Assembly: GCA_000091205.1 (NCBI GenBank)
Contig: AP006484.2
Length of the DNA stretch: 64,000 bases
Source of the DNA: Cyanidioschyzon merolae
Taxonomy: Eukaryota
Strand: one strand, 5' to 3'
Part shown: positions 1 to 64,000 of the stretch, piece after piece
How positions within the stretch are numbered: position 1 is the stretch's first letter
Layout of the letters: every line of letters starts with the position of its first letter
Made by a program: the position numbers and the translations under genes
The notes under the pieces: generated by a model
What the model was told of the DNA's origin: nothing
Databases searched by the model: none
The model's input: the letters and a program-made list of their open reading frames with translations, nothing else

Positions 1-1509
1 TATAACGAGCAGGGAAGCGAACAATTACGCATAACTTGGTAGCCTTGAGTAGCGGAGGTTTCTTGGACATGCATGAACACCTGAATACATTCAAATGTCA
101 GCGGAACTATGGGCTCACTGAGGCTGTCTTCAAAGAGGGTGAAATTGGCAAGCGAATCGTCGATTTCAACACACCCCTGTGAATCATATGCGTCGACAAG
201 AATCGGAGGCATCTAAATCGTGAAGTCAACGTCTATCAAACATCCTTCGACCGCTAACAACGGAGCTCGAGAGGCTAGAGACGCAGACGCTTTTAATCCA
301 TGAGATGAGCTCGGAGAAAAGGTGTCAATTGGAAGGAAATCGCCCGCAAAAAGCTCGTGCTCATGACAGCGGCAAGAGCCCCAAACTTTACTGTGCATAC
401 TCATGGCAAAGGGGCATCTTCCATTTTATTCCGACAATGGTGGAAGTTCGATCGCCATGCGTCTAACGCGCGCCGCCGCCGTTTCCAGCGCTGCGTAACA
501 CAGCACTAGGATCCTGTAAGACAAGGGCGAGGAATTCCACATAAAAACTTATCTGTTCCATGACATGCGGACATTTCGTCGTACATTATGGATTCGCGGA
601 CGCTCCGAAGCTCCATGCTTCTGCAACGAACTCCTGTACAACACATCTCCAGGTTCGGCGCTGGATAGGATACCCATGCGTTTCGCGTATGCGATGCTCA
701 GTCACAGATGACGTCCTTGGCTTGCACTTTTGCATCCGCTTTCGTGCTCGCCCACTGTTCATCGCAGCGTAGAAATAGACGATCAAGCGCAGTCGAGTGC
801 AAAGCTACAGTCGGATGCGTCGGAGCGTCAGGCTCCCGGTTGCCGCGGCGAGCACGCGTTCAAAACCAGCGCGCATCGCCCAACGCTGCCTGTTGCAGCA
901 CATCGTTCCTATACCTCAAATACGTTAACATTCGTGAACAGCGAGTATCACCCGGTGATTCCTGGGGCACGCATATCTTCCCTCTATCCCAGGTGAATAC
1001 ACGTTTTCGCAGCTTCCTCTGCATACCTGGTGACATCAGCGGAGCCAGCGCTACGGCACCACGCTTGGCGGTGCTCGAGGATCCGGAAGTGCGAGGCGTG
1101 TCGACGACCAGAATTTTCTAGGCGCGACATCCATACAATACGAAGAATCCAGCGTTGCATCGCCTCATCCGCACGAACACCACAGGCGTCCGTCAAGAAT
1201 CAACGCGAGAGTTCGGGATCACTTCTGCCCGACTTCTTCGAAGTGAAACTATCTTCGAGGCTTCTCAGAGCATCTCATGCTCGATCAGACACTACGAAAT
1301 GCATCTCAAGGGGAGACCGTCTTCATCTGCCCTCTTCATGCTATGCGATGGAGGACGTAAACGGAGAAAACACCCCGCAGGGAGGTGCGTTCGCCCCGCG
1401 CCTGCGCAAAAGCGCCTGCGCTTCCCCGTTGGGTTAATGGACGCCGGCAGCTCGCGGCACTTATCCGGAGACTCTGTGTGAGCCTTTTACGACTACCTAC
1501 TTTTCAGGT

Positions 1510-2289
1510 ATGCTACCAGTTCAAAGCTTGCCAATTCAACGCTTGGGATTCGTGCTGCCGTCACCCTGTCAGTTGCAGTCGCGTGGAGTTTCGCACTTGC
1601 CTCGCCGCCAAGCTGGTGCAGCGGGGTCTCGGAGCGCTCGCACAGCGCGTAGGTGCGTACCTCCAGCCAAGTTACGAATGAGCACAGCGGAGCGCGACAA
1701 CCCTGGATGGACCGGGCAAGACGCACTGGATCCCGACACAGCGCTGGCTGCTGAGATATTGCGGCAACTCGTGGAGCGTTCAGCGGGAACGGAAGAACGC
1801 AATCAGAACGAGGCGCTGCCGCGGGAGACACTGCGGGAACTCGGAAGCCGCGGAGCGCAGTCGCTCGGTCGTATTTGGCAACAAACCGATGCAGACGCTA
1901 ACCTATCCGAGTTCACGCTGGCCCAACAGCTGACAGAGAACACCAGGGCGGCGCTGAGGGAACTCATCGAACGTCGAAGCGCTGCGGCTACGAGTGCGTG
2001 GCTAAGGATGGAGCGCGAGCTCAGCCGCTTCGAGACCGAGAAAGAGCACGTTCGTGCGCTCATCCAGGAGCAGAATCATCCCCTTGCACTGTTACGAGCA
2101 GTTCCGCGTTTCATCCTGAACTCTGCACACCTAAGAAATCTCTGTCTCGCAACAGCTTTCACTGCGATAGCCTTGGTTTACGTCACCCTGGGAACCATTC
2201 AAGGTGCACCATACCAGAACGCAACAATTGTTTGCACAGTGGTAGCCGCTGGCAGCATGCTCTATGCGAGCCAACGACGAGAATATTGA
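1510..2289 (+). CDS. hypothetical coiled-coil protein with C-terminal hydrophobic (tail-anchor-like) segment
   Basis: ATG-initiated 259-aa ORF with an Arg-rich N-terminus and a Glu/Arg/Leu-rich central region. There is a hydrophobic stretch AFTAIALVYVTLGTI near the C-terminus. I recognise no family. It is convergent with the PEX3 gene. Confidence 0.3.
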   Translation: MLPVQSLPIQRLGFVLPSPCQLQSRGVSHLPRRQAGAAGSRSARTARRCVPPAKLRMSTAERDNPGWTGQDALDPDTALAAEILRQLVERSAGTEERNQNEALPRETLRELGSRGAQSLGRIWQQTDADANLSEFTLAQQLTENTRAALRELIERRSAAATSAWLRMERELSRFETEKEHVRALIQEQNHPLALLRAVPRFILNSAHLRNLCLATAFTAIALVYVTLGTIQGAPYQNATIVCTVVAAGSMLYASQRREY

Positions 2290-2444
2290 AGTTTAGGCAC
2301 TGCCGTCGTCAGAGACACAAACGTCTCCCCATGGCGTTGTGTCTGAACCCGGGGGATTCACGACGTCCATGAGAGCAGTCAGCGGCTGGACGCATCCGTA
2401 CTCGACATGCGTCAGCCGTTTGTTGCATGCAGCAATCACACATT

Positions 2445-3977
2445 TCACGTGGCAGCTGGACCAGGTGCGTCGCCCTCTTTCTCCCCGGAGAGGAACACCA
2501 GCGCGGCAAACCGCTCACACACCGGCTGGTTTCGAGCAACGTGCTGATAGTTTTCATCTACAAAGACTTGGCGGCTCGTAGCGGCGCATTTGGGTAGCCA
2601 CTGAAGCAACGCCAGCGACGGGTTAGGGTCGCGCGAAGCCCGCGTCTGCTCGAGGTCGGCAAGCATTTGCCGCCAAACTGCATCAAAGATGGCCTCTGCA
2701 AATTCAGCGAAATCCATACTATCGATGACATCCAGGGTCTCGTCCAGAAGAGCGTTGAGCTGCAGCGCTGCCTGCTGCGCCGCCGTACCCCGAAGCGTAT
2801 GCTGTGTTCTGGGGCCGGCACCATGCGCCTCGACGTCGCCGCGCGGGGGCCCCGTCAACAGCTGATCAGCGTGCAACTGCTCGAACAGGCTCTGACGCGT
2901 CGCCTGAATCAAATGTTCGAGTACGGACGCCATCCAGAGTCCATTCGGTGAAACAGACGTTTCCAAGTGGTAACTCATGGACGCATGGCTCGCTGACCCC
3001 GAAGCTTTTTCCGCATGCGCTTCCCCGTCTGTTCCCGGATGCGAGGGCGCTTGGGAGTCGGCCTCGCGTCTGCATAAACACCGATGAGCGCTCTCCCATA
3101 GGCTAGCCAAATCGTGGATCTGCAGCGGCGTCTGTAGATCCCAGCGCCGCTCCTCCAGTTCATGCTGCACCCTGCGCATGATGTTCTCTGTGATGAGCGT
3201 TTCGAGAAACTCCACGTCGCCGAGTTTGCGTGCGAGGCGCAGGTACGCCCTCTGTACCTGCCGCATTGGCTGTTCTAGGTTCGCTCCAGGTAAAGCCAGG
3301 AGTTCTGTGAGTAGCTCCTTCTCGGTAGGAAGTGAGTGCTGAACACTGGAACGGCGTTCGCGGCGTTCGTAGCGTTCGCTGTTCGCCAGCGCCGCCGCCA
3401 AACTCAGATACCGACCAAGTAAGTTGACTTGCACGCACACAAGGGCCTGTAAAAGGCAGTAAACATAAGCAGAAGCCAGAACACGGGTAAGCGAGAGCAC
3501 CGTGAGTTGCTTCCAAAGCAGCTGCGTCGAATGCCCCGTTGTCGGATCCTCTGAAGGCCGGTCGTTGCAACTCGTATCCTCGGTATGAGCACGGAGCTTG
3601 CGAATGATACCTGCGGTATCAAAGAAACGTTCCAAACGCTGTTGTAGTAATCCGCCTAAGGATACAATAGTCGCTGTCATGGTCCGTTTGTTTGTCTCAT
3701 ACTGCTGGCGGAACACTTGGAACGCAGAAACGACAGCGGATGATGCTTCTTCGTCGCTTGTTGGGGTTCCGCTGGGGTCTCCCGCGGCACCGCTCTGCAC
3801 AATCGTACCCAGTGAGTGCGTCTGCGGAGACGTCACACCGCTCCAAGCCGACCAGAGCTTCCACTCCGCCTCCTTCTTCGTGAGCCAGCGGCGTAACGGC
3901 CGCCATGCGAGATACCCTAGACCGGCAACGGCCACCGCTCCCGTGAGGTAGTAGGTCCAACGACGCGCTCGTCGCAT
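2445..3977 (-). CDS. PEX3: peroxin-3 (PEX3) peroxisome biogenesis factor
   Basis: N-terminal TM-like WTYYLTGAVAVAGLGYLAW, then the block LTVLSLTRVLASAYVYCLLQALVCVQVNLLGRYLSLAAA matching the PEX3 core ([39 protein letters not shown]). The track start at 4328 is GTG. The first in-frame ATG is at 3977 (codon cat 3975-3977), giving 511 aa. Confidence 0.7.
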   Translation of the reverse strand: MRRARRWTYYLTGAVAVAGLGYLAWRPLRRWLTKKEAEWKLWSAWSGVTSPQTHSLGTIVQSGAAGDPSGTPTSDEEASSAVVSAFQVFRQQYETNKRTMTATIVSLGGLLQQRLERFFDTAGIIRKLRAHTEDTSCNDRPSEDPTTGHSTQLLWKQLTVLSLTRVLASAYVYCLLQALVCVQVNLLGRYLSLAAALANSERYERRERRSSVQHSLPTEKELLTELLALPGANLEQPMRQVQRAYLRLARKLGDVEFLETLITENIMRRVQHELEERRWDLQTPLQIHDLASLWESAHRCLCRREADSQAPSHPGTDGEAHAEKASGSASHASMSYHLETSVSPNGLWMASVLEHLIQATRQSLFEQLHADQLLTGPPRGDVEAHGAGPRTQHTLRGTAAQQAALQLNALLDETLDVIDSMDFAEFAEAIFDAVWRQMLADLEQTRASRDPNPSLALLQWLPKCAATSRQVFVDENYQHVARNQPVCERFAALVFLSGEKEGDAPGPAAT

Positions 3978-4204
3978 AGAAGTAGCTACCCAGTAGGAAA
4001 GAGGAAGCTCTACGTCTCTGAAATTACTTGGTTGCGCAGCAAACGAGCTTTCAGGGGGCAACCCCTGAAGAAAAAAAGCTGCCTGGGTTGGCGTGTACCC
4101 GTTGTGACGTGCTGGTCTTCGGGTGTCTCGCGACTGAAAAGCGCAGACAGCTCGAAACGCTCTACTGCGACGCTTATTCCGTTTTTGCCAGCGACCTGCA
4201 AGAA

Positions 4205-4230
4205 AAGCTGCTGCTGCTGCTGCTGCTGCT
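4205..4230. repeat. (CTG)n microsatellite in intergenic DNA
   Basis: ctgctgctgctgctgctgctgctc read directly. Confidence 0.8.
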
Positions 4231-5337
4231 CGAACTAGTCTAAGGACCGCGTCTTCTGTGTCCAGCGGTGAGCCGCAACCCTTTCCGCAGAATAGCGCCC
4301 AAGTCTTTGGAACTGGAGCTCGAATCACCAGTTCCGCTTCTGGAAGTTGTTACCCAAGTACCTCGACCGGCTACAACCTGATACGTACCCCCGTTTCCAC
4401 TGCGTTCGTTGTGCGTACAGCGTCGATCCCGCGAGCCCTGGGCAGCTCACGAACAGCTGCAGACGGCTGGTCCCAGACGCCTCACAGGTCCTCGGCCTTT
4501 CTAGGCGCAGTGCGAAGCCAGAGCGGTCCCAGTAGGGTAACGGGCTTCAAAAAGCAGCCCCGAACACTCTTGGTCGACACTACAAGCACGTGTCTGGGAT
4601 TTCAATGGACTGCAGTCAACAAGAAGCAAACACACACACACACACAGAGAGAGAGAGCGAGGGCAAGAGAACGTCAAGTCGTTTTCCCTGGAAAAGTCGC
4701 ATCGAGGCGTTGTTGAGCAGGGCGTCCAAGCGCGGCAGCTGCTGCGGAGGGAGTCGTCACACCACCGGGACGTTTGCTTTGGTGTCTTTCCATAACAGCT
4801 ACTTGCAGTTCATCTTGTCGAATGGAAAGCACGCTCTAGCCAACAAGCAACTTTATAGGTCTGTGTGAAGAACTTGCAGTCCCTACCGGCGGAGCGGAGG
4901 CAGCCAACGCTACCTGTTTCGCTCGGAGCAGAAACGGAGCACTGAACAGCAACGAACGCCGCCCTGTACATCACTGCTACAACTACTATTTCTCCGCTAC
5001 TACTACTACTACTACGCTATCACTGCTGCTTCACTGCCGCTCTGGGGGTGCCTTGTGTTTCACGCGCTACCTTTGCGACACAGCAGCTTTCCATAGAGAC
5101 CGCCACCGTCTTTACGGGAAACGAGCGCGCTGCGTGTCCCCACTGGATATATCTCAAACTCTTTGGGCCCGAGCAGCGCTTTTCAAATCGAGACTTTGTA
5201 ACTGTGCGACTGGAAGCACTCACTGGCGACCACTTTCCTGCCAACAACGCGCTGTATGCCCTGGACCAGCTTCAAAGCATCTGCGTCTCGTATCACAACG
5301 CTCACCGGCACGCTATCTGCACAGCACCATTGTCGCT

Positions 5338-7161
5338 ATGGAGCACTCCGGGCCACTACTTGCCTTTACCTGTCGTGCGTGGGTCACTATATTCCTTCTG
5401 GGCAAGAGTGTGGATGTGTTGACCCGTCGTCGATTCTCCCGATGGTTGAGCCAACACCACATAACCTGGGCGCTAGGCGTGTTCATATACCAACACGCTT
5501 TCGCCGCTCCCAATCCAGATAGAGCAATACTGCAGCCTGCAATCGAGAGGAACCAGAGAAATGCTCCGAGGCAACGACCAGCTCGTTTTCGCCGACGAGT
5601 CGAACGGATGTTGCGATGGAGCTTCGAAATTGGTGCGTATCTGACCTTGCTGATCGGCTTGGTGTGGATCGTCTGGGTCCTATCCCAGTTGTTGCAACAG
5701 GTGCACCTGCGCTCTGCGTGCCTGGTATCGCGTAGTGTGAATCGCGCCTATGCGCCTCTAGACGACAGAAAAGCCGTGGCAATCAAAATGTCTACGTCGC
5801 TCGAGGAAGCGAGCCCGAATCCGAGAATTCCCCGCGCTCCTTCGAGGATGCATCCCGGAGATGCCGCTCCCGGTAAAATGCGTGAGCGTGGTGGTGTGAA
5901 GGTTCATTTTGGTACCGCGAAAGCGGTCGCACTGTCTCCATTTGCCAATAGCAAGCCAGTCGAGGATTCCGGAGCGGAGCATTTCGCAGAGGCTCCGCTT
6001 GCGTTACCCGCAGCACGGCCCGGTGAGCGTGCGTATCGCGGGGGATCCACAGCACCGGCAAGCCACCCATCGAGCAAGTACTGGTACACGAACGGTGCTG
6101 GACAACTGCTGGATATGGGCTTGCTAATTCTGGCGATTGGACTGGCAGTAATCGCCCATGAACTGGGTCACGCGGTTGCTGCTTCCCTGGAGGATGTGGC
6201 GCTCACACACCTGGGTCTATTTGTTATAGCCTGTTTCCCTGGTGCGTATATCCGGTTGGAGTCGCGCACGCTTCACCGTCTGAGTCTGCGTCAGCAGCTG
6301 CGCATCTACGCTGCTGGTTGTGTGCAGAGTCTGCTGGTAGCCATGATATCGCTCGGCATGCTGAACGTGTTGCCGCTCGTGGGGCGCTTCAGCGGTTACG
6401 TGGCCTCCGATCGTCACGAAGGTGCTGTTGCGGCCTGGATTCATCCGGATTCTCCCTGGAGAGCAATCACTGAGCCCGAGAGTCTCTTGATTGCCATCGA
6501 TGGTGAACTGGAGGCTCCCGCTGGTTACATTTGCTTGCGACATGTATCCGCACCAGTTGTGACGCGTTGTGAAGTTACCTCTGGTCGATGCGCTTGCGTT
6601 ATCGAAAGCGACAAACTGCCGGAGACGCGTATCCATGACTCGGTAACTGCCGCTGGCAAGCAATGGCATTGTATGGTCTTTGAAGCGCCCCGCCGACGGC
6701 TTAGTGAAAGCACAGCAAGCTCGCTGCTCACTGGCGGTCAAGTTGCGCGGCTCATGTCGATGGACACGTTACCAGCAGCAGCGTCCCGTTTGATGTGGTT
6801 TGATGAGACCCCCGAGCGTATTACGCAAGAGATGCGCTTCAGCGACGACGTCCAGCAGTCACCACGGCCGTTTATGGGTCACAGTTTGCTGCATACCGCG
6901 GAAACGTTGCTAGCGTATTTGTTTCTTGTCTCGCTTGGACTAGGCCTGCTGAATATTATACCGGCTTTGGGGCTCGATGGTGCGCATCTGCTGCGACTCG
7001 TGGTGGAGGCATGGATTCGAAAACTCAGTCCGGAGCGGGTGCGGCTCATTCGCACGCTGCGGCTATTTACCCGAGTGGTGCTAGTCGGTCACACGCTGCT
7101 GCTGGTGGCGCTCGGACTTGTGGCAGTGCTCACGCAGCACTTGCCTATTGGCGCAGGTTAA
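5338..7161 (+). CDS. site-2 protease family (peptidase M50, S2P/MBTPS2-like) intramembrane metalloprotease
   Basis: HExxH motif AIGLAVIAHELGHAVAA, downstream FPGAYIRL and LRIYAAGC, and C-terminal NIIPALGLDGAHLL (the LDG motif). It is multi-TM and its order matches MBTPS2. The track start at 5053 is TTG. The first ATG is at 5338 (MEHSGPLLAF), giving 607 aa. Confidence 0.8.
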   Translation: MEHSGPLLAFTCRAWVTIFLLGKSVDVLTRRRFSRWLSQHHITWALGVFIYQHAFAAPNPDRAILQPAIERNQRNAPRQRPARFRRRVERMLRWSFEIGAYLTLLIGLVWIVWVLSQLLQQVHLRSACLVSRSVNRAYAPLDDRKAVAIKMSTSLEEASPNPRIPRAPSRMHPGDAAPGKMRERGGVKVHFGTAKAVALSPFANSKPVEDSGAEHFAEAPLALPAARPGERAYRGGSTAPASHPSSKYWYTNGAGQLLDMGLLILAIGLAVIAHELGHAVAASLEDVALTHLGLFVIACFPGAYIRLESRTLHRLSLRQQLRIYAAGCVQSLLVAMISLGMLNVLPLVGRFSGYVASDRHEGAVAAWIHPDSPWRAITEPESLLIAIDGELEAPAGYICLRHVSAPVVTRCEVTSGRCACVIESDKLPETRIHDSVTAAGKQWHCMVFEAPRRRLSESTASSLLTGGQVARLMSMDTLPAAASRLMWFDETPERITQEMRFSDDVQQSPRPFMGHSLLHTAETLLAYLFLVSLGLGLLNIIPALGLDGAHLLRLVVEAWIRKLSPERVRLIRTLRLFTRVVLVGHTLLLVALGLVAVLTQHLPIGAG

Positions 7162-8176
7162 GTGCTTGTTTCCGTGGATACGCTTTGATGTTCACAGGAG
7201 ACAGAACTTGTCTTTTCACTTAGAGACGGATGACGTATGCTGGTACCGCCAGAGGCAGTGTGCGTTTCCCTAGGAAGGCGTAGGTTTTTTGAATCTGGAC
7301 GCATCCTTGTTTTCCAGTAGACATCGATCTTTCGTTCGAGAGTCTAGACGCAACTTATTTCGTTCCTCTCCGTTCCTGGGTGCTGCATAGGCTCTACTAG
7401 AACAGCGCGCAGTCCGCGCATGTTGACATCTCCATTACTGGTACCGAGAAACCAGAAGATGACCGCTGAGCGGCGAACGTGCATCTACAAGTCTAGACAA
7501 TGACGACGACGACGACGACGAAGGCCTCCGGTTAGGCATCCAGTTCGTGATCCAAGTACTGGCGATGCAGGTGTCGCTTGCAGGCGAATAGCTATGCAAG
7601 CGACGCCGACCAAGCGTCGCTAGAGACATTTTGTCTATGCGCTGATCACAAGGTGCACCGCTTGTGTATCGAATAAAGACCTTTGCTTTGGTAATTATGC
7701 GGATGCGAGAATGCGTCGTGAGATGCGTCCTTCGATTTTCACAGGATCCTCTAACAACCTCTTTGCTAAACGTTGGACGTGCATGCTTTTTTTTGCTTTA
7801 CGACTGCGTTTCCTCGCACAAGGTCACGCAATGTGCGACTTTGGTAGCCTGCAACAGTTGCATGTGAACCGGTCGGCACGTACGTCATTTGCAGGGTTCT
7901 GTTCATGCTGCCAGCATGGACGTAATGGAGACTCGTTTTCGTCATCGACACCACGCCTACGATGTACGCTTATCGCTTTGAGCAAGCACTTCAACCTGGC
8001 TTCGTATTCAGGGGACCGGTCGCTTCCAACCCGCATACGCGTCAATGTATTCGGGCTGCACCTGAATAGCGCGCTTCTCGGCGTTGGTGTATGACGCCTC
8101 GAAAAGCGTGCTTCCTCATGCGCCTGCATATGATGCCTTGTTCACGCAGCCGTTCAAAGTGCACCCTCAGAGGCAT

Positions 8177-9673
8177 TCAGTTCGCATCCAGCAGAACAGC
8201 ATGCACGAGTGTGCCTGCGGGTAGCGGCTCAGTTCCCGGTGGCACATACACCAACACATCGGCGTGAACAACGCTCTGTAGTCGAGTACTTGATTGATTT
8301 CCGGTTATGGAGAACAGTGGCAGATAGGACTCGGCCTGTTTCGAATCCAAGGCGGACGTCAGAGATACCTCCGTCATTCGTGCAAAGCAGCTGAAGGATT
8401 CGCTTGTTGCGCTGCTCCGACAAAAGCTCCCCAGACACGTCGGTGCAAGCAGGTGCGCTCGTTGAAACTCGGGGCGCTCCGCATCAGGTACCACGACATG
8501 CGCTAGACGACCGATGATGCAGCGCGGATAGGCTCGTTCTATGGAGACACCTTTCAGCAGTTGAATTGCTGGGACGACAAGAAGTGCGAAACAGACGCTG
8601 CTACTCACTGGGTTACCGGGGAGCGCGAACGCGAGCCAGGGCCGCTTCGTTGAACAAAGATTACTTGCAAAGGTCATCGGTTTGCCCGGTTTCATCCGCA
8701 ATCGACCAAAATGAATGCGTCCATGCTGAGCCAGGAGCGGTTTCACGACATCACTGAGGCCCATGCTCACACCGCCGCTGATAATGAGTACATCCTGCTG
8801 TGCATTCGTCAAAAGTGCCGCGAGATTGTCAGCGACTTCTTCGTCAGAAGCGATACCGGCATCAATGATATGCGATGGTGGTAAGTAGCGCCGTAATAGA
8901 CCCAGTAGCAACGGACGATTCGAGTCGTAGACGCTTCCAGCGGTGAGCGAGGATGGTGACGCCGACGGGTCGCAAAGTTCGCTGCCAGTAGAGAGCACGG
9001 CAACTCGCGGAACTCGTTGCAGCGGTATCGATCGTTGAACGCCAAAGCTACAGAGAACACTGCGTTCAACAGCACCCAGTTGTTGACCTCGTTCTAGCAC
9101 GACTTGACCGAAAGCGACGTCGTCGCCTTGGTGGCGCACCTCGGAGCCGGCTGGAACGCTGTAACCGGATGCAACCAGAATATGGAAAGACTCAAACGGT
9201 TCGTCTGAGCTTTTCGGGGCGCTTCCTGATGTCTCGTTCTCAAGCACCTGCACCTGCTCGACAGGAACGACAGCGTCTGCCCCTGGTGGTAGCGGAGCTC
9301 CCGTGGTGATGTACCTGCAGGTGCCCGCAGCGAGGCCGTCGACCTTTGGTGTTACCTGCCCAGCCACCTGACAACCTATACAGCGCAGTGTTCGGCTCGA
9401 AAGCAAGTCTTGACTACGGACAGCGTATCCGTCCTTTAGTGCCATATCAAAGCGTGGTACCGGCCAGGGAGCGGTGATAGCGTCCGCCAAAACTGCCGTT
9501 CCCGACTGCAGTGCGGCATCATCCCAGTTTGCGAGAACGGGTCCAGCTTGCTGCAGTCGTTCCGCCAAGGCAAGTGCCACTTCTTGGACAGTTCTCCAGG
9601 CCTCCTCCATCGATACCATGGGGTACGGTGACTGACCCTGCCGTCGATCTTGCATCTGGAAGAGGCGTTGCAT
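8177..9673 (-). CDS. molybdopterin molybdenumtransferase (MoeA / gephyrin E-domain type), standalone
   Basis: SPYPMVSMEEAWRTV N-terminus typical of MoeA/gephyrin-E, plus LSTGSELCDP...GSVYDSNRPLL and ISGGVSMGLSDVVKPLL. The track start is GTG. The first ATG is at 9673 (MQRLFQ). There is no MogA/G-domain fused. Confidence 0.8.
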   Translation of the reverse strand: MQRLFQMQDRRQGQSPYPMVSMEEAWRTVQEVALALAERLQQAGPVLANWDDAALQSGTAVLADAITAPWPVPRFDMALKDGYAVRSQDLLSSRTLRCIGCQVAGQVTPKVDGLAAGTCRYITTGAPLPPGADAVVPVEQVQVLENETSGSAPKSSDEPFESFHILVASGYSVPAGSEVRHQGDDVAFGQVVLERGQQLGAVERSVLCSFGVQRSIPLQRVPRVAVLSTGSELCDPSASPSSLTAGSVYDSNRPLLLGLLRRYLPPSHIIDAGIASDEEVADNLAALLTNAQQDVLIISGGVSMGLSDVVKPLLAQHGRIHFGRLRMKPGKPMTFASNLCSTKRPWLAFALPGNPVSSSVCFALLVVPAIQLLKGVSIERAYPRCIIGRLAHVVVPDAERPEFQRAHLLAPTCLGSFCRSSATSESFSCFARMTEVSLTSALDSKQAESYLPLFSITGNQSSTRLQSVVHADVLVYVPPGTEPLPAGTLVHAVLLDAN

Positions 9674-12040
9674 ACAAGTCCAAGAAAATGCCGTGGGCAC
9701 GTGCTGTGCGGTTGCAGGTCGCCGGCGACGCCTCACAGGTGTCGCGTGAAAACGGAACACTGAACGAACTACCCTAAGTGTGCCTTGTGATGTCGGGGGA
9801 ATTTTCTCATGCGTACCGTCTTGACATTCGACGTGGAGGAGTCAAGAATTATTGTGGATGCGTACGTCGTTTTAGGATTCTGGATTGTCTTTTGGGAGCT
9901 GCTGTTTAGACTCTTGGATACTGACATTCGTACAATCAACGGTATCAAGACAGTTCGTGAAGCGCTCGAACAAGGATTCCTAACGTGCATGGAATCGCTG
10001 TCCAATGCATAGGGGCAGGCTTCTATGCTTCTCGCCTCCTTACGTATGGAACGTTCAAATCCCGGATTCTTCAAACTTCGATCGTTCTGGTGCAAGGCAA
10101 CGCCTGGGTACAGTGTTTGGTGCTACTGAAATGCCGAGGAGAAATACTCGACAGCATCCTTCGGCGACTTGATGGCAAGCTCTTGCGAAACGCTTCCCGT
10201 ACTTTGCACGCCAAAAAATGAGTTTCGTAACCAAGCCAAATCACCATATCTTTGTAGGCGGAAACAGAACAAGACTCGACAGCTGCATGGTACCGCGTTA
10301 GAGGTTCGCTACCAGAGACTCCGACTCTTCGGTTTGCGTAGACGGAGGTCCTAGATTTGGACCTGAATCCTAGCAGCAAGCTCTTTCAGCGCAAAGGTTG
10401 TGACTGCTTTGCGTGAAGGGATCGTGAACGGATCGAAGTTTCTCGACTTGCTCTCCAGCATGGATTTTGCTTCCAGTACTCGTCTCGTCATGGACAGCAT
10501 CGCATTCGATATATCTTCAATAGCCTAGAAGTGCGGATATCTGCGTGTTCGGCAGCCAATGTACTCACCGTGGACTTTGCCCCGCAGAAGCCCGCGATTC
10601 CTGTGCACGGCACTGGACCATGAAACGGTGGAGGGCATTCACGATAGCCCGGTGAACCGATCGAGTAGATGAACCGAGCGATACACCAAGCGTTTATGCT
10701 CCAGGAGCGGTCTTCAGACGAGGAAAAATAGGTAGTCATGGTGCGTTATGGTGCACTCCTAAGGAGATACCGCACCATAGCAAATAGTCGGCGCTATCAA
10801 GGGCGCTCCGATGCTGTAAACAAAGAGAATGAACATGGCAAGAAAAGTCGAGAATGCATTCGCTCATAGCCCTCCTGATCATGCTATGCGCGGACAACAG
10901 CCAGAGGCGACGACATGGTGTCATGAAGCCTGCCATCAACGTCCTCCAAGTGATGCAAACCGAACTGAAGAGACAGGAGACACCCACGAGATTCAAGCCG
11001 GAGGTACGAGAGCTCCGAAGAAAGCAGTCGCAGAAAAAAGATCGCAAAGGCTACCACGAGCACCAGCTGGTAAAAGCTGCAAACTTCACTATGTACACTC
11101 GAGTTCGCTAGGTGTGCGCCCGTCCCACTTTTATTCTACAAGTGTCATAAGCGCGCTTGGACTCAAGTATCCCGGAGAATACAGGACGCAAGATATGAAC
11201 CGAGTTCTATGGATTCCATCGAATCAGGAAAACTCCAGGTCTGTTCAGGCTCAACGATCTACCGGCACAGCGGACACTATAGCTTAACTCCTTTCCGCCG
11301 ATCCAAAAGCGTGCAGGAGACAACAACAACAACAACTAGAGCAACAACGCTACCCGACTTTCTATCCCTGGTGCCGTACGCTGCACTGCAGCGCTTTGAG
11401 CGGCGTTCCGTTCAGTGACGTTACCAAGCGCGTTTCGCACCTGCTTTCTTTCCGCTATCGTACTTGTCGGGTACGCTCATAACATTGACTAGGTGCACAT
11501 TGAACATACTCGGGTTCCCGCGGAACCCTTCGAAAGGCTTCGCTTTGAAGACAGCGTGCAAGCGAGCCGCAGCTCGAAGAACAGGATCCGTAGCTGCTCG
11601 AAGCGAGCACACCTAGTCCGCTATTCCGCTTAGGCTTGGATAGCTATCGAGTCGTCGTTCGCGTTCGGGTGGAGTCTGTGGGACCAGGAGACCTCCGGCG
11701 CTAGTTTAGGTCTGGTCTCGAACAGGTACTGTGCATATATTTGTCTTGGAGTCCGAATAAGCCGGTGTGTCGTACGACTTTAGAAACTCCGAGACCTACC
11801 ATTGTTGACGGGTGGGTGTACGGCGGCTGGTGCCTAGTTGTGCTTAGGAATCGTCAACAAGCGCATCGGAGGTCAAGTTTCTTGCACGCTGTCACAAGAC
11901 TCGCTGCCCAGGGGTCTCTTCACGGCACACGGCGGCTCGAAGGAGCGTTTCGTGAACCAGAGAGAACGCGGCTTCTGTGGCTGCGTTTTTAGAGACGCCT
12001 GCTCGCCGACTCTATTCCAAGTGACCCCGAGAGCACCGCT

Positions 12041-15000
12041 ATGGAGCCCGTTGAACACACAAACAGCAGCGAGGTATCCGCTGCCGCTAGAGCGACCCAA
12101 GATCACAACGACGAACGAGAGGGAGCACCAGTGAGCGGGGCGGTGGTTCCTGCGGAAGCTGATCCGCTATCCCATCTAGTGCAGGAACAGAGTGCCCTAC
12201 AAGCGCTGCACAAACGGGCGCCCCGAATCATGGACGACCCGGATTTCGAAGGGGAATCCCGTGACCCAGTGCTCCAGGTTGACAAAGATGACGAAGGTCC
12301 ACGACCAGCAGCCGCTGAGCCTACAACGCTCCAGCGTGTCGCAACCACGTCGGACGAAAGCATACTGGGAAACGCTTCACCGGCCAGCGAGCGCGGACTT
12401 GTTTCAGACACATTGCCACATGCAACAGATGCAGACGTGACCGATGAATGGGCTCGTCGCCGCAAACGTACGCGTTCGAGTCCAGAACTCGCCGAGGGTG
12501 ATATCGAACTCCTGCGTGAAGCCGGTGTTGTGATTCCAGAGCGACAGTTGCATCCAGGAGGTCGTCGGTCTCGCCGGCGTCGACGACTTCGCCAGGCCGC
12601 AGACCTGGAGATGACCTCTGAGAACGACGATGACGAAAACGACAAGATCGAGGCTTCCCCTGATACGACCTCCGTAGCACCGTTTGGCATGATTGGCGAC
12701 AGAGACGAAGCCGATAGAGCTGCAGGCGCTGTGGACGCTCAAAAGTTCACGTCTGTCGGAGAAAAGCAAGCGTCGTTGCCTGCTAGTCCTCATCAAGCAG
12801 CGAATGCCACGGTGGGTGCTTCAGGCCTGGGTGCCGGCATCGGCGGCACCGATGATCAGAATCTCGCAGATGAGGCGTCGATCGACCAAAACTCTGAAAT
12901 AGAGGAAGAAGAAATCGGCAGCGACGATGATGAGGATGATTTAGCCGACTTCATTGACTATGGTGATGGGGCAGCTGGGCAACGTCGCCGCCGCCTCGCC
13001 CGTGAACGAGCGAGAGCTGCTTTGCAAGCCTCACTCCGAGGCGGGCGCCTGTCCAGCGAACTGGATCCTTACGCTGCAGCACTGCTGCGAGAGCTCTTCG
13101 GTGATGCCGATTCACTTGAGAACTACCGCGGAGAGCCGCTTCTCTATCACGATGATCCCGAGCAGATTCGCAAATGGCTCCAGAGAATCGGCGTCAATGA
13201 TCCACGCGATATTGAGAACGTCTTGTCGCTGGAGTCGTGGGCAGTACCAGAGCCGTCGTCAGCGGAGGAGGATGCATCGACGGGTGCGGAAGCCTCCAAG
13301 AGCGCCGGACACGAGAGCCTCTCCGTCGAGCAGACAGAGCTGCTCGCGGAAATGTATGCAACGCCTCAGGATGATGCGATTCGTGCACTGGATTTGCCGG
13401 AGTACACCCAACTCTATCACTGCGGGCGGGATCAAGCGGGGAATCCACTCCCTCGCGAGCTCATGGACGAGAGCGATATTCGTTACGAGGCAGAGTGGAT
13501 CGTCACCAACGGACTCGTGGACCTGCTTCGGTCGAGTAGACAGGCGGCTCCAGAGTCATCGCTCGTGGATCAGGTCGCGCATTTGCTGCGCTTCCTGCAT
13601 CTGGAGCACCTGGACATCGCCTTTATCGCCATGTATCGACGAGATTACCTGGAACCCGATCTTCTGCCTCCGCTCGAGCGAGGCACTGGCGAGCAACAAG
13701 CTCCAGTGCTGGAGAGTCCGACACATTTCGTGGGCGACTGGACACGCCTCTGGCGAGTCCTCGACTGGGACCGATACTATTTCCAGTTCCTTCAGCAGAA
13801 GCGCCGCCTTATGGACGTTTATGAGGAACAGGGTGAAGAGGAGCTTTTGCAGCTGGCTACGGCAGCATTCCGCCGTGAGATGCTCCAGGATGTGGAAAAA
13901 TACGCGCGACTGCGTCGGGAGCTAGCTCACGGGGACAAGAATGGATCGGCATCAGCGTCAGCAGGTCGTGAAGAGGCTGCAAGTCCCGAGTCGCTGCGTC
14001 AGGTGGCAGCAGAAACTCTGCTGGCGCCCAGCACCGACGCCTACCAGCGACAGGAGCACCGCACCGCAGCTGCAGCTGCGGCGGAAGCGGCAAACGGCAG
14101 CATCCACCCTGAAGTCGGCCTTGATTCCGAAGCTGCTGGTACCGTCTCCGACGACGCAATGGATCAGTTGCAGCAAGCAACCGCTGCAGCTGCTTTGCGA
14201 CACGCGTCAGACGACGAAGAGCACCGGGATGCGGCACCTGTGCACTCGACCGAGACCCTAACGCCAACAATTGGGAATGCCGAGGCCATGCAGCCGCGAG
14301 CACGCGCGAAGAACAGCAACAGCAGTAGCAGCAACAGTCGTAGCGATTTGCAGCGTACCAACGCTGAGATAGCGACTTCAGCGGAACAACCGGGAACACT
14401 GCAGCCTCGACAGGTGCACCCGCAAGCCCCTGGTCGTCGCAGGGCTGGTCGCACTCCGTCGCGTCGTGATGCGCTTCATGTGGCGATATCCTGGGTTGTT
14501 GCACACCAGCTCGATGTAGAGGCGCTCTATGGCATCAAGGCTGCCGATTTGGCCTCCAACGTGCTCTCGGGTGGCAGTCTCATCACCGAACCTGCTGATC
14601 ATCCAAACAAGCCGTCGCTCGAAGAACTGCTTCGATCTACTGATGTTACCGAGAGCACTGCTGCCGTCGGTATCGAACGGTATCTGCGCTACGTTCGTCA
14701 GGTAGCTGGGGCGCTTTATGCGGCACACCCGCGCCTTCGGCACTTTACCCGGACGCGTCTGCGCGAAAAGGCGCACCTCACCGTGAAACCGAGTGCGCGT
14801 GCCCTCCAAGACCTCGATATACTGGATCCTTTGCGTCCGTACTGTTCAGTGGAAGCGCTACCGGTTGCAGCCCTGGACCCAGCAGAAATGGCTCGTTTCA
14901 TTTACGCTGAACGCCTTGGCCTGGTGGAGCACATGGAATGCTCGCTAGCGGCGCCTGATGAAGCGGAGCTCGAGTCCATCCTGGAACGCGCGCTCCTCAG

Positions 15001-15456
15001 CGACAAGTTGTACGAGTCGGCACAAGTCTGGAATGCTGCACGCCGGCAGATGCTCACCGAGCAACTGCTGCGGGTATGGTTGCTACCGCCGCTGCTCGCG
15101 GAACTGCTCGAGTGTCTACGCGAGGAAGCGCGAGGTGCTTGTGCGCTCGCGGCAGTCAGCGCCCTGGAACAGCAACTCGTCATCGGTGGCGCGAGTCCCA
15201 GCAGTGCATCGACAAACGCACATGAACCTGGTGCGTTCGGTGTCCTCTCTGGTACCGCTGCTGGTGGTGTGCTCGCGTTTGTAGTCTCCGACGAGTCCGA
15301 GTACCCGACGACACGCTCTCGTTGGATCTTTGGTGTTGCCCTCGATGCCTACGGCCAAGTGCTGGACACGCTGCGTCTGGGTTGCCATGGCTGGCTGCCC
15401 GGCGACGAGCGGCTCTTAGGGCAACTGGTTGCAGCGCAACAGGCAAAAAGTGGTGG

Positions 15457-15490
<34 letters not shown>

Positions 15491-15932
15491 GCGGGCGCTT
15501 CAGCGTTGGAGATGCCGCCGCAGGTGCGCTCGCGACTGGAACGCTTCCTCCAGCGTCATCCGCACCGGCAATGTGTCGCTATTGGGGTCGCTTCTGGGAG
15601 TCCTATTGGCGTGAATGCGGCAAGTCTCTGGCTCTACGAATGGATACGCGGAATAGAGCAGCGTCTCGGTAGCAGGCGTGAGCAGGCGGTTGGGCGTCAG
15701 CCGCATGTGCTGCGTATCGACGATGATGCTGCTCGCCTGTACGCGAAAACGAAGACTCTGAGCGCTTCACTCGGAGGCATGGTGCCTCCCGAGTGCGACG
15801 GTCTGCCCTTGCGACGGGCTGTTGGTGTAGCGCGACTCTGTCAGGAACCGCTGGCGGTGTATGCAGCGATTGCAACAGAGGCATCCCTGGGTGCATTGCT
15901 GCGCCTCACTGTGCGCTGTCGTCCGCAACACC

Positions 15933-15966
<34 letters not shown>

Positions 15967-18382
15967 GATGCTGGATTCTACCCGCCGTACGGATGAAACT
16001 GGTGATACCACGGCTACGGCGGACGCTGCAGGCCATGACGCTACAAGCTGGCAGCAAGTCACGGACCCGAGTCTGCATACACAACTGGACCTTGGCCTCG
16101 ATGGCATGGTGACCTCGCCCAGTGATCGTCTGCTGGTCGTGGAACGAGCACTGCGTCATGCGGTCGCCTCACTGGGCCTCGACCTGAACCTCTTGTTGCG
16201 CTATCGTCATCTGCAACCTCTGATGGCGTTTGCGCCCGGCCTTGGGGTTCGCAAAGCATCCCTTTTCATCCAGACGCTGCGAAACCAGTTTTCCAGGGGC
16301 GCCACACGACCCCCAAGCGTCCCGTCACGTCAGGCAGTATTGCGCAGCAAGGCAGCGACTCGGCGGGTGCTCGACTCGCTCATAGCGTATCTGAGGGTTT
16401 CGAGCGGGATCCACGGGACGACTAGCGGCGGTCCAGGCGCCACAGGCGAAGCGTCGACGACACTTCAGGGTGCTTCGGCGGCAGCGTATGCACGTGAACG
16501 ACTTGCCCAGTGGAGACGACGTGCTTCCAGCGTCGATGTGTCGACCTGGCGACCACTAGACGAGACCCGCATCCACCCGGTAGACGAACCGCTGGCGATG
16601 AAGATCGTTGTGGAGTCGTTGCGGGAGCACGATCCACGGTACTGGAATGCAGAGCGTTTAGCGTCGACGCCTGCAGCGGTGTTGGTGTTGCATTTGTTGG
16701 AGCATCCCGAAGCGATCGAGGAGCTCGACTTGCCCGGCTACGCAGCGCACCTGGAACAGGCTGGACACGGTCGTAAGCGGCACATTCTATTCCTGATTGC
16801 GAATGAGTTTTACCGACCATTTGCGGATTGGCGTCGGACGCGCTCCTCGTTACAAGGCAAAGCGCTCTTCTATGCCTGCACCGACCTGGATGAGTGCCTG
16901 TTTGGCTATGGAACGCGGGTGCACGCCTTTGACGGACGTCCTGTAGAGCGCGGTAGCGCTTGGCGTTGTCGTGTGGTTCCCGCAACCGCCTCGGTTGCCA
17001 GCGACTGGCTTCCTGGTCGTCTGGAGGCAGCACAAGTGCCGGCAGTCTGGCGACAAGTCCGCCAGGCAGCGACATGGGGCAGCATGTGGCCTGCTTCTGT
17101 GCATGCACGGGCGGAGGAGCGCTACTTCGGAACGCCCTCGGTTGCTGCCCTGGGGCAAGTGCCGCTCTTACCGCTTCGCGTTAAGGCTGTGGACGGAGAG
17201 GCGCTCCAGGTGCAGCTCATGGCGCTGGAGCCGTTACCAGCCGAGCTTGCGTGGTTGGCGGAGCGAATGGCGCACCTGCCGGGTCGAGTGCCGCTGGAGT
17301 CGGTGTCGCGAAGCGCGCCTCCTGGTACCACCGCAGGCACTGCAGGTGTTGACGCTTTTAACACATCGAGTGCTGCTGCTGCTGCTGCTGCTGCTACGAA
17401 TCATTTGTCCTCTTCGACGCTGCTATCCCAAAGAGCATCACGTGTGCTTCCCACGGGCCTGTTGCGCCATCCTGCGTACCGTGCGCTTAGTGGGCGTCAG
17501 GTGGTGCAGGAGCTTGCCCAAGCGCCGCCTGGCACCGTCTATTATCGTCCCTGTTCCCGCGATGCCCAAGCGGTATGTGCTTCGTTCAAAATCCACGACG
17601 AGGCGCCCATTGTGCACTTGGACTTGTTGGTGGTGGAGTCTGTGGGGTCCGGTTCCGGTGCGGTTGCCGGAAACGCCACTGGTGCTAGTGCTGGTGCTGC
17701 TCCTGCTGCTGCTGGTAGTGGCGAGCACGTCACACAGCAGTGGCAGCTGCGTCTGGATGCGGAGCTCTTCGACGACTTGGACGAGGTTTTTGCACGCTAT
17801 ATTGAACCGATTGTTCAGCTCGCCTGGAGAGCGACGCAGCATCCCAAGTTTATGCTTGTTGGTGAACACGACAACGCTGCGGCGGCTACCACGGCACTGG
17901 AAGCCTTACTACGGCAAGAGAAGGCCAAAGCTCCCAGCACCATCCCCTATCGACTCGCGTTTTGTCGACATCGTCCAGCGCATTTGGTGTTTGCGTATCT
18001 ACCGGGTCGAGCGACTGTGCTGTACGAGCCCATTACCCTCACCCCAACAGGTTACCGACTTCGTGATCAGGTGTTCTCGTCAGTTGATGACTTGGTCAGC
18101 TGGTTCAAACGCAACTGGCAGCGTTTGTTGCGTTCGCAAACCGGACCACCGCGACAACAAGCGACAGAGGCTGATTCAGATGCGGTGCTGGCGTCACTGG
18201 GAGCAGGAGCAGTTGCCGTGGGTGCATCGGCTGGAAACCGTTACCAGAGCGAGGCCTCTGCTGCGTACGGGGCGCAAGTTGGTGTCGACCAACGGGTACC
18301 TGTTGTGGGTTCTTTGGTGCAACTCGCGCAGCGAGCCCTTGAGCGTTCCGGAGCGGGCACTGGTCGGCATGCACCGCGTTAA
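12041..18382 (+). CDS. SPT6: transcription elongation factor SPT6 homolog (2113 aa) with low-complexity expansions
   Basis: ATG at 12041. There is an acidic N-terminal region (EEEEIGSDDDEDDLADFIDYGDG). A YqgF/RNaseH-like segment (IFGVALDAYGQVLDTLRLG, CVAIGVASGSPIGVNAAS), an HhH segment (LMAFAPGLGVRKASLFIQTLR), an S1-like segment and a C-terminal SH2-like region (FMLVGEHDN...YRLAFCRHRPAHLVFAYLP...VDDLVSWFKRNWQ) follow in Spt6 order. A poly-Q tract and several poly-A tracts sit inside the ORF. Confidence 0.75.
15927..15966 (+). repeat. pure (CAA)n trinucleotide microsatellite encoding poly-Q inside SPT6
   Basis: caacaccaacaacaacaacaacaacaacaacaacaacaacag read directly. A (GCT)n poly-Ala tract lies at ~15457-15489 and another at ~17368-17395. 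Confidence 0.85.
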
Positions 18383-20162
18383 GGAGTGTGGAAAAGCGGG
18401 TTCCAGGGCTCGGCGTAGGCGGTTACCCCGGTGCTTATCCAAAGCGTACAGTGAGATAGGTTTTTATTCTAGCTGCGATGCGAGCATCGATTCCATAGCA
18501 CAATAGCATTGCGTGGAAGCACGGGGCGAACTGTATCCATGGGAGCCTCTCGAACCGGAACCTGGTGTACTATGCTATGGATGCTAGCCTTGGATTCGTC
18601 TAGCTTTCAACGCATATCTCAACGCGCATGGCATTGGTACGTTCCAGGCCGATGGTATGGATCCTGGCCTTGGATGTGTGTATCGCTTTTACCATAGGAA
18701 TAGAAACTTTTTGCGCAAGTACTTGCAGTCCGACGTTCTCGTGCATGAGCGACACCCGTTTCAGATTCAAATGGAGCACTGAACTGTTCGGTGTGTTCCA
18801 GTATTTCGATAATTTGCCAGTTATCTTCCGAGGTACAATCGCGACGCAGCAAGTGCATCAATATCGGGGACCAACGGCTTCATATGTCGTTTCTGGCAAT
18901 CCAGGCGCCATTTCGGAGTGACTCATTCGACGCTCCGTCACTGGAATTTATTGCTTCTCCGGAATCAAGCGAAATAGCGACGCCATGGAGAAAAGGTTCG
19001 TAAAGTAACAGGTATCATGATGCAATGAATAGGGGCCTGGCTTCCACGCTTCCCCTTGTGTGCACAATGCCGAAAGTATGTGTGCTTCAACTTTCCGATC
19101 TTTGTATTCAATGACAACGGGGATGCATGGCAACACAGATTGCCGAATAAGCGACACGTAAGCCTCGACGTCGTGCCTTGGCGACTTCCGCAAAAATTCA
19201 TACGGATCATTCACCGAACATGTCACGTTAAATCATGGATTCCGTTTGACTGACACATGCTCCTTTCATGTACGAAACGCCAATTCATTGCGGCAGGGTA
19301 CCTCACACACGAGGTGTGCGCTCAGAGGACCGAGCGCCATCCATTTGCATCGCAAGGTATCTTGGACTCCGACTCTAGTCATCGTAGCGATCGCTTCGAG
19401 TGGAGGTTGGATCGACGCCTGGCAGGACGGCTGCGTCGACGCATCCTCTTTGCTTGCACGGGACGCCTCCTGGGATATTCCCTCGGGCACTTGATTCATC
19501 ATGGACGACTTCACGGCGTTCTGCAAATTCTCTGTCGAATACGACACTGTGCGCTTGTACAAGCAGCGCACAGTGTACGCTCCGAGCGGATCACCCAGAA
19601 GAGGCCCGTCATCATCGAGTACAACACGCCGTGCGGAAACAGAGGCGAGCATCGACGAGGAGCCCTCTGTACCCGTCATGGGCGTGTACCGAGCAATAAA
19701 GCAAGAGCTCACGTGCAAAGTGACGGCGCTCAGCGTAGAACGTGTGGTGGAAATAGCTGTACAATGAATCGCAGTCACGTATAATACCGCTGTGAGAAGC
19801 GCATCGAAGCTGTCGACAAACAACATGAAAATGACATGCAAAGCATACATCGCTACCTGCGCCTCTTCATGGAATGCATCGACAGGAGCCGAACGTACCA
19901 GAAACCAGTATGGAACGCCATCATCCATATCCTCCTTCGACCGCTGTCAACAGACCTATCAGGCCAAAAGACACGCGCTTCGTTCAAACCGAAGATATGG
20001 AAAGAGAGGGCGCGTTCGAACGAACGCTGTCACACGAGTATCCCACCAAACCTATTATCGATGACATTGGAATCAGACCCAAAATTTAAACCCTTGTTGG
20101 CGTACCTGAGTTGCATTCTATGCTATTTCACGGGGCTCGATCCCCGCCAGGCCACGCAGTTG

Positions 20163-20495
20163 ATGTGTTCCGTGGGTGCTCCACGATGCGAACTTGCGCA
20201 CCAACCGCTGCACTCGGGATTGCGCGCTGTTCTCTGTGTGGAGCACGTTCTCGGCATGTCGTCTTCGTGTCGAGAGCTTTTCGAGGAAATGGTTCGGTGT
20301 CTTTCGGACTCGGAGTGTGTGCGTTCGCATCCTGACCCAACGCGAGCACTGAGCGACTGTGCTCGACGCGACGCCGCTGGAGTACCGGACACGTGTCGAG
20401 GGACGATTGAGGCCTACGCAACCTGTCGAAGAGCCCAGATCGATCCTGCTCGTCGGATCATGGGTAATCCAGCAGCTCGTGTCAAGCACGAATAG
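20163..20495 (+). CDS. possible twin Cx9C (CHCH-domain) small protein
   Basis: ATG at 20163. The ~110-aa product has CRELFEEMVRC (Cx9C) and CRGTIEAYATC (Cx9C) plus further Cys pairs. It lies between the convergent SPT6 and NOG1 ends, and overlapping antisense ORFs make this uncertain. Confidence 0.3.
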   Translation: MCSVGAPRCELAHQPLHSGLRAVLCVEHVLGMSSSCRELFEEMVRCLSDSECVRSHPDPTRALSDCARRDAAGVPDTCRGTIEAYATCRRAQIDPARRIMGNPAARVKHE

Positions 20496-20620
20496 CATAC
20501 GGGAATACGCACACAGGTCAGGGCGAAAGAGGCTGCCGGACGTGGCCCCGGTTAGAGCGCAGGCCGTTCGGAGGAGCGCTCGCGTCCTCCGAGCTGGTCC
20601 CCGAACCAACGGGATCGCGT

Positions 20621-22573
20621 TTAGCGATGACTACGCGTACCAAGGCTCATCTTGCCCGCAAAGAGGTGATGCGGTTTGCGCGTACCGATGAAACGATCAG
20701 ACTCGCCTTGGCGGTGCTCTCGTCCGCTAAACGCGCGACGCAGCGTCCGCTGAACGAGTTTCTGGGCGTGGCGAGCCTGCACAACATCACGCAGACCAGC
20801 AGGAACCAGGGACTGATCGCTTACAGCTCGAGTTCGATAGACAACTGGTGCAGAGTGAGCTGCTTTTCTGGTCTGCTGCTTGGTGGTGCTTGGGTCGACA
20901 GCGCGCCCCCATGGTCGCTTTGCAACCGCCTGCGACGTCTTGCGTACCTTGAGAAGCGCTTTGCGCGATAGCTTAGGTCGTTGGGTGCGGTCTCGGGCAG
21001 CTTGCTGCTGACGAAGCCGTCGCTGGTTGCGAGCTTTCTCCCGAATCAGCGCGACATCGGTGTCTGACGGTTGATCAACCGGGACGTCTGCACGCGGCTC
21101 GTCACCGACGGCGTCTGAAAGCATACTCTGACGCATCGTTTCCTCTTGCTCAAGGGCAAGCAGCCTCTGATGAATCTCCGGATCAACATAGTCCGCTATG
21201 TTCTTGCCGTCTACGATCTCCGGAATGTAGTCATAGCGCCATGCTGGGTCTGTTAGGTCGTAGTGCTTGCGCCAGTCCATGCTGTAGACGCCTGCACCTC
21301 CGTGGTCGCGTTCCAGTTCACGCTCCGTCTTCCGGCCTGCTCGGCTTGTCGACAAGGTGCAGGCCAGTTCAGGTGCGGTGTTTTGGTTAAGTGCATCGTC
21401 CGCATCGCGCAGAGCCTGGCGGCGTTCGAGGACTGAAGCGGGAATCTGCGGTGTGCGAACGAGCTTCGGCTCCGCGACGTGCAGCCGGTTCAGTACAGAG
21501 TCCGTTTGTCTGCCGCTAACTTTGAGAGAGACACGCAGCGCTAAAAGTCGTTCACAAGCGCGATTACGAACCGCGAACACCGATGCATATCCGTCGTCGC
21601 CCATCGTGGATGCCGTCATCAGCTCTGCGCCCACTTGTTCGGCGGTTTCCCGTATCGCCGTCCACGTTGCCGGATCGAGTTGCTGTTCCCAGCCAAGATC
21701 CGTCTTATTGCATACCACGAAAAGAGGCTTGTCAGCGAACAGCGGTTGAAGGGAACGAAGCAAGGCCAGTTGCTGGGCTATGGCGTAGCCACAGGTCTCT
21801 GACGGGTCCACGAAGAACAGAATCGCCGCCTGGAGATGTGCCAGCGCTGTAATCGACTGCATCTCGATGGTGTTGCGCTCATCGAGGGCGTGATCCAAAA
21901 GACCAGGTGTGTCGATGACCTGCCAACGCAGGTACTGGTAATCCATATGACCGACAAACAGGGACTTTGTGGTGAACGCATACGGTTGGACGTCGACTTT
22001 GGCGTTGGTGACGCAGTTCAAGAACGATGACTTGCCAACGTTCGGATAGCCCGCAATCAGCAGCGTTCGCGTCATAGGGTCGATACTAGGTAAGCGCGCC
22101 ATATGTTGGCGCACTTGCTCCAGATACGCTAACGCTGGGCGAAGGTGTTTCACCGTTGTGCACATTCGACCCAGAGCGGCTCGTTTGAGGCACTTGGCAC
22201 GGTAGAGAGAGTCTGCGTATTTGAGTTGGCGCACGTAGTCGCGTGCAAAGCTGTCCACAAGGCTGCGTATCCGACTTACTTGACCAAGGGCCAGTTTGTA
22301 GTGATCTCGGTCATACAGCACATTCAAAATATCCGCATAAAAGGGATGTAGTTCCTCTAAAATCGGAAAGTCGCTGAGGATCTTTGTCAGGCGCTCATGA
22401 AAACATGACTGAGCATAGCGCACCTTGCGTATGTAGAACGTCCGAATCCGAGTGATCGCATACCCTGGGTGCACAACGGTGGGGGTTTTGCGCTGTGTCT
22501 GAGAGAGTACGATATCGATGAGGTCCAGTGCCTCCGGTACCACCTGGATGTGCTTTAGACCCCCTACAGTCAT
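20621..22573 (-). CDS. NOG1: nucleolar GTP-binding protein 1 (NOG1)
   Basis: N-terminus LDLIDIVLSQTQRKTPTVVHPGYAITRIRTFYIRKV, then the G-domain IAGYPNVGKSSFLNCVT...FTTKSLFVGHMDYQYLRWQVIDTPGLLDH with a basic C-terminal tail. The track start at 22732 is GTG. The first ATG is at 22573 (MTVGGLKHIQ), giving 650 aa. Confidence 0.85.
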   Translation of the reverse strand: MTVGGLKHIQVVPEALDLIDIVLSQTQRKTPTVVHPGYAITRIRTFYIRKVRYAQSCFHERLTKILSDFPILEELHPFYADILNVLYDRDHYKLALGQVSRIRSLVDSFARDYVRQLKYADSLYRAKCLKRAALGRMCTTVKHLRPALAYLEQVRQHMARLPSIDPMTRTLLIAGYPNVGKSSFLNCVTNAKVDVQPYAFTTKSLFVGHMDYQYLRWQVIDTPGLLDHALDERNTIEMQSITALAHLQAAILFFVDPSETCGYAIAQQLALLRSLQPLFADKPLFVVCNKTDLGWEQQLDPATWTAIRETAEQVGAELMTASTMGDDGYASVFAVRNRACERLLALRVSLKVSGRQTDSVLNRLHVAEPKLVRTPQIPASVLERRQALRDADDALNQNTAPELACTLSTSRAGRKTERELERDHGGAGVYSMDWRKHYDLTDPAWRYDYIPEIVDGKNIADYVDPEIHQRLLALEQEETMRQSMLSDAVGDEPRADVPVDQPSDTDVALIREKARNQRRLRQQQAARDRTQRPKLSRKALLKVRKTSQAVAKRPWGRAVDPSTTKQQTRKAAHSAPVVYRTRAVSDQSLVPAGLRDVVQARHAQKLVQRTLRRAFSGREHRQGESDRFIGTRKPHHLFAGKMSLGTRSHR

Positions 22574-22959
22574 GGTGTCGTCGTAAGCAAATACCAATTG
22601 GAAGCGAGCTCTTCGTGTGAAGTGAGGGCAATGGTACCCAGGGAGTACTGGCTGCTCTCGAACGCCGCGTAGTGTAGGTACGCTGTGAACGGGTACGATA
22701 GACGTGTCCCCTGGAGCCGCCTCGTTGTGCACTCACGAGGAAACAGGTGACCCGATCGCTTCGCTCGATATCGGTATTTGTATGCAGTGGAGGTCCCTTG
22801 TTCAAAAAATTCGACACCACACCGTCCCTGGTGCACTGCTTTTGTCAGGTACGTTTCCTGAACTCGGCCGGCGACATCGGTATATCCGCAGCCGACGGAG
22901 AGTGCGCTGCGGACGGCGGCGGCTGCTGCTGCTGCGGGCGGCGCGCCCCAGACGCGAAA

Positions 22960-24612
22960 GCGGGGCAGGTGCCTGGAGGCACTGATCCTCGACACGGGAA
23001 CTCGAAGCGAAGCACGGGGGAACTGTTTTCCGTATTGTGGAAAGATCACCTTGTAGGCAGGTGCCTGGAGGCACTGATCCTCGACACGGGAACTCGAAGC
23101 GAAGCACGGGGAAACTGTTTTCCGTATTGTGGAAAGATCACCTTATAGGCAGGTGCCTGGAGGCACTGATCCTCGACACGGGAACTCGAAGCGAAGCACG
23201 GGGGACCTATTTTCCGTATTGTGGAAAGATCACCTTGTAGGCAGGTGCCTGGAGGCACTGATCCACTACAGGGGAACTCGAAGCGAAGCACGGGGAAACT
23301 GTTTTCCGTATTGTGGAAAGATCACCTTGTAGGCAGGTGCCTGGAGGCACTGATCCTCGACACGGGAACTCGAAGCGAAGCACGGGGAAACTGTTTTCCG
23401 TATTGTGGAAAGATCACCTTGTAGGCAGACTGGAGGCAATGATCCTCGACACGGGAACTCGAAGCGAAGCACGGGGAAACTGTTTTCCGTATTGTGGAAA
23501 GATCACCTTATAGGCAGGTGCCTGGAGGCACTGATCCTCGACACGGGAACTCGAAGCGAAGCACGGGGAAACTGTTTTCCGTATTGTGGAAAGATCACCT
23601 TGTAGGCAGGTGCCTGGAGGCACTGATCCTCGACACGGGAACTCGAAGCGAAGCACGGGGGAACTGTTTTCCGTATTGTGGAAAGATCACCTTGTAGGCA
23701 GGTGCCTGGAGGCACTGATCCTCGACACGGGAACTCGAAGCGAAGCACGGGGAAACTGTTTTCCGTATTGTGGAAAGATCACCTTATAGGCAGGTGCCTG
23801 GAGGCACTGATCCTCGACACGGGAACTCGAAGCGAAGCACGGGGGACCTATTTTCCGTATTGTGGAAAGATCACCTTGTAGGCAGGTGCCTGGAGGCACT
23901 GATCCACTACAGGGGAACTCGAAGCGAAGCACGGGGAAACTGTTTTCCGTATTGTGGAAAGATCACCTTGTAGGCAGGTGCCTGGAGGCACTGATCCTCG
24001 ACACGGGAACTCGAAGCGAAGCACGGGGGAACTGTTTTCCGTATTGTGGAAAGATCACCTTGTAGGCAGGTGCCTGGAGGCACTGATCCTCGACACGGGA
24101 ACTCGAAGCGAAGCACGGGGAAACTGTTTTCCGTATTGTGGAAAGATCACCTTGTAGGCAGGTGCCTGGAGGCACTGATCCTCGACACGGGAACTCGAAG
24201 CGAAGCACGGGGAAACTGTTTTCCGTATTGTGGAAAGATCACCTTATAGGCAGGTGCCTGGAGGCACTGATCCTCGACAGGGGAACTCGAAGCGAAGCAC
24301 GGGGGAACTGTTTTCCGTATTGTGGAAAGATCACCTTATAGGCAGGTGCCTGGAGGCACTGATCCTCGACACGGGAACTCGAAGCGAAGCACGAACGTGC
24401 AACAAGGTCGTTCTATCCTTATGGTAAGCGTTGCACGGGGGAACTGTTTTCCGTATTGTGGAAAGATCACCTTGTAGGCAGACTGGAGGCAATGATCCTC
24501 GACACGGGAACTCGAAGCGAGGCACGAACTTACAACAATTTTGTTTCCATCCTTATGGTAAGCGAAGCACAGGGAACTATTTTCCGTATTGTGGAAAGAT
24601 CACCTGGTAGGC
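22960..24612. repeat. tandem satellite array, ~92-bp monomer, ~17-18 units, with a 7-unit (~641 bp) higher-order repeat
   Basis: The monomer ggcaggtgcctggaggcactgatcctcgacacgggaactcgaagcgaagcacggggaaactgttttccgtattgtggaaagatcaccttgta repeats with a 92-bp period (89 bp once). Units at 23037/23129/23221 are identical to those at 23678/23770/23862, giving the higher-order repeat. The last two units carry a ~37-bp insertion (aacgtgcaacaaggtcgttctatccttatggtaagcg). The many 67-aa MERSP... ORFs in the track are artefacts of this array. Confidence 0.9.
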
Positions 24613-25140
24613 AGAAGGTTTCGTGAGCTAGACGAGTCTGCTAGGCTGGTGCTTCACTCTCTAGACAGTGGCAGGTGCTGTGGCGAGCTCTGAGCAGCTC
24701 GTCTGCAACGCAATTCATTCTGGGACTAGGTGCAGTTAGGCTGAGTCTGGGCTTCGCACTGGTCGTGGTTGACTCCTAGCTTATCGATTCGTGCTGTCGC
24801 AGGCAGTCGGTCTGCCTGTACACTTTACATGCTCCCAGAATAGCTATGTACTCCGACTCCTTGTCGAATGGAGCAGGCATCGAGCCGAAACCCCGCCCCC
24901 CCACCAGTGGTGTGGCAAAGCCGTTCTGGCCCCGTGCTACGTACGCACTACCAGCACAGGCGCTACTGCGGGTGCTCATGGCAAGTACTCGGCGCACGAT
25001 AGACCGTACGAAACAACCAGTATATTCGAGAGGAACTAGGGGTCATGGAACCTGGAGGCCGGATGCTGCATGACGAACTTTTTTTCGAATGCTAATATCC
25101 ATCCCACAGCCTAGGAACCATGGCCAATGTAAATGCTTTT
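24580..25140. repeat. dispersed ~560-bp non-coding repeat, copy A (its 5' end is the progenitor of the 92-bp satellite)
   Basis: ~75% identical to 34826-35390. Shared blocks include cgtctgcaacgcaattcattctgggactagg, tggcaaagccgttctggcc, aaccagtatattcgagaggaac and gaatgctaatatccatcccacagcctaggaaccatggccaatg. Both copies start with the ttttccgtattgtggaaagatcacct satellite motif and end near a ccatgg pair. Confidence 0.7.
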
Positions 25141-27911
25141 TTCAGAGAGAAACACGCGCCCAATGGAGCGATCATTACGTTTCAAAATAGAAAACAATTC
25201 TTTCATGGGATTCAACCACGGAGCGCACGGAGGAATAAAAAGCAGCTCTGCCCTTGATAGATTCGGCAAAAGCTCGAACGCGAGTCGAATGGTGAAATAC
25301 CACGTTGTCCTATAGAGGGATGTCGCCAGACGCCAGCGGAAAAGTCTTCAATGATTCGGCAAAGTCGTTGGTGCCATCGTATGAATCCTCTGTACCAGCG
25401 AAACCGCGGCCGGCAAATGAATCCACTACCGCTAGGACAGATGATGTCGTCAGAGTTCTCTTCGAGATCCATCGCGCACACAACGGGCTTCCTGCTCTGC
25501 GAGTAGTCACATGCGCTCCAAAGGTTTCACTTAACGGAGTTCTCATCGACTGAAAAAACCACCCCAAGTCCCAGTGCTTCATACCGATCGCTGAGTTCCA
25601 GGAATTCTGTTGTTGCGATTTCAGTGGAAGATGACTGTGCATAAACTAGGACTTGTTTCTGCGACTTTATGCCAGTGTTTCAGGATCACACGAATAAGAC
25701 GTTGAGAAGTATAGACGCACATGACGAATGATATCTTTGCTTTTGCTTTCCGTTAAGTGATCAAAGATTCGCCTTTGACGATGGACCGCAAGCACGCCTT
25801 GAGACGATCGGGTTTTCGCGCGGGGCATATAGTCGTGTTTCTTTCAGGGTTCCGCAGCCATCAGAGTATTGTGTTATGACTGACCTGATTCAGAAATGCA
25901 GTCCTTGTTGCGCTCTTCAGTAAAGCATATATCCTGCAGGCAATTCGACTACGATCTGTCCGGCACGTTGCATCGTGCTTTCGATCAGCTGCTATACCCC
26001 GCAGCGGAGGTTGCACCAACATTGAGTTGAGAGCCCATAAGCGAGCGCTGCGATACCTGGTGATTCATTGATGTGCGTCGGTGTAATTTTTTATCAAAAA
26101 GTGTGTGCCATAAAACCAGGTCATCTATGGGTGTGCGGGCATAGCTTCTGGCCTATCGCAACGCGCCGCTAGTCTTGGTGATGCACTGTTATGTGTTGCG
26201 ATGTCCTTTCATTAGTCAGCATGCTTCGTGGAAACCAGGATGGCTGTGAAGAACTTCACCGTGTGCACGCCCTGATGTCTGGTATGTAGTGTAGCGGGTC
26301 GTTTGGCGCAGCCACGTATGCACACGGAAACATCAGAACGCAGCTCCATACGATTACAGCTCCCGCTTTTTAGAATCAGCGTCGTGTCTGGCGATGCTGC
26401 ACAGCGCTATGTGCACAAGGCGGGGCAGTCGCACAGTAACATCGAAAGGTTTGCCTTGTGCCTTGAAGGACTCCGCACGTTGTGTTGCGCTGTTGTAATG
26501 CGCGAGACTGGGGTCCGCGTGCGTCTGTTCTCGACGGATTCAAGGCAGCGCGCAAGCATGAGCGCAAGGCGTCTTCCGCGTCTTCCGCGTGCTTCTGGGA
26601 GACTGCGCGCGCTAGCCTGTTCGTATGGACGAGGCGGATCGTAGACCAAGCCGAACAGCAATGGCAGGTTTTTTCAGAGCTCTCCCGTACTCGGAATCGT
26701 GCGCCCTTCGCGTCTCAGAGGCGTATCTGGTCGATACGCAGCGCCTGCTAAACGGTATAAAACTCGGGTTCGAATCCGTCCATGATTATCGGATGCAGCG
26801 CACGCTGCACATCAGTGGCGTTTCGCGGAGCCCCAGAAGAGCGCCTAGCTGCGTTGCGCCGGGCGAACGATGCTAGATGTTTGCCGCCCAGCGCGTTATT
26901 GCCTAATCTGGGCATCGTTGACCGCAAAAGGGTCATTCACCGGGGATACTTGCTACCTCGTGATATCTGTGATGACTTTTAGCAGATGCCCAGCGGAGCC
27001 AACATCTCGATATAGCGATCTGGGCATTACAAATCACAAAAGCCTAAAGTTCGACATGCAGCAGACAACCCCCCGGGTCGATTAAGATAGCGAGCTCTCA
27101 TACGAACGGGTTGTACGGCTGGATCAACTCGGGTTTCTCCAGATGAGCAAAACAGACTAGAGCGAAATGGCATGGGATCTGAGAGACATCCACTTGCATT
27201 CAAAGAGGGCACTTGTCTCGCATGATGGGCCGAGCCCTCGAATCATGCTTCCAAACCAAAAACGATATCTACTGAACGGCATCCAAATTTCGCAAGAGAG
27301 CTCGTTTCGCTACGAAAAGTAGAGCAAAACACCTCTGTGGTCGGTGAAAAACGCCACCAGCTCGATATGGCTGTAAACTGATGCAATCCATGGCCTGCTG
27401 GAGAGACACCGCCCCGCTTCAATTCATCTGCCCGATACTGACTCGGAACGAGTGTTACGGAAGAAAATTCGATTGAGCCGAAGAAGCAACACCTCAAACA
27501 ATCGCCAAAGAAGCTCCAGTGCGATCATTGGCGATGGAACAATGAAGATAAGAACATGACTGAGGCTCGCTAGTATCCTGTACCAACTTACACCACTTTT
27601 CTGGTGCAAAGAGATCGATGCATCATGCTTGAGACGCAGCTACTGCTACCTACCATAGCTGCTGCCGCAGCGAGCACTGCACCCTCTTATGGGACCGCAC
27701 CTAGTTCGACTCGAGCGCGATTCACTGAGCTACAGTGCCACTCGCATAGAGTCACCCACAGGTATTATCAAGTCTCTGCGCGTTCCGTTGATTAACTCGA
27801 AAACAACGCCACCTCAGCGGTCCCATTCACCAGGCTCCACTCGCAGCGGTTTATCCGAGTGTCGGCGCCAGCTCGCTGTACGCTGAAAGATCCTCGACGC
27901 GCACATACCGC

Positions 27912-28166
27912 CTACGACCGTTGCTGTCGCTCTATCATAGCCTTGCTAACAACTCCCATGGACTCAATGTACCTATCGACACACTTGGCTAAACAGGTCT
28001 GCTCCCCGGAGGTCAGCGTAGCGCTTGGTTTGGTCACGCACTTCTCAAAGCACTTTTCCGTCACTCGTTGTACGAGATCCTGAAACGCCTGCCGCAGCAT
28101 CTCATTTCGAACACGATCTTCAAGCTCCGCCCGCTGTGATGGCGTCAGTTGATCTATTTTATCCAT
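27912..28166 (-). CDS. small Tim family protein (Tim8/Tim9/Tim10/Tim13-type mitochondrial intermembrane-space chaperone)
   Basis: ATG at 28166. The 84-aa product has a twin Cx3C motif (KCFEKC ... CLAKC) with spacing characteristic of small Tims. It is the only convincing gene in the 25.2-31.7 kb stretch. Confidence 0.6.
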   Translation of the reverse strand: MDKIDQLTPSQRAELEDRVRNEMLRQAFQDLVQRVTEKCFEKCVTKPSATLTSGEQTCLAKCVDRYIESMGVVSKAMIERQQRS

Positions 28167-31100
28167 AGGTAACGGTGGTAAACGTCCAGTGAAGCCGGAA
28201 TGCGGCGGTTACCTCGTTGTGTGCAACTGCAGGCACCCAAGGCGACGTAAAGCTATTGAAGTGCATCGGCGGCGCCTGTGGTGCCGGCGCCCGGTGCGAC
28301 GGCACCATGGATGCGCTGTCGGAGGTTTGTATGCTCGGGGTCACGGGGGATGCCCTGCTCTTTTCTCCAAAAGTATTGTGGATCGAGTAAAATGCCGGTG
28401 ACTGGCCCGCAGCACGTATGCAGCGCTTATACGGCTGCCAGGATAGAACTGCAACGAGTTCACTGACTCAACGAGGGCGAACACGCGCAAGTTTGCGTTA
28501 TTTCATATCGTCAACTGCACCAGAACTTGGGGGTTGGTTTTTCGGTCTCCTGTGTCGCGTCTCCAACTTTAAATACGCTGGTCTCTCGTTTCGCTCCGAT
28601 TTCGTGAGCATCAGTCAGAGGATCGTGATAACAGGGCCAAATTCTCGTTCATAGGATTTCCGGTTGGCATAGACACGTGATAGGCGCAGGCGAAAGTTTC
28701 GATCGAATCTTCATTGGCCATGCTCACCTATTTGTTTGCGGCATCGGCGTACGCTTTGCAGCGATCACACCCGACTATGGTCAGATGCTGCCTTGTCTCC
28801 AGCGTGCTTCCTCGTACGAGTACTGCCCTCCGGCGCTTGAACTGTTGCTGCATCGCTCTGTACACGCACTAGACGAGTACAGAAGACTCCCCGTCGATGC
28901 CCTCGACCGTTTTCGCGTCTGGTGCCGTACCCGAAGATCACGAGCTTCGTCAGTGGCGATGCCCCCGACGAGTACTCTGTATGCGTCATATGCGAGTGCG
29001 CACTGTTCCATGCCATTGAAGATTTGTGGATTGCGGTGTTCGCCATGGTGGTAGGGATTTGGAAGGAAAATGCAGGTTGGAGAACTTGCCGAGAACTATC
29101 GATCCGGTGGCGTTCTCTTCATGGAAACCTGTGAAGCTTTCCCCATTGGAAGCCGTCTCCGCTATGTGTAGAGTACGAATCCATGAACACTTTTCATGCA
29201 AACAGAAGACAGGGTAGCCTCTCTGGGAGCATATCCCCTGAATTGTATCGTGCTGCGGTTGAATCCGCCGATTCATCGACGGGCACACAGAGAGAAGCAC
29301 CTGTCTTTCGACCCGCGTCGAGTATTTGACATGCGCTTGGGAAGAAGTCGTCAAGGAAGGTCGTCGAGATTCTCTCCTCATCGAAGCAGGGACGCGCATA
29401 GCTGTGCTCCTCGGTTACCTTGAAACAGAAAGATCGAGTTCTAGGAAACTGTATGAATTGAGCACGCGATATTTACGGAACGGAGAAGAGTCAAGGCTTG
29501 TTGTTCTGCATTGCGTTAAAATATCGGTTATTATAAGAGCCCTTGTACGAATCTGTCGCATGTCACTGTGATGATGGTGAGGTGACGAATTCTACTGGGA
29601 CTTTGTCGAAGGGGCCGTCCCGGAGAAAACAACCGCCGAGAATCGTAAACCAAGGTATGCATCCAAGAACGCCAATTCCCGCACTTCGAAATTAGAGGCG
29701 CAATATCAACACAAGTTCGCAGAGAAAATCGACAGATAGAAACAGAACGAGCAGTTCAGTTCGCGATGGTAGTTCGACACCATTGTGGAGCGCAGCAGCG
29801 TATCGCGCTCGTTCGACTGTACCTGGACGAGTTCGGATAATGTGCAGTCGGGCACACGAACCAGCCCGGGCAGAACTTGGTCCAGGCTCACCTGGGATGC
29901 TGGAGTGTCCTGAGGCGCAACTGGGTATGCCCGTTTGCCGAAACGATTCATTGTCGTTCGTTGGCACTCGTTTAGAGAGACACCCAGCTGCTAGACATGT
30001 GTGCACCATGCGTCCTTGGTGCGTGCGAGCGACGAATATCCCAATGTCGTCGGATCCCGTGGATGACAACCACGCAGCATCGACTCGTTACTCGTTCGAC
30101 GCACTAGTTGATGCCGCGGGCGTGCCGCCATCGCGTGCTATAGCGCGTCCTGCGCCAAAGGCGAATACCGCACCACGTGACTTGTCGGTCATGTTCTTTG
30201 CCACTTCATTGATGAAGCCCGCAAATCTATGCATCTTGCCTCCATGCAACCGATACCGTTGGCGGCCCCAGCGAGGTCTCTCGGAACGCTGTCGAAAATC
30301 GTTCGCACGAGCCATGTGGACGCTTCTGCTCTGTCCAGTGCTGGGCGCTACGGAATCGATGTTGGCACTGTCACGCCATTTGTTGGTATATACGCTGGCG
30401 TCCATAATGCTCGACTACCCATAAACGCGAACAATGGAGAAATCAAGCCATATTACATATTCTGTCTGAGCATCAATTACCCTGTCATATGAAGGTTCTA
30501 TCGAAAATTTCGAGAGGCATCTGCTCAGCTGGTAGCCCTGCGTCCGGATCGGCTACAGCAAGTCGTTTGACGAGGTGCATCGGGGCGAGAGCGGTGCCTC
30601 GCGAGACTTTGTCGCGTAAGGAGCTATGCGATATCTGTTGGCGTCCTGAATCTATCGATTAGCCGGAGACGAACTTGTTGGCTAGTGATCTATGCGCGTA
30701 AAAACCGCGTTTGCCGATAGTGACAATGCCGTACACTGGATAGAAGCTGGGAGCATGGGCTGGTACGAAGACCAGGTCCAGCCAAATTCCAGCTGTATGC
30801 TCCCTGTTTCTTGTTCAGTCATGGAACGCGACATTGCTAACGAGCAGGACAGACGAATTTGGTAAGGAGGAGCTTGGCAGAGAGACTCGATGAACGACGC
30901 GTCGTCGAGCAATCCTAACCGTTCGGCGATTTGGGGCCGGCCTCACGCTTGACTCCCCGCTGGGCCTGAAGCCGTTGTCGCACGTGCTTGACTCCTCTTT
31001 ACGGCCGGAGGTCTGCCCCTACTTCATCAACGATGCACAGACCTGCCAGTCTTCCCGAATCAAGACTCATCGAATGAGACGAACACCATCCAAACCTGTA

Positions 31101-31747
31101 CTGACAAAAATTCGCTTCTCAGTACGAAATCAATCGTGTCTTGTGCAACGCATGGCGCTCTCCCATACAGGCGTGCTTTGCCTCAACGTCCGCCCGTGTC
31201 CCTTCGTCACCGTTCGTATCGAGGGCATAGAGACGTCTCATTCGACGGCATCGTGAACATTGTCTCTTACACATCATATTCAGTAGAATACCTTTCGAAG
31301 GAGATCGTCGTCCATTTCGTCAGAGTTTGACCGGTTCTCCTCTAGGATGCGTGACGTTCAGAGCCAGCGTCGACGACGAGCAGCGTCATTCGACGTTGCT
31401 ATGCCCGTTGAAATACTGACAAGTAACGCCATTCTATATATGACAGCGATGACACCTTAGAGCCTTTCCAGGACCTCTGTCCAGACATCATCGCCACCAC
31501 CATCATCAGATATTCTATTCATAGAATACCTAGAAGAAAAAAAAACAGCGTGCTCCCGCAGGTATTCCAGCATGGACCGCTCCCGCACTGTAACGGACTC
31601 GCGGAGGGCGGCAGCGCGCGCACTTTGCGCGCCCCCGATGTGCTGTCCGTTTCGCCGCATCCGCCGGTGCCAGGCGCAGAGAAAAACGTTTCGCCTAGCG
31701 GAACTCGTACGTAGAAGCAGCGGAAGCGCGGCCCAGCGGCGAGCGTC

Positions 31748-32482
31748 ATGCTGCATAACGATAATAGTTTCAAGGCGAACAACAACAACAACAACAACAA
31801 CGAAGCAGGATCGTCTCGTGGTGGTGTTTACTGGCACGAGGGAAGCGTCTCGCGAGGTGAACGGGCGTCTCTGCTCGGTCAGACAGGCTGCACGGTGTGG
31901 CTCAGCGGGCTCTCCGGGGCGGGCAAGTCGACGATCGCTTGCGCTTTGGAACAAGCGCTTCTGCATCGTGGATACTTCGCCTACCGTCTAGATGGCGACA
32001 ACGTGCGTCACGGGCTGAATAAAGATCTCGGTTTTAGTGCCGACGACCGGGCAGAGAACATTCGCCGCACTGGCGAAGTCGCCCGTTTGTTTGCCGACGC
32101 GGGCTGTATCTGCGTTACGGCCTTTATTTCACCGTATGCTGCCGATCGACGTGGCGCTCGAGCGCTGCACGAGGCCAGTAGTCTCCCTTTTGTTGAGGTT
32201 TACGTGCGCTGTCCATTGGCCGTTGCGGAGCAGCGCGACCCAAAGGGTCTCTACAAAAAGGCGCGTGCCGGTCTGATTCACGGGTTCACTGGCATTGACG
32301 ACCCGTACGAGGAGCCCGATAGACCAGATGTTATCCTGGATACGGATAAGCTCTCAGTTGGTGAGTGTGTTGAGCGCCTGCTATGCACGCTGCGCGACCT
32401 GGGTGTCATCGAGACGCCAACGACTCGGGTGTGCGCGACGTGCGTGAATGCGCGCAAAGAGCGTCTCCAGCATATGAACTGA
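31748..32482 (+). CDS. adenylyl-sulfate (APS) kinase
   Basis: ATG at 31748. P-loop [18 protein letters not shown], then [54 protein letters not shown]. This is the canonical APS kinase signature. The N-terminal poly-Asn is encoded by an (AAC)n run. Confidence 0.85.
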
Positions 32483-33488
32483 GCTTCGCATATGGTATAT
32501 CAGATGGCGGTGATGCAGAGGACGCATCGAAATCCTGAATAGATTTCGTTAACGACGGTTGTCTGGGTGCCCTGATTCCGAGGACAAGGCGCTCAAAGGG
32601 GATTTTATCGAAGCATGTTGACACTCTGGAGCCAGTTACGAGAGCCAGCGCACCAGTGACATTCAGAATCGCAGCCTAGTACCTGTTCATGGACGCACAG
32701 TGCCGTGCGTCCAAAAACAAGTGTCACGTGAGCGTCGACATCGATGCCGAAAGCAGACGCTTATCCTTCGAGTCGTTGATGCCCTGTGCCGGCTGCAGCG
32801 ATCGTCGTAGCGCTGCGGATGTGTTGCGAGGCGAGCCCAGTACCCTGGTTGCGCATATGCTCCAGTGCATCAGGTATGATGCTGGCAGGCGGTACATGCT
32901 CGCTGCAGATACACAGGTTGGTGAGTGCGCGACGGACCGACGCTCTGACAATCACTTTCACGTACGTATTGCTTTCGAAGCAGTCCGCTGCGCGACATCG
33001 ATGGTCCCGGTGTCGTGGATGCTGATAGCGCCCACTGGGAAGACGCTGCATCTCTCGAACCGCAATGCGCCGAGAGAAAGTTCTTGAAAGCGGAGATACG
33101 GGCGCATAAGAGACGGCGTGGTCTGCTTGGATAAGCATACATGGATGCTGGCCGGGGTGCCACCTGCTGAACACCAGGATGGTAGAGCTCTTTTCTGACG
33201 ATGCCTCTGCTGCTCCTGCTTCTGCTGGAAAAGAGAGCATAGGCCGCCTGTTCGTCTACTGCACGACCTGTTGCATACGTTCGCGATTTGCCTAGCGCCA
33301 GCACAGGTCGTGTAAAGTTCCATAACGGGCGGATAGCCTCCCATTCGGTTGCCGGCCTGTTTGGATGTTATGGATGGCGGCATGCGATCGGCTTGTGGGA
33401 GCTCGCAGCACTTGGCTTTTGGCTCGTCCAACGCAAGGCTCAACATACAATCCACCTAGAGCTCTGGATCGTCCAGAAAAGCTACGAG

Positions 33489-34015
33489 TCAGGGAGGCGG
33501 TGACTTGTCGCCTATGTTTGCAGAAGAAGGTCGATCTGCGGTGCGCGTAGCACAGCACTCGATATGAAACTTTGTGCTTTTATCCGTTCCCGCTCCGTTT
33601 GGATACGGAGCGCGCACGACGCAGAGCTCTTTGCGAGCACGCCGAGCCGCCTCATGCGCTCCAAATAGTTTCCACGAAACGGGTCGTTCACACGAGCCGT
33701 CTATGACGGCAAAGAACGCATGTCCACTGCTACTACCTAAGTAAGCATACCTGGTTCTGAAATAATCTCCGTGAAAGCACACGAGAACGTCTTGGTGGTT
33801 TTGATACCCGGAAATACGTCTCAGCGATCGCCGATGTCCACACAGCATCGGCTGCGTCTCTTCCGGAACGTGCCTGGAGAGTCGGTATGAGCCCAGGAGA
33901 TGTAGCTTTTGTGGCGGTGCGGCAACAGAGTACATAAATATACACCCACCCGCAGCAACCTCACAGCATTTTTCGACCCGCAGCCTGTTACTGGTTTCAG
34001 CCTGTCCGAGTACAC
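33489..34015 (-). pseudogene. possible metallophosphoesterase fragment, frameshifted
   Basis: Two overlapping minus-strand ORFs in different frames. One ends CCVDIGDR (GDxxDR-like) and the other has LCGHRRS (GHxH-like) and DYFRTRYAYLGSS. The match to calcineurin-like phosphoesterases is weak. It abuts the miniature Fanzor-element copy. Confidence 0.15.
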
Positions 34016-34039
34016 TTCTAGCCTGAGAGAGGCTGCGTT

Positions 34040-34700
34040 ACAAAGATAGATTGCCTCGGCTCCTCGGGTCTTGTTTCAGCACCGCTCATCTTCTGATATT
34101 CATGGCGGCGTTGAAGTCTCAGTTCACAAACTCGATGCGTTTCTTACCTCTGGTTGAACTCACCAATGCAAGGAGTCCTATAGCTCGTGCCATGTGTGCC
34201 CCTACAGCCTCGTCAGCGCCTCGCCGCGTAAACCCATTGCTCGCTTATCTCCTGTCTTGTTCTTCTTCTTCTTCTTCGTCGCTTGCGCTTCATCGCGTGA
34301 CAGTCAGAGAGAAGGGGATTTTGTTCGTTCCTCCCGGGCAGCCGGCGATGGCGGCCCTCGAGGCTCCTCGGCTTCCTTGTCCACCAGTTTCGTTTTTAGT
34401 TTTGAAAACGAACGCATTTTAAACGCATCTGCTATAAACCGCGAAGGAGTACTTGAATACACGAATCTGAAGGCCGGAACGCATTTGGGATCAAACATCA
34501 TATTTTGCTCCGGCTTCAACGCAAATACAACTTGCACGGTAGAGCAGCGGGCTTGATGACGCCATGCTTTGCGCTTGTCGTGCATTGAGCACGTCACCGG
34601 CAACAGTGCACATTCCGAATGCAACATCGCTAGTTTTCTGGCAAGTCAACGAGTAATCAGGATCGCGTTTCCCTTCAACAGCAACATGCGCGTCGTGTCT
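34040..34700 (-). mobile_element. internally deleted (~660 bp) non-autonomous derivative of the Fanzor/TnpB-bearing element at 58.9-61.6 kb
   Basis: 34040-34215 is homologous to 58914-59085, the 3' end of the nuclease ORF plus ~18 bp. It encodes a degraded ...EFVN*DFNAAMNI with an in-frame stop. 34215-34700 is homologous to 61250-61625, the N-terminal KEEKK-coding start plus the upstream AT-rich region and right terminus. Shared strings include gatcgcgtttcccttcaacagcaacatgcgcgtcgtgtctcat vs gatcacgtttcccttcaacggcggcgcgcgcgtcgtgtctcat. About 2.2 kb of internal coding sequence is absent. Confidence 0.6.
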
Positions 34701-34825
34701 CATGCCCGACAGCTATGGAGGTACGGATCTCGGCTGCGCTATAGAAAAAAGAACAGAAACGATCCACTCCGTGGCAACTAGATCAAAAGTTCTTTCGCCT
34801 CTACTATAAGCGTTGAAACGGGAAC

Positions 34826-35390
34826 AGCTTTCCGTATTTTGCAAAGTTCACCTTCTCGGCGGAAAGTCCTGCAGGTCGGACAAGACTACTAGGCTAATAC
34901 GCTGCACTCTACGGAGCGAAGGGTACTGTAGTGAGATCTGGGCAGCCCGTCTGCAACCCAGTTTATTCTGGGAATAGGGTCTGGTATGCTTCGTCTGGGC
35001 ATCGTTTTGGTCGTAGTGCTCTTCTTGCATATCGCTTCGCGTTGTCGCGGGCAGCAAGTCTGTCTGCACAGCTTGCAAGCTCCCGGAATTACACTGAATC
35101 CCGATTCTGTGACTAGTGCACCACACCTCGCGCAGACGCCATCAGTGGTATAGCAAAGCCGTTCTGTCTCCGTGCAGCATCCGCACAGGCGGTATAAGCG
35201 CTATTGTGAGTGCTCAGATCACGTTAGGTGCACAGTGGAACGTGCAAAATAACCAGTATATCCGAGCGGAAGTACGAATAATGGAACTTGGACTTGTTGG
35301 GCAGCCTGCTTGACACTTTTTCGAACGCCAGCATCCATCCCGCTACGCTGGATCCATGGTCCATGGAAACGTTTTGGCAAAGAAAGAAAT
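34826..35390. repeat. dispersed ~560-bp non-coding repeat, copy B
   Basis: Homologous to 24580-25140. It begins with one satellite-like unit (aacgggaacagctttccgtattttgcaaagttcacctt). It lies ~100 bp from the miniature Fanzor-element copy. Confidence 0.7.
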
Positions 35391-35607
35391 TCGCCCACCG
35401 GCGGCATTTGCCGTAGCTGGAGCAGTGCTGGAGCGCTGGGTCGGTGACCACTGCTTGACAAAGTGTCAACGTGCTTCCTTGTTATCTTTATTACTCGCCT
35501 GAAATCCAAAGTGTCTACGTGCGTACGTGCTAGCTGGTTGCGCGGTCGCTAGTTTCATGCTGCGCTTGGACAGAGGCTCAGGATAAATAATCGAGGCGTT
35601 CATAGAA

Positions 35608-36705
35608 ATGTTCCAGGGCCACTTGAGAGCCTTGTTGCGATCAGTAGCGAAACCCAGATTGCTTGGAGAACTTGCGTCGAAATCAACTGCATCACGAGCA
35701 CTTGGTCGACAGAGCACGTTTCGGAGTGCGTTCGGTTGCGTCGGCGCAAGCACCTGGCAGCGCGCAGCTCCTGCCTCCACAACAGCAGCGGCGTCGGCTT
35801 CGGCTGATGGCACCGGCGGTGACCGAGAAGCTCGTGCCTGGGACTGGAAACCGAAGGCAGTACCACCAGCGATCGGGGAGGAGATGGTCAAGTTGCACCG
35901 ACAAGCCCCGGATAAGTGGAGTGCGGTGGCGCTCGCGAAGAAGTACGGATATGATGAGCAGTTTGTGCAGGCCACTTTAGAGTTGGCCGAACTGGAAGCA
36001 AGCGTTCGGGCGCAAGTCAGTGAAAAGGAATGGAACGACGTCTTTGAGCCATTAGCTCGCGTTGCGCAGGAGTTCGAGGCCGCTGCAGCCGAACGTGCTG
36101 GACCAGACTGCCTCGTGCTCGGCATACCAGCACCATGGGAAGTCTTTCCGAAAAAGGCTGTGCGAAGTCGGGCATCGCGTATGATCTTCTACCGCGTTCG
36201 ACGCGACGAAAACGTTGAGACGGCACAAGCTCGTGCCGTTCGAGCCCATCTTGGTGCACCGGACGAAAGCGGCATCGCTGATAAGGCGCTGCCCGCTCCA
36301 CACGCGAAGGATGCCGTCGCTGCCTCTGAGGCCTCGGACGCCGGTGGCCGCAGCACGTCATGGCCATCGCAGCCGTCAGTGCGATACGAAGCGAGCGCTG
36401 GGGCAGCGACTGTCCCGAAACCGCGGGTTCCTTTCATTTTCGTGGAGCGCGCGACAAGTCCTGTGTCTGCCAAGACCGGAAAGTTGCAATCCCAGTTGCG
36501 TGTCGTGGTGCGTGATACCGATGGTACCGTGCGCGAACCTCGTCCCGAAGAGAGAAACTTTGCGTTAGCGGCGTTCGGGTATGGAGCATCGGCGGATGAC
36601 GATCCTCGGACGCCGTTGCACCCACGGCATCCTGGTGCGCCGAAGACGCCGCCTCCGCCTCCGCCTCCGCAGTCAACTGTAAGCCAGGAGTCGAATGCCG
36701 CATGA
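35608..36705 (+). CDS. hypothetical protein with mitochondrial-presequence-like N-terminus
   Basis: ATG at 35608, 365 aa. N-terminus MFQGHLRALLRSVAKPRLLGELASKSTASRALGRQSTFRS is Arg/Ser-rich with no acidic residues. The C-terminus is proline-rich (PPPPPPPQ). I recognise no family. Confidence 0.35.
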   Translation: MFQGHLRALLRSVAKPRLLGELASKSTASRALGRQSTFRSAFGCVGASTWQRAAPASTTAAASASADGTGGDREARAWDWKPKAVPPAIGEEMVKLHRQAPDKWSAVALAKKYGYDEQFVQATLELAELEASVRAQVSEKEWNDVFEPLARVAQEFEAAAAERAGPDCLVLGIPAPWEVFPKKAVRSRASRMIFYRVRRDENVETAQARAVRAHLGAPDESGIADKALPAPHAKDAVAASEASDAGGRSTSWPSQPSVRYEASAGAATVPKPRVPFIFVERATSPVSAKTGKLQSQLRVVVRDTDGTVREPRPEERNFALAAFGYGASADDDPRTPLHPRHPGAPKTPPPPPPPQSTVSQESNAA

Positions 36706-36909
36706 TGTGCACGCTATGTATGATGAAAAAGGCAAGTGCTATTCGCCGAGACAGTGCGCACCCGTGGAGGATGCGGGCGGCGGCGTCCACGACGCTCAAG
36801 CAACTGCGGAACACGCTTTCTCGACTACATTGTGTTTTGTAAAATGTCTTTTTAGAAAAAATTCGCGAGATTCGCGCGGCCGATGAAGCGAGGATAGTCG
36901 CGTGCTGAC

Positions 36910-36914
36910 AAAAA
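36910..36914 (-). terminator. Pol III T5 terminator of the permuted tRNA
   Basis: aaaaa on the plus strand, so TTTTT immediately 3' of the trailer on the minus strand. Confidence 0.4.
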
Positions 36915-36921
36915 GCTGGGA

Positions 36922-37025
36922 TACGAGTGCTGCGCTACTACCACTGAGCTACGAAGGCCCGGCGCTGCGTCTTTGGCAGCTGCTGGGTGAGCCTCCGGCG
37001 TGGATCGAACACGCGACCTCAGCAT
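36922..37025 (-). tRNA. circularly permuted tRNA-Thr(CGU) gene (3' half upstream of 5' half, split in anticodon loop 37/38)
   Basis: Minus strand reads leader gctggtgagacgcgcc, then the 3' half a38-TGCTG-AGGTC-GCGTG-TTCGATC-CACGC-CGGAGGC-t73, then a 31-nt linker, then the 5' half GCCTTCG-TA-GCTC-AGTGGTAG-TAGC-G-CAGCA-CTCGTA(37), then trailer tcccagc and TTTTT. The acceptor stem has 7 bp with one G·U. The anticodon stem CAGCA/TGCTG pairs 5/5. The T-arm GCGTG/CACGC carries the TTCGATC loop. The anticodon loop joins across the halves as C-U-C-G-U-A-A. Leader gctgg pairs with trailer ccagc, which is BHB-like. Confidence 0.6.
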
Positions 37026-37067
37026 GGCGCGTCTCACCAGCACATATGCATCAAACTATGAAAAATT

Positions 37068-37080
37068 TCATATATAAAGA
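37068..37080 (-). promoter_or_regulatory. TATA-like element ~30 nt upstream of the permuted tRNA transcript
   Basis: Plus-strand catatataaagac, minus-strand tctttatata, in an AT-rich patch upstream of the leader. Confidence 0.3.
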
Positions 37081-37770
37081 CGCGGTGCGATCAAAATCGC
37101 CGCGCGCAGTACGTCCATTGGTCGTTCTATATACTATACAATTCAGAGCATAAAGGACAAGAAAGCCGCGCGCGCAGTACGGTGTCGTTCCCCGAGGCCA
37201 ATTTCCAGGCGTTTCTCTGGCACGGGAGGTCGCTGCGCAGACCAAGATTTCCCCGGTTGGACGCGCGATATCCGCACCCATCGAAGCGAAAGGGTCGTAA
37301 CAGTGCTCCCACTGAGGCAACTGTGCGTGCGTGCGTATGCCCTTCCAGACTGGTGCCAATAATTAGATTACGCCGTCTTACACCTGCGTTTCGTGCCGAG
37401 ACGCAAGGCGTTCTCCGTATAGCGCCCACACAACTGGTGGACGCTGGCCCTAGCGAGCGTTCGGCAGCAGCCTGTACGAGCCGTTCGCATCTGTCGCTCT
37501 ATGGCAAGGCCTTGATTTCCAGCCGCCGGGGGCAAGTCCGGCGTTTGTCCTTTGTCATCGATCAACCACAGCATACCAGTCTCCAGCGGGAACTTTTCCA
37601 TCAAGAAGAGCGAATCACCGATTTACTTCACACTCGTCGTTGTCGGTATGCCCGTTCTATGAGTTCGTGCTCTTTCCAGGGCTTGCTGCACTGCCCCGAA
37701 CCGGCCCATATAACCGACGCGCGTTCCCCGCGAACGACATTGAAATGGTAGGCGGATCGACGGCACGCTT

Positions 37771-38904
37771 TCAGGTGCATCTCGCCACATAGTCCTGGTC
37801 ATTCAGTTGTTGCTCCAGAGTCCACTCAAAGAATCGCTGTAAATGTGAGCCAATCCAGGAATCGCCGCGCACAGTGGCCATACCTGAGAAAAATCCGCAA
37901 TGTCCACCATAACTGGTATACGCGAGGCATACCATTGGGTTCCGGATCTCTTCCGGGATCGGCAATGAGCTCGGTGCCATGAACGGGTCGTCACGTGCAT
38001 TAATGATCAAAAGCGGGGTCCGTACACCCCCGAGAAACTGTCCGCAACTGCACTTTCGATAGTAATCGAAGCGATCCTTGAATCCGTATGTCGGTGCGAT
38101 GTACGCGTCATCTATCTCGCCGATGGTTTCCGCCCGCAGCACTCTTTCGAGATCATAGGGCACCTTAGTTGAAAGGCGGCGATTTTTCAGCTTATTCTGA
38201 ATGCTTCGGACGAATCGACGACTATAGACGTACCGTCTGATGAGACCGGAGTCCAACACTGGCTGACTAGCGAGTGCATCGAATGGAACGCAGTACACAG
38301 CAGCCGCTGTGACGCCGAATAGACGAGCGTGCTCCACAAACTCGCCCAAGTACTTGCAGATCACGTTTCCGCCAAGTGAGAAACCCGACAAGAGCAGCGG
38401 CTGCGCGCGCTCGTCAGAGGCGACTGGAGCTACTCGCGAACGAAGCTCCTCGATGAGGAGTTTTAGATCGCTTGTCTCCCCGAGGTGGTACGATTTTGGA
38501 GTGGCATTCGGTTCACCCGAACAGCCGCGAAAGTTCATCGCATATACATTCGCACCCAGACCATTATAGAGCATGTTCGCTAGCTGCAGGGTTTGGATGC
38601 CTCTGGAGCACGACTCCAGACCGTGCAGAACAACTGCCAGCGGACGCGCTGCTCTGGTAGCCGGCAAGCTGTCCTGCACCTCTCCAGGTTCAACGCGTTC
38701 GTCGTGGGCGCCATGCACAGCGCAGTCGACCTCGAACCAGTCCCCATCCGGGGTATGCAACCGGACCCGGTGGGTATAGTGAAAGCCTTTGGGCGCACGT
38801 GTAAGCAGAGCCCCTGCGATGGTCTGGAAGTGCGCGTTCCGGGCCCAGAGCGGAGGAATAAAATCAGGAACCTTGAAAGTATTCACAGCGAATGCGGCAC
38901 TCAT
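37771..38904 (-). CDS. alpha/beta hydrolase (ABHD1/ABHD3 / YheT-like)
   Basis: N-terminus FKVPDFIPPLWARNAHFQTI, then PLAVVLHGLESCSRG, the nucleophile elbow LLLSGFSLGGNV (GxSxG) and a downstream Asp/His region. The track start is TTG. The first ATG is at 38904, giving 378 aa. Confidence 0.7.
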   Translation of the reverse strand: MSAAFAVNTFKVPDFIPPLWARNAHFQTIAGALLTRAPKGFHYTHRVRLHTPDGDWFEVDCAVHGAHDERVEPGEVQDSLPATRAARPLAVVLHGLESCSRGIQTLQLANMLYNGLGANVYAMNFRGCSGEPNATPKSYHLGETSDLKLLIEELRSRVAPVASDERAQPLLLSGFSLGGNVICKYLGEFVEHARLFGVTAAAVYCVPFDALASQPVLDSGLIRRYVYSRRFVRSIQNKLKNRRLSTKVPYDLERVLRAETIGEIDDAYIAPTYGFKDRFDYYRKCSCGQFLGGVRTPLLIINARDDPFMAPSSLPIPEEIRNPMVCLAYTSYGGHCGFFSGMATVRGDSWIGSHLQRFFEWTLEQQLNDQDYVARCT

Positions 38905-41480
38905 AACTGCGACGCAACCCGTGAACGAGCGTGCGATGTTCTTTCGCCGGTCCTTTGACCACAGTCCCGAAAGCGAAGATCGAGACAACTACGAAAGGCG
39001 CACAGGTGATTCGGCGTGAACTATTCTAAGTGCAACGCCTTGGAACCTCGTATGCCAACGTATGAACGATTCAGAGCTTTCCCATAGCTGGAGTGATTTC
39101 AGAGAACATGAAAGCGCAGGACTTGCTCTTTTCGCGGCAGTCTATGTCGCTGCGTTGCACACTCGAGCCGTTCCAGAACGAAGACGCTGCAGCGTGTCTC
39201 GAACCTGCCTCATCGCCAGTGTCACTGACGATTTGCTTTCCGATGCATTGCGCTGGAGCGCTCCTGCGGCATGGTGAATGCTGTCCCCGTTGTGCCGAGA
39301 TTGTGCAACTGCGCATCATGCCTGGAACCTGCGACAGGTGCTTCGTTGCTTCCCGCGATGCCATTTTCCTTTACGCTTCTGGAGATTGCCAGTTCGATGC
39401 ATCAAAATCCTCAGCGGTCTCAAAAATCACCGCATGTCATGAGCGAGCGTACCGGGTACGCGCAGCGCACACGCGCCTGTCGGGGCGACTCTTCGCAGCA
39501 TTTGACAGGGAGACGCAGTGCATCTGTTCCGGTTTTGGTGCTGCTGCTTTCTATTACATTTGCAAATAAAAAAATGACGGAGGACGTCTCTCATTCTTGA
39601 TTGGCCCCAAAAACAGCCTTTCGGGTTTCTTTGAGGCCGAGAGCGCGCACCGAGCGGCAGGGGTGCAGGGCTGTATACCGTACTTGGGAGACCTCCTCCA
39701 GCGCAACGCGTTTCGCTTCCGCCATTCATTGGTCCATGTGTTACTGCGTATGCCTATATCTCTTGGATGCACCGTGGCGGGCGAGTAACACTTTTCCTTG
39801 TTGGTGCCTGCGCAGTCCACAGATGCCACGGATGTCTAGGGTGTCCGTGGCATCGCCCGGTTCATCAGCCTGTGCTGCTGGCATCTATAGCCATGACGCC
39901 CTTTCTCAATGCGTGTCGGACCTTGATGGCATGTTCCAAAGCGCGAAAGGCCTGATGCATACTCTTGGCTGGGTCGTGTTGTCGTCGCTGGCGGCAGCTC
40001 GCGTCGATTGTAGCACCTGACGCGCTCTCCATTTTTCATTGCGGCACGTTCGACGCATTGGACCAGCATATCCCGAATGTGCCACTGTCATAGGCTGTGA
40101 CGCTAGCCACCGTCGTGCCTCCTGGGGCACTTTACGGTGCACGGGTCTCGGACCAGTCGACCCGTCGGAACTGCAGCTTGATGGATCCAGTTCTCTTGCG
40201 GGTGCCGGGCGTGCTCTAAAGGCTCACTGCGACGCTGGATGCATCGCTGCAATGCTCGACATGCGAGAACAGCACTGATTTGCGTCGGGTTTACAGGTGT
40301 TACATGACAGCGAGTTACTCGTCTATTCAGTGGATGTGCACATAGCGGGCGTCGATGCCCGTTGCCGGTCTGCGGACCGCAGTGCCCTCAGTACGATCGT
40401 TCATGCAACACGCTTTCCCTGGAGGGCCGGACATAAATTTCGAACAGACGTACCCTGCCCCCTACTCTGAGAGGAAGAGGATTCACCTGCATCTGAGGTC
40501 GCTCTTGCCTGAGACACGCAGTCCAAGCATTCGCGATGAGTACCCGAACATCGATGATCGAGCGAAGCCCCGGCATCGACACAACGAGCCGCAATCGCTC
40601 GAATTCGTGACTGGTACGCGCTTTTCGGTAGACCCAGGCCGATGTGCAACTATCCGACTATGCGTCCTTGCTTTCACATCAACTGATCGCCCTCGCATCT
40701 CTGTGGCATCTGGACGCGACTTTTACTTGTTATATATGCTCGTATCTGGGTGCGTTTCCCCGAGAATCGGGACTGCAAGTCTTCCAAGATCTATGCGCAG
40801 CATGCCACACATCCGTAGCATTCGCTACATGCATAAGCATATAGTGATATGAATATGTACTTACGTGTATACTTATGGACGCGTGGGTATGCAGCCCCGA
40901 GCGCTCGCGCGATCCCCCGCGTCCGTTGGCTGTGCGTGTCGTGGCGCTCGTCGCCCTCCTGAATCTACACCCCGCCGCCGTGCTGCGTCATCCTCGCACA
41001 AGAACGCGTTCAGATGCGCTCCAGTCGTTGCACGACAATCGAAACACATGCTTCATGGCATGCCGAAGCTCCAGCGTCGATGCATCTCGCCGCCGCCGCC
41101 GCCGCCTCCCTCCAGTACCAGGCCGTACGAGATCTGCGTGCGCCTTTCGCCTGCGCTGCAGCGCCTCGCGATGCTTCCGAGTGCGTGCGTGCGCGCGTGC
41201 GTTGCCCGCCACCGTCCACCACCAGGGGCCGCAGAAACGGCAGCGGCAGCTCTGGAAAAAGCGCGTCCTTCACGAGGCGTACTGCATCTCGCGCTGAACG
41301 CGTGCGCAATTTGCAGTGCAGGCAGCCGATACGTATTAGGAGTACCCGAAGCCTTGAAACCTGTACTTTTACGGGATGTTCGTCGTTTCAAATAGCTTTA
41401 CAGGTTCATTCCAAAGAACGAGCAGGGCGAGAGCGTCACGAATCTGCAGCTCGACACGGAGCACGAGTGAATGCCAGGGG

Positions 41481-41699
41481 ATGCGCGTTCTGCAGAGTAC
41501 CCTCCTGAACGGGGATCGCAAGCACGAGCCCAAAGAGACCAAGGAGCTGGGTTCAGGTGACAAGTTTCCCGCGTGTCGTTGTTGGCGGAGCAAAAAGTTT
41601 CCTATGTGCGACGGATCCCACGCAGCTTACAACAAAGAAACAGGGGATAACGTCGGTCCACTCGTGGTGTCTGTCAAGTCCGGCGGTGCGAGTTCGTAA
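41481..41699 (+). CDS. small CDGSH iron-sulfur domain protein (mitoNEET/CISD-like)
   Basis: ATG at 41481, 72 aa. It contains [30 protein letters not shown], a complete CDGSH motif (C-x-C-x2-S-x3-P-x-CDGSH). Confidence 0.5.
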
Positions 41700-42191
41700 C
41701 GCGCGTACACTCAGTGTGCAGCGCAGGGTCCGCAGCGAGTTTGTCTGCTGGTGAGCAATTCATCGAGGCAGCAACGCCAGGAGCTGGAGTTTGTTTGTGT
41801 TTCGCAGTATAGCGGCTCTGCTGCATTGCAATTCGAGAGTGAAAAGCGCTATGGAAAGGCAGTAGAGGGACAGTGACTCGGTCCAAGGAAAGGCTTCTAT
41901 ACAAAAGTTGCACGTCTGAAGGAGTGAGCCCGCACGCATGCTTTTAAACCTAAACATATTCGATAGGTCAGCATCTTGATTGCCCAGGGTTGATAGGAAA
42001 CCCGACCTACCTCTTGCTGGGGCTGGTCGCGGCTTCCGTGCGCAACCGATGGCCCGCAACGAGCCGACATCAACGCGTAGACGGAAGCTAGCCGGTCTCC
42101 AGACCCTCGCACGCTTGTCGAATCGTCACGGGCATTCTATCATTTGTCGCAAGCTGCCACAGTCATGCTATTCGTCGAAAAGTCTTCGTTT

Positions 42192-44141
42192 TTACGAATG
42201 AACGCGGGTGCGTCCCTTCCGCAGGTGTGCCTCCTCGTCGCACAGGCGGGGTCGATTGACCAAATCAGACCCGTGTCGACGCAAGAGACGATGAGCAGTC
42301 AACAGAAATACCAAACTTGCCACCGTCATTTGCCGTTTTGATTCGAGCAGCGCATAGATAAGAGCACAGATGCTCGCGAGCTCAATCCAGAGCAGCAGCA
42401 GGTACCAGCTGTGCGAGCGCTTCTCCAACAAGCGATGCTGCAGTGCGGTCACGCTCCGATTGAAATTCTGCAGCAAGACATCCACTGCGTCCTGCCGAAG
42501 CCCATCATACGCGTTATTGATGATATAGCGAAGCGCCGCGCTATAGCCGTCTCGGAACACGCCGCTCATCGTTCGACGGCCCGTGCGTGTAAAGTCGGTC
42601 TTCAGAGCCGCACTGCCCGCGTAGTAGTAAGCCATCGCGTCTGCATGGTCAGCCCACAGGCCATTGAAACGCCGTGCAAACTCGGCGCCCTCATCCAAAT
42701 CAATGAATCCCAGCGCGCGGATTTGATCTCTAATCATTCGTTGCGCGATCGCGCTCTGGACAACATTGGTTCGGTCTAAACAGTCGATACAGTTCGTTCG
42801 AATGACGCCGCGTTGGCGTTGAATGATGCAACGGCGCAGCACGTCTGCAGTGAAGACACCCTGGAGGGCAAAAACGCCTTCGAGCTGCGCTACAAGCTCA
42901 TGAACGCGTTCGTAGCGCATGCCCCGGCATTCCCGGTGAAAATCCCATGCGATATACGGAATGTGGAATCGGGACGCCTCCATCTCATAGCGACTCTGGA
43001 GGGTGTGTTCACTCCCGTGCTGATTGACGAGATCCACAACCACAACAGGCTCACCGTACCGCGCAGAAAGCCGCTCGAAATGTCGACCAAAGGCTAGTCC
43101 CGTCGCCGCGTCATCATGACCAACGCGGATCCGCGGCTTGTACTGTAAATTGGGGGTCTGTACCCAGGGTAAAGGTATGCTACCCCGGATCTGTACATAA
43201 GAAGTTAGATAATCGCCGCTACATACGACAGATTCTATTTCGACAAAGTTCGCGACATAGCCGTCACGATCTGCACCCCGCCGAAAGTACCGCACGCCGG
43301 CACGCACGCGACTGCAGCGGGATATCAGTGCGTATTGGGCCTGGTGAACGGAACCGTCCGGCTTGCGGCATCGCACGGGAATCATCTCCACAAAGCCGAA
43401 CAACAGTGGACGTACGAGCGCTTGCACTTGGGTCTTCGTGATGCCTGCAACTCGAGTGTCATCGAGCAGATTTCGCAGCAAGGAAGCGTTCCACGTGAAG
43501 GCGTTCCCCGGGGCACTCGACTCACGCAGGTCTGTGGGTCGATGCATGGACCGGTGCGGTTTGTCCCATTTGAAACAGGTCTCCTGTAGACGCTGGGTGA
43601 TATCCCATTGTGGCGAATAATAAAAGTTTTCGAGTCTGAGCGCTCGATCGAGCAGCCTCCGCAAAGAATCTTCGATGCACCGGGCGACTGGCGTTATAAG
43701 TTCTCGCGACTTGGACAAGTTCCGTATCGGTAACACGCTGAACTTGCGCACGCGTTGCACGCAAATCGGACAGAGCGACATCGTGGCTCGCTCACCAAAC
43801 AGCTTCCCGACGCTGACGCTTTCCGCGACGAATACCAGGTACTCGTTCACGCAGAGTTTCGCCACGCCAACAAGGCACTCAGCCCATACGTCAAATAGCA
43901 CTTTCGCGTACTCCGCATCTTGTGGTGCTGTTTGGAGAAGCCTCTGACCTAAAGCAGGATGGCTCGTTCCGGTGTTAACGCCGTCAGCAGCTCGGTTCGG
44001 CCCCAGCAGGTGCCCCTGGAGTCGATCCCATACGAGCAAGCACTCGACTACGGCCGGTGTAGCTGCATCAACCAGCCCAAGGGCGATCCAGTCTTCGGTG
44101 GCCACACACCGCAGACGGCGCTCCGACCGGGACACATTCAT
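42192..44141 (-). CDS. SAC1: SAC-domain phosphoinositide phosphatase (Sac1-like) with C-terminal transmembrane segments
   Basis: RAGVRYFRRGADRDGYVANFVEIE...IRGSIPLPWVQTPNLQYKPRI matches the Sac domain. The catalytic CX5R(T/S) motif is RTNCIDCLDRTNVVQS, followed by LWADHADAMAYYYAGSAALKTDFTRTG. There is a C-terminal double TM (WYLLLLWIELASICALIYALL). The track start is TTG. The ATG chosen is 44141 (MNVSRS), giving 649 aa. Confidence 0.8.
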   Translation of the reverse strand: MNVSRSERRLRCVATEDWIALGLVDAATPAVVECLLVWDRLQGHLLGPNRAADGVNTGTSHPALGQRLLQTAPQDAEYAKVLFDVWAECLVGVAKLCVNEYLVFVAESVSVGKLFGERATMSLCPICVQRVRKFSVLPIRNLSKSRELITPVARCIEDSLRRLLDRALRLENFYYSPQWDITQRLQETCFKWDKPHRSMHRPTDLRESSAPGNAFTWNASLLRNLLDDTRVAGITKTQVQALVRPLLFGFVEMIPVRCRKPDGSVHQAQYALISRCSRVRAGVRYFRRGADRDGYVANFVEIESVVCSGDYLTSYVQIRGSIPLPWVQTPNLQYKPRIRVGHDDAATGLAFGRHFERLSARYGEPVVVVDLVNQHGSEHTLQSRYEMEASRFHIPYIAWDFHRECRGMRYERVHELVAQLEGVFALQGVFTADVLRRCIIQRQRGVIRTNCIDCLDRTNVVQSAIAQRMIRDQIRALGFIDLDEGAEFARRFNGLWADHADAMAYYYAGSAALKTDFTRTGRRTMSGVFRDGYSAALRYIINNAYDGLRQDAVDVLLQNFNRSVTALQHRLLEKRSHSWYLLLLWIELASICALIYALLESKRQMTVASLVFLLTAHRLLRRHGSDLVNRPRLCDEEAHLRKGRTRVHS

Positions 44142-46219
44142 GGAGCTCGGAGTCGTTAACAATCCAACGCTGGAACCCAACTCGAGCAACGCTCCGTCAA
44201 CGGGTGTGCCAACGGGTTTCAGACGCAGCTGCTGACCCTAGTACGGCATTGCAGACGCGCACGCGCGCACGAACCGCTGCGCCTTGCTGGAAATGCGCTC
44301 ATCGGACGGGCGATTCGGGGCTCGGGCGCGCTTATCACCTGCGGATCTTGCAGTTTCTTCGGATTCATGTATTGAACCCGAGTTCCTCGGATACGTGAAG
44401 GATCTCGGCTGGTAGAGAAGCCTCCACTGTTCATACTCACATGAGCCTGCTGCCTGTCGGTCTTAGAGCCGTGTTCCTGTAGGGAACAGAAGCTGGATGG
44501 GATCCAGCGACCCCGAAAGCACCAATGAAGGGCGCGTGCAGCATTGCTGAATATTTCGTGATACAGTATCAGCGAATCGTGTGATGTTTTCCTGCATACC
44601 CAATTGACGTATTTGAGCAAGGAAGAGAATTCAATGCCTCTATATACGTTTCTGCGTAAATCACAGTCCAGATCAGTCTTCCTATCACGAATCTACGCTG
44701 TAATGGCCAAGAAATCTTGGGCAGGGTAACCAGCACACCGCAAACAATCGCTGCAACGCTGATTGCGGAGCTGCTGCTGCTGCTGCTGCTGCCGTTGTGG
44801 ACAATCATTCGCGACTGAACAGTTCTGCGCTGCCTGTATGCGCGTCGACTCGAGGCCGCCGCCGCCGCCGCCGCCGCGAACGCTCGTGCATCGTGGGCGA
44901 ACGCGCAAAGCCGTTCGTGAACGGTGAATCATAAGCTGGGCTTTCGTGTCACATGTTTTCGTATAAGTCAGCCAGACACTCATGTCATGCAATACGCGGA
45001 AGAGCGCTACTATCCTAACTCGAGCGTACGCTGCACAGTTTGGGTCTGCTCCCACTATCATCGATGCCGGTGTTTGCGGGCTGTTTCAGCGACGGCTTTC
45101 TCTTCTTCCCTCATATACTGGGCGTTACGTACGTCGGTTTCTCCGGTACCTCCAGTTCCACTTTCATCAGTCTTGGGATATTTATGGTTGTGTTCAAGTC
45201 CCGATTCCAATGCTTCTGTCTGTTGTCCATGACTTGCATACACAGGCGCAACTCGCGTTGGACGCTTCGTTTGCCAATTTCATGGACTCTGTATACAGTT
45301 TCGGTGAGCCCTCGGCTGCGCGGACACGTTGCCTTGGTCAGATATTCCCATATGTCCACCAGGCCTCCTCATCTGAAGGTCGATCTGTGAAGCGTGACCG
45401 GCTGCTTCATCGCTTGCAACATGCCCTTGACGAGTACAGAAGGCGAGCCTCGGTACCGCCCTCTGTATCCGCGCCATGAGCTGGGCGCTATGCTCGCGAG
45501 CGTCCCCTTAACGATTCCTCGGCGAGTACGCTGTCCGCTGCACACGCTGTTCCATTCCATAGCATACTTGTCGGATGCGATGTCGTCCATGGTGAAACGG
45601 GTACTGAAAGGAAGATCCTGGCCGGAGAACAAGTCGTGAAATTTCGTACCGTCTGCACTCTTGTAGTACGAAGTGGAGGCGCACGTTGCGCCGGAACCGA
45701 CCGCTGCGATGACTCTAGTTCGTGTCTACGACGTTTTCCTAGCTTACATAAGATACAAGATCTTCTCTAGGCATATCACTTGCTAGTTATAATGCTGTTG
45801 CCGAATGCGTTCGTCGATTGCCACAAATAGAGGATAATTTGAATTCCGAAGGGATTCAATTATGCGACATGATAAGTTCAGTGACCTTTTCGCATGAGCT
45901 TTTGAACAAATCGCCAACGGACAATGCCGCGTATCGCTTTCCTCGGTAGCCCGGCAGCGCGGATAGCTGCGCCCTCGAGTCGCCATGAAACGGAAAGATC
46001 ATCCGTTTGAAGCAGGCATGATTTGAGTCTGCTATACGTAAGGAAATCAGAATCGTGATGCGTTTTACGTATGGGTTGGGTAATGATATCGGTTCGGTTA
46101 CGAAACCTTATCTCAGGACGTCACGGAACGTCTTTGTTCCTGTATCGTAACAAAGTCGACGGACGATGCGCCGAAATAGTCTCTCCCGAACGACGACCAT
46201 GCATCCTAAATTGACGATA

Positions 46220-46690
46220 TCATCCGTACGCCCATATCATTGTACTTGGCCTATAGAAACTATGCATCTCCATAAAAGTCTGCATCCCAATCGCGAGACA
46301 GGAGCAGAGCATGCGCTTTGTACGCCCGTATCATTGTACTTGGCCTATAGAAACTATGCATCTCGATAAAAGTCTGCATCCCAATCGCGAGACAGGAGCA
46401 GAGCATGCGCTTTGTACGCCCGTATCATTGTACTTGGCCTATAGAAACTATGCATCTCGATAAAAGTCTGCATCCCAATCGCGAGACAGGAGCAGAGCAT
46501 GCGCTTTGTACGCCCGTATCATTGTACTTGGCCTATAGAAACTATGCATCTCGATAAAAGTCTGCATCCCAATCGCGAGACAGGAGCAGAGCATGCGCTT
46601 TGTACGCCCGTATCATTGTACTTGGCCTATAGAAACTATGCATCTCCATAAAAGTCTGCATCACAATCGCGAGACAGGAGCAGAGCAAAC
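46220..46690. repeat. tandem satellite, ~94-bp monomer x ~5
   Basis: tacgcccgtatcattgtacttggcctatagaaactatgcatctcgataaaagtctgcatcccaatcgcgagacaggagcagagcatgcgctttg repeats with a 94-bp period. The terminal units are diverged. It is unrelated in sequence to the 92-bp satellite. Confidence 0.85.
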
Positions 46691-47031
46691 ACTTCTGTGC
46701 TCCGTCGGCTTCTGATCTGCTTCGAGTCGATGTCCTGCGTACGCCTGGCAAGCAGCAAGGGTGCGCTTGCGCAGCACTGACCTGCACCCGGCAGGAGCGG
46801 ATGAAGCTCCATCGCAACACCACCGCGCCGTCGCCGATGACGCACGCCGGCCGCAGCGCGCATCGCACCGGCGGTGTGCGATGCGGACGCGACATCGACG
46901 CGCCTACAGCTGTGGGGCGTTGCTGCTTCGCAGTGTGAAACGTGAGGCAGGTTCATATCACGCTGCGAACGCTTTTCGTGAGGTGCCTGCATAGATCAAT
47001 TATTTTTTCTGAAAGTCTAGTATTCTGAATC

Positions 47032-48576
47032 ATGCAAGAGGGGAGTGTTACGCAAACGCTGGAGAACAAAAAAGCAATAGACGGAACGGCAAGCACGCTG
47101 AATCCTGTTGTGGCTTCCGGTGACTACCGCATCGCGGACCTGAAGTTAGCCTCCTGGGGTCGAGCCGACATCTCGCTCTCTGAATATGAAATGCCTGGGT
47201 TAATGGAGCTTCGGCGTGAGTACGCTCCGCAGCAACCACTGCGGGGCTTGCGCGTGGCCGGCTCCCTACACATGACAGTACAAACGGCTGTGTTGATCGA
47301 GACGTTACGCGCGCTGGGTGCGGAACTCCGTTGGTGTTCCTGCAACATTTTTAGTACTCAAGATCATGCTGCTGCAGCTGTTGTGGCGGCAGGTACTGCG
47401 CACGTCTTCGCTTGGAAAGGGGAATCCTTAGACGAGTACTGGGAGTGCACGGATCGAGCGCTCACGTGGGCCGACCAAGAGGGTCCCGATCTCATCGTTG
47501 ACGACGGTGGCGATATGACGCTGCTTATTCACGAGGGTTTCAAGGCAGAGAAGGAGTACTCGAGCACTGGAAAGTTGCCGGATCCGGAATCCACGACGAA
47601 TGCAGAGTTCAAGTGCGTTTTGCGTACTATTCGCGAATCAATCCAGCGTGATCCGACGCGTTTCCAGCGAATCGCGAATCGAGTCATTGGTGTCTCTGAG
47701 GAGACGACAACCGGTGTGAAACGTCTCGTGCGAATGGCACAAGAAGGCACGCTCCTTTTCCCAGCGATCAATGTGAACGACTCAGTCACCAAATCCAAGT
47801 TCGATAACATCTACGGCTGTCGCCACTCGCTCATAGATGGCATCGCCCGTGCAACGGACGTCATGCTTGCAGGCAAAGTATGCGTCGTCTGCGGGTTCGG
47901 CGACGTAGGCAAGGGCTGTGCAGAGGCACTGCGCGGCGCCGGAGCGCGGGTATTCATCACAGAAGTCGATCCGATCTGCGCCTTGCAGGCATGTATGCAA
48001 GGGTACACGGTGACAACCCTGGAAGATGTTCTCGACATTGCAGATGTGGTGGTAACTGCCACCGGCAACCGTGACATCGTGATGAAGCACCACATGGAGC
48101 GGATGGCGTATGCTCGGCGACCAGGAGGCGACCAGCCGCCGTCGGTGCCGATCATCTGCAACATCGGGCATTTCGATAACGAAATCGACTGGTCTGGACT
48201 CGTGTCGGATCCGAGCATTGAACGAGTCACCATCAAACCGCAGGTCGACCGTTTCATCTGGCCGCATGGTGGCTCTGTCATCATCCTCGCGGAGGCTCGA
48301 CTCGTGAACCTGGGCTGCGCCACAGGCCATCCATCGTTCGTGATGTCGTGCTCGTTTGCGAACCAGACAATGGCCCAGATTGAACTTGCTGCGAATCGGA
48401 ACACGGGCAAGTACCAGAACTCGGTGTACGTACTACCGAAACATCTGGACGAGAAGGTTGCTCGGCTCCATTTGGCAAAACTTGGGGCGAAGCTTACCAA
48501 GCTCACACCAGAGCAGGCTGAGTATATTGGCGTGGATAGCGACGGGCCGTACAAATCAGCGGCATATCGCTACTGA
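47032..48576 (+). CDS. SAHH: S-adenosyl-L-homocysteine hydrolase (adenosylhomocysteinase)
   Basis: ATG at 47032. The NAD-binding region is [45 protein letters not shown], with [13 protein letters not shown]. The ~40-aa insertion segment is typical of plant/bacterial-type SAHH. The 514-aa product is collinear with the enzyme throughout. Confidence 0.9.
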
Positions 48577-51500
48577 GCGGAAAGCGAAAGCCCTGCGAGA
48601 CGTCGCTGCCGCTACGTACATGCGGCACGCTCTCGACGGCTTGGCGTGCCTGTGCTGTGCAAAGCAATGGACGCACGTTTAGAGACATAAATAGCGCCTG
48701 CTGCATGGATCTGCCCGGTGTCCGCTCTGTGCATCCTTGAAAGCTTTTGCGAGGAGGTATGTCCACATCTATTGCTCCAGTAACCCAGTTTTGGACAGCT
48801 GTGAGCGCCACTTGCGCAACGCATATGGCAACGGCTGCCGATACCACCAGTGTCCTGACTGCATGTACGAAGGCCTGGGGCGTGCGCCTAACGTTGCAAC
48901 CACTGCCGTGCGACAGAGCAAGCGGCATCGCGGTGGCATTTCGGTGTATGGCCAGGGATTGTGCTTAAGCACGTGACCGCCAAGTACATGTTCATCGTCA
49001 GAAATTCATGCAATGGACAATGCGAGCTCTACCTCGACGATAGGGTATCGATCGCATGCGGCCTGTAATGACGATTGTAGCGTATGCGCTAGTCCATTGC
49101 CGCTCACCAATGGACGCGTTTCGTTCGCCAACATGGGGTAGTGTTTGGCGCCTTTTCGCGTAACGATGATGAGCATTGTCCTGCGACCCGTTGCTCCGGC
49201 CGTGCGGCAAGGCCGCATTTCTTTTCGATCGTCTAGGATCGGTGCATCGAACCAGGGATTCTCCCGGTATGTGCGCGGGCGAATGCCCTGAGCGTCGCTG
49301 CATGGCTACGTTTGGATTGTTCTACAAAATCTATAAATATACAAATTTGAAATGCGTGGGGTACACACGAAGCGTCGCTGCATCGCAATGACCGCCTCGT
49401 CCTCTAGAATACGTAAATGAATGAGAATTCGATGGCGTCGATGGCGAGGCTCTTCCAAGCCGCTGAGGGCACCGATTGCGCGAGGCATCCAGCTTCTGCT
49501 CTTGTGCGTCCAGCTTGCGTCATTGGCGCTGCAGCGAGAATAGTCCATGATGTCTATGGACATGAGGAAACAGGCAGTGGACTGTTCAGCGCTGAGCACC
49601 GACGAGCACGTTCGCTGTCGCCATGACAATGTCCGTTCTGGCACACGAGGCAGCTTGAGGATCTGCGCGAGTGCTGTAACATCCGAGTCAAAATAGAATG
49701 GAGCATTGGACTATGCGACCGGTAACTGTAGCTCGATTCTCTCAGAACTTTTCTCGCATGTTCAACCTCGATATTCGAAGAGCAGCAATAAAGGCTTGCG
49801 GATTCACACGCATTTTTTTGGATTCGAGGTTGCTTCTTTGGAATAGCTCATACGAATATCTGATGCTGAATTTGGTCACGTCACCGGAATCAGGATGATT
49901 CCCAACGCCCCCGGAATGAAACTTTCGCAAAATAGCCGAAATCAACTTCGATTTCAAATGTACAAGCCTCCAATCTTCTCCGTTCCGGACGTGACGCATG
50001 TCTCAAGTCCTCGATCATTCTGTTTCGGGATACATCATGGGTAAAGCACTTGCCGCCGTTGGATTGTCGTGGGAAACATACACGGTATTGACTCTTCAGG
50101 AGTCGTCCACAAGGCCATGCTGAGCGCTCACTGCACTTTTCTCGCCGAAAAATCGATTTCGTTAGAGGCACAAATCCGCCACTTTTTGTGGTCAGCGACG
50201 AAATGGCATTCGACAGAAGCATGATGCCCGTCACTTGATATGCTCCTAGAGGCTCCAGTCTCTTCCATTTGCACGGAGCAGGGTCTTGGATTCGGACTCG
50301 AGTCATCGCAGCGATCGCCTGCAATAGATAGTTTGTCATCAATGCGTGCGAAAGGCGCATACACAGATCGGAATTTCTCGACTTGATCTCCATCCTGGAT
50401 TCTCCTGCCGGTGCTTGGTTCATCATAAACAATATCACGTTCCAGAGATCCCCTATCGAATGGAAAAATGTGCACTGGCGCGTCCAGTGGACGCGGTGCT
50501 CGCCGAGGGCATCGCCGGGAGGAGAGAGTGATCTTCAGGTGCGGCACACGGCGCAGAAAAGAGAAAGGGTATCAGGAGGAGCCCTCTGAACTCGCCAAGG
50601 GCATGTACTGAACGACGAAGCGAATGTCTACTCGCCACAGAGAGTCGTTTAGAGGAGCAGCAATGGTATACATATGGGGACCTTTGAGCACTGCCAAGTC
50701 CTAGCGCCGCGAGGCTCGCACCAAGCCACCATACAAATACGATGAAAATAGCAAGCGAAGCGTAGATTGCGACTTTCGCCAGTGCAAGAAAAGCGTTGAC
50801 AATAGCCAGAAGTGTCTACATCGGGACTTGCGCGTTCATCTGCATCGTTCCGCTGCTGATAACAGTGCTTGGGGGTACAAGAGATCCCTGAGTTTTTAAA
50901 GCCGGCGGAAACAGAAAGGAACCGGAACCAGTCGCAGAGACAGCACGCCAACGCCGGCTTTCATCACAGCAGGAAAGGCTCGAGCTTGAAGGTCTACGTC
51001 CGAGTGAGCAAAACTTACCCGTACCATTTTTGTCCGAGAAGGGTGTAGTGGTACCCGCAGGCGCGTCCCTCGCAGCGCCAGGAAAATCCCCATGCTGCTG
51101 CGGCGGCCGAGTCGTCCGTAGAGTCATGATATTGACGTCCGAGTCATGCTCCAGCGTCTCTAATGCAGGGTCATATACTGGATGAAGGGTGTCAAAATTA
51201 GAGCTGCAGCGGGTATCGAGATGCGTAAATGCGCCCTTCTTCGTGATAAGGCAGATAAACGCGGCAACACGGAATGTTTATCCCGAGGGTCGCATCTTGC
51301 GCCTGTCGGCGCACCCGAGTAAACGGAAGCACACACAAGCATTGCTATGGAGAGTAAGCGGCCGCTAGCGACATTTAGAACCGGGAAGACACAACAGGAC
51401 GGTGAGCCTTGCGGCGGCGGTGGCGGTGGCGGCGGTAGCAACAGAAACTGCAGCGATCTGTTGCTTCCAAGTTTAATTTCGTTCAGAAAGCTTCGCAAGA

Positions 51501-51995
51501 GGTATAAAGTGACTTCCTTCTCAGGACAGATAGGACGAGTCGGGCTTCACGAACTAAGATCCACGCAAACTAGCGCCAGAGAACGCGAGTCGACCACGTG
51601 GCGGTCAGCCGTTTTGGAGCCCGAGGACTCCGCTTAAAGCGAACGTTGAACATAGCTGGGAACAGAAGCAGTACTGCACTTTGAGGCGCCCTAGGTTCAG
51701 CTGCATCGAGTCAGGCAAGTGTTTCTTGGTTATACACGCTGGGCGGTCGCAAGTGTTTCTGGTGCACGCCGGGTGCCCGCTGTAGCTCCAGCGGACCGAA
51801 CAGGGCAAGCGGTTGTACCTGTGGGCGGAAACGAGCGGCCTCCAGTGCCGCGCTGTACGTTCTTTTCTGAACCGGACGGCGCTCGGGGTACCGGCTCCGA
51901 GAGCTACTGTGGAAGCTCTGCTGTACGTTTCCGTTGGGTTCGGCTTTGCGTCTCAACGGGGAACGATCGCTCTCCGCGCTAGGGTCTCGCTTTGC

Positions 51996-54392
51996 ATGGA
52001 GGCGGAACAGAAACCAACAAAGGATGTCACCACTGGTCGCACCGACGGAAGCGCATCCACTGAAGAAAGCGCAACAGCGTCTGTAGCCGGCTCAGCTGAG
52101 CGAAACACGAGTGCATCACGCGCTGCAACTTGTTGTGGAGCGGACGCTTTACCCAGTAGCCGGGCTGTCCTAGCACGGAACGTCTCCGAGAGTCCTGACC
52201 AGTCGGCGGAAACCTTGGTTGCTCGTCTCGCCGCTACCAAAGCCGAGCTCGAACGAACGCGATCAGAGTATGCGGCATACAGAGAAAGCGTTCAGCGAAC
52301 GTTGGCGCTCATCCTACCAGAAAAGCCCTTTGTGATTGCGTTTGAGGCCCTTCGTCGAGGCTACACCACGGTCAGGGACACCCAGATCGTCCGTGATATG
52401 TGCCAACGAGTGAATGGACCTCAATGGGATGCCATTTTCGAATCGTTCTACCAAGCTGTGCTGTATTACCGCGAGTTACGACCGTCTTCACTTGTCCAAC
52501 GCGATGCCGACCTGCCGCAGGACTGGTTTCGCGAGCCTTGGTACTGCCTCTACCCACAGTTCATGGGCACGGAGCAGGATGATGTCCTAGCCAAAGTGCA
52601 CAGCTTTCGTGACCTGATCGATCTTTTACCTTACTGGGAGGCACTCGGGATACGGAATTTGTCGCTGCTTCCTCATTACGACAGCGACTGGGCTGACGGG
52701 GGTTACGACGTTCGTGCGTATCGGCCTCATCCGGCGCTTGGTGGTCTCGAGGCGTTCCAGGAGTTCGTCTCGGCGGCAACGCAACGCGGGTTTCGCCTCA
52801 TGACGGAGGCTATATTCAGTCATACGGCAACCGATCACGAGTGGTTTCAACGCGCACTTCGCGGCGAGTCGCGATACCTTCGCTACTATCTCCGGCGCGA
52901 TGGAAGGGAGAAAATTGGGGAATACGAGCGCAACGGGGAAGTCATCTGTCGGTATCGAGACCCTGACGGCACCATCACCGAACGCATATGTTTGTTCCCT
53001 GATATTGACCGTACGCATGGACTTTGGGTGCAGGTTAAGAGACAAAACGGGTCCGTTGCGTCGGAGAAGAACGAAACCAGCACGGAGACGGTTCAGTTCT
53101 ATCGCACTTTTCTTCCATTTCAGGTCGATCTGAATCTCCAAAATCCAGATGTTTTGCAGGAATTTTTCCACCTCCTCGGTGAAGAGTTACAGTTGGGAAT
53201 TCTCGGCAAGCGTATAGACGCAGTGGCGCACTGGGTCAAGCGTCCCGGAACCCCCGGCGATGGACTCCCTGAAACCCACACTCTTCTGGCGCTCTTCAAG
53301 TCATTCATTCATCACCTGTGTCCACGCGCAGTGCTGATGCCCGAGGCCGTACGACCCAACCATATCGCCAGCCAATACGCTGGTATCGGAACGGAGCTTT
53401 GCGGAAATACGCGCAGCTCTGAGGGCGATCTTGTCCTCTGCTTTGAGCTGCAGGCAGCGCTTCGTGAGATGCTCTGGTTCCGTCGAACGGCGCCCTGGTG
53501 GCGTGTTGTACTGCAACTTCCCAAACTACCGGCAGGCGCGGATTGGTGCGTTCCGTTTGCGCACCACGACGATATTTATCTGGGGTTCTTTGAGCCATCG
53601 GTGCGTGCTGACGCAGTCCAGTGGATACGCACATGTGGCGGGCTCGTCTACCGTGGCGGCATCTCGGCGGCGTGTAGTGAGTACGACCTGCTGGCGAGGG
53701 ATCCGCGGCGCCTGGGCCTGGCGTTTTTCATCTTGCTCGTGGGTGTCGGCACGCCGTTCCTCTACCAGGGTCTGGAGCTTGGAATGAGTAGTTCCTTTGA
53801 TTATGCGCGGTTGCAGATGCAAAGACGCTACGAGCGACTGAAGAAATGCGGCGTGCTGGTAGCAGAGGGCGCCTGTATGGATCCTCGCGACCTTCATCGT
53901 GGTCCGATCCCGCGGGCTCTTCTCTGGGAAGCTCTGGAGCAGAGCGAGGCCCAGGGCTATCAAGTACCGACCAGGCTGGGGTTCGGTGTGGCGATTCTTC
54001 GACAACTGAATGCGCTGCGCTCGGCGCGGCCCAGTTTGCGTTCGGGAAGCATTCAACCGATTGATACCGGTCGTGCGGAGATTATCGCGTTTATTCGGCA
54101 TCATGGCTCACGGGACGGTCCATTGTTGTGTGCAGCGAATCTTAGTGATAGCGAGGTCGAGATGGTTACACCGTCGTGGCAGCTAGGGGCTTATTTAGGG
54201 ACCAACACCGCAACCGACTTGGTCTGCAGCGATCTCCTGCGAGATGCTGGCACTTTTGCGGTTCCAGACGGTGAGCGGGAAGCGTCGGGCGCCCAGAAGA
54301 GGTTGCGTTTACAGGGCACCGGTTACGTGCTTCGTCTTGAGCCGCTTGCGATGCAGATTCTAGAGCCGAGCAAGCCCACGCGTCAGAAGTAG
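51996..54392 (+). CDS. glycoside hydrolase family 13 enzyme, amylosucrase-like (GH13 subfamily 4-like), with ~200-aa N-terminal extension
   Basis: FSHTATDHEWFQRA vs amylosucrase FNHTSNEHEWAQRC. FQVDLNLQNPDV vs FQWDLNYSNPWV. GKRIDAVAHWVK vs RMDAVAFIWK (nucleophile Asp). LMPEAVRPNH (acid/base Glu). VPFAHHDDI (third catalytic Asp). The track start is TTG. The first ATG is at 51996. Confidence 0.7.
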   Translation: MEAEQKPTKDVTTGRTDGSASTEESATASVAGSAERNTSASRAATCCGADALPSSRAVLARNVSESPDQSAETLVARLAATKAELERTRSEYAAYRESVQRTLALILPEKPFVIAFEALRRGYTTVRDTQIVRDMCQRVNGPQWDAIFESFYQAVLYYRELRPSSLVQRDADLPQDWFREPWYCLYPQFMGTEQDDVLAKVHSFRDLIDLLPYWEALGIRNLSLLPHYDSDWADGGYDVRAYRPHPALGGLEAFQEFVSAATQRGFRLMTEAIFSHTATDHEWFQRALRGESRYLRYYLRRDGREKIGEYERNGEVICRYRDPDGTITERICLFPDIDRTHGLWVQVKRQNGSVASEKNETSTETVQFYRTFLPFQVDLNLQNPDVLQEFFHLLGEELQLGILGKRIDAVAHWVKRPGTPGDGLPETHTLLALFKSFIHHLCPRAVLMPEAVRPNHIASQYAGIGTELCGNTRSSEGDLVLCFELQAALREMLWFRRTAPWWRVVLQLPKLPAGADWCVPFAHHDDIYLGFFEPSVRADAVQWIRTCGGLVYRGGISAACSEYDLLARDPRRLGLAFFILLVGVGTPFLYQGLELGMSSSFDYARLQMQRRYERLKKCGVLVAEGACMDPRDLHRGPIPRALLWEALEQSEAQGYQVPTRLGFGVAILRQLNALRSARPSLRSGSIQPIDTGRAEIIAFIRHHGSRDGPLLCAANLSDSEVEMVTPSWQLGAYLGTNTATDLVCSDLLRDAGTFAVPDGEREASGAQKRLRLQGTGYVLRLEPLAMQILEPSKPTRQK

Positions 54393-57300
54393 CGTGGGTA
54401 CTACTGTTAGGGAAACTTGTGCAGAATTTCACAGCGGCTAGCGTGGTATCTAAACAATGGATAGAGAAACCAGCTTCGAGGATGCTATGCGCTAATAACT
54501 GGGGCGCATTCCGAAGAGCTGCCTATGCGCGAGCGCGTTGTCTTCTCTGGTGAAGCACCCGGCTGCACTGCAGTGCTGTGCAGCGCGGTGTTGCGGATCC
54601 GCTTGGGTACGGTTCCCGACGTAGCGCGGTACAGAAGCGCAATCACAATCTGCTTTTCATGCAGGTGAGCGCTGGTTGATGCTGCGACTTGATCAGGATC
54701 TGTGGGCCGTTTCATGAGAAACGAATGACAGGCTCATGGAATTTGCGGTTCCGTCGGTGGTAGCGATGCAACTCGTGAACCACTTACCTCGTAATATGGT
54801 GACTCTGAGCGACGCTGCCAAATGGTTCGTGAGCATGAACGTCCTCGTCACACGGATGCAGTCGTTCGGAACAGCGGCTTTATGGGACCTGTCCTCGACG
54901 ATGGTGTCGATCCTGTGCTTGCAGTGCTTGAAAACAAGGAGCGTAGAGATGGGATCTGCACAGTCCATGGAGCCTCACAGTGATTCCGCGCTGGTCTTCT
55001 CCGCAGAGGTACGCCCAGTGCTTATGCTCATTCACGCTAGCGTCTCTTGGTTCGAACTTGGTTTGAGCGATTGAACGCGGCTGCACGATTCAAACGCCGA
55101 ACAGGGGCGGATTCCACTTGGCGATGGCAGCAGCCGGGGGCACGACGCTCGACGACGCCATCTTTCTCCACTGGAACGATGTTTGGAGCTAATCAAGTGC
55201 TGTTCCTATCGAGCGCGCCAGTTCGATGAGATTGACGACGCCCAACAAGTTCATGCGAGTCGTGGAACCTGAGATGCGGAGCTTGCGCTCGCGGTGGCGC
55301 TTATTACAACTGCTTAGCACCAGTCGCTGTGACGAGCCCGCAGCAGCAGCAGCAGCGCCCGACAGGACTCGGGGCGGATCAGTTACCACCCGTGCTGTCT
55401 ACCGTGGTCAGATATTCCCAAATGTCCGCCAAATTTAGTTTTCCTCCGAGCGCTACCCTGTCGCGCGTGAACGCTCGCCTCATCGCTCGATACACTCTAC
55501 TGAAACCTACAGAAAGCTTCGCACCATGCCCTCTTTCGTTCCGTTGCCCGGCGTCGTAGCCCGGAATTACGGGCTTCGTCTGGGAAATCCGATCGGAAAG
55601 TACTCTGTCTACCGCACATACAAGAGCACACTGATCCACGCTACGGAGGATTTGTTGAACGAGATGTTTCTTCCCGATGAAATAACTGCCGCAAGGAGGA
55701 TCCAAGATGGAAAAACTCTATCCATCTAGGCTCCGTTCATGCAAAGAGATGTCGAATTCTCCACGGTAGGGGATCGTTGCAATGACTCTGGTCAACGTTT
55801 AAGACCCGCTTCTCATGCATAAAGAAAAGACGGTAACGTCTAGGAACATAATCAGCAGCGCATACCACGCTGCTGTCGAATGGCGTTTCGTGGATGATCA
55901 CGTTGACGGGAGGATTTATCTTTCGAGCGGAATCGATGGGTTGATTTTACAACTTCGTTGAACCGCTCGACGTGATCGTAAGAGCATGTCGTCGACGGAC
56001 GACGTCCTGTACTGTTCCTCAACATTCCAGTGACGCGAATCGCTCCGCCCACGAGTTGCCTGGATTCGAAAAGATAAAGAACTTGAAGAAAACCTATTGT
56101 CAGTATACCAGGTGTACCAAACCAAAAGATGGACGTGTTGTGCATATAAAATTCGTTATGATATCGGTTACTTGATGCGAATCTGAGTGCGAAGGCGTTG
56201 CGCGTCCTCTTGAATCCAGTGGCATAACGAGATCCAGCGGCAAAGCATCAAAGAAACTACTCCAACAAGACAACCAAGAATCCCAATTTTTGCTATGAAT
56301 CCATAAGGGCTGATTACAGCACCTCGTATTCAGGGCCTGTACATCAAAAGCAAGTTTCGAAATACATCGCCAGGCAGCAACAGAGCACGCTCATCATTTT
56401 TCCATGTCAAAATCAGTCGAGTCTAGAAGAGGGTGCTGCCTGAAACATCCACGTACAATAAGGACAAACGCTCCATGGGTCCATGGACATGCATGCACCC
56501 ACCTCTTCGTCTAATTCCTGAGCGCAGGCATCGTGAACATGTGTGCGCAAGTTACCTGAATAGACCAGCTGGGGGCAGCACTCCCAGTAGCGCGCACGCA
56601 GCCTCAGGCCGCCAACTCCTCAGGACGTCCCAAACCCTTGACATTACCTACGAAACAGATTCAGACGACTCCAACCTGACAAATACTCATATTGTCCAAA
56701 TCTCGCGTCTCCAACAACAAGTTAGAGCAAGCTGACTTACACCAAGAATAGAACGTCCCCGCATACGCTGTGTCTGCTCGAAGCTGCTTCTACGCGCGAT
56801 CGTGCACCGCGTGGTTGCGCGCCGCCGCCAGATGATGCAGCGATTCGATCTGGCGCTACGAAGAAGCATTCGTGCGCTCTATGGCAAAGGCGGCCAAAAA
56901 GCACCAACGGCATCTTAACGATGATCATGATCATCATTAATGTTGACGATATCACCATCAACATCAACAACATCGCTAACAGCATAGGATCCAAGACCTC
57001 CAGTACTCGTAGCAGTCGTAGCATCCTCGCTTATAGCGCACGATCGCTAGAGGCCTTTGCGCATCATCGCCGCCGCCGCCGCAGCTGCTGCCGCCGCCGC
57101 CGCCGCCTTGGAATCTCCCGACGGGTTGATCCAGAGCGGCTCGGTACCGTAGGGAGGCAGGTACGAGGTTTAGGTTTCGCCTGGAGCGCGCTTTGGGGCA
57201 GCCTTTTCAGGGCTGTTCTCGAACACTCTTGCTCTATTTGCAAAAGTCTTAGTTCACTGTGGTTGCGTGCGCGAGTTGTGTTGGCGCTCTGCTCTGGTGC

Positions 57301-57405
57301 AGTGGACTTGGTGACAACGTTCACTGGAACGGAAGCGTCACGAGGCGTGAGCAGCGCTGCGCGTGTCGCGAGGCAGAGCGAACCTTCTGGCTTGCTTGGT
57401 CCTGA

Positions 57406-58737
57406 ATGAAGCAGACTGAGCCCATGGAAACTGAGACGCAGTCAGAAACGCCTACAGCACCAAGTTCACGTGAGTCCGTTTCTGAGCAGAGCGGGGCGGT
57501 GTCGGCCGAGTCACGGAAGGTGTTGCCTCGGATCGCAAGTGCGGGCAATGAGCTCTATCGCGCAGCGGCGCCTGGTGTGCCATCCGCGGTGACTGCTTCG
57601 TATTCTGACTTTATTGCACAACAGCAGCATTATCAGCAGCAACAGAGAAGTTTAAGCGGCAGTGGTGGCAGCGGTCTTCGTCATAGCTTTTCGTGGGGTT
57701 CGTTCGTAGCGGCACCACCGTTCGCCGTCGGGTATGGAAGCGGTATCGGAGGCAGCGTCCCTAACCTGAGCTCTGGGGCTGCCCCGTTGGGTGCCGCAGA
57801 GATTCTCGCACAAAACGCATACCTCCACTCGGAACTAAACCGGGCGCAGTCGGAAATACAGGCACTACGGAATCGTATTTACGAGCTGGAGATGCACCTG
57901 GGGGTTGCCAGCTGTGGCGTCCGTTCCCCGACTGAAAGAGCATCAACACCTCCAGCTCCGGCGAGCGCTGGTCAGGGCAAGGCGCCAGGCAGCAGCACTG
58001 CGGTCGCTTTGGGCTCTGGGCCAGTGCTGACTGCGCCGCCGCCCTTGCACGTAGCAACTGCAGTTCCGTTTGGAGGATCAGCTGCGATACCGGCTTCTGG
58101 TGTTGGCGCGCTGTACTCTAACAATCGAGTGATGCCCTGCATGTCAATGCCGCATAGCTCGAGTCCACTGAATTTGCCAGCCTGGCGACCAGATCGGTTT
58201 TCGCCGTCTCCACCACCCGCCCAGTTTGGCAGCGGCCTCAGCACCAGCGCTACTACTGCATCTGGGCGCGCGGCATCTGTGCCAAACCAACCGTTTTCCT
58301 CTGCTGGACCTGGTAGTAGTCATGCGCGGCCGGGGCTCGCCGCAAAGAGCATGCTCGCCCGACACGATTCTCTAGGTTCCATCAGCAAAGACAGCCATAA
58401 CAGCCACGCGGATGAATACGGAACTGGGGGTTACAGCAGCAGCAGTGGAAGCAGTCTTCGTATTGGAGAACGTAGACGATCTCAATCATCCTCGAAACGA
58501 CGTGGAAGAGCCTCATCAGTGGGGTCGGCACCGGAGACCGGAACCCCGCAGCCACGGTACTGGACTCAGGAGGAACACCAACGTTTCCTGGAAGCTCTGG
58601 AAAAATTCGGAACCCGGAACGTGAGAGCGATCAGCGAGTATGTTGGTACTCGAAACGCAACGCAGGTTCGCACCCATGCACAGAAGTACTTCTTGCGGCT
58701 CACTAGAGAGGCAGAGAGGAAAACCTCGCGACCATGA
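57406..58737 (+). CDS. MYB-like transcription factor, SHAQKYF class (single Myb/SANT repeat at C-terminus)
   Basis: ATG at 57406. The C-terminus is RYWTQEEHQRFLEALEKFGTRNVRAISEYVGTRNATQVRTHAQKYFLRL. The preceding ~380 aa are Ser/Ala/Gly/Pro-rich low complexity with a short coiled-coil. Confidence 0.7.
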   Translation: MKQTEPMETETQSETPTAPSSRESVSEQSGAVSAESRKVLPRIASAGNELYRAAAPGVPSAVTASYSDFIAQQQHYQQQQRSLSGSGGSGLRHSFSWGSFVAAPPFAVGYGSGIGGSVPNLSSGAAPLGAAEILAQNAYLHSELNRAQSEIQALRNRIYELEMHLGVASCGVRSPTERASTPPAPASAGQGKAPGSSTAVALGSGPVLTAPPPLHVATAVPFGGSAAIPASGVGALYSNNRVMPCMSMPHSSSPLNLPAWRPDRFSPSPPPAQFGSGLSTSATTASGRAASVPNQPFSSAGPGSSHARPGLAAKSMLARHDSLGSISKDSHNSHADEYGTGGYSSSSGSSLRIGERRRSQSSSKRRGRASSVGSAPETGTPQPRYWTQEEHQRFLEALEKFGTRNVRAISEYVGTRNATQVRTHAQKYFLRLTREAERKTSRP

Positions 58738-58767
58738 CACCACCGCCTTTCGAAAGTCGAACGACGT

Positions 58768-58840
58768 CGCCGACGGTATAGCGTAGTGGCGGCAAACGGG
58801 CCTTAGACAAATCGTCTCCAACTGATGTGCAGACGCCTCC
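58768..58840. repeat. 73-nt direct repeat, left copy, flanking the Fanzor-element region
   Basis: cgccgacggtatagcgtagtggcggcaaacgggccttagacaaatcgtctccaactgatgtgcagacgcctcc vs the right copy cgccggccgtgcagagtagtggcgagtgacccgccccagacatgacgtgtccaactgacgtgcagacgcttcc at 62392-62464. Confidence 0.6.
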
Positions 58841-58931
58841 CCGTCTTTTTCGACCGGCCACGCACTACTGGTTCCCACTTTTTCTCATATAGTTCGATTT
58901 TGAGGGGTTGTCCTACAAAGGACCTTGTTGT

Positions 58932-61315
58932 CTACTCTGGAGGTCTTTTCTCCAGCACCGCACATCTCCTTATATTGATAGCGGCGTTAAAGTCTCTGTT
59001 AACAAATTCCATACGTTTCTTGCCATCATTGGTTGTACTTACTAGTGCAAGTAGTCCTCGAACTTTTGCCATCCTTTCCATTTGCTCGTCTGTCAGCGGT
59101 CCGTACTTTGCGATTTCCTCAGGGCTCCACTGGCACTTTTCCATCTCGACCCTCTGAAGTCTACACCCCAGTTCATGGTGCGTATACGATGTTCGGAACT
59201 CATCTACGGATATTGTAACGAAACGTCGTGCACACTCTTTGTACACCCTCGTCGTTGGAGAAGACGTATTCTCTTTCTTGGGCGCCCAGCGCCCTGCCCC
59301 ATACGCTACTACGAGCCTCTGACTCTCATCCTCCTTCAAGGCGACCAACTGATTGAAAAAGTTGGCAAACGCCCGCTGTTTCCCGCCGTATAGATTCATT
59401 CGCAAACGAGCCCACCGGGGCTTGGTATCCTCCTCCCACAGCGCATCCCAATGAGCAACACGAATTTCCATGAATTTCCGAAAAGCTTCAAAGTCCGCTC
59501 CTCGGCTCGTCACCTCGCTCAAAGCTCCCAGGTGATCCTTCATTCCTGAATTCCAAGTCTCGATTTTCTTCCTCGCATTCATCATTCCCAATTCTCGATA
59601 GTATCTCGCTCTCGAGAACCCCAAAAGACGCATGTCTTTCTGACGCAAGTTACCGTCAATGCCATCTTCCGCACGCTTTGGTGCTGCGATGGTTATGATA
59701 TTCGTGTTCCCAGGGTCCGCGCCAACGACAAAGTCGTTATCCTGCACTTTCTGTGTCCGAGGGCCCGCCTTCTTGTTTTCTACATGCTTCGCCGCGCCAA
59801 CCATAAAGGCGTTATCCTACACCTCCTGCATCACAGGATCCGCCTCCTTCTCGTGTTCACCCTTGGTCACGTTAACGACAAAGTCGTTATCTTGCACTAT
59901 CTGCTTCTCAGAACGCGCCTTGTTGTTTTCTTCATGCTCAGACAGGCCAGCGACAAGGTTGTCATCCTCCACCTCCTGCATCGCAGGACCAGCCTCCTCC
60001 TTTTCTTCATCCTTCGTCACGTCAACGACAAGGTCGTTATCCGCACCTCCTGCGTCGCAGGATCCTCCTCTTTGTTTTCTTCATCCTTCGCCACGTCAAG
60101 GACGAGGTCATTATCCTCCACTTCCTATGTCGCAGGACCAGCCTCCTCCTTTTCTTCATCCTTTGTCACGGGCGCAGCCGAGGGCGCAACTGGCCGATCT
60201 CCCTTCAACGGCCGATAGTGTATACACAAGGCTACTCCATCGGTTTCAATCATCCCGCTGAACAACTTCTGCTTGCTCACTCTCAGAGGTTTGAAATCGA
60301 AGATGCTCTTCCTGTACGTCTCCCGGTTTTTACCAGAGAATTCCTCTGTGCTAACATTGGACTCTGGACTGATCTCCTTCATGATGCCATGAAGGACGCC
60401 GGAGTTGATAGTCACAAAATGTGACTCGATCTTGCACATTGGAACCACGTTGAAGCGCTTACCCATTAGGACAGACTTCCGTCTCTCCCACTCTTCATTT
60501 GTCTCTTCACTCAGCTTCATCTCCGCTTCGCGTTCGAGTTCACGGTCCAAAAACACAAGATACCGCAGGGAGAGGCGATAGTATTTTTCCTTATCTATTT
60601 TCAACTCTGATACCTTTTCTGTTGGATTCACCAGCCCCAAGACTGCACGGTGCTCTTGTATAGCCGCACGGGTTACAGAAGCTTCATTCGTGCTCCCTTT
60701 TGACGTCTACTTGTCGACAAATTCGACCTCACCTTGATGCTTGCGATCTCTCGTGATGCCATTGATCATCGCCCATATTCCTTTGCGAGAGATACCTGGG
60801 TAGAGTGCAACCGCGGCGCGTACTATGAAACATTCGAGGATCACTGTCAAATGGTTCTTCAGATTCGTGAGGTACTTCATCGCTCCGTATGTGTAAATAC
60901 CCTGGCCACCCTTGTATCGATTACCCTCGAAGCGGAATTCCGCGAAGTTTTCGTGGAGGCCGTCCACTAGCACATTTTCCTTCCGCGCTTCCGCTGTACC
61001 AAAGATGAGGTAACGAAAAAAGGTCTTTTCGAAAAACTCGTCCGGAATCTCGACCGTTTCCATGTGCGTCACGTCGCGATACATCTCCCTCGCTAAATGC
61101 ATCAGTCCTGACGACGCCTCTATAATACTCTTGGAGTCCGAATCGACACGGTTTCTGATAGCGTCTCGCAAATTTTCTCTGCAGGGATCCTTGACATGTC
61201 CAAGAAGAGAGGTATTCACAACCATCTCGTTGTACAGTCGTCTTTCTTGCAGCCTTCGACGCAGGACCTTCCCCTTTTGGGTCTTCTTCTCTTCCTTTTC
61301 TCCTGGACTCGGCAC
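58932..61315 (-). pseudogene. Fanzor-like (eukaryotic TnpB/IS605-OrfB family) RuvC nuclease gene, interrupted by an in-frame TAG and a frameshifting intragenic tandem repeat
   Basis: C-terminal 290-aa segment (58932-59804) has Ruv[24 protein letters not shown]. It has an IGDW-like LVVAYGAGRW. RuvC-II is TISVDEFRTSYTHHELGC with a Cys/His cluster. RuvC-III is NRDFNAAINIRRC, then stop. The N-terminal parts (60710-61315 and 60128-60706) share one frame but are separated by TAG at 60707-60709. They begin with a K/E/R-rich NLS-like stretch (GEKEEKKTQKGKVLRRRLQERR). The frame shifts in the repeat block 59700-60180. The track start at 61315 is GTG, so the true N-terminus is undefined. Confidence 0.6.
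59700..60180. repeat. intragenic tandem repeat (~74-bp units, ~5-6 diverged copies; 148-bp double unit) inside the Fanzor-like ORF
   Basis: gacaaagtcgttatcctgcac / gacaaggttgtcatcctccacctcctgcatcgcagga motifs recur at ~59729, 59808, 59877, 59953, 60027 and 60100. The units encode repeated ...[19 protein letters not shown]...[10 protein letters not shown]... peptides. The segment encoding the RuvC-I strand DNDFVV is reiterated three times. Confidence 0.75.
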
Positions 61316-62391
61316 TGTTTTTTGTTTTTTCTGGCAGCCTGCGACCCTGGGCCTCCAGGATCGTCGACTTCCTTTTCATAACTTTTCTTTTCTAGTTTTT
61401 TTAAATGAACCCTCTGTGAACGCTTCTGTTATATACTGCGAAAAATCAATCGAATATTTTCACTTGAGGGTTGAAACACAATCGAACTAAAAACTATACT
61501 TGCCTATGAAATTAACGAAAATACAACTTTTACACGAGAGCTAGACGCTAAAGATCAAGATCACGTTTCCCTTCAACGGCGGCGCGCGCGTCGTGTCTCA
61601 TATCTGCCCCAACTCTCAGGTACGCTCATCGAGCGCGATGCATGCGCTGCGCGAGACGCCTCATCGATCGATGAAGGACACGTGTCCGACACCCCGCCTT
61701 GGCATATGCGTGTTTGTATCGCGCTGCAGCTGAAGTAAAGTATCGTAGATTGGAAACTCACGTAGAGTAATCTCTTGCTATAGGCTCTGTCGCTGGTGCC
61801 GAAGCTACTGCCCATCGCAGTACCGCCTTGACATACATGGAGATGTAGGGGCCTGGCACGATACCCCTCGACGCTTCTATCAAAAGCGTAGCGTTCTCTG
61901 CGGCTTACGCTTGTCTGGATAAGGTACGCATCACTCTAGCCTTGAAGAGTTTCGTTAGTTTTATTGATCGTAAACAAACAAGGGACGGTAGGATTCCTGA
62001 ACACGGACATACGTTTAATTCCTATGCTTGTTATGCATGCCGCACGGACGCTGGAATAAGGACCTGACCTGAATTTTGCTTCTATCCCGCGTCATGGGCT
62101 AGAACCGATGATAGTTCAAGTCATTTCCATGCTATCGTCGTTGTCCAAGTTATGATGCCCGCTACGTCCCCCGGATCCGGTGGTCTCGGCAGAGGCATAC
62201 CACATATGTGGCGTCCATATCTGCCACGACGTTTGAGCCTTGCATCTCGCCTGGCACGATCGAGGCATCCGGCAATAGCACATATTGTGTTCTGATCTAC
62301 TCTATAAGATTGGTTTCAAGAGCCTAACCCGTACATCGAGCCCGGAAGCGACATAGCCAACAACAAATGCCTTTGAAAAGAAAAACTTTTT

Positions 62392-62464
62392 CGCCGGCCG
62401 TGCAGAGTAGTGGCGAGTGACCCGCCCCAGACATGACGTGTCCAACTGACGTGCAGACGCTTCC
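62392..62464. repeat. 73-nt direct repeat, right copy
   Basis: See the left copy at 58768-58840. The two lie ~3.55 kb apart in the same orientation. Confidence 0.6.
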
Positions 62465-62466
62465 AA

Positions 62467-62514
62467 AATAACGTAGCGCCGGAGGAAATTCCTTTACACC
62501 TCCTCTACGTTATT
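62467..62514. other. interrupted hairpin (10 bp + 5 bp stem) immediately after the right direct repeat
   Basis: aataacgtag-cgcc-ggagg-aaattcctttaca-cctcc-t-ctacgttatt. The outer 10-bp stem is perfect, and the inner ggagg/cctcc stem is also perfect. Confidence 0.4.
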
Positions 62515-62845
62515 CGTCAGTGAGCTGCTGCGACGTGTCTTCACGATAATTGTGATCTCTGAACTCAGCATCGCGGAGCGCTGACCGACCAGTACTGACG
62601 AGATTGTTGCTCGGAAAACAGCGAGTTTTGCCTAGTTTCTGAGAAATACTTTCAGCGCTTGTGCGGGTTGTGCTCAAAGTTGGACAGTCCAGGGGAGATT
62701 GAGGTCGGCATCAGCACCAATGGACGGGCGATCACACGTGCAGCAACGCAAAAGATGTTTTCGACTGGATATGCACACCTACGCGAAAGACTCTAGCCGG
62801 TGACGTGATCGACAGCTTTGCACCGGAGAAAATCTAACCGAGAAA

Positions 62846-63904
62846 ATGCAAGCTCTTTTCGTGTCTGTCCCGTTGTACCAGGAAAGACACATTGTTCGCG
62901 CGCGCGCTGCAATTCGAGCACCGTTCCCGCTGCGTACTGCACGTGATGGGTGCTTCGCAGCTGGACATTGTCAACATTGTCAGCATCCGCTGCCCTTTGT
63001 GGTGCAGCGTTCGCCTGTAGCGCGCCGGCATCGTATGCTGCATCTTCATATGGGCCCGAAACAGTCGCAGATCGCCGTGATCACTGGCGCGTCCTCTGGG
63101 GTCGGTCTGTATGCAGCTCGCGCTCTGATCAACAAGGGCAACTTGCACGTCGTCATCGCATGTCGTGACATCGACCGGGCGGAACGCGCAGCAAACAGCG
63201 TGAACCTTCTAAAGGACGCCTATACCGTGCTGCATTGTAGTCCGGCTGATTTTGCCTTTGTACTAAAGTTTGTGAGAGAGCTATCGAGTGTGGCGCGCAT
63301 CGATCACCTAGATACCCTGATCTGCAATGCCGCAATCTGGCATCCGCGGGACAAGAAACCGCGTTTCACGGTGGACGGCATCGAGGAAACCATGCAGGTA
63401 TGCCATCTGAGCCATTTGCTTCTATGCCGGGAGCTGTTGCCGAAGCTGAAAATATCGCGCGGGCGCATTGTGTTTCTGACAACTCAGACCCATTCGACGA
63501 ATTCGCTGCCGGGAAGGATCCCCCCGCGGGCTCGCCTCGGCGATTTGTCTGGTCTAGCCGCGGGGCTTGATCCGCAGACGACTGGCATGGTAGGCAGTGG
63601 TCCGTTTGAGCCCACAAAAGCCTACAAAGTCGCCAAAGCCGCTAGCGTGTTGACAATGAAGGCGCTTAGTGATCGATACGGCCGCGATGGGGTGACCTCT
63701 GTGACGATTTTCCCGGGATGTGTCGCCGATAGCAACCTCTACCGCGAAAAGCTTGGCTGGTTCCGCTACGTATTCTTCCCGATTCTTCAGAAGTATATCA
63801 CTCGGCAATACGTTCCGAATGATGAGGCCGGCCGCCGTATAGCCGAAGTGGCGACCCAGGGACAGTTCTCGGACTCGGGCTCGTATTATCAGTGGCGTGG
63901 CTAA
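62846..63904 (+). CDS. POR: light-dependent NADPH:protochlorophyllide oxidoreductase (LPOR, SDR family) with N-terminal plastid transit-peptide-like extension
   Basis: ATG at 62846. IAVITGASSGVGLYAARAL...HVVIACRD...ERAAN matches the LPOR N-terminus (AVITGASSGLGLATAKAL...HVIMACRD...ERAAK). Also LICNAAIWHP, IPPRARLGDLSGLAAGL (the LPOR-specific loop), the active site YKVAKAAS, IFPGCVADSNLYRE and FPILQKYITRQYVPNDEAGRRIAEV. The ~65-aa presequence MQALFVSVPL... is basic with a Phe at position 5. Confidence 0.85.
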   Translation: MQALFVSVPLYQERHIVRARAAIRAPFPLRTARDGCFAAGHCQHCQHPLPFVVQRSPVARRHRMLHLHMGPKQSQIAVITGASSGVGLYAARALINKGNLHVVIACRDIDRAERAANSVNLLKDAYTVLHCSPADFAFVLKFVRELSSVARIDHLDTLICNAAIWHPRDKKPRFTVDGIEETMQVCHLSHLLLCRELLPKLKISRGRIVFLTTQTHSTNSLPGRIPPRARLGDLSGLAAGLDPQTTGMVGSGPFEPTKAYKVAKAASVLTMKALSDRYGRDGVTSVTIFPGCVADSNLYREKLGWFRYVFFPILQKYITRQYVPNDEAGRRIAEVATQGQFSDSGSYYQWRG

Positions 63905-64000
63905 TATATGGAAGGTCGAGAGAAGACGAAACCGCAGGTTATTGAACCAACTTACGTAATCGACAAGGCAGATCAGCTTTACGAACTGAGTTTTGACGAT

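Follow-up and report, generated by a model that had tools for sequence, protein, structure and literature searches.

A locus-specific tandem array of 92-bp units between Nog1 and Tim13 on chromosome 2 of Cyanidioschyzon merolae

Background

A tandem array of about 1.65 kb stands next to a segment that occurs twice in the same region of chromosome 2 of Cyanidioschyzon merolae, and the question it raises is what kind of repeat it is and how it came to lie there. A first-pass annotation, made from the letters of the sequence, described it as a satellite with a 7-monomer higher-order repeat that had been born from the end of a dispersed element. Here we analyse the array together with its surroundings in the window, by which we mean the whole stretch of 64,000 nucleotides under study, in environmental contigs and in two related species. 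The reading that we prefer, with a probability of roughly 0.75, is that of a locus-specific, non-coding minisatellite whose history comprises a duplication at the border of the neighbouring segment (copy Y1 below), a deletion, an expansion and one block copy.

The array and its genomic setting

The chromosome that hosts the array is chromosome 2 of C. merolae 10D, which is 457,013 bp long (PMC1955436, Table 1): four window proteins, namely Nog1 (BAM78943), Tim13 (BAM78944), APS kinase (BAM78946) and S-adenosylhomocysteine hydrolase (BAM78951), are exact matches to proteins of strain 10D. Nog1 carries the locus tag CMB146C (PMC4263083) and TIM13 the tag CMB148C (PMC4206486). No protein accession exists for the tag between them, CMB147, which may denote an annotated transcript. 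The features that define the locus are:

20621..22573, minus strand: Nog1 (CMB146C, BAM78943; Pfam and exact protein match, tag from PMC4263083)
22964..24609, unstranded: tandem array of 17 units, 1,646 bp (Tandem Repeats Finder, unit parsing, unit distance matrix)
27912..28166, minus strand: Tim13 (CMB148C, BAM78944; exact protein match, tag from PMC4206486), the far boundary of the Nog1-Tim13 spacer

The array is thus housed in the 5.34-kb spacer between the two genes, upstream of Nog1, whose start codon is 390 bp away from the first unit. Tandem Repeats Finder detects two periods, one of 92 bp at 22964-24393, with 15.6 copies, 96% matches and a score of 2671, and one of 133 bp at 24290-24615. 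Parsed by hand, with a cut at every GGCAG, the array resolves into fourteen units of 92 bp, one of 89 bp (23424-23512), which has 3 bp missing close to its start, and two longer units at the right edge, unit 16 with 136 bp (24341-24476) and unit 17 with 133 bp (24477-24609); the right flank opens with GGCAGA, the initial bases of a unit. According to the unit distance matrix, units 1-16 show 0-9 differences per 92 aligned positions, and edge unit 17 is the most diverged (10-14 differences to the rest). Across units and environmental haplotypes the 3' half of the unit does not vary, and two near-palindromes, GTGCCTGGAGGCAC and GGAAACTGTTTTCC, are found within the units. The array is far beyond chance expectation. 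The earlier count of some 17-18 tandem 92-bp units described a genuine array, of 17 units by Tandem Repeats Finder and parsing.

Occurrence elsewhere and natural polymorphism

The exact 22-base core of the monomer, TTTCCGTATTNTGNAAAGNTCACCT, was used to scan JGI metagenome contigs, a pattern that diverged copies would escape. It was found at nine loci, five of which correspond to the array and four to a paralogous head at 34.8 kb of the window (see below), and none of the nine maps outside these two places. Within the reach of this exact-pattern scan of JGI metagenome contigs, whose assemblies are incomplete, the monomer belongs to one locus.

Populations with about 99% identity to the window are represented in the scanned metagenomes, and among their contigs the array occurs in at least four unit orders. 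One long spanning contig reads 92,92,92,92,136,133 and another 92,92,136,89,133; a third, in which both flanks are joined, has 136,89,133 only, and a further contig entering from the left has 92,92,92,89. Five other contigs stop within the array or at its edge. These contigs are short-read assemblies, in which tandem arrays are collapsed, so the copy numbers are to be read as minimum values and assembly error could account for some of the apparent polymorphism; the differing unit orders in independent assemblies nevertheless indicate real sequence polymorphism. The units vary in their 5' variant (GGTGCC or a 3-bp-shorter form) and in the presence or absence of a 44-bp segment, and all four combinations of the two exist, giving units of 92, 136, 89 and 133 bp, which points to intra-unit exchange.

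The neighbouring 0.6-kb segment

To the right, the array merges into a segment of which the window has two copies:

24559..25162, plus strand: Y1, segment copy 1 (blastn); its initial ~51 bp are the end of unit 17
34807..35397, plus strand: Y2, segment copy 2; it starts with a single unit-like head at 34807-34859

The copies lie 10.2 kb apart in the 64-kb window and in the same orientation, with 68.5% identity over 612 columns (blastn, E 2e-53), a divergence of 31%, and 210 bp separate the end of Y2 from the MRP-L20-like gene (35608-36705), upstream of which it lies. The match between them begins within the last unit of the array. The start of Y2 (34807-34863) corresponds to the last ~55 bp of the unit, with 79-82% identity over 49-58 bp, and after this unit-like head Y2 has GGCGGAAAG where the flank of the array has GGCAGAAGG. 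Compared with the sequence further upstream of Y2, the 5' part of unit 17 shows no significant homology (z 0.5), and that of unit 16 shows marginal homology only (z 2.6). No similarity exists between the Y1 and Y2 places in the left flank of the array or in the sequence to the right of the segment. In four metagenome contigs the head of Y2 is single-copy as well.

Because the array abuts Y1 while Y2 bears a single unit-like head, the comparison of the two copies places the growth of the array at the 5' border of Y1, where it took place long after the segment itself was duplicated: Y1 and Y2 differ by 31%, units 1-16 by 0-9 of 92 positions, and the amplification is therefore much younger than the segment duplication. 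The first-pass annotation had let the array run into a dispersed repeat of ~560 bp, had seen a satellite-like unit at the beginning of the other copy, and had derived the satellite from the terminal ~92 bp of this element, which it held to be probably non-autonomous. The array does abut a segment with a second copy, that copy does start with a monomer-like stretch, and growth at the 5' border of the segment agrees with our own reading. However, the word 'dispersed' rests on two copies, and it is only the last ~55 bp of the unit that are clearly present and homologous at Y2. The element itself finds no support: Y1 and Y2 have neither terminal inverted repeats in common nor a poly-A tail or a consistent coding frame, and they are two copies of 68% identity. 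A local duplication over a distance of 10 kb explains the segment as well as a mobile element does.

In the 58.7-62.8 kb spacer, no further copy of the segment was found. The possibility that Y1 and the DNA downstream of it represent a decayed duplicate of the MRP-L20-like gene was considered and rejected (tblastn, best E 0.12; the DNA past the segment is dissimilar).

Repeated sequence of another kind is present in the window in the form of a dispersed family of ORF-bearing blocks with 63-71% DNA identity, at ~6-212, 9961-11284, 19162-19946, 28632-29414, 44967-45934, 49893-50896 and 55382-55958. It includes a 220-aa ORF on the minus strand (19266-19928) with paralogous pieces at 50232-50471 and 28627-29235 and no Pfam match. 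The 0.6-kb segment is not among these weakly similar blocks. A 3.2-kb interspersed element with 253 copies has been reported in C. merolae (PMC1955436), to which the block family may be related.

The 44-bp segment of the long units

The two units at the right edge owe their extra length of 44 bp (136-92; 133-89) to a segment that the other units lack:

24393..24436, unstranded: 44-bp segment of unit 16, preceded by AAGCGAAGCAC and terminating in AAGCGTTGCAC, with GTGCAAC/GTTGCAC inside
24526..24570 (boundaries approximate), unstranded: diverged copy of the extra segment in edge unit 17

AAGCGAAGCAC and AAGCGTTGCAC are 11-bp direct repeats around the segment that match at 9 of 11 positions, and the inverted repeat GTGCAAC/GTTGCAC forms a hairpin in the predicted fold. 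If the segment is taken out of unit 16, what remains equals units 1, 8 and 12, base for base. The segment of unit 16 also aligns collinearly with the sequence immediately upstream of the paralogous head (z 3.0; 13 of 2000 shuffles score as high), where the corresponding upstream part of the short unit gives no alignment and the segment of unit 17 no similarity. Long units are present in all environmental haplotypes that reach the right edge of the array.

The polarity of this length difference decides which unit came first. We infer that the long unit is probably the older one and the 92-bp unit its deletion derivative, given that the segment occurs in the most diverged edge unit and in all right-edge haplotypes, that unit 16 without it equals units 1, 8 and 12, that it is flanked by direct repeats and that it has a weak alignment upstream of the paralogous head. 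Each of these lines is individually weak, and the paralog alignment (p ~0.007) concerns unit 16 only.

It is less probable by a wide measure, and on balance unlikely, that the 92-bp unit was the original, and that an insertion of 44 bp occurred a single time close to the right edge and was duplicated afterwards. Such an insertion would readily account for the restriction of the segment to two of the 17 units, which are neighbours, and would be at ease with a segment in unit 17 that has no similarity to the paralog. However, no pair of units in the array is more diverged than these two carriers, and the segment should therefore predate the coalescence of the 92-bp units. The 11-bp direct repeats suit a deletion, whereas a unique insert of 33 bp together with an 11-bp duplication would match no known insertion mechanism. 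The collinearity of unit 16 with the paralog upstream sequence speaks against an insertion too, as do the right-edge haplotypes, all with long units that are in one case separated by an 89-bp unit. The preferred polarity, an ancestral long unit, bears on two statements of the first-pass annotation. A 37-bp insertion was said to be common to the last two units; the shared extra segment is real, its length is 44 bp, and a deletion is the favoured polarity. The stepwise growth that this insertion was thought to document is not supported, since the direct repeats, the most diverged carrier, the right-edge haplotypes and the paralog alignment all point to an ancestral long unit.

Related species and other tandem arrays

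The region was compared with that of Cyanidiococcus yangmingshanensis (GCA_026122185.1) and of a second related species. The gene order SPT6, Nog1, Tim13, APS kinase, MRP-L20-like, hydrolase is kept in both relatives, with a Pet191 gene call beside Nog1 in Cyanidiococcus only. The spacers differ considerably in length: between Nog1 and Tim13 they measure 1.54 and 1.74 kb in the relatives versus 5.34 kb in C. merolae, and between APS kinase and the MRP-L20-like gene 1.25 and 1.28 kb versus 3.1 kb. Both relatives align with the window in coding regions and one tRNA gene only. Neither the array nor the 0.6-kb segment is present in the sequences of the two relatives that were compared, and both therefore arose within the C. 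merolae lineage. An alignment of the 136-bp unit with the Nog1-Tim13 spacer of Cyanidiococcus exceeds most shuffles (9 of 3000 reach the score); it was discounted as a sign of homology because the spacers of the two relatives fail to align with each other.

The enlargement extends to three neighbouring intergenic spacers of C. merolae (22574-27911, 28167-31747 and 32483-35607), which have 3.1-5.3 kb versus 0.9-1.7 kb in the two relatives. This region of chromosome 2 has gained several kb of lineage-specific non-coding DNA.

Tandem duplications of comparable unit length are present in the second relative, at 11478-11659 and 14343-14523 of its sequence. One of this pair is a duplication of 83 bp x 2.2 situated 338 bp upstream of the start codon of its own Nog1, and the other a duplication of 97 bp x 1.9 downstream of Nog1. 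In its position relative to Nog1 the 83-bp duplication is near that of the C. merolae array; in sequence the two are unrelated.

The window itself has two further arrays. The first, of 94 bp x 4.9 (46226-46687, 98% matches), has its end 345 bp upstream of the start codon of SAHH (47032) and comprises two to four fewer copies in environmental contigs about 99% identical to the window. The second, with a period of 75/150 bp (59723-60170, 71-77% matches), is located in the 4.1-kb spacer after a Myb gene and overlaps ORFs on both strands, which have no Pfam match; the same spacer shares short blocks with the 34-kb spacer (34067-34193/58942-59072 and 34656-34703/61554-61601). A relationship of the 92-bp unit to the 94-bp or 75-bp arrays was rejected, as no sequence link exists: the motif ACAAGGTCGTT..ATCC, common to the 92-bp and 75-bp units, does not exceed chance (54 of 1000 shuffles score as high). 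Arrays with units of 75-97 bp are not rare: three lie in the 64-kb window, and a 20-kb stretch of the second relative has two short ones. For this genome, the two further arrays (94-bp and 75-bp units) do not bear out the remark that satellites are scarce in very compact algal genomes.

Another peculiarity of the region is a circularly permuted tRNA-Thr(CGU) gene on the minus strand (36922-37025), in which the 3' half (37025-36990) stands upstream of the 5' half (36958-36922). ARAGORN does not detect it in the native sequence and detects it once the halves are swapped. The block is 85-86% identical in the two relatives, above the flanking coding sequence, and gives in Rfam a weak Y-RNA-like match only. 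Permuted tRNA genes are a known peculiarity of C. merolae, reportedly described by Soma et al. in 2007.

Coding potential, RNA and function

The array contains no ORF of 100 aa or more. All its reading frames close within 91 codons and 92 bp is not divisible by 3, and a coding repeat was rejected on these grounds. At E up to 1 the array has no match in Rfam, and the unit, folded on both strands, has an energy like that of shuffles (z -0.41 and 0.07), which speaks against a known or structured RNA and against a cluster of tandem non-coding RNA genes such as those for snoRNAs. A weak Rfam match to GlsR13 (C/D-box snoRNA) at 27017-27111, minus strand, with 22 bits versus a gathering value of 100 and E 0.23, is probably due to chance.

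Most likely, the array has no function of its own. We saw no sign of one, and a neutral minisatellite, kept up by slippage, unequal exchange and conversion, would be the simplest assumption. In yeast, promoter tandem repeats are known whose copy number modulates expression, and a comparable role would make the array a promoter-proximal cis-regulatory or chromatin element that tunes Nog1, or else part of a transcript (CMB147). Several observations would be in line with such a role: Nog1 is an essential gene and the array begins 390 bp upstream of its ATG, the 94-bp array ends at a similar place before the ATG of SAHH (345 bp), and the unrelated 83-bp x 2.2 duplication of the second relative lies 338 bp upstream of its Nog1; the units contain the near-palindromes GTGCCTGGAGGCAC and GGAAACTGTTTTCC and an invariant 3' half, also across haplotypes; and there is the gap in the protein tags at CMB147. 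Yet Cyanidiococcus and the second relative do without the array, their spacers of 1.5-1.7 kb being sufficient, the invariance within the unit is explained by homogenisation alone, and three of five arrays near start codons are not statistically meaningful. We therefore regard a regulatory or transcribed array as improbable. We would offer no better odds for the wider proposition that promoter-proximal DNA of Cyanidiales is a hotspot for the duplication of 75-100-bp units, with arrays that tune the adjacent gene. Such a hotspot would fit the fact that two lineages have independent arrays, without sequence relationship, 338-390 bp upstream of Nog1, as well as the SAHH array with its variable copy number.

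The 641-bp offset

Returning to the preferred reading of a non-coding minisatellite, there remains the long-range order within the array, which concerns two blocks:

22964..23428, unstranded: 5-unit block, copy 1 (offset-641 identity, unit distance matrix)
23605..24069, unstranded: 5-unit block, copy 2 (offset-641 identity, unit distance matrix)

The blocks are identical save for one mismatch at 23388, and their offset of 641 bp corresponds to the 89-bp unit together with six units of 92 bp. The distance matrix shows no difference between units 1-4 and units 8-11 and a single base between units 5 and 12; beyond the block, units 6 and 13 show six differences and units 7 and 14 one. Pairs at lag 7 have a mean of 1.25 differences, four of the eight being identical, compared to about 3.2 at most other lags. 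This structure exists at lag 7 only and is confined to units 1-5 versus 8-12. The 641-bp period is present only ~1.7 times, and it does not appear in the Tandem Repeats Finder report on the array. Since the period runs ~1.7 times and the match is limited to these five units, the lag-7 identity is one block copied once, by unequal exchange or conversion seven units out of register, that is, a single event and no repeating super-unit. The three-monomer block that had been seen to recur 641 bp downstream was therefore correctly recognised, if understated, as it is five units long; the 7-monomer higher-order repeat built upon it reduces to this one copy.

A true satellite with such a higher-order repeat, derived from the terminus of a non-autonomous transposable element and maybe marking a centromere-adjacent or subtelomeric domain, is hardly credible: the lag-7 identity of units 1-5 with 8-12, the repeated segment next to the array, whose other copy has a unit-like head, and the tags 146-148, which suggest a place far out on the right arm if tag order follows the chromosome, would be in its favour, but it is contradicted by ~1.7 periods in which units 6-7 mismatch 13-14, by an array of 1.65 kb at a single locus, by a two-copy segment without transposon features, by the centromere of chromosome 2, mapped to 212.6-213.5 kb by CENH3 ChIP-qPCR (PMC3744952), and by the lack of the telomere repeat AATGGGGGG in the 64-kb window. 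The nearest chromosome end is at least 39 kb away from the array. Given this position of the centromere and an array between CMB146C and CMB148C, a centromeric role is very unlikely. Nor is there support for the term 'satellite', if it is to mean a family spread through the genome or over the centromeres, as in the JGI metagenome contigs the core of the monomer was found at the array and at one paralogous head only.

A probable history of the locus

The minisatellite probably originated from an ancestral segment of ~133-136 bp at the 5' border of Y1, bounded by the microhomology GGCAG...GGCAG. This segment would have been duplicated in tandem through replication slippage or unequal sister-chromatid exchange. 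A slipped-strand deletion between the 11-bp direct repeats would then have removed the hairpin-forming 44-bp piece and given rise to the 92-bp unit, which would have expanded and become part-homogenised by unequal exchange and gene conversion, leaving older long units at the right edge. Finally, a single recent event, an exchange or conversion with a shift of seven units, would have copied the 5-unit block and thereby created the apparent 641-bp super-period.

Our search of the accessible literature found no paper on non-telomeric minisatellites in C. merolae; the Nog1-Tim13 array locus is probably undescribed, although the class to which it belongs is well known and the locus is ordinary within it. 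In practice it is of modest use. Both the 92-bp array and the array of 94-bp units at 46.2 kb vary and could serve as markers to type C. merolae strains and hot-spring populations, and the locus provides a small example of a start at microhomology, of a change in unit length by deletion between direct repeats and of a duplicated block that is easily taken for a higher-order repeat. The array very probably has no bearing on the centromere biology of C. merolae.

Comparison with known systems

Tandem arrays that were born from parts of MITEs, Helitrons or SINEs have been described in bivalves and Drosophila. The array resembles these transposable-element-derived satellites in that its unit is continuous and partly homologous with the edge of a sequence that is single-copy elsewhere, here the head of Y2. 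Unlike in those systems, the source segment, of which two copies were found, has no transposon hallmarks in either Y1 or Y2.

With satellites that have higher-order repeats, such as primate alpha satellite, the array shares a block of variant monomers that recurs at a fixed multi-monomer distance. However, higher-order repeats are defined by a block that is repeated many times and by a block identity well above monomer identity. The block of the array recurs once, and no contrast between the monomer and the block level exists because the monomers are already about 96% alike. The array measures 1.65 kb in contrast to many kilobases to megabases of alpha satellite, and it is situated at a single locus, very probably away from the centromere mapped by CENH3.

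The closest likeness is to minisatellites or VNTRs, such as human MS32 and CEB1 and the intergenic ones of yeast, that is, to head-to-tail arrays of ~10-100-bp units, 0.5-30 kb in total, that are locus-specific and vary between alleles in unit number and order. In comparison to typical minisatellites, the unit, with its 92 bp, reaches the upper limit of the usual range, and the array has no G-rich, strand-biased core motif. In other respects the agreement is close: 17 head-to-tail units of 89-136 bp form a kilobase-sized, non-coding array with a unit of about 100 bp; the nine loci with the monomer core in the JGI metagenome contigs are consistent with a single locus; and unit number and order vary among short-read contigs, in which copy numbers are lower bounds. 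Variant units are interspersed, unit order depends on the haplotype, and older diverged units persist at the edge, an anatomy that fits growth via slippage, unequal exchange and conversion.

Follow-up and report, generated by a model that had tools for sequence, protein, structure and literature searches.

A shared-junction deletion subfamily of the Fanzor1 transposon family CMe-1A in a cyanidiophycean alga

The region between positions 34,040 and 34,700 of the window (the whole stretch of 64,000 nucleotides of Cyanidioschyzon merolae DNA analyzed here) is very probably the central part of a CMe-1A-type Fanzor1 transposon copy that is internally deleted, carries many mutations and has no open reading frame (ORF). 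By its alignments, the complete element, which we call the mini copy, is ~1.45 kb long and runs on the minus strand from ~35,385 to ~33,910, so that the flagged region is its middle. The same deletion is present in at least 11 further loci. CMe-1A gains a deletion-derivative subfamily, and the flagged copy is most likely a long-decayed remnant and not a working guide locus. The CMe-1A family itself (PMC3627910) and ORF-less 'ghost' Fanzor loci (PMC10432273) are already known; what this analysis adds is a cyanidiophycean subfamily with a common deletion junction, revised element ends and a second 5' module.

The CMe-1A Family and Its Fanzor Gene

CMe-1A is a Fanzor1 transposon family of C. merolae with a consensus of 3,169 bp (Bao & Jurka 2013, Mob DNA 4:12, PMC3627910), and the consensus used here is the one in the supplement of that paper. 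The elements are described as ~3 kb long and present in ~150 copies, each ~80% identical to the consensus; they are without terminal inverted repeats (TIRs), their target site duplication and class are listed as unknown, and their 5' 635 bp correspond to a separately described element, TE-N2_CMe (PMC3627910). Both Fanzor copies in the window are members of this family by BLAST against the published consensus (76-88% DNA identity), and the window shows the published picture, i.e., a size of ~3 kb, an identity of ~80%, no TIRs and a separate 5' element of ~635 bp. Inverted repeats involving the ends of either window copy were not found. Bao & Jurka covered full-length copies and TE-N2_CMe, and their account does not include an internally deleted subfamily (PMC3627910).

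At the protein level, CMe-1 matches the broken ORF of the window full copy in two pieces, with 71% and 85% identity (tblastn), and the C-terminal 290-aa ORF of the window has 293 protein homologs with 67-99% identity. More than 371 family loci were confirmed in hot-spring metagenomes by a scan with the C-terminal ~90 residues only, and 79 of them were retrieved for comparison. An intact, continuous family ORF of 778 aa, without an intron, is carried by locus L011. The family ORFs contain GADPGNTN (RuvC-I, D), PVDEFRTS (RuvC-II, E) and FVNRDFNAAINI (RuvC-III, D), in that order. The predicted identity of the parent gene as a Fanzor1 rests on its DPG, DEFRTS and NRDFNAA motifs, on the 2013 paper and on an hhalign comparison of the family alignment with another Fanzor1 from the 2013 supplement, in which the first two RuvC motifs were aligned (probability 71%, E 3.7e-5, 164 columns). 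Searches of Pfam with the intact family ORF and of the PDB sequences with the family ORF returned zero matches; below threshold, Pfam gave a Cas12f1-like_TNB match to family ORFs (E 0.09). An AlphaFold2 model of the family protein, built from a 20-sequence alignment, had a mean pLDDT of 37.6, which is too poor for a fold search.

Anatomy of the Mini Copy

The first-pass annotation described the mini copy as a 660-bp element bounded at 34040 and 34700. BLAST with the consensus and a profile of the family 3' ends extend it to ~1.45 kb, and these boundaries were off by ~100-130 bp on the 3' side and by ~690 bp on the 5' side. In consensus coordinates, the element consists of CMe-1A 4-~1019 joined to ~2809-3088, followed by a subfamily-specific tail.

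Its reported homology to the full copy at 58.7-61.6 kb is real. BLAST within the window aligned 34067-34193 with 58942-59072 (78.6% over 131 bp, E 4e-23) and 34656-34703 with 61554-61601 (85% over 48 bp). Iterated Smith-Waterman alignment added 34337-34445, which is collinear with 61333-61442 (score 61 against a shuffle maximum of 27), and, marginally, 34518-34545, which is collinear with 61514-61541. Chance similarity between the two copies was considered as well and is ruled out by BLAST, by the Smith-Waterman scores against shuffles and by the match to the consensus.

Read along the minus strand, the element opens with a 5' module (34656..35385) that matches CMe-1A 4-730 with 76.6% identity over 732 bp (E 9e-151, HSP 35379-34656). 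The first 635 bp of the module are TE-N2_CMe, and it contains the conserved block GAGACACGACGCGC..GTTGAAGGGAAACGCGATCCTGAT (34656-34703, minus strand). Many full copies have this ~730-bp module immediately upstream of them, and its end, at 35385-35397, is sharp; in ~25 loci, the homology on this side stops sharply near 35,385. The module also exists on its own, as indicated by a solo TE-N2_CMe-like element on the minus strand at 24581..25144 (CMe-1A 4-554, 78% over 565 bp, E 7e-127), with 24559-25162 matching 34807-35397 within the window.

Downstream of the module is a 109-bp stretch (34547..34655, minus strand) that lies between CMe-1A 730 and 742 and is either an insertion peculiar to this copy or a segment that has been replaced; it has no counterpart in the CMe-1A consensus or in any of 83 related loci. 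The 5' UTR and the first ~21 Fanzor codons follow at 34321..34546 (minus strand; CMe-1A 742-969, 76.8% over 228 bp, E 8e-44), and in the alignment to the window full copy the start codon has changed from ATG to GTG (~34381-34383). A Lys/Arg/Glu-rich N-terminal coding remnant (CMe-1A ~970-1019) and the deletion junction occupy 34226..34320 on the minus strand, the junction to CMe-1A ~2809 falling somewhere between ~34271 and 34225.

The last ~93 Fanzor codons, with the RuvC-III motif, are at 33945..34225 (minus strand; CMe-1A ~2809-3088). Within this part, 34179-34077 matches CMe-1A 2855-2960 (83% over 106 bp, E 2e-25), residues 647-689 of the CMe-1 protein match with 70% identity (tblastn, E 3e-10), and an nhmmer profile of the family 3' ends matches over positions 1-132 of 222 (E 6.5e-8), i.e., to ~33,950. 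The minus-strand translation reads GLLALVSSTRGKKRIEFVN*DFNAAMNIRR*AVL in the mini copy versus GLLALVSTTNDGKKRMEFVNRDFNAAINIRRCAVL in the full copy. As the first-pass annotation had stated, the RuvC-III codons are still recognizable; they carry two in-frame stops (34119-34121 and 34086-34088) instead of the one it had noted, and RuvC-III is the only RuvC motif to survive. With ~38 N-terminal and ~93 C-terminal codons remaining, the element does not encode the ~734-aa CMe-1 protein; it is a non-coding derivative and not an autonomous-type member of CMe-1A.

The mini copy closes with a subfamily-specific 3' tail, GTGTATATTTATGTACTCTGTTGCC... (33905..33944, minus strand), which is like the tails of loci L058 and L084 and unlike the CMe-1A end. 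Comparison with other mini copies shows that the 3' end reaches ~33,910, a terminus that is good to ~35 bp, and conservation among the mini copies drops between 33945 and 33915.

The Neighboring Full Copy

The full copy in the window (58744..61637, minus strand; CMe-1A 648-3169, 84-88% identity) is a pseudogene of a different subfamily from the mini copy. It has stops at 60707-60709 and 58932-58934 plus frameshifts, and it contains, at 59792-60170, a tandem expansion of a 75-bp unit of coding sequence (CMe-1A 2117-2196). The ~2.2 kb of this copy that were said to be missing from the mini copy are indeed missing, and they are made up of ~1.8 kb of consensus and the tandem expansion. An intron in this copy (GTGAGG...CAG, ~60650-60733) was also considered and is ruled out by the 778-aa ORF of L011; because that ORF is continuous through the region, the TAG at 60707-60709 is a mutation.

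The second stop, the TAG at 58932-58934, replaces a TTG of the consensus, in which the ORF continues for 49 codons, and so the ~18 bp that had been placed beyond the stop are not beyond the end of the consensus gene. About 10 of the sampled copies (about one fifth) have the same early TAG and yet retain the downstream ~190 nt. The family 3' terminus, ...CGTTCGACTTTCGAA(A/C)GGCG(TT..), as judged by the coverage by 83 loci and by the alignment of 54 distinct 3' ends, is at 58,744 to ~58,737 in the window. The window full copy does keep the CMe-1A consensus terminus, at 58744, and the 3' end previously set at 58,914 needs to be moved to that position.

A Deletion Junction Shared by at Least 12 Loci

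The further loci with the same deletion (CMe-1A ~1020-2808) were found by BLAST of the region against the retrieved loci, in ~0.7 Mb of related metagenome sequence, and they sit apart from full copies. They are in L058, L070 (two), L047, L032 (= L044), L009 (two; = L037), L063, L068, L043 and L082. Nine loci align with the window mini copy in a single piece over the junction, and a multiple alignment of 12 mini copies runs unbroken over it. In CMe-1A coordinates, homology in independent mini loci breaks off at 968-970 on the 5' side and starts again at 2840-2862 on the 3' side; a consensus of the mini copies covers 791-1019 and 2809-3088. A junction that is common to at least 12 loci implies a single deletion and then multiplication, with breakpoints that are not random. 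The first-pass annotation was thus correct in regarding the element as an internally deleted, non-autonomous Fanzor derivative, and the check that it proposed, a count of copies and breakpoints, gave the same junction in 12 loci rather than two loci with random breakpoints.

The mini copies are only 60-74% identical to one another, which shows that the burst is old; the window mini copy is 76-83% identical to the CMe-1A consensus. Their mean pairwise identity is ~0.55-0.67 from 34425 to 33945, without a peak. One deletion took out CMe-1A ~1020-2808, nearly the whole nuclease gene, and the deleted derivative then multiplied, its copies decaying about evenly along their length. The window mini copy alone also has CMe-1A 4-790, and the other mini copies begin near 790. 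Either the others have descended from the longer form and lost their 5' ends, or recombination gave the window copy its 5' part back.

The 3' ends bear on the parentage of the subfamily. Aligned with the 222-position profile built from 54 full-copy 3' ends, the window mini copy and 10 others match no further than positions ~132-140, and the consensus 3' terminus (CMe-1A ~3089-3169, ...GCCACTACTGTACACCG..CGTTTTTCTTTTGAAAGGCG) is missing from the mini copies, which have lost the final ~80 nt. Both termini had been described as retained; on the 3' side, a different tail has taken the place of those ~80 nt. Compared with CMe-1A, the last ~60-80 nt of the mini copies differ and resemble those of the divergent full-length copy in L084, and the mini copies also have the SST-GKKR and KLKPVTG signatures in common with that copy (protein P0048). 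The shared tail and signatures imply that the parent of the mini copies belonged to a subfamily other than that of the neighboring full copy, which they rule out as the parent. The differing flanks that had been taken for a guide-plus-target arrangement (58895-58913 versus 34020-34039) are both inside the elements; therefore, their difference is divergence and not guide versus target.

5' Modules and Mobilization

The full copy does not have the TE-N2 type of 5' module. In its place is an alternative module of ~830 bp (61638..62464, minus strand) that is unrelated to TE-N2 and whose first 96 nt repeat the 3' end of the element itself (62369-62464; CMe-1A 3073-3168, 80%). The same arrangement, with a homologous spacer of ~735 bp, is present in L007, L013 and L026 (Smith-Waterman scores of 738-963, null maximum 26). 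This second, unrelated 5' module, opening with a 3'-end copy, differs from CMe-1A as published and is not in PMC3627910. Across the family, the 3' ends are constant and the 5' modules are exchangeable, including the TE-N2 type, the ~830-bp type and at least one more. Most inspected long-form junctions have a T-run (..TTTT|CGATGAC..) immediately before position 1, and many copies have a palindrome, CGTTCGA..TCGAACG, near the 3' end.

The constancy of the few hundred 3' nucleotides and the modular nature of the 5' parts suggest that mobilization in trans may be driven from the 3' end. We predict that the deleted derivative was mobilized via cis-acting end sequences, as are other non-autonomous elements.

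A Possible Guide RNA in the 3' Part

The guide RNAs (ωRNAs) of TnpB and Fanzor systems usually overlap the 3' end of the ORF. The part retained by the mini copies, CMe-1A 2809-3088, is at this usual site, and so one would ask if each copy is a ghost ωRNA locus, in which the ORF 3' end serves as a putative scaffold and the flank of each copy is an extra guide, acting in trans with the Fanzor protein of intact copies. There is a precedent, namely the 134 ORF-less Spu-1 loci whose ωRNAs work with SpuFz1 (PMC10432273). Two observations on full copies are weak hints that such an RNA might exist in this family. In 25 full copies, the conservation of third codon positions is 0.85 over the final ~120 nt of the ORF, as against 0.77-0.80 over the 700 nt before it, and, as noted above, the copies with the early TAG still keep the ~190 nt that follow it.

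The structural results do not add to these hints. Consensus hairpins are present at the 3' end, and in five that were drawn by hand 83% of the cells are paired; this is the shuffle expectation, the observed value being reached by 104 of 500 shuffles. The covariation score of the same five hairpins in the full-copy 3' ends is 0.095, versus 0.095 in shuffled alignments (218 of 500 reach the observed value). RNAalifold, with 45 and then 37 full-copy 3' ends, gave energies of -3 to -10 kcal/mol with almost zero compensatory pairs, and consensus energies of only -3 to -6 kcal/mol count against an ωRNA. With single sequences and mononucleotide shuffles, the mean folding z-score was about -0.2 over the terminal ~85 nt and -1.9 over the terminal ~180 nt, and an Rfam search of the whole window had zero matches. 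The check on structure and covariation that the first-pass annotation asked for hence gives its proposal no support from 45 full-copy 3' ends. The covariation test has low power because dead copies accumulate neutral changes regardless of any constraint on the master copy, and for that reason its result is a lack of support and not a disproof.

The mini copies themselves also argue against a guide function. They are without the final ~80 nt, where a scaffold would abut the guide, and there is no excess conservation in their putative ωRNA part, the profile being flat (these are dead copies, and their masters may differ). In addition, the window mini copy differs from the consensus by 17-24%, and the earlier flank comparison, which was offered in favor of a guide, drew on internal sequence. 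Taken together, it is unlikely that the mini copies are ghost ωRNA loci.

Other Readings of the Mini Copy

Another reading is that the window copy is a composite, in which ectopic recombination or gene conversion joined a ~550-bp mini element that starts at ~790 to either a long-form 5' fragment or a solo TE-N2-bearing copy, so that it would not have inserted as a single unit. This would explain why the window copy reaches position 4 when the other mini copies all begin near 790; 5' modules have demonstrably been swapped in this family, and the private 109-bp insertion (34547-34655) is nearby. However, a single HSP (742-969) passes position 790 without a break, and the identity to the consensus is equal on both sides (~77%), and so we consider a composite origin very unlikely. 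The last reading, a one-off remnant in which a single full-length copy lost its interior randomly and the deleted form was never mobile, would fit the heavy decay of this copy and its being the only mini copy with a complete 5' module, but it is contradicted by 11 other loci that have the same junction in different contexts and with different flanks, since random independent deletions would not share breakpoints, and it can hardly be entertained. An old, internally deleted derivative that multiplied and then decayed is the reading that we prefer.

The Locus

The window encodes peroxin-3, SPT6, NOG1, SAC1 and AdoHcyase in long intron-less ORFs, has a G+C content of 55%, and its AdoHcyase is 81% identical to the Cyanidium caldarium protein, which is the closest named match. 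In Cyanidiococcus yangmingshanensis, the genes NOG1 – APS kinase – MRP-L20-like – hydrolase – SAC1 follow one another as they do in the window. This order and the AdoHcyase match place the host among the cyanidiophycean red algae. The spacer from APS kinase to MRP-L20 is 3.13 kb in the window versus 1.25 kb in C. yangmingshanensis and a second relative, and no CMe-1A homology was found in the syntenic spacer of these two. A shorter spacer that is free of CMe-1A agrees with a lineage-specific insertion in the window, on a comparison that reached distant relatives only (49-51% protein identity) and that gives a ~1.9-kb shorter spacer without exact junctions. Most likely, the mini copy is now an inert, decayed relic between the APS-kinase and MRP-L20-like genes.

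Comparison with Known Systems

The mini copies share some properties with the short derivatives of IS200/IS605 elements (PATE/MITE-like), i.e., they are short, element ends are kept and enzymes are needed in trans. They differ in that the host here is a eukaryote and in that no TIRs were found; without terminal inverted repeats, the mini copy is not a MITE. To our knowledge, there is no TnpA-type transposase in the CMe-1A family.

A second comparison is with CRe-1, CRe-2 and CRe-3 of Chlamydomonas, which are 5'-truncated and internally deleted Helitron2-like Fanzor1 elements (PMC3627910). Like them, the CMe-1A copies have constant 3' ends, 5' parts that vary or are cut short, and internal deletions, as well as, at most inspected long-form junctions, a T-run on the 5' side (the target described for those Helitron2 elements) and, in many copies, a palindrome near the 3' end; this likeness rests on junction composition and architecture only. 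The anatomy of this published but unclassified family is now revised in its actual ends, in the two kinds of 5' module that it can carry and in the T-run at its 5' junctions.

A third comparison is with the 'ghost' Spu-1 loci of Spizellomyces punctatus, 134 in number and without an ORF (Saito et al. 2023, Nature 620:660, PMC10432273), the ωRNAs of which direct cleavage by SpuFz1 in human cells (PMC10432273). As in that fungus, the CMe-1A derivatives are multi-copy, ORF-less Fanzor1 elements with element ends, and they outnumber or rival the ORF-bearing copies. The Spu-1 ghosts have conserved 30-nt inverted repeats at their bounds and a strongly conserved ωRNA region (PMC10432273); unlike them, the mini copies have no inverted repeats, show flat conservation (~0.6), keep part of the ORF and are known from DNA alone. 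By analogy, one could imagine, although we think it improbable, that the mini family is the red-algal counterpart of the Spizellomyces ghosts, in which the last ~280 nt and a short tail would suffice both for copying (3'-end-driven, one-ended or rolling-circle-like, after T-runs) and for putative trans guides, the exchangeable 5' modules being by-products. Were guides indeed supplied by the mini family, this very small, genetically tractable red-algal genome would be a natural setting in which to study what Fanzor nucleases do for their transposons.

Variation Among Fanzor Copies

In copies of the CMe-1A family of Fanzor1 transposons, an acidic repeat of 75 bp (25 codons) is located just upstream of RuvC-I (window 59792-60170; also in the proteins P0002, P0005 and P0085). 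The number of repeat units differs between copies: the published consensus has one, whereas some copies have at least five. In addition, about ten distinct copies have a TAG in place of the consensus TTG, which shortens the ORF by 49 codons. This early stop is found at window 58932-58934 and in the related loci L028, L030, L072, L062, L079, L071, L047, L060 and L046, and the sequence 3' of it is as conserved as the sequence elsewhere. The shared TAG could either be a subfamily marker or be a hint that something other than coding preserves the downstream stretch.

The window also has a distant Fanzor relic on the minus strand (30091-30447), with 32% amino acid identity to residues 462-591 of the CMe-1 protein (E 9e-11). 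This relic appears to represent a second, far more divergent Fanzor lineage.

Tandem Repeats and Intergenic Spacers

About 16 units of ~92 bp form a tandem array at window 23016-24482. By sequence comparison the unit traces to CMe-1A/TE-N2 positions ~520-564, and the array immediately adjoins a solo TE-N2-like element (24581-25144). Because of this origin and this adjacency, the array looks like a satellite that arose from a transposon fragment.

The gene order NOG1, APS kinase, MRP-L20-like, hydrolase and SAC1 (window 20621-44189) is common to the window and to Cyanidiococcus yangmingshanensis JANCYV010000019.1 (L086). Wherever CMe-1A/TE-N2 material is present, the window has far longer intergenic spacers than L086; for example, the spacer between NOG1 and APS kinase is 9 kb in the former vs 2.9 kb in the latter.

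Other repeats occur in the window. The AdoHcyase gene (47032) is preceded, at a distance of ~350 bp, by a tandem array of about five 94-bp units with 98-99% identity (46226-46687). A dispersed repeat of ~63-67% identity pairs 45195-45934 with 50830-50078 and 10308-10515 with 50242-50450, one pair being inverted; this repeat is unrelated to CMe-1A.

Element Ends and 5' Modules

Some Fanzor copies have an alternative 5' module of ~830 bp (window 61638-62464; L007:3006-3844; L026:923-1772; L013:2436-3619). Its first 96 nt duplicate the 3' end of the element itself (CMe-1A 3073-3168), and so the copies with this module have terminal direct repeats. The module spacers are homologous across independent loci and unrelated to TE-N2.

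Head-to-tail pairs of copies in the same orientation occur both at L081:1-1051 and at L083:1056-4047; in each, the 5' start (TE-N2 module) of one copy lies no more than a few hundred bp beyond the 3' end of another.

The element has the palindrome AAACGTTT within its 5' end, and the 3' tail of the mini-type copies (GAAACGTTTA..CACTGAC) resembles the 5' terminus. In the flank, a run of T directly precedes the long-form start (CGATGAC..) at L021:3185, L084:3393, L043:3643, L078:3768, L029:3881, L033, L040 and window ~35385. Helitron2-type elements of Chlamydomonas have been described as targeting TTTT, which this T-run resembles.

Follow-up and report, generated by a model that had tools for sequence, protein, structure and literature searches.

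A circularly permuted tRNA-Thr(CGU) gene of Cyanidioschyzon merolae and its conservation in Cyanidiococcus

Results

Gene anatomy and genomic setting

The window, by which we mean the whole 64,000-nt stretch of Cyanidioschyzon merolae DNA that was analysed, carries on its minus strand the two halves of a tRNA in permuted order, with the 3' half (tRNA positions 38-73) upstream of the 5' half (positions 1-37), as found by direct reading and by a script parse. The features of the locus were read as follows:

37070..37078, minus strand: TATA-like element TTTATATAT, read from the sequence, 45-53 nt upstream of the first exon base
37065..37061, minus strand: T5 run just past the TATA-like box
37026..37041, minus strand: precursor leader GCTGGTGAGACGCGCC, positions -16 to -1, predicted to be removed at the 3' cut site between C-1 and A38
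37041..37037, minus strand: leader arm GCTGG, in the distal leader
37030..37026, minus strand: proximal leader GCGCC, invariant
36990..37025, minus strand: 3' half ATGCTGAGGTCGCGTGTTCGATCCACGCCGGAGGCT, positions 38-73, from the ARAGORN cloverleaf
37025, minus strand: A38, first base of the 3' half
37024..37020, minus strand: 3' strand of the anticodon stem, TGCTG, in the 3' half
37019..37015, minus strand: variable loop AGGTC, 5 nt, in the 3' half
37014..36998, minus strand: T-arm with stem GCGTG/CACGC (5/5 pairs) and loop TTCGATC, in the 3' half
36997..36991, minus strand: 3' strand of the acceptor stem, CGGAGGC, in the 3' half
36990, minus strand: discriminator U73, end of the 3' half
36959..36989, minus strand: intervening sequence (linker) CACCCAGCAGCTGCCAAAGACGCAGCGCCGG, 31 nt, from the script parse
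36922..36958, minus strand: 5' half GCCTTCGTAGCTCAGTGGTAGTAGCGCAGCACTCGTA, positions 1-37, from the ARAGORN cloverleaf
36958..36952, minus strand: 5' strand of the acceptor stem, in the 5' half
36949..36934, minus strand: D-arm, in the 5' half
36932..36928, minus strand: 5' strand of the anticodon stem, in the 5' half
36925..36923, minus strand: anticodon CGT, in the 5' half, within the loop part CUCGUA
36915..36921, minus strand: trailer TCCCAGC, which pairs with the leader and is predicted to be removed at the 5' cut site between A37 and U+1
36910..36914, minus strand: TTTTT, the presumed RNA polymerase III terminator, read from the sequence

When the two halves were re-joined, the acceptor stem comprised 7 bp with a single T5.G68 (U5.G68) wobble, the anticodon stem CAGCA/TGCTG formed five of five pairs, and the anticodon loop read CUCGUAA (7 nt). 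Conserved tRNA nucleotides were readable at U8, G18G19, U33, U54U55C56 and G15:C48, while the D-stem contained three Watson-Crick pairs and a C13xU22 mismatch. CCA is not encoded, with CAC following the discriminator T, which is the eukaryotic type. The original prediction had described a 3' half placed before the 5' half across a 31-nt linker, and this order was recovered (36990..37025, 36959..36989 and 36922..36958). Its anticodon loop CUCGUAA with the anticodon CGU was reproduced in the re-joined 73-mer, and its stem counts (acceptor 7 bp with one wobble, anticodon 5/5 and T-stem 5/5) were all right, the mismatch in the D-stem having gone unmentioned.

The D-arm (36934..36949, minus strand) was irregular, reading GCTC / AGTGGTAG / TAGC, with an alternative arrangement of four pairs and a bulged U. 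It resembles a one-base insertion relative to the common ...GGTAGAGC... form and was unchanged in Cyanidiococcus.

The products of three genes within the window were exact matches to C. merolae 10D proteins, namely CMB153C (35608..36705), an S-adenosylhomocysteine hydrolase (47032..48576) and a MYB-related protein (57406..58737), with the CMB locus tag indicating chromosome 2. We also observed an ORF of 189 aa with a GTG start (37182..37751, plus strand), flanked by the promoter region of the tRNA gene on one side and by the hydrolase gene on the other. This ORF was called as a gene on metagenome contigs (L001 7569..8138) and had no Pfam match, and it may be a spurious prokaryotic gene-finder call on eukaryotic DNA. 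Elsewhere in the window, the segment 58001..62000 had a strongly negative GC skew (-0.14 to -0.15) and a negative AT skew, and it was here that GC content reached its minimum for the window (0.49 at 60-62 kb).

tRNA detection and chance controls

The re-joined 73 nt in normal order was identified as tRNA-Thr(cgt) by ARAGORN, and the circular mode of the same program, applied to the native unit, returned the same tRNA-Thr(cgt) wrapping around the ends. The original prediction was to be given up if the re-permuted sequence failed to score as a tRNA; ARAGORN calls that sequence tRNA-Thr(CGU). On the native window ARAGORN reported 0 genes, with and without introns, and Rfam at the gathering threshold gave 0 matches. 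A permissive Rfam scan of the region yielded no tRNA half-matches and returned only a sub-threshold YrlA match and a chance match to Plastid-ycf2. Because the gene is permuted, its native order is expected to be invisible to both ARAGORN and Rfam, and the ARAGORN null result is hence uninformative. A conventional tRNA gene forms a contiguous cloverleaf at the gathering score of Rfam RF00005, and for the native order no such match was obtained.

As a chance control the window was tiled and each tile was tandem-duplicated and scanned with intron-aware ARAGORN, a design chosen because a gene permuted at 37/38 then looks like an intron-containing gene. This locus alone was found in the 64 kb. In dinucleotide-shuffled sequence the default threshold let through 15 chance loci per 100 windows, and a raised threshold (-ps105) that the real locus still clears let through 0 in 60. 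The tandem-duplication scan also gave, in a single tile on a related contig, L011 (about 2391-2560), a 'tRNA-His(gtg)' call whose 101-nt intron would sit at position 35; the lenient intron mode probably produced this call by chance.

Identity with the published gene

Among the 11 permuted tRNA genes that have been listed for C. merolae is Thr(CGT), entered as type II (37/38) with an intervening sequence of 31 bp and no intron (PMC3978253, Table 1). Our locus was identified with this published gene because the anticodon, the junction, the linker length, the absence of an intron and the genome all match, and between the two, from the same organism and with the same 37/38 junction and 31-bp intervening sequence, there was no detectable difference. 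We are close to certain that the locus is a single-copy, circularly permuted nuclear tRNA-Thr(CGU) gene of C. merolae 10D, located on chromosome 2 downstream of CMB153C and belonging to type II of Soma's classification with its junction at 37/38. The gene has been known since 2007, when it was reportedly already published by Soma et al. (Science 318:450), and the present call is correct and is no discovery. Both the ARAGORN call and Table 1 of PMC3978253 thus support the reading of the original prediction as a permuted tRNA-Thr(CGU) gene, whose already-published status that prediction had not recognised. Permuted tRNA genes were discovered in C. merolae, and the predicted list of lineages that have them named this alga but left out the archaeon Thermofilum pendens.

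[quoted passage not shown] ACG, the codon read by tRNA-Thr(CGU), was the most used threonine codon in the three verified genes (25 of 76).

Transcription signals

A TATATAT core (37076..37070) was observed upstream, at 29-35 nt from the leader helix and 45-51 nt from the start of the first exon. The original prediction of a TATA-like box about 30 nt upstream is accurate relative to the leader helix but not relative to the first exon base (45-53 nt), while the TTTTT that it placed after the trailer was confirmed at 36914..36910, where it is the sole run of at least four T downstream of the presumed start. The 31-nt linker, on reading, contained neither a TATA-like element nor four or more consecutive T. 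The element TTTATATAT is presumed to act as an upstream RNA polymerase III promoter. As a T5 run (37065..37061) is located just past the TATA-like box, a productive start must lie downstream of that run, and such a start would fit a leader of about 16-20 nt.

In most tRNA genes of C. merolae a TATA-like sequence occurs no more than 50 bp upstream, in permuted genes upstream of the 3' half, and the permuted genes carry a T-stretch downstream of the 5' half, with an intervening sequence free of signals and CCA not encoded (PMC3978253). Each part of this published layout (upstream TATA-like sequence, downstream T-stretch, signal-free linker and no CCA) was present at the locus. In C. merolae no TFIIIC subunits for A- and B-box binding are recognisable, and for this reason TATA-directed, TFIIIB-dependent transcription has been proposed (PMC3978253).

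Leader-trailer junction

The whole 140-nt precursor, folded unconstrained, had a z of 0.10 against shuffles and a minimum-energy structure without a cloverleaf. Folding was switched from the whole precursor to a mini-substrate consisting of the anticodon arm, the leader and the trailer. In the mini-substrate fold the anticodon stem was followed by a 3-nt bulge (C-2, C-1 and A38) containing the 3' cut site, then by a C32:G-3 pair, a U33xC-4 mismatch and the pairs C34:G-5 and G35:C-6, and then by leader-trailer pairing that included GCUGG/CCAGC. The central helix (32-35 with -3 to -6) accordingly had three of four pairs. The surroundings of the 5' cut site (between A37 and U+1) differed among registers, being a 2-nt bulge, a 1x1 loop or else a helix, and alternative leader-trailer registers had similar or better energy. 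The context of the 5' cut site shifts with the register, and the central helix also contains the U33xC-4 mismatch, so that no strict hBHBh' motif fits. The junction is best modelled as a relaxed, hBH-type bulge-helix-bulge (BHB). Yeast pre-tRNAs have an anticodon-intron pair at the position matching C32:G-3.

Shuffled leaders and trailers matched the observed fold energy in 106 of 2000 cases (about 5%) for C. merolae and in 0.5% for L011. The 5-bp leader/trailer helix alone is only modestly better than chance. The original prediction of a BHB-like leader/trailer pairing stood insofar as GCUGG/CCAGC is present within a relaxed motif, but the motif is not a strict hBHBh' and the helix is specific to C. 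merolae.

Conservation in relatives

We observed the same permuted tRNA-Thr(CGU) gene in the sister genus Cyanidiococcus, in two assemblies of Cyanidiococcus yangmingshanensis (L009:2750-2849, minus strand; L010:2405-2504, minus strand) and in a third related contig, L011 (SRR7903764; about 4245-4354, minus strand). In all three relatives the gene was found at the matching position, between an MRP-L20-like gene and a hydrolase gene. The neighbouring MRP-L20-like protein had no detectable homologues beyond Cyanidiococcus-like lineages.

The exons of C. merolae and Cyanidiococcus were identical at 72 of 73 positions, the sole change being U59 to C. The 3' half was 35/36 identical in Cyanidiococcus, and the 5' half was 37/37 identical in both Cyanidiococcus and L011. 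In contrast, the flanks were 49-55% identical between C. merolae and Cyanidiococcus and barely alignable, and the linker, 27 nt in Cyanidiococcus against 31 nt in C. merolae, was 58-65% identical. As the exons are near-invariant while the flanks and linker have diverged, the comparison indicates purifying selection on functional permuted exons. It argues for a permutation and a functional gene that would predate the split of Cyanidioschyzon and Cyanidiococcus.

Parts of the surroundings were also retained. The proximal leader GCGCC and the 3'-site context (the anticodon stem, the bulge with CC before A38, and C32:G-3) were invariant across both genera, the TATA-like core CGTCTTTAT was kept in Cyanidiococcus at about the same distance, and a TTTT was present in Cyanidiococcus at the place equivalent to the terminator. 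The positions of GCUGG/CCAGC paired poorly in Cyanidiococcus (-0.7 kcal/mol). An alternative helix of +1 to +5 with -7 to -11 had four of five pairs in C. merolae and L009 and five of five in L011, with a swap from U:A to A:U at +1:-7 between C. merolae and Cyanidiococcus. The lowest-energy register in Cyanidiococcus was a continuous helix of 8-9 bp in which the anticodon was paired with the leader. From these comparisons the conserved thing would appear to be the 3' cut-site context and the existence of a closing helix, not the sequence of that helix. We lean slightly towards the view that the locus is older than the genus split and that its leader-trailer helix has since been rebuilt with other nucleotides, being GCUGG/CCAGC (-16 to -12 with +3 to +7) in C. 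merolae and UGGGU/ACCC(A) (-11 to -7 with +1 to +5) in Cyanidiococcus, with the 3'-site bulge and GCGCC left invariant. No report of permuted tRNAs in Cyanidiococcus was found in the literature searched, and the conservation of the gene in that genus, together with the turnover of the leader-trailer helix, is a modestly new element of this analysis.

A metagenome pattern scan returned only near-identical C. merolae-like strains. The environmental contigs L001-L007 were identical across the gene. The remaining contig, L008, differed from 10D near the gene by three substitutions only, all between the TATA-like box and -19 (L008:6392-6450, minus strand, compared with window 37026..37085), and was identical to 10D from -19 to 160 nt past the terminator. 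The overall divergence of L008 was about 1%, which is too low for the placement of these substitutions to be significant. No covariation was obtained from L001-L008, which are near-identical strains.

Two observations concern the linker. Its ends could extend the acceptor stem by 2 bp, through U73.G-1 and C:G in C. merolae and through U73:A-1 and C:G in Cyanidiococcus, and each of the linkers (C. merolae, L009, L010 and L011) folds into a GC-rich hairpin, with differing sequences. In these models the hairpin and the acceptor extension could be a plain effect of GC-rich composition.

Discussion

Alternative explanations

It is very unlikely, in our estimation, that the locus is a dead relic, that is, a pair of tRNA halves left unprocessed from the decayed tandem duplication of an intron-containing tRNA-Thr. 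Such relics should exist, because the preferred account of how permuted genes arose is a tandem duplication whose outer segments were then lost (PMC3728597), and the imperfect D-stem is a point on this side. However, the exons are 72/73 identical between genera against about 50% for the flanks, and there has been no loss of the TATA-like box or the T-run, nor of the invariant context at the 3' cut site. The locus is also the sole gene for the anticodon CGU (PMC3978253), and the ACG codon is heavily used. We give a little less credence again to a split tRNA, with halves made as separate transcripts and trans-spliced as in Nanoarchaeum and with no circular intermediate. The flanks of both halves can pair near the 37/38 junction, as trans-splicing also needs, but a continuous precursor running from leader through 3' half, linker and 5' half to trailer, and the corresponding circle, have been recovered by RT-PCR for algal permuted genes (PMC3978253). 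The halves here are 31 nt apart on one strand, and this close spacing is kept in Cyanidiococcus (27 nt). The linker, with neither a TATA-like element nor a T run of at least four, does not provide each half with the promoter and terminator of its own that a split tRNA would have.

We consider it exceedingly improbable that the locus encodes a non-coding RNA of the Y RNA-like (YrlA) type, in which one module mimics a tRNA. YrlA (RF02553) was the best match over 36899..37043 (minus strand) in the permissive Rfam scan (23.1 bits, E = 0.0074), but this score is far under the gathering score of 69, and the two halves, once joined, restore the whole anticodon arm, including a 7-nt loop and a sense anticodon; YrlA is moreover a bacterial RNA, whereas the host here is a red-algal nuclear genome. 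In the YrlA alignment a T-arm-like hairpin precedes a D-arm-like hairpin (GUAGCUCA...GGUAG), which is the order of a permuted tRNA, and the sub-threshold match is probably due to this shared order. Such a match could serve as a cheap flag for permuted tRNAs in scans. Least probable of all is a chance juxtaposition of tRNA-like fragments. The lenient intron-aware scan does give about 0.15 loci per shuffled 64-kb window, but none was found in 60 shuffles at the stricter threshold that the real locus passed, the locus is conserved across genera, and it is an exact match to a published gene (PMC3978253).

Proposed maturation of the permuted transcript

For the circularly permuted tRNA-Thr(CGU) gene we applied to the locus Soma's published model for algal permuted tRNA genes. 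RNA polymerase III would start about 25-30 nt downstream of the TATA-like box and produce a single RNA comprising the leader, the 3' half, the 31-nt linker, the 5' half and the trailer, with transcription stopping at TTTTT. The halves would then fold into a cloverleaf while the leader and trailer pair beside the re-formed anticodon stem, giving a relaxed bulge-helix-bulge that may be paired as in the models above. The tRNA splicing endonuclease would cut between A37 and U+1 and between C-1 and A38, and tRNA ligase would join A37 to A38 to give a circular RNA. RNase P and tRNase Z would excise the linker at G1 and U73, and the addition of CCA would come last.

For algal permuted tRNAs, RT-PCR has detected both the linear precursor and the circular intermediate. 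A BHB-type motif marks where the leader and trailer are cut away, a step probably carried out by the tRNA splicing endonuclease, and the ligated circle keeps the intervening sequence until it is opened by RNase P and tRNase Z, after which CCA is added (PMC3978253). tRNAs from permuted genes of C. merolae are charged, as determined by northern and aminoacylation analyses reported for these genes in general (PMC3978253). By analogy with C. merolae and algal permuted tRNAs generally, tRNA-Thr(CGU) would likewise be expected to pass through a circular intermediate and to be aminoacylated.

Comparison with known systems

Other type II (37/38) genes include Gln(CUG), Leu(CAG), Thr(AGU) and Gly(CCC) of C. 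merolae and genes of Ostreococcus, Micromonas and the Bigelowiella nucleomorph (PMC3978253). Like our locus, these have the 3' half first and are joined within the anticodon loop, and the sequence between their halves is short (5-64 bp), while their tRNA identities differ (PMC3978253). Junctions in the green-algal and nucleomorph genes have a relaxed hBH motif, and the green-algal permuted genes, unlike our locus, have only an ambiguous AT-rich region upstream (PMC3978253). The permuted tRNAs of Thermofilum pendens (iMet and Tyr) share the permuted order and a BHB-type junction with the locus, but differ in having the junction at 59/60, an encoded CCA, linkers of 1-7 nt and a canonical intron as well (PMC3978253).

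Compared with a canonical eukaryotic pre-tRNA with an intron at 37/38, the leader and trailer of the locus take the topological place of an intron that has been opened mid-way. The likeness extends to the 3' cut site, which is located in a 3-nt bulge (C-2, C-1 and A38) closed by C32:G-3. Unlike in the canonical case, the 'intron' of the locus has free ends and a linker joins the acceptor ends, and for this reason splicing would yield a circle to be opened by RNase P and tRNase Z.

Significance

Permuted tRNA genes are an exception to the colinearity of genes, and their maturation needs a circular RNA intermediate. The gene described here was recognisable from raw sequence where ARAGORN and Rfam report nothing. 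With near-invariant exons, and a linker and leader-trailer pairing that have turned over, the genes of the two genera offer a natural comparison for the parts of the junction that are needed by the algal splicing endonuclease. If the leader-trailer helix has indeed been rebuilt since the genus split, the cyanidiophyte splicing endonuclease would depend on the mature domain together with the bulge at the 3' site and a closing helix of some kind, and would not need a strict BHB.

Follow-up and report, generated by a model that had tools for sequence, protein, structure and literature searches.

The open reading frame at positions 51996-54392 of the window, the 64,000-nt stretch of Cyanidioschyzon merolae DNA analysed here, raises a question of enzyme identity. 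Its product is identical to BAM78952.1 / XP_005535238.1 of C. merolae 10D, deposited as 'similar to trehalose synthase', and the initial annotation read the same sequence as an amylosucrase-like member of glycoside hydrolase family 13 (GH13). The gene itself was previously known, and what is new here is a corrected placement and annotation. A search of the literature returned no characterisation of the gene or of its red-algal orthologues, and neither a characterised member nor a published assay for the clade to which they belong.

A conserved nuclear gene of a red alga

The open reading frame is real and represents a conserved nuclear gene of C. merolae. Its composition (GC 0.572, GC3 0.598) and codon usage (correlation of 0.79 to the remainder of the window) are those of its neighbours, as had been claimed from first inspection. 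The neighbouring genes within the window are plainly eukaryotic (Peroxin-3, SPT6, NOG1, SacI, AdoHcyase, and Myb), and the order SacI-AdoHcyase-GH13-Myb is also kept in Cyanidiococcus; tRNA and Rfam scans of all 64,000 nt found nothing. The gene is also present in environmental variants of C. merolae, its product differing there at 1-4 amino acids, and orthologues occur in the sampled red-algal classes, all within one clade. Contamination by bacterial DNA, or a transfer that this strain received very recently, would agree with the bacterial nature of the nearest non-algal relatives, but is refuted by the composition, the eukaryotic flanks, the synteny, the orthologues, and the environmental variants, and can be given practically no weight, in keeping with the earlier view that the sequence is no contaminant.

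Within the species, comparison yields 7-10 nucleotide changes, too few for an informative dN/dS. Against Cyanidiococcus, pN is 0.14-0.17 over aa 71-798 with synonymous sites saturated, a pattern indicating that purifying selection acts on this part of the protein. The leader ahead of it (aa 1-70) has a pN of 0.65, near its pS of 0.82, is predicted with pLDDT <50 over aa 1-69, and does not align among orthologues, and the sequence of P0003, a 72%-identical relative, begins only at the residue matching about aa 73. Together these values indicate that the unconstrained part of the N-terminal extension is only aa 1-70. Inspection of this acidic, disordered leader revealed no plastid- or mitochondrion-like presequence.

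Domain architecture and the active site

The features of the protein are collected in Table 1. A helix similar to that at aa 67-106 is retained across red-algal orthologues (consensus QQREIEALRARLA), and the pN of 0.14 over aa 71-175 against Cyanidiococcus is consistent with purifying selection; this red-algal coiled coil would most likely serve oligomerisation or partner binding. The helical N-domain behind it is common to bacterial family members and resembles that of amylosucrases. Searched alone against PDB sequences, the N-terminal-domain profile gave only noise (E >= 0.1), so homology to the amylosucrase N-domain rests on the hhalign context and the predicted structure. The initial annotation had described a ~200-aa N-terminal extension absent from bacterial enzymes, a description that is correct for roughly aa 1-105 but not for the helical N-domain (aa ~110-175), which bacterial relatives share.

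Table 1. Features of the GH13 gene and its product, in window coordinates.
Feature	Residues (aa)	Position (nt)	Strand	Basis or remark
Complete single-exon CDS, ATG to TAG		51996..54392	+	798 aa plus stop
Disordered Ser/Thr/Ala-rich leader, unconserved	1-70	51996..52205	+	pLDDT, orthologue alignment, pN
Single long helix with coiled-coil-like heptad region TKAELERTRSEYAAYRESV	67-106	52194..52313	+	Predicted structure, alignment
Four-helix N-domain, end motif R..L..RD..LP.DWF	110-175	52323..52520	+	
GH13 catalytic (beta/alpha)8 barrel with inserted loops	176-683	52521..54044	+	
ADGGYDV, beta2-loop Asp234 and Tyr237 of closed -1 pocket	233-239	52692..52712	+	Alignment
Region I TEAIFSHTATDHEW; E271 and S275 for usual Asp/Asn, His276 kept	270-283	52803..52844	+	Alignment
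Enlarged domain B, five-stranded sheet	296-372	52881..53111	+	Alignment, predicted structure
Region V FQVDLNLQNPDV	375-386	53118..53153	+	Alignment
Region II GKRIDAVAHW (Arg406, nucleophile Asp408), then ...GLPETH	404-428	53205..53279	+	Alignment
Region III MPEAVRP, acid/base Glu450	448-454	53337..53357	+	Alignment
Region IV FAHHDD (His524, transition-state Asp525, Asp526)	521-526	53556..53573	+	Alignment
Loop-7 segment SAACSEYD; family consensus SAGGRxAD	557-564	53664..53687	+	hhalign, MAFFT
Family-specific helix inserted after beta8 (~30 aa), then DPRDLHRGP (Asp629, Arg631, Arg635)	598-637	53787..53906	+	Alignment, predicted structure
C-terminal beta-sandwich (GH13 domain C)	684-795	54045..54380	+	Predicted strands 685-791

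The Pfam GH13 model PF00128 matches with an E of 8.9e-26, its 91.5 bits lying above the gathering score of 22, and the predicted fold comprises the (beta/alpha)8 barrel, a domain B after beta3, and the C-terminal beta-sandwich, in which a loop at aa 752-763 is of low confidence and DUF3459 and Malt_amylase_C match weakly. All four motif strings on which the amylosucrase reading was built are found in the translation at their amino-acid positions, among them FSHTATDHEW (aa 274-283, nt 52815-52844) and RIDAVAHW (aa 406-413, nt 53211-53234). The residues expected of a GH13 enzyme (R406, D408, E450, H524, D525, and H276) are present, including the catalytic Asp/Glu/Asp recognised from the start (D408, E450, and D525). 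By alignment, the -1 glucose pocket is intact and made of residues common to amylosucrase and trehalose synthase (TreS); ADGGYDV corresponds to SDGGY in the former and DDGYD in the latter, Asp234 and Tyr237 presumably filling the pocket roles of their homologous residues in amylosucrases. Region V is of the QxDLN type of the oligo-1,6-glucosidase/amylosucrase/TreS group (FQWDLN in amylosucrases, HQPDLN in TreS).

Other segments set the protein or its branch apart. Domain B, ~20-24 aa longer than that of amylosucrase or TreS, carries the family-specific motifs with the highest conservation, CRYRDPDGTITER and DIDRTHGLW, and in the C. merolae branch also an insert, KRQNGSVASEKNETSTET, at aa 348-365. 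The DPRDLHRGP motif after beta8 resembles the pocket-closing D-x-R-W-V-H-R-P of amylosucrases. Region I reads TEAIFSHT in C. merolae against a family consensus of TDAVFNHT. The Glu/Ser substitution singled out in the initial annotation is therefore real (E271, S275) but is no family trait, since Glu plus Ser or Gly marks the branch of C. merolae, Cyanidiococcus, and P0003, and most other red algae keep D...NH; a catalytically degenerate Rhodosorus copy has Glu and Ser here too. In loop 7, hhalign pairs the consensus Arg with the B'-loop Arg of amylosucrases, a position occupied by Ser561 in C. merolae, though this equivalence is tentative because the MAFFT and hhalign alignments disagree in this loop. 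The Arg is present in most of the family and its loss extends more widely in the Cyanidiophyceae, Cyanidium included.

E271, S275, and Ser561 are unusual substitutions near the active site and speak against an active enzyme. They could mean that catalysis is impaired in the GH13 protein of the Cyanidioschyzon lineage and that it acts mainly in structure or regulation, for instance as a coiled-coil scaffold on starch-metabolising complexes, and the conserved coiled coil added in red algae would suit such a role. Catalytic residues have clearly been lost in Rhodosorus/P0037, in the deltaproteobacterial P0091, and in the Saprospiraceae protein L011 (Glu to Gln), so a non-catalytic role is possible in parts of the family. 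For C. merolae itself this reading is very unlikely: the triad, both His, Arg406, and the pocket Asp, Tyr, Phe, and Arg are intact there and in 72-74%-identical relatives despite saturated synonymous sites, and Asp to Glu is a conservative exchange.

A GH13 clade beside the amylosucrases

In bootstrapped, distance-based neighbor-joining (NJ) trees, the C. merolae protein falls into a clade (bootstrap 95-100) that holds all sampled red-algal classes together with Myxococcota, Melainabacteria, Bacteroidota, and other bacteria, and that comprises at least 64 representatives at 50% identity from red algae and several bacterial phyla. These red-algal and bacterial proteins form a distinct GH13 clade beside the amylosucrases. 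With two intermediate clades, it groups with the amylosucrases at 94-96% and never with TreS; HMM and hhalign whole-domain scores slightly favour TreS, which the PDB sequence search matches at E 6e-42. Motifs and trees thus bear out the original assignment to the bacterial-type enzymes of the amylosucrase/TreS neighbourhood rather than to ordinary eukaryotic amylases or alpha-glucosidases. Judged by sequence, the protein belongs neither with the true amylosucrases (GH13_4) nor with the true trehalose synthases (GH13_16). The clade may already have a numbered CAZy subfamily without characterised members.

The likeness to amylosucrases, for which the references include Neisseria polysaccharea 1G5A, Deinococcus geothermalis 3UCQ, and the Xanthomonas sucrose hydrolase (SUH) 3CZE, is substantial. 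Like them, the C. merolae protein is a closed-pocket retaining GH13 with a helical N-domain ahead of the barrel, and the motif-level resemblance noted in the initial annotation holds, extending over the patterns NHTS.EHEW, FQ.DLN, DAVA(F/H), HDD(I), and D.R..HR.P after beta8 (EHEW, FQxDLN, DAVAH, HDDI, and D-x-R-x-x-H-R-x-P in short form). Its top Foldseek matches are amylosucrases, and a Melainabacteria homologue (GWF2_37_15) lies in an apparent operon after a PfkB kinase and an MFS transporter. These observations, with the sister position in the trees, would favour a functional GH13_4-like amylosucrase or sucrose hydrolase that converts sucrose to alpha-1,4-glucan or hydrolyses or isomerises it.

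Several differences nevertheless make that activity quite unlikely. The NJ trees uphold the link to GH13_4 as a superclade but not membership, since the amylosucrase clade (annotated amylosucrases plus P0044, counted with them at 415 bits to 2WPG) excludes the C. merolae protein at 98-99% bootstrap, leaving it a sister lineage only, at 23-29% identity. The extended loop 7 of amylosucrases (the B' domain) supplies an Arg to the +1 (fructosyl) subsite. In the C. merolae protein, loop 7 falls ~20-25 aa short of its length in the six amylosucrase references, so that the longer B' insertion, and with it a full B' domain, is missing, and hhalign sets a Ser against the B' Arg. GKR precedes the nucleophile instead of (L/F)R(L/M), and the longer domain B, the beta8 helix and, in red algae, the coiled coil and disordered leader are further departures. 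Gene neighbourhoods of the bacterial relatives consist mostly of unrelated genes, with a sucrose-type context in one of the ~12 examined: the PfkB/MFS/GH13 arrangement occurs only in the GWF2_37_15 lineage (L013 = L093), where the best models are fructokinase and sucrose/H+ symporter, both matched below curated cut-offs. Clusters with SPS, SPP, and fructokinase lie at much more distant loci (22-25% identity), which are probably true amylosucrases. In addition, the main soluble photosynthate of red algae is floridoside rather than sucrose.

The deposited name implies instead a genuine TreS, a maltose <-> trehalose isomerase, and a 2026 pathway map of C. merolae, in which trehalose-pathway proteins are present, draws a 'TS' step (PMC13306765); for Gracilariopsis lemaneiformis, TreS has been stated to be absent (PMC5970526). 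The protein shares with TreS the LPETH motif, WFQRA after region I, and a similar loop-7 length, and two distant bacterial clade members show marginal Mak_N_cap matches (cut-off 22 bits, scores 25.5 and 21.1), which were given no weight. The C. merolae protein has no maltokinase fusion. The NCBIfam TreS model TIGR02456 scores 158.9 bits against an equivalog cut-off of 678.35, under a quarter of that value. TreS enzymes, known for example from Thermobaculum (5X7U), Deinococcus (4TVU), and Mycobacterium (4LXF), reach 26-27% identity and lie in a clade of their own (bootstrap 62-97% depending on sampling), with which the family of the C. merolae protein groups at 0% bootstrap. The TreS-invariant motifs HQPDLN, RLDA(V/I)PYL, AEANQ, RNHDELTLEM, and GDRDGVRTPMQW are replaced by FQVDLN, RIDAVAHW, PEAVRP, AHHDDIYLGF, and DPRDLHRGP, and the N-domain, the larger domain B, and the beta8 insert are all absent from TreS. 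A true TreS at this locus is, on this evidence, unlikely.

The red-algal members, from Cyanidium, Cyanidiococcus, Galdieria, Porphyridium, Rhodosorus, Eucheuma, Gracilaria, and Gracilariopsis, are monophyletic (89%) and nested within the bacterial group in NJ trees, a topology that fits one ancient transfer from bacteria to a red-algal ancestor and is in line with the ancient horizontal acquisition proposed at the outset. The bacterial relatives, found by a genome scan with an 8-sequence alignment, are unnamed 'alpha-amylase family glycosyl hydrolases' from Myxococcota, Melainabacteria/Gastranaerophilales, Saprospiraceae/Bacteroidota, and Pseudomonadota MAGs (e.g., MDX2083876.1 and L011-L015), and are true family members: they share 33-47% identity with red-algal proteins over the N-domain, barrel, and C-domain, and likewise carry the motifs of domain B, the helix inserted after beta8, and DPRELQRGP. 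A Myxococcota MAG protein is 41% identical to that of C. merolae and 47% to that of Galdieria, the corresponding values for Melainabacteria and Saprospiraceae proteins being 34% and 40-41%. In contrast to the red-algal proteins, bacterial members are without the disordered leader, although some have a longer N-terminus, and P0041 begins with a hydrophobic stretch that may be a signal peptide.

Proposed activity and its implications

The reading favoured here is that the protein is probably a catalytically competent, likely cytosolic, retaining alpha-glucosyl GH13 enzyme with a closed pocket (exo, -1/+1), from a distinct clade that red algae appear to have acquired once from bacteria. By homology, Asp408 would attack the anomeric carbon of an alpha-glucoside whose glucose is held in the pocket by Asp234, Tyr237, His276, Phe375, Arg406, His524, Asp525, and Arg631, while Glu450 would protonate the leaving group, and the glucosyl-enzyme intermediate would then pass its glucosyl group on to water or another sugar hydroxyl. 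Such a mechanism would place the enzyme with amylosucrase, sucrose hydrolase, and TreS, as a transglucosidase, isomerase, or hydrolase acting at the disaccharide level. Our best guess is that the enzyme's substrate in the alga comes from cytosolic floridean-starch/trehalose metabolism and is an alpha-glucosyl disaccharide or a short malto-oligosaccharide, of maltose or trehalose type, the main alternative being a sucrose-type substrate.

A more far-reaching proposal, offered tentatively and on balance doubtful, is that the clade constitutes a new GH13 subfamily with an undescribed substrate or product specificity, in which the enlarged and highly conserved domain B (CRYRDPDGTITER, FPDVDRTHGLW) and the beta8 helix would shape a novel +1 site, and whose gene a red-algal ancestor would have captured from a Myxococcota-like bacterium into cytosolic carbohydrate metabolism. 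In that case, pathway maps of red algae would be mistaken in drawing a 'trehalose synthase' step.

The label 'trehalose synthase / maltose alpha-D-glucosyltransferase' has spread to proteins of Cyanidioschyzon, Galdieria, Porphyridium, Gracilariopsis, and Gracilaria, as well as to the published map (PMC13306765). As the protein fails every test of TreS membership that was run, the label lacks support, and so do the inferences built on it that red algae have a route from maltose to trehalose. The genetic tractability of C. merolae makes the function directly testable, and since amylosucrase- and TreS-type enzymes serve as transglucosylation biocatalysts, versions from thermoacidophilic algae could be useful. 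The gene would also offer a clean case in which a carbohydrate enzyme of bacterial type became fixed ahead of the split of the red-algal classes, an early fixation that would bear on the origin of the cytosolic network of floridean starch and osmolytes.

Genomic setting and domain architecture

The GH13 gene lies in C. merolae nuclear DNA and is already deposited and named, its product being 100% identical to BAM78952.1 / XP_005535238.1, and a literature search found no paper characterising it. The surrounding genes (Peroxin-3, M50 peptidase, MoeA, SPT6, NOG1, SacI, AdoHcyase, Myb, and SDR) are typically eukaryotic, and the gene is in line with its neighbours in base composition (GC 0.572, GC3 0.598) and correlates with the remainder of the window in codon usage (r = 0.79). 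The order SacI-AdoHcyase-GH13-Myb (window 42192-58737) is common to C. merolae and Cyanidiococcus yangmingshanensis (L175, VWRR01000019.1), and is thus kept between two genera despite saturated synonymous sites. Because the neighbours are eukaryotic, the composition matches, and the gene order is kept in Cyanidiococcus, bacterial contamination is excluded as the source of the gene, as the initial annotation had argued from GC and codon style. Elsewhere in the otherwise gene-dense window, ∼6 kb (23100-29000) hold no ORF of at least 130 aa on either strand, and tRNA and Rfam family searches of this interval found none. A 290-aa ORF at 58932-59804 (-) has the lowest GC in the window (0.505) and a codon usage uncorrelated with that of the other long ORFs (r = 0.14), and may be of different origin or not a real gene.

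The protein matches PF00128 (Pfam, E 8.9e-26), and an AlphaFold2 model built from an alignment of 15 orthologues (pLDDT 82.9, pTM 0.81) gives the architecture listed in the table. All four motif strings of the initial annotation are found in the ORF, and the catalytic Asp/Glu/Asp that it reported correspond to Asp408, Glu450, and Asp525. In the comparison of C. merolae with Cyanidiococcus, synonymous divergence is at saturation (pS 0.78) and non-synonymous divergence is 0.17 for aa 176-798, 0.14 for aa 71-175, and 0.65 for aa 1-70. Purifying selection acts on the enzyme body, N-domain, and coiled coil but not on aa 1-70. Established for the C. merolae protein are its GH13 fold, a full catalytic apparatus, a closed -1 pocket, and the action of purifying selection.

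Features of the C. merolae GH13 gene and protein, with motifs of its family, amylosucrase, and trehalose synthase (TreS)
Feature	Position	C. merolae	Family	Amylosucrase	TreS
GH13 ORF, 798 aa	51996-54392 (+)	ATG 51996 to TAG 54392
Disordered leader (model)	aa 1-69
Single long helix (model)	aa 67-106
Four-helix N-domain (model)	aa 110-172
(beta/alpha)8 barrel with large beta-rich domain B (model)	domain B, aa ∼296-372
C-terminal beta-sandwich (model)
-1 pocket		Asp234, Tyr237, Phe375
Region I	aa 274-283	FSHTATDHEW; His276 kept	NHTSTEHEW	NHTS.EHEW	NHTSDQHPW
Region V	aa 375-386	FQVDLNLQNPDV	FQVDLN	FQWDLN	HQPDLN
Region II	aa 406-413	RIDAVAHW; Arg406, Asp408	DAVAHW	DAVAF	DAVPY
Region III		Glu450
Region IV	aa 521-526	FAHHDD (HHDDIY); His524, Asp525	HHDE(T/I)Y	CHDDIGW	NHDELTLEM
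After beta8		Arg631, Arg635 in D-x-R-x-x-H-R-x-P	DPRELQRGP	D.RWVHRP	GDRDGVRTPMQW

The ∼200-aa N-terminal extension that had been described as foreign to bacterial enzymes is three separate parts. Residues 1-70 are disordered, low-complexity, and without constraint, and in a 72%-identical relative the protein begins near the position matching aa 73. The coiled-coil-like pattern of aa 67-106, a long amphipathic helix, is conserved in red-algal orthologues. The description holds for this neutral leader and the red-algal coiled coil but not for the N-domain, an ancestral bacterial domain that bacterial relatives share. Two further family-specific features occur in algal and bacterial members alike: a domain B ∼20-24 aa longer than that of amylosucrase or TreS, holding the most conserved family motifs (CRYRDPDGTITER and FPDVDRTHGLW), and a ∼30-aa helix inserted after beta8. 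Upstream of the GH13 domain, two distant bacterial members of a Noviherbaspirillum-related subclade show marginal Pfam matches to Mak_N_cap, the maltokinase N-terminal cap (P0129 aa 108-166, 25.5 bits; P0173 aa 107-167, 21.1 bits). A 1479-aa protein from a Logan contig (P0079), branching beside Cyanidium and the C. merolae group, is longer by ∼580 residues at its C-terminus, a stretch that matches no Pfam family and may stem from a true fusion or from faulty gene calling.

Placement relative to amylosucrase and trehalose synthase

By whole-domain sequence score, trehalose synthases are the nearest characterised enzymes. PDB phmmer gives 147 bits for TreS and 92 for amylosucrase, the top informatively annotated tblastn matches on plasmids are all treS (about 27% identity) and none amylosucrase, and no amylosucrase model is among the matches listed in an NCBIfam search. 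With the family profile, hhalign scores TreS at 442 from aa 173 and amylosucrase at 398 from aa 135, the earlier start of the latter therefore taking in the last N-domain helices. The NCBIfam TreS model TIGR02456 scores 158.9 bits, less than a quarter of its cut-off of 678.35. In its individual motifs, the family appears closer to amylosucrase than to TreS, although its short loop 7, LPETH, and WFQRA are TreS-like and loop 7 lacks the longer B' insertion of amylosucrase.

All trees were bootstrapped, distance-based neighbour-joining (NJ) trees, with four genes annotated treS as TreS references and GH13_31-type outgroups; the amylosucrase references were P0044, which scores 415 bits to 2WPG, and five genes from plasmids, of which four are annotated as amylosucrase and one only as alpha-amylase family. 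From an 88-taxon L-INS-i alignment, the family proper received 95-96% support, its union with two intermediate uncharacterised clades 75-78%, and the grouping of that superclade with amylosucrases 94-96%, while grouping of the family with TreS received 0%. A 195-taxon tree agrees (81% for the amylosucrase grouping). The TreS model gives the intermediate clades just 250-350 bits, and their best PDB matches are TreS at 190-275 bits. By the TIGR02456 score and the tree, the protein fails as a member of GH13_16, the subfamily of its database name. The amylosucrase-type enzyme proposed initially survives in motif likeness and tree position, but tests of GH13_4 membership failed. On bit scores, motifs, and NJ trees, the gene is assigned by sequence to GH13, in neither GH13_4 nor GH13_16, and to an unstudied lineage adjoining the amylosucrases, to which, on these distance trees, it is probably sister.

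Distribution and origin

Every named eukaryotic member is a red alga: Cyanidioschyzon, Cyanidiococcus, Cyanidium, Galdieria sulphuraria, G. partita, G. phlegrea, Porphyridium purpureum, Rhodosorus marinus, Eucheuma, Gracilaria, and Gracilariopsis. Searched with a profile, 1.84 billion representatives yielded an unbroken series from algal down to bacterial proteins. The closest bacterial relatives are encoded in MAGs: one of Myxococcota shares 41% identity with C. merolae over aa 125-762 and 47% with Galdieria, and others belong to Melainabacteria/Gastranaerophilales, Saprospiraceae/Bacteroidota, and Pseudomonadota. They lie on contigs with ordinary bacterial genes (e.g., flagellar, Ccm, two-component). 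One Myxococcales MAG (L016) carries two divergently oriented GH13 genes side by side, 1073-3037 (-) and 3302-6055 (+), one for a family member of 917 aa and the other for an alpha-amylase-domain protein of 654 aa. In a focused 83-taxon NJ tree, the family proper received 100% and the red algae formed one clade (89%) nested with Myxococcota/Deltaproteobacteria-type sequences (group 89%), as a single ancient bacterium-to-red-alga transfer would predict; the suspected ancient horizontal acquisition gains support from this topology. No one donor is supported because nodes outside that group fall below 60%.

Catalysis, substrate, and annotation

The Glu/Ser oddity noticed in region I is real (TEAIFSHT, with E271 and S275 at the Asp/Asn positions) and marks the branch of C. 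merolae, Cyanidiococcus, and the 72%-identical relative P0003; Cyanidium, Galdieria, Porphyridium, florideophytes, and bacterial relatives have canonical TDA(V/I)(F/L)NHTS, and outside the branch Glu and Ser occur only in a catalytically degenerate Rhodosorus copy. Catalytic residues are lost in several members: acid/base Glu is Gln in a Saprospiraceae MAG (L011 7974-10340), Arg, Glu, and His are gone from Deltaproteobacteria MAG protein P0091, and Rhodosorus marinus P0225 and the MMETSP transcript P0037 lack nucleophile, acid/base, and HD motif, which suggests that pseudo-enzymes exist within the clade. Given these losses, and the replacement of the family's Asp, Asn, and Arg by E271, S275, and Ser561 in C. 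merolae, the role may be partly non-catalytic; the intact triad, under strong constraint, argues against this for C. merolae.

As a catalyst, the enzyme would act on a small alpha-glucoside, transferring its alpha-glucosyl group by double displacement, in analogy with amylosucrase or TreS. In Melainabacteria GWF2_37_15 (L013 5456-10136), overlapping or closely spaced genes in an apparent operon encode a PfkB kinase with fructokinase as its best model (190 bits), an MFS transporter matched best by the sucrose/H+ symporter model (95 bits), both below cut-off, and then a family member, with RecQ next; this arrangement, repeated in metagenome locus L093, looks like a sucrose-utilisation locus. It occurs in one Melainabacteria lineage, and some eleven other bacterial contexts hold no substrate information. 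The marginal maltokinase-cap matches of two distant members are a further hint. Red algae are not known to use sucrose as a major sugar. Trehalose-pathway proteins are present in C. merolae (PMC13306765). The substrate hints are weak and conflicting, and therefore a disaccharide or short-oligosaccharide transglucosidase/isomerase of cytosolic starch/trehalose metabolism is favoured.

Annotation of the family is inconsistent. According to the genome paper of Gracilariopsis lemaneiformis (PMC5970526), trehalose synthase is confined to a few bacteria and missing from this alga, but its relatives G. chorda and Gracilaria changii (P0033/P0028) do carry the GH13 gene, labelled 'Trehalose synthase' in G. 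chorda. What is new or corrective is that the protein fails membership tests for both its database name and the proposed amylosucrase, that an uncharacterised GH13 clade nearest GH13_4 is common to red algae and several bacterial phyla, and that a supposedly eukaryote-specific N-terminus is for the most part an ancestral bacterial N-domain joined to a red-algal coiled coil and a neutral leader. Rather than a new kind of system, the case is one of solid, testable mis-annotation and ancient gene transfer.

What the first reader, a model, noticed from the sequence alone, without database searches (positions are those of the whole stretch)
58932..61315. Fanzor/TnpB-like RuvC nuclease gene (eukaryotic OMEGA-type RNA-guided endonuclease family) with the catalytic triad intact but the ORF broken
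The minus-strand ORF carries the three RuvC motifs in TnpB/Fanzor order with diagnostic sequence context. RuvC-I is VVGADPGNTNIIT, an IGDW-like AYGAGRW follows, RuvC-II is SVDEFRTS... plus a Cys/His cluster, and RuvC-III is RDFNAAINI. The VDEFRTS and DPG-NIIT contexts are the eukaryotic/giant-virus flavour of the family. A K/E/R-rich NLS-like N-terminus matches the nuclear localisation described for Fanzors. The reading frame is broken by one in-frame TAG (60707-60709) and by a frame change inside an internal tandem repeat. This looks like a recently inactivated copy, or a copy needing readthrough or splicing. If the lineage really is a Cyanidiophyceae-type red alga (an inference made elsewhere in this annotation), this would be an unexpected host, but I cannot check from here whether Fanzor has been recorded in that lineage.
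Basis: partly seen in the sequence, partly recalled or inferred. Interest (0 to 1): 0.85.

Follow-up and report, generated by a model that had tools for sequence, protein, structure and literature searches.

The report
Dead Fanzor1 transposon copy, already described
This is a decayed, non-functional copy of CMe-1A, a transposable element carrying a Fanzor1 (TnpB-like, RNA-guided nuclease) gene that was reported from this same red alga, Cyanidioschyzon merolae, in 2013, so the call is correct but the finding is ordinary.

Summary
The minus-strand gene (ATG 61377-61379 to TAA 58803-58805) belongs to the Fanzor1 family CMe-1 of Bao & Jurka 2013. The window matches positions 648-3169 of their 3,169-bp CMe-1A consensus at 84-88% identity.

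- **Host:** two window ORFs are identical to C. merolae 10D proteins. The host is therefore not unexpected. It is the genome in which this family (about 150 copies) was first described.
- **Homology:** a profile comparison with green-algal Fanzor1s gives E 2e-18. An AlphaFold model (pLDDT 85.5) has solved Fanzor1 structures as its best PDB matches, followed by Cas12 and TnpB structures. The D/E/D residues align with the catalytic residues.
- **State of this copy:** it is more damaged than reported, with four premature in-frame TAGs and three 1-nt deletions. The same lesions occur in wild metagenomic alleles. It is an old pseudogene, not a recently inactivated copy or a recoded gene.

Points that go beyond the 2013 description:

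- This copy has a different 5' region.
- A 25-aa unit just before RuvC-I is expanded to six copies.
- The whole clade lacks the CCCC zinc finger.
- The 3' end carries hairpins with a G·U bias on the sense strand, which looks ωRNA-like.
- Some relatives sit directly downstream of a DDE_3 transposase.

The parts
58803..61379 (-). Fanzor1 (CMe-1) pseudogene, from the homologous ATG (61377-61379) to the natural TAA stop (58803-58805)
   Evidence: tblastn with the published CMe-1 protein covers aa 11-428 (71% identity) and aa 405-734 (85% identity). A nucleotide alignment to the CMe-1A consensus places the ATG and the stop.
61380..62270 (-). 5' non-coding part of the element. Positions 61380-61637 match CMe-1A consensus 648-905. 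Positions 61640 to about 62270 are an alternative 5' region that replaces the TE-N2_CMe module of the published consensus.
   Evidence: blastn to the consensus starts at consensus position 648. The upstream 560-630 bp is shared at 79-84% identity with other copies (L009, L030, L054, L066) but not with the consensus.
60707..60709 (-). Premature TAG 1 (Lys/AAG in the consensus)
59721..60169 (-). Tandem array of six 75-bp (25-aa, acidic) units whose last unit runs into the RuvC-I strand. It contains TAG 60125-60127, TAG 59817-59819 and a 1-nt deletion in unit 2 (60021-60094).
   Evidence: TRF finds period 75, 6.0 copies, 71% matches. The consensus has a single unit at positions 2117-2196. Other copies have 2-5 units.
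59691..59729 (-). RuvC-I motif VVGADPGNTNIIT (Asp codon 59715-59717)
   Evidence: D30 is invariant in alignments with green-algal Fanzor1s and with intact clade relatives. It aligns to GCDPGK of GtFz1.
59187..59210 (-). RuvC-II motif SVDEFRTS (Glu codon 59199-59201)
   Evidence: E202 is invariant. The profile aligns it to SpuFz1 LDEYKTS, where the Glu is E541 (PMC11423790).
58971..59000 (-). RuvC-III motif NRDFNAAINI (Asp codon 58992-58994)
   Evidence: D271 is invariant. It aligns to SpuFz1 WNRDM, where the Asp is D606. There is also a weak PF07282 match at residues 268-278.
58932..58934 (-). Premature TAG 4 (Leu in the consensus).
   Evidence: Homologues and the consensus read on for 43 more codons...PPELTRENF...HVSWRRFV.
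58730..58870 (-). 3' end of the element, holding the last codons, the stop and three hairpins (AGAC-N5-GTCT, GGCG-loop-CGCC, and a terminal hairpin). This is the candidate ωRNA scaffold or right end. The published consensus ends at 58744.
   Evidence: Based on an alignment of 34 distinct copies. RNAalifold pair 83-88 is GC in 15 copies and CG in 12. The terminal hairpin occurs in two compensated versions, with mean z of -1.66. Stem pair counts are 239 Watson-Crick, 69 G·U on the sense strand and 8 A·C. No Rfam family matches.
62369..62464 (-). Solo 3'-terminal fragment of another CMe-1A copy, in the same orientation, about 100 bp upstream of this element
   Evidence: blastn to consensus 3073-3168 at 80% identity. 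It is direct repeat D2 with 58745-58840.

Best explanation
The region is one of the roughly 150 copies of CMe-1A, a non-autonomous transposable element of Cyanidioschyzon merolae whose only gene encodes a Fanzor1 protein. Fanzor1 is the eukaryotic branch of the TnpB/Cas12 RuvC nucleases. This copy is a 5' variant: a different ~600-bp 5' region replaces the TE-N2_CMe module of the published consensus. It is a pseudogene with four premature TAG codons and three single-base deletions.

What is shown:
- Family membership.
- The host.
- The RuvC fold and the aligned D/E/D residues.
- The lesions and their presence in wild alleles.

What is inferred from characterised Fanzor1 proteins (SpuFz1, GtFz1, PpFz1):
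- An intact family member would bind an ωRNA transcribed from the 3' end of the gene and element.
- It would use the sequence just beyond the element's right end as a guide.
- It would cut matching double-stranded DNA with the RuvC site, which favours retention or spread of the element.

The structured 3' end (three hairpins, with G·U pairs tolerated only on the coding strand) is the likely ωRNA scaffold. Mobilisation was probably supplied in trans. Close relatives, and some degenerate copies in this genome, have a Tc1/mariner-type DDE_3 transposase immediately upstream of the Fanzor gene. This particular copy makes no functional protein.
For: Family and host:
- Published family: PMC3627910 reports C. 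merolae Fanzor1 CMe-1 (734 aa) and CMe-1A (3,169 bp, about 150 copies, about 80% identical to the consensus, no TIRs).
- Window 61637..58744 matches consensus 648-3169 at 83.5-88% identity. tblastn with CMe-1 gives E 0.0.
- Window ORFs 47032-48576 and 35608-36705 are identical to C. merolae 10D BAM78951.1 and BAM78947.1.

Homology to Fanzor1:
- hhalign of the family profile against six green-algal Fanzor1s gives probability 99% and E 2.2e-18. BLASTP against Volvox VCa-2 gives 6e-20.
- Chlamydomonas Fanzor1s related to those six carry PF07282.
- A mixed profile hits SpuFz1 8gkh at 9e-13, followed by Fanzor2 L79, PpFz1, GtFz1 and TnpB. It aligns E to E541 and D to D606.
- The AF2 model has pLDDT 85.5. 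Its top seven Foldseek PDB hits are all Fanzor1 structures (E 7e-9 to 2e-6, TMq 0.55-0.62), followed by Cas12o, TnpB, CasΦ and Cas12i/m/f.

Pseudogene status:
- Lesions.
- The same broken ORF pattern occurs in four JGI metagenomes.
- None of 84 fetched family loci holds an intact ORF.

Selection and mobilisation:
- Third-codon-position excess (mismatch 0.116, 0.097 and 0.187 at positions 1-3) shows past purifying selection.
- 3' hairpins.
- DDE_3 neighbours.
Against: - Direct Pfam and NCBIfam scans of the ORF are not significant on their own (PF07282 E 0.09). A narrow family profile finds nothing in the PDB. Homology rests on profile-profile, transitive and structural evidence.
- The CCCC zinc finger is part of Bao & Jurka's motif and is conserved in SpuFz1 and TnpB. 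It is absent here and in all 107 clade relatives checked. Nuclease competence of even the intact members is therefore unproven.
- No ωRNA has been demonstrated. RNAalifold alone supports only one hairpin weakly. Many of the G·U counts are inherited states, not independent events.
- The DDE_3 link is by adjacency in relatives and in other copies, not in this copy. CMe-1A lacks the TIRs expected of Tc1/mariner elements.
Confidence: 0.93

Rival explanations
1. The gene is still functional and is expressed through stop-codon readthrough or TAG reassignment, programmed frameshifting, or removal of introns that contain the lesions.
For: All four premature stops are TAG. A GT...AG interval of 90 nt (60732-60643) could remove TAG 60707 in frame, as seen directly in the sequence. 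The D/E/D residues are intact.
Against: - Three separate 1-nt deletions also break the frame.
- The putative 'intron' is coding and conserved in the consensus and in intact relatives (FVDKKTSRRSTNEAS...).
- The three neighbouring ORFs checked end in TGA or TAA, and the frameshifts are independent of any code change.
- AAG, GAG and CAG codons are abundant in this K/E/Q-rich ORF, so TAG is the expected nonsense product. Two of the TAGs align with CAG or GAG in sister repeat units.
- From general knowledge, C. merolae has very few introns.
Confidence: 0.02
2. It is a Fanzor2/IS607-type element, or a prokaryotic TnpB acquired by recent horizontal transfer or present as contamination, and not a Fanzor1.
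For: The profile also hits mimivirus L79 (Fanzor2) and ISDra2 TnpB. The fold search also returns TnpB and Cas12 structures.
Against: - Fanzor1 structures rank first by both sequence profile (8gkh 9e-13, against 2e-7 for L79 and 4e-3 for TnpB) and fold.
- The closest relatives are 580-750-aa eukaryote-type proteins.
- No serine-recombinase or Y1 TnpA-like ORF stands out in the ORF list around the gene, although this was not scanned against profiles.
- The flanking genes are C. merolae nuclear genes.
- Bao & Jurka placed CMe-1 in Fanzor1.
Confidence: 0.03
3. The CMe-1 clade are RuvC-fold proteins that have lost RNA-guided nuclease activity altogether, for example by becoming DNA- or RNA-binding transposon accessory proteins. 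In that case 'RNA-guided endonuclease' describes their ancestry, not how the family works.
For: The CCCC zinc finger of the TNB/NUC domain, conserved in TnpB and SpuFz1, is missing in all 107 clade relatives examined. No member of this clade has been assayed in the papers read.
Against: - D, E and D are invariant across relatives that are only 37-51% identical, which argues for retained catalysis.
- The structured 3' end with a sense-strand G·U bias fits an ωRNA.
- The third-position excess shows the protein was under selection.
Confidence: 0.12

Closest known systems
CMe-1A / Fanzor1 CMe-1 of Cyanidioschyzon merolae (Bao & Jurka 2013, Mob DNA 4:12; PMC3627910)
   Same: - Same genome.
- 84-88% nucleotide identity over consensus positions 648-3169.
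- Same protein (71-85% identity to the 734-aa consensus) and same 3' end.
- No TIRs.
- The copy is about as diverged from the consensus as the published 'about 80%'.
   Different: - This copy lacks the 5' 647 bp (the TE-N2_CMe module) and carries another ~600-bp 5' region, shared with a subset of copies.
- The 25-aa unit before RuvC-I is present six times, against once in the consensus.
- The ORF is destroyed by seven lesions.
Structurally characterised Fanzor1 nucleases: SpuFz1 (8GKH), GtFz1 (9CER), PpFz1 (9CF0)
   Same: - The RuvC half has the same fold (Foldseek E 7e-9 to 2e-6, TMq 0.55-0.62).
- The E and D of RuvC-II and RuvC-III align to SpuFz1 E541 and D606, and the RuvC-I D aligns to the GtFz1 GCDPGK motif.
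- The gene sits at the 3' end of a transposable element, with structured RNA-like sequence at the right end.
   Different: - Only 12-20% sequence identity.
- The CCCC zinc finger of the NUC/TNB domain is absent and is replaced by a helical/β insertion.
- No ωRNA or cleavage activity has been demonstrated for this clade.
Fanzor1 genes carried by Mariner/Tc1-type elements (e.g. PUl-1 of Pythium ultimum in Bao & Jurka 2013)
   Same: The closest intact relatives (P0286 loci L086-L089) have a PF13358 DDE_3 transposase directly upstream on the same strand. Degenerate DDE_3 genes abut a Fanzor1 remnant and a TE-N2 piece in the window, and the CMe-1 ORF in L064/L065.
   Different: This copy has no transposase. 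No TIRs or TA duplications were seen. The association is inferred from other copies.
Prokaryotic TnpB of IS200/IS605 (ISDra2, 8H1J/8EXA)
   Same: RuvC fold, D/E/D order, and the position of the gene next to a structured right end with subterminal hairpins.
   Different: - Much weaker similarity (profile E about 4e-3; Foldseek E 4e-4, TMq 0.36).
- About twice the length, with a eukaryote-specific N-terminal half (DUF8286).
- No TnpA.
- Located in a nuclear genome.

Membership tests
Fanzor1 (eukaryotic TnpB-like RuvC nucleases) | Significant sequence homology to recognised Fanzor1 proteins | tested here: met
   hhalign of the family against green-algal Fanzor1s gives probability 99% and E 2.2e-18. 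BLASTP against VCa-2 gives 6e-20. The protein is near-identical in family to published CMe-1.
Fanzor1 (eukaryotic TnpB-like RuvC nucleases) | Split RuvC with D...E...D in order, aligned to catalytic residues of solved members | tested here: met
   D30, E202 and D271 of the 290-aa ORF are invariant. E aligns to SpuFz1 E541, D to D606, and the RuvC-I D to the GtFz1 DPG motif. This rests on profile alignment. A residue-level structural superposition was not available.
Fanzor1 (eukaryotic TnpB-like RuvC nucleases) | RuvC/TNB fold most similar to Fanzor1 structures | tested here: met
   The AF2 model has pLDDT 85.5. The top seven Foldseek PDB hits are SpuFz1, PpFz1 and GtFz1.
Fanzor1 (eukaryotic TnpB-like RuvC nucleases) | C4 (CCCC) zinc finger between RuvC-II and RuvC-III (part of Bao & Jurka's motif; conserved in SpuFz1 and TnpB) | tested here: not met
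   No CxxC pair is present, only HH..C..C. None of 107 clade relatives has two CxxC knuckles, whereas the Chlamydomonas controls do. I treat this as a lineage-wide loss within the family, because the authors who defined the motif included CMe-1. It is a real departure from the motif.
Fanzor1 (eukaryotic TnpB-like RuvC nucleases) | ωRNA encoded at the 3' end of the gene and the transposon right end | tested here: inconclusive
   Conserved or compensated hairpins with a sense-strand G·U excess. No Rfam match. No expression data.
Fanzor1 (eukaryotic TnpB-like RuvC nucleases) | RNA-guided dsDNA cleavage | not testable with these tools
   This needs biochemistry. This copy cannot encode the protein.
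CMe-1A transposable-element family of C. merolae | About 80% nucleotide identity to the 3,169-bp consensus, in the C. merolae genome | tested here: met
   83.5-88% identity over consensus 648-3169. Host proteins are identical to strain 10D.
CMe-1A transposable-element family of C. merolae | 5' 635 bp equal to TE-N2_CMe | tested here: not met
   Similarity to the consensus starts at position 648. An alternative 5' region is shared with L009, L030, L054 and L066. This copy is therefore a 5' variant (sub-family) of CMe-1A.
CMe-1A transposable-element family of C. merolae | No terminal inverted repeats | tested here: met
   No inverted repeat joins the two ends.
Fanzor2 / IS607-type TnpB elements | Closest similarity to Fanzor2 or IS607 TnpB, often with an adjacent serine recombinase | tested here: not met
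   Fanzor2 L79 and TnpB score well below Fanzor1. No recombinase-sized ORF lies next to the gene. The neighbouring short ORFs were not scanned against profiles.

The most novel reading that the evidence does not exclude
The most novel reading that the evidence does not exclude has four parts:

- CMe-1 represents a large, still uncharacterised Fanzor1 clade: at least 1,370 clusters at 50% identity, many of them intact 580-750-aa proteins. This clade has replaced the CCCC zinc finger of the TNB/NUC domain with a Cys-free insertion while keeping D/E/D.
- Its ωRNA is the hairpin-rich 3' end seen here, which is selected on the sense strand.
- Its natural vehicle is a Tc1/mariner-type DDE_3 transposon. 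That would supply the classification that was 'unknown' for CMe-1A in 2013.
- Near-intact copies (P0291, 752 aa open) in wild C. merolae populations would mean the family is not entirely extinct.
Probability: 0.3. Interest if true: 0.4.

Novelty: already known. Interest (0 to 1): 0.15.

Why it matters
As a finding it matters little. It re-identifies, correctly, a transposon family published in 2013 in the very genome where it was found, and this copy is dead.

The side observations may interest Fanzor specialists:

- A zinc-finger-less Fanzor1 clade with an intact catalytic triad.
- A candidate ωRNA scaffold defined by compensated hairpins.
- Adjacency to a DDE_3 transposase, which suggests how these 'unclassified' elements move.
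- Modular 5' ends.

If an intact clade member proved active, it would show that the zinc finger is dispensable for RNA-guided cleavage in this family.

Tried and rejected
- Direct Pfam and NCBIfam scans of the two ORF halves gave only a sub-threshold PF07282 hit (E 0.09) and nothing for the N-terminal half.
- phmmer of the ORF, and hmmsearch of a narrow family profile, against PDB sequences gave no relevant hit.
- The first AlphaFold run used a shallow, 70-99%-identical alignment. It gave pLDDT 45 and was unusable, so it was not searched. It was replaced by a diverse alignment.
- The intron hypothesis for TAG 60707 (a 90-nt GT..AG interval) was rejected, because the interval is coding in the consensus and in relatives.
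- TAG reassignment was rejected because of the three frameshifts.
- An Rfam scan of 57000-64000 at E ≤ 1 gave no family.
- RNAalifold on the MAFFT alignment of 3' ends recovered only 4 pairs, because the two versions of the terminal hairpin are out of register in a sequence alignment. I therefore counted pairs per hairpin type by script.
- No covariance model was built.
- A search for intact paralogues among 84 fetched loci found none. The longest ORF (747 aa, L020) is frameshifted at its N-terminus. P0291 (752 aa) is open but lacks the start and the last ~35 codons.
- Look-ups meant to return the NCBI chromosome record returned either nothing or only metagenomic contigs.
- tblastn of the DDE_3 transposase found no trace in this copy's own 5' region.
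Full report
**1. Observation**

The minus strand between about 58.8 and 61.4 kb holds a series of ORF pieces: 60707-61315, 60125-60640, 59817-60020 and 58932-59804. Read across frames, they form one long protein.

- VVGADPGNTNIIT at 59691-59729
- AYGAGRW at 59286-59306
- SVDEFRTS at 59187-59210
- NRDFNAAINI at 58971-59000

A 75-bp tandem repeat of six units spans 59721-60169.

The description understates both the size of the gene and the damage. Aligned to the family consensus, the start is ATG 61377-61379 and the natural stop is TAA 58803-58805. The lesions are:

- Four premature TAG codons: 60707-09, 60125-27, 59817-19 and 58932-34.
- Three 1-nt deletions: directly after the ATG, at about 61330 in an A-run, and at about 60045 in repeat unit 2.

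**2. What it is**

A protein search returned 293 relatives at 66-99% identity. All were ORF fragments from a handful of JGI/ENA metagenomes. The same locus, with the same broken ORF pattern, is present in four of those metagenomes.

[quoted passage not shown] This is CMe-1 (734 aa), carried by CMe-1A:

- 3,169 bp long, with about 150 copies, each about 80% identical to the consensus
- no TIRs, target-site duplications undetermined, classification unknown
- a 5' 635 bp that equals a separate element, TE-N2_CMe

I took the protein and DNA consensus from their additional files. Window 61637..58744 aligns to consensus 648-3169 at 83.5-88% identity. tblastn with CMe-1 covers aa 11-734.

The host is settled independently. 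Window ORF 47032-48576 is identical to C. merolae 10D S-adenosylhomocysteine hydrolase (BAM78951.1). ORF 35608-36705 is identical to CYME_CMB153C (BAM78947.1). Both lie on a 457,013-bp record. The other long ORFs are typical eukaryotic nuclear genes, including peroxin-3, NOG1 and a SacI-domain protein. The window is therefore the reference genome in which this family was first described.

**3. Is it really Fanzor/TnpB?**

Direct profile scans are not significant (PF07282 E 0.09), and a narrow family profile finds nothing in the PDB. Four other lines of evidence support homology.

- *Profile comparison.* The family profile against six green-algal Fanzor1s gives hhalign probability 99% and E 2.2e-18. 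BLASTP against Volvox VCa-2 gives 6e-20. Chlamydomonas Fanzor1s related to those six carry PF07282.
- *Solved structures by sequence.* A profile that includes the six green-algal proteins hits SpuFz1 (8GKH) at 9e-13, then Fanzor2 L79, PpFz1, GtFz1, TnpB and Cas12m. In those alignments the Glu of VDEFRTS pairs with SpuFz1 chain residue 935, which is E541. The Asp of NRDFNAA pairs with residue 1000, which is D606. The DPG Asp pairs with the GtFz1 GCDPGK motif. Residue numbers are from PMC11423790.
- *Exhaustive search.* A profile search of 1.84 billion representatives found 1,370 relatives with E ≤ 1e-3. Many are intact 580-750-aa proteins that are 37-51% identical to the window ORF, with D30, E202 and D271 invariant.
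- *Fold.* With a diverse alignment of such proteins, AlphaFold2 gave a confident model of the 290-aa ORF (pLDDT 85.5, pTM 0.77). Foldseek against the PDB returned SpuFz1, PpFz1 and GtFz1 as the seven best hits (E 7e-9 to 2e-6, TMq 0.55-0.62). Cas12o, TnpB, CasΦ and Cas12i/m/f followed.

The Fanzor reading stands, and more precisely it is Fanzor1.

**4. State of this copy**

This copy carries seven disabling lesions and differs from the consensus by 12-16%.

- The codon at TAG 60707 is AAG in the consensus. The surrounding segment is translated in relatives, so it is not an intron.
- Two TAGs inside the repeat align with CAG or GAG in sister units.
- Mismatch to the consensus by codon position is 0.116, 0.097 and 0.187, against 0.203 in non-coding parts (family-wide values). 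Part of the divergence therefore arose while the lineage was still coding. This agrees with Bao & Jurka's remark on long-lasting coding capacity.
- None of 84 fetched family loci is intact. The longest open reading frame found is P0291: 752 aa, 83% identical, D/E/D intact, without a start codon or the last ~35 codons.

This is an old pseudogene, not a recently inactivated or recoded gene.

**5. Mechanism**

*Shown:* family, fold, aligned catalytic residues, and loss of coding capacity.

*Inferred from SpuFz1, GtFz1 and PpFz1 (PMC10432273, PMC11423790):* intact members bind an ωRNA derived from the 3' end of the gene and element, and cut DNA matching the guide.

The 3' ~140 nt of 34 distinct copies show three hairpins.

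- In the middle hairpin (GGCG-loop-CGCC), one pair is GC in 15 copies and CG in 12.
- The terminal hairpin exists in two fully compensated versions: CGTTTTTC-TTTT-GAAAGACG and CGTTCGA-CTT-TCGAACG. The mean z-score of folding energy is -1.66.
- Across the terminal stems there are 239 Watson-Crick pairs, 69 G·U pairs on the coding strand and only 8 A·C pairs.

This asymmetry points to selection on the sense RNA and not on DNA hairpins. Many of these states are inherited, not independent events, and no Rfam family matches. I regard the ωRNA assignment as likely but unproven.

**6. Differences from what is published**

- *5' region.* This copy, and about half of the fetched copies, begin their similarity to the consensus at positions 646-690. 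The window's next 560-630 bp upstream (to about 62270) is a different module, shared at 79-84% identity with L009, L030, L054 and L066.
- *Repeat expansion.* The 25-aa acidic unit in front of RuvC-I is single in the consensus. It is present six times here and two to five times in other copies.
- *Zinc finger.* The CCCC zinc finger is part of Bao & Jurka's motif and is conserved in SpuFz1 and TnpB. It is absent from CMe-1 and from all 107 clade relatives that could be scored, whereas the Chlamydomonas Fanzor1 controls have it.
- *Transposase neighbour.* The closest intact relatives (P0286; L086-L089) lie directly downstream of a PF13358 DDE_3 transposase. Degenerate DDE_3 genes occur in the window at 31179..30671, next to a divergent Fanzor1 remnant at 30447..30091. 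They also occur at 25956..25174, next to a TE-N2_CMe-like piece, and in L064/L065 immediately upstream of the CMe-1 ORF. This suggests that the ancestral autonomous element was a DDE_3 transposon carrying Fanzor1, as already known for Mariner-type Fanzor1 elements in other taxa. No TIRs were found here.

**7. Verdict**

It is an already described family in the very genome where it was described, and this copy is a long-dead pseudogene. Interest is low. The side observations (zinc-finger-less clade, candidate ωRNA hairpins, DDE_3 adjacency, modular 5' ends) are modest leads for specialists.

Noticed in passing
window 34065-35379 (minus strand): A second CMe-1A copy that is internally deleted. 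Consensus 4-730 maps to 35379..34656 (77% identity) and consensus 742-969 to 34546..34321. A short protein-level remnant (CMe-1 aa 647-689) lies at 34190..34065.
   Followed up: partly
window 22964-24393 and 24581-25144: A 92-bp tandem array of 15.6 copies (96% matches), built from a segment matching CMe-1A/TE-N2_CMe consensus positions ~520-563. It lies directly next to a TE-N2_CMe-like piece (consensus 4-554, 78% identity).
   Followed up: partly
window 25174-25956 and 30671-31179 (minus strand): Two degenerate Tc1/mariner-type DDE_3 transposase pseudogenes containing stops and frameshifts. The first abuts the TE-N2_CMe-like piece. The second lies just upstream of a divergent Fanzor1 remnant. 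Window 25160-25993 is ~70% identical at nucleotide level to the DDE_3 remnant upstream of the CMe-1 ORF in L064.
   Followed up: partly
window 30091-30447 (minus strand): A ~120-aa remnant of a second, divergent Fanzor1 gene. It is 32% identical to CMe-1 aa 462-591 and 39% identical to the intact relative P0286 (E 1e-17). Only the stretch between RuvC-I and RuvC-II survives.
   Followed up: partly
window 62369-62464 (minus strand): A solo 96-bp 3' end of another CMe-1A copy, in the same orientation, about 100 bp upstream of this element's 5' region. Similar head-to-tail arrangements occur in L035 and L038, where a TE-N2 5' end starts ~55 bp after their 3' end.
   Followed up: partly
3' flanks of family copies (alignment A4, columns 139-150; window about 58730-58743): Similarity between copies continues 4-15 nt past the published consensus end (GTT[T/C]G, then T/G-rich sequence such as TTGTTGTTGG). 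Either the element is slightly longer than published, or it has a target-site preference.
   Followed up: no
L085 4001-6259 (JGI 3300050362, Ga0504780_000149): P0291 is a 752-aa open reading frame of the CMe-1 family with four repeat units and D/E/D intact. It is the most complete copy seen. The cluster has 22 members from several contigs.
   Followed up: partly
P0278 (NCBI: CEUSTIGMA_g11935.t1, Chlamydomonas eustigma): A relative from the same zinc-finger-less Fanzor1 clade, 43% identical, is annotated in the acidophilic green alga Chlamydomonas eustigma.
   Followed up: no
window 57406-58737 (+): The element's 3' end (about 58744) lies only a few bases from the stop codon (58735-58737) of a convergently oriented Myb/SHAQKYF-type gene. 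The insertion therefore sits in that gene's immediate 3' flank.
   Followed up: no
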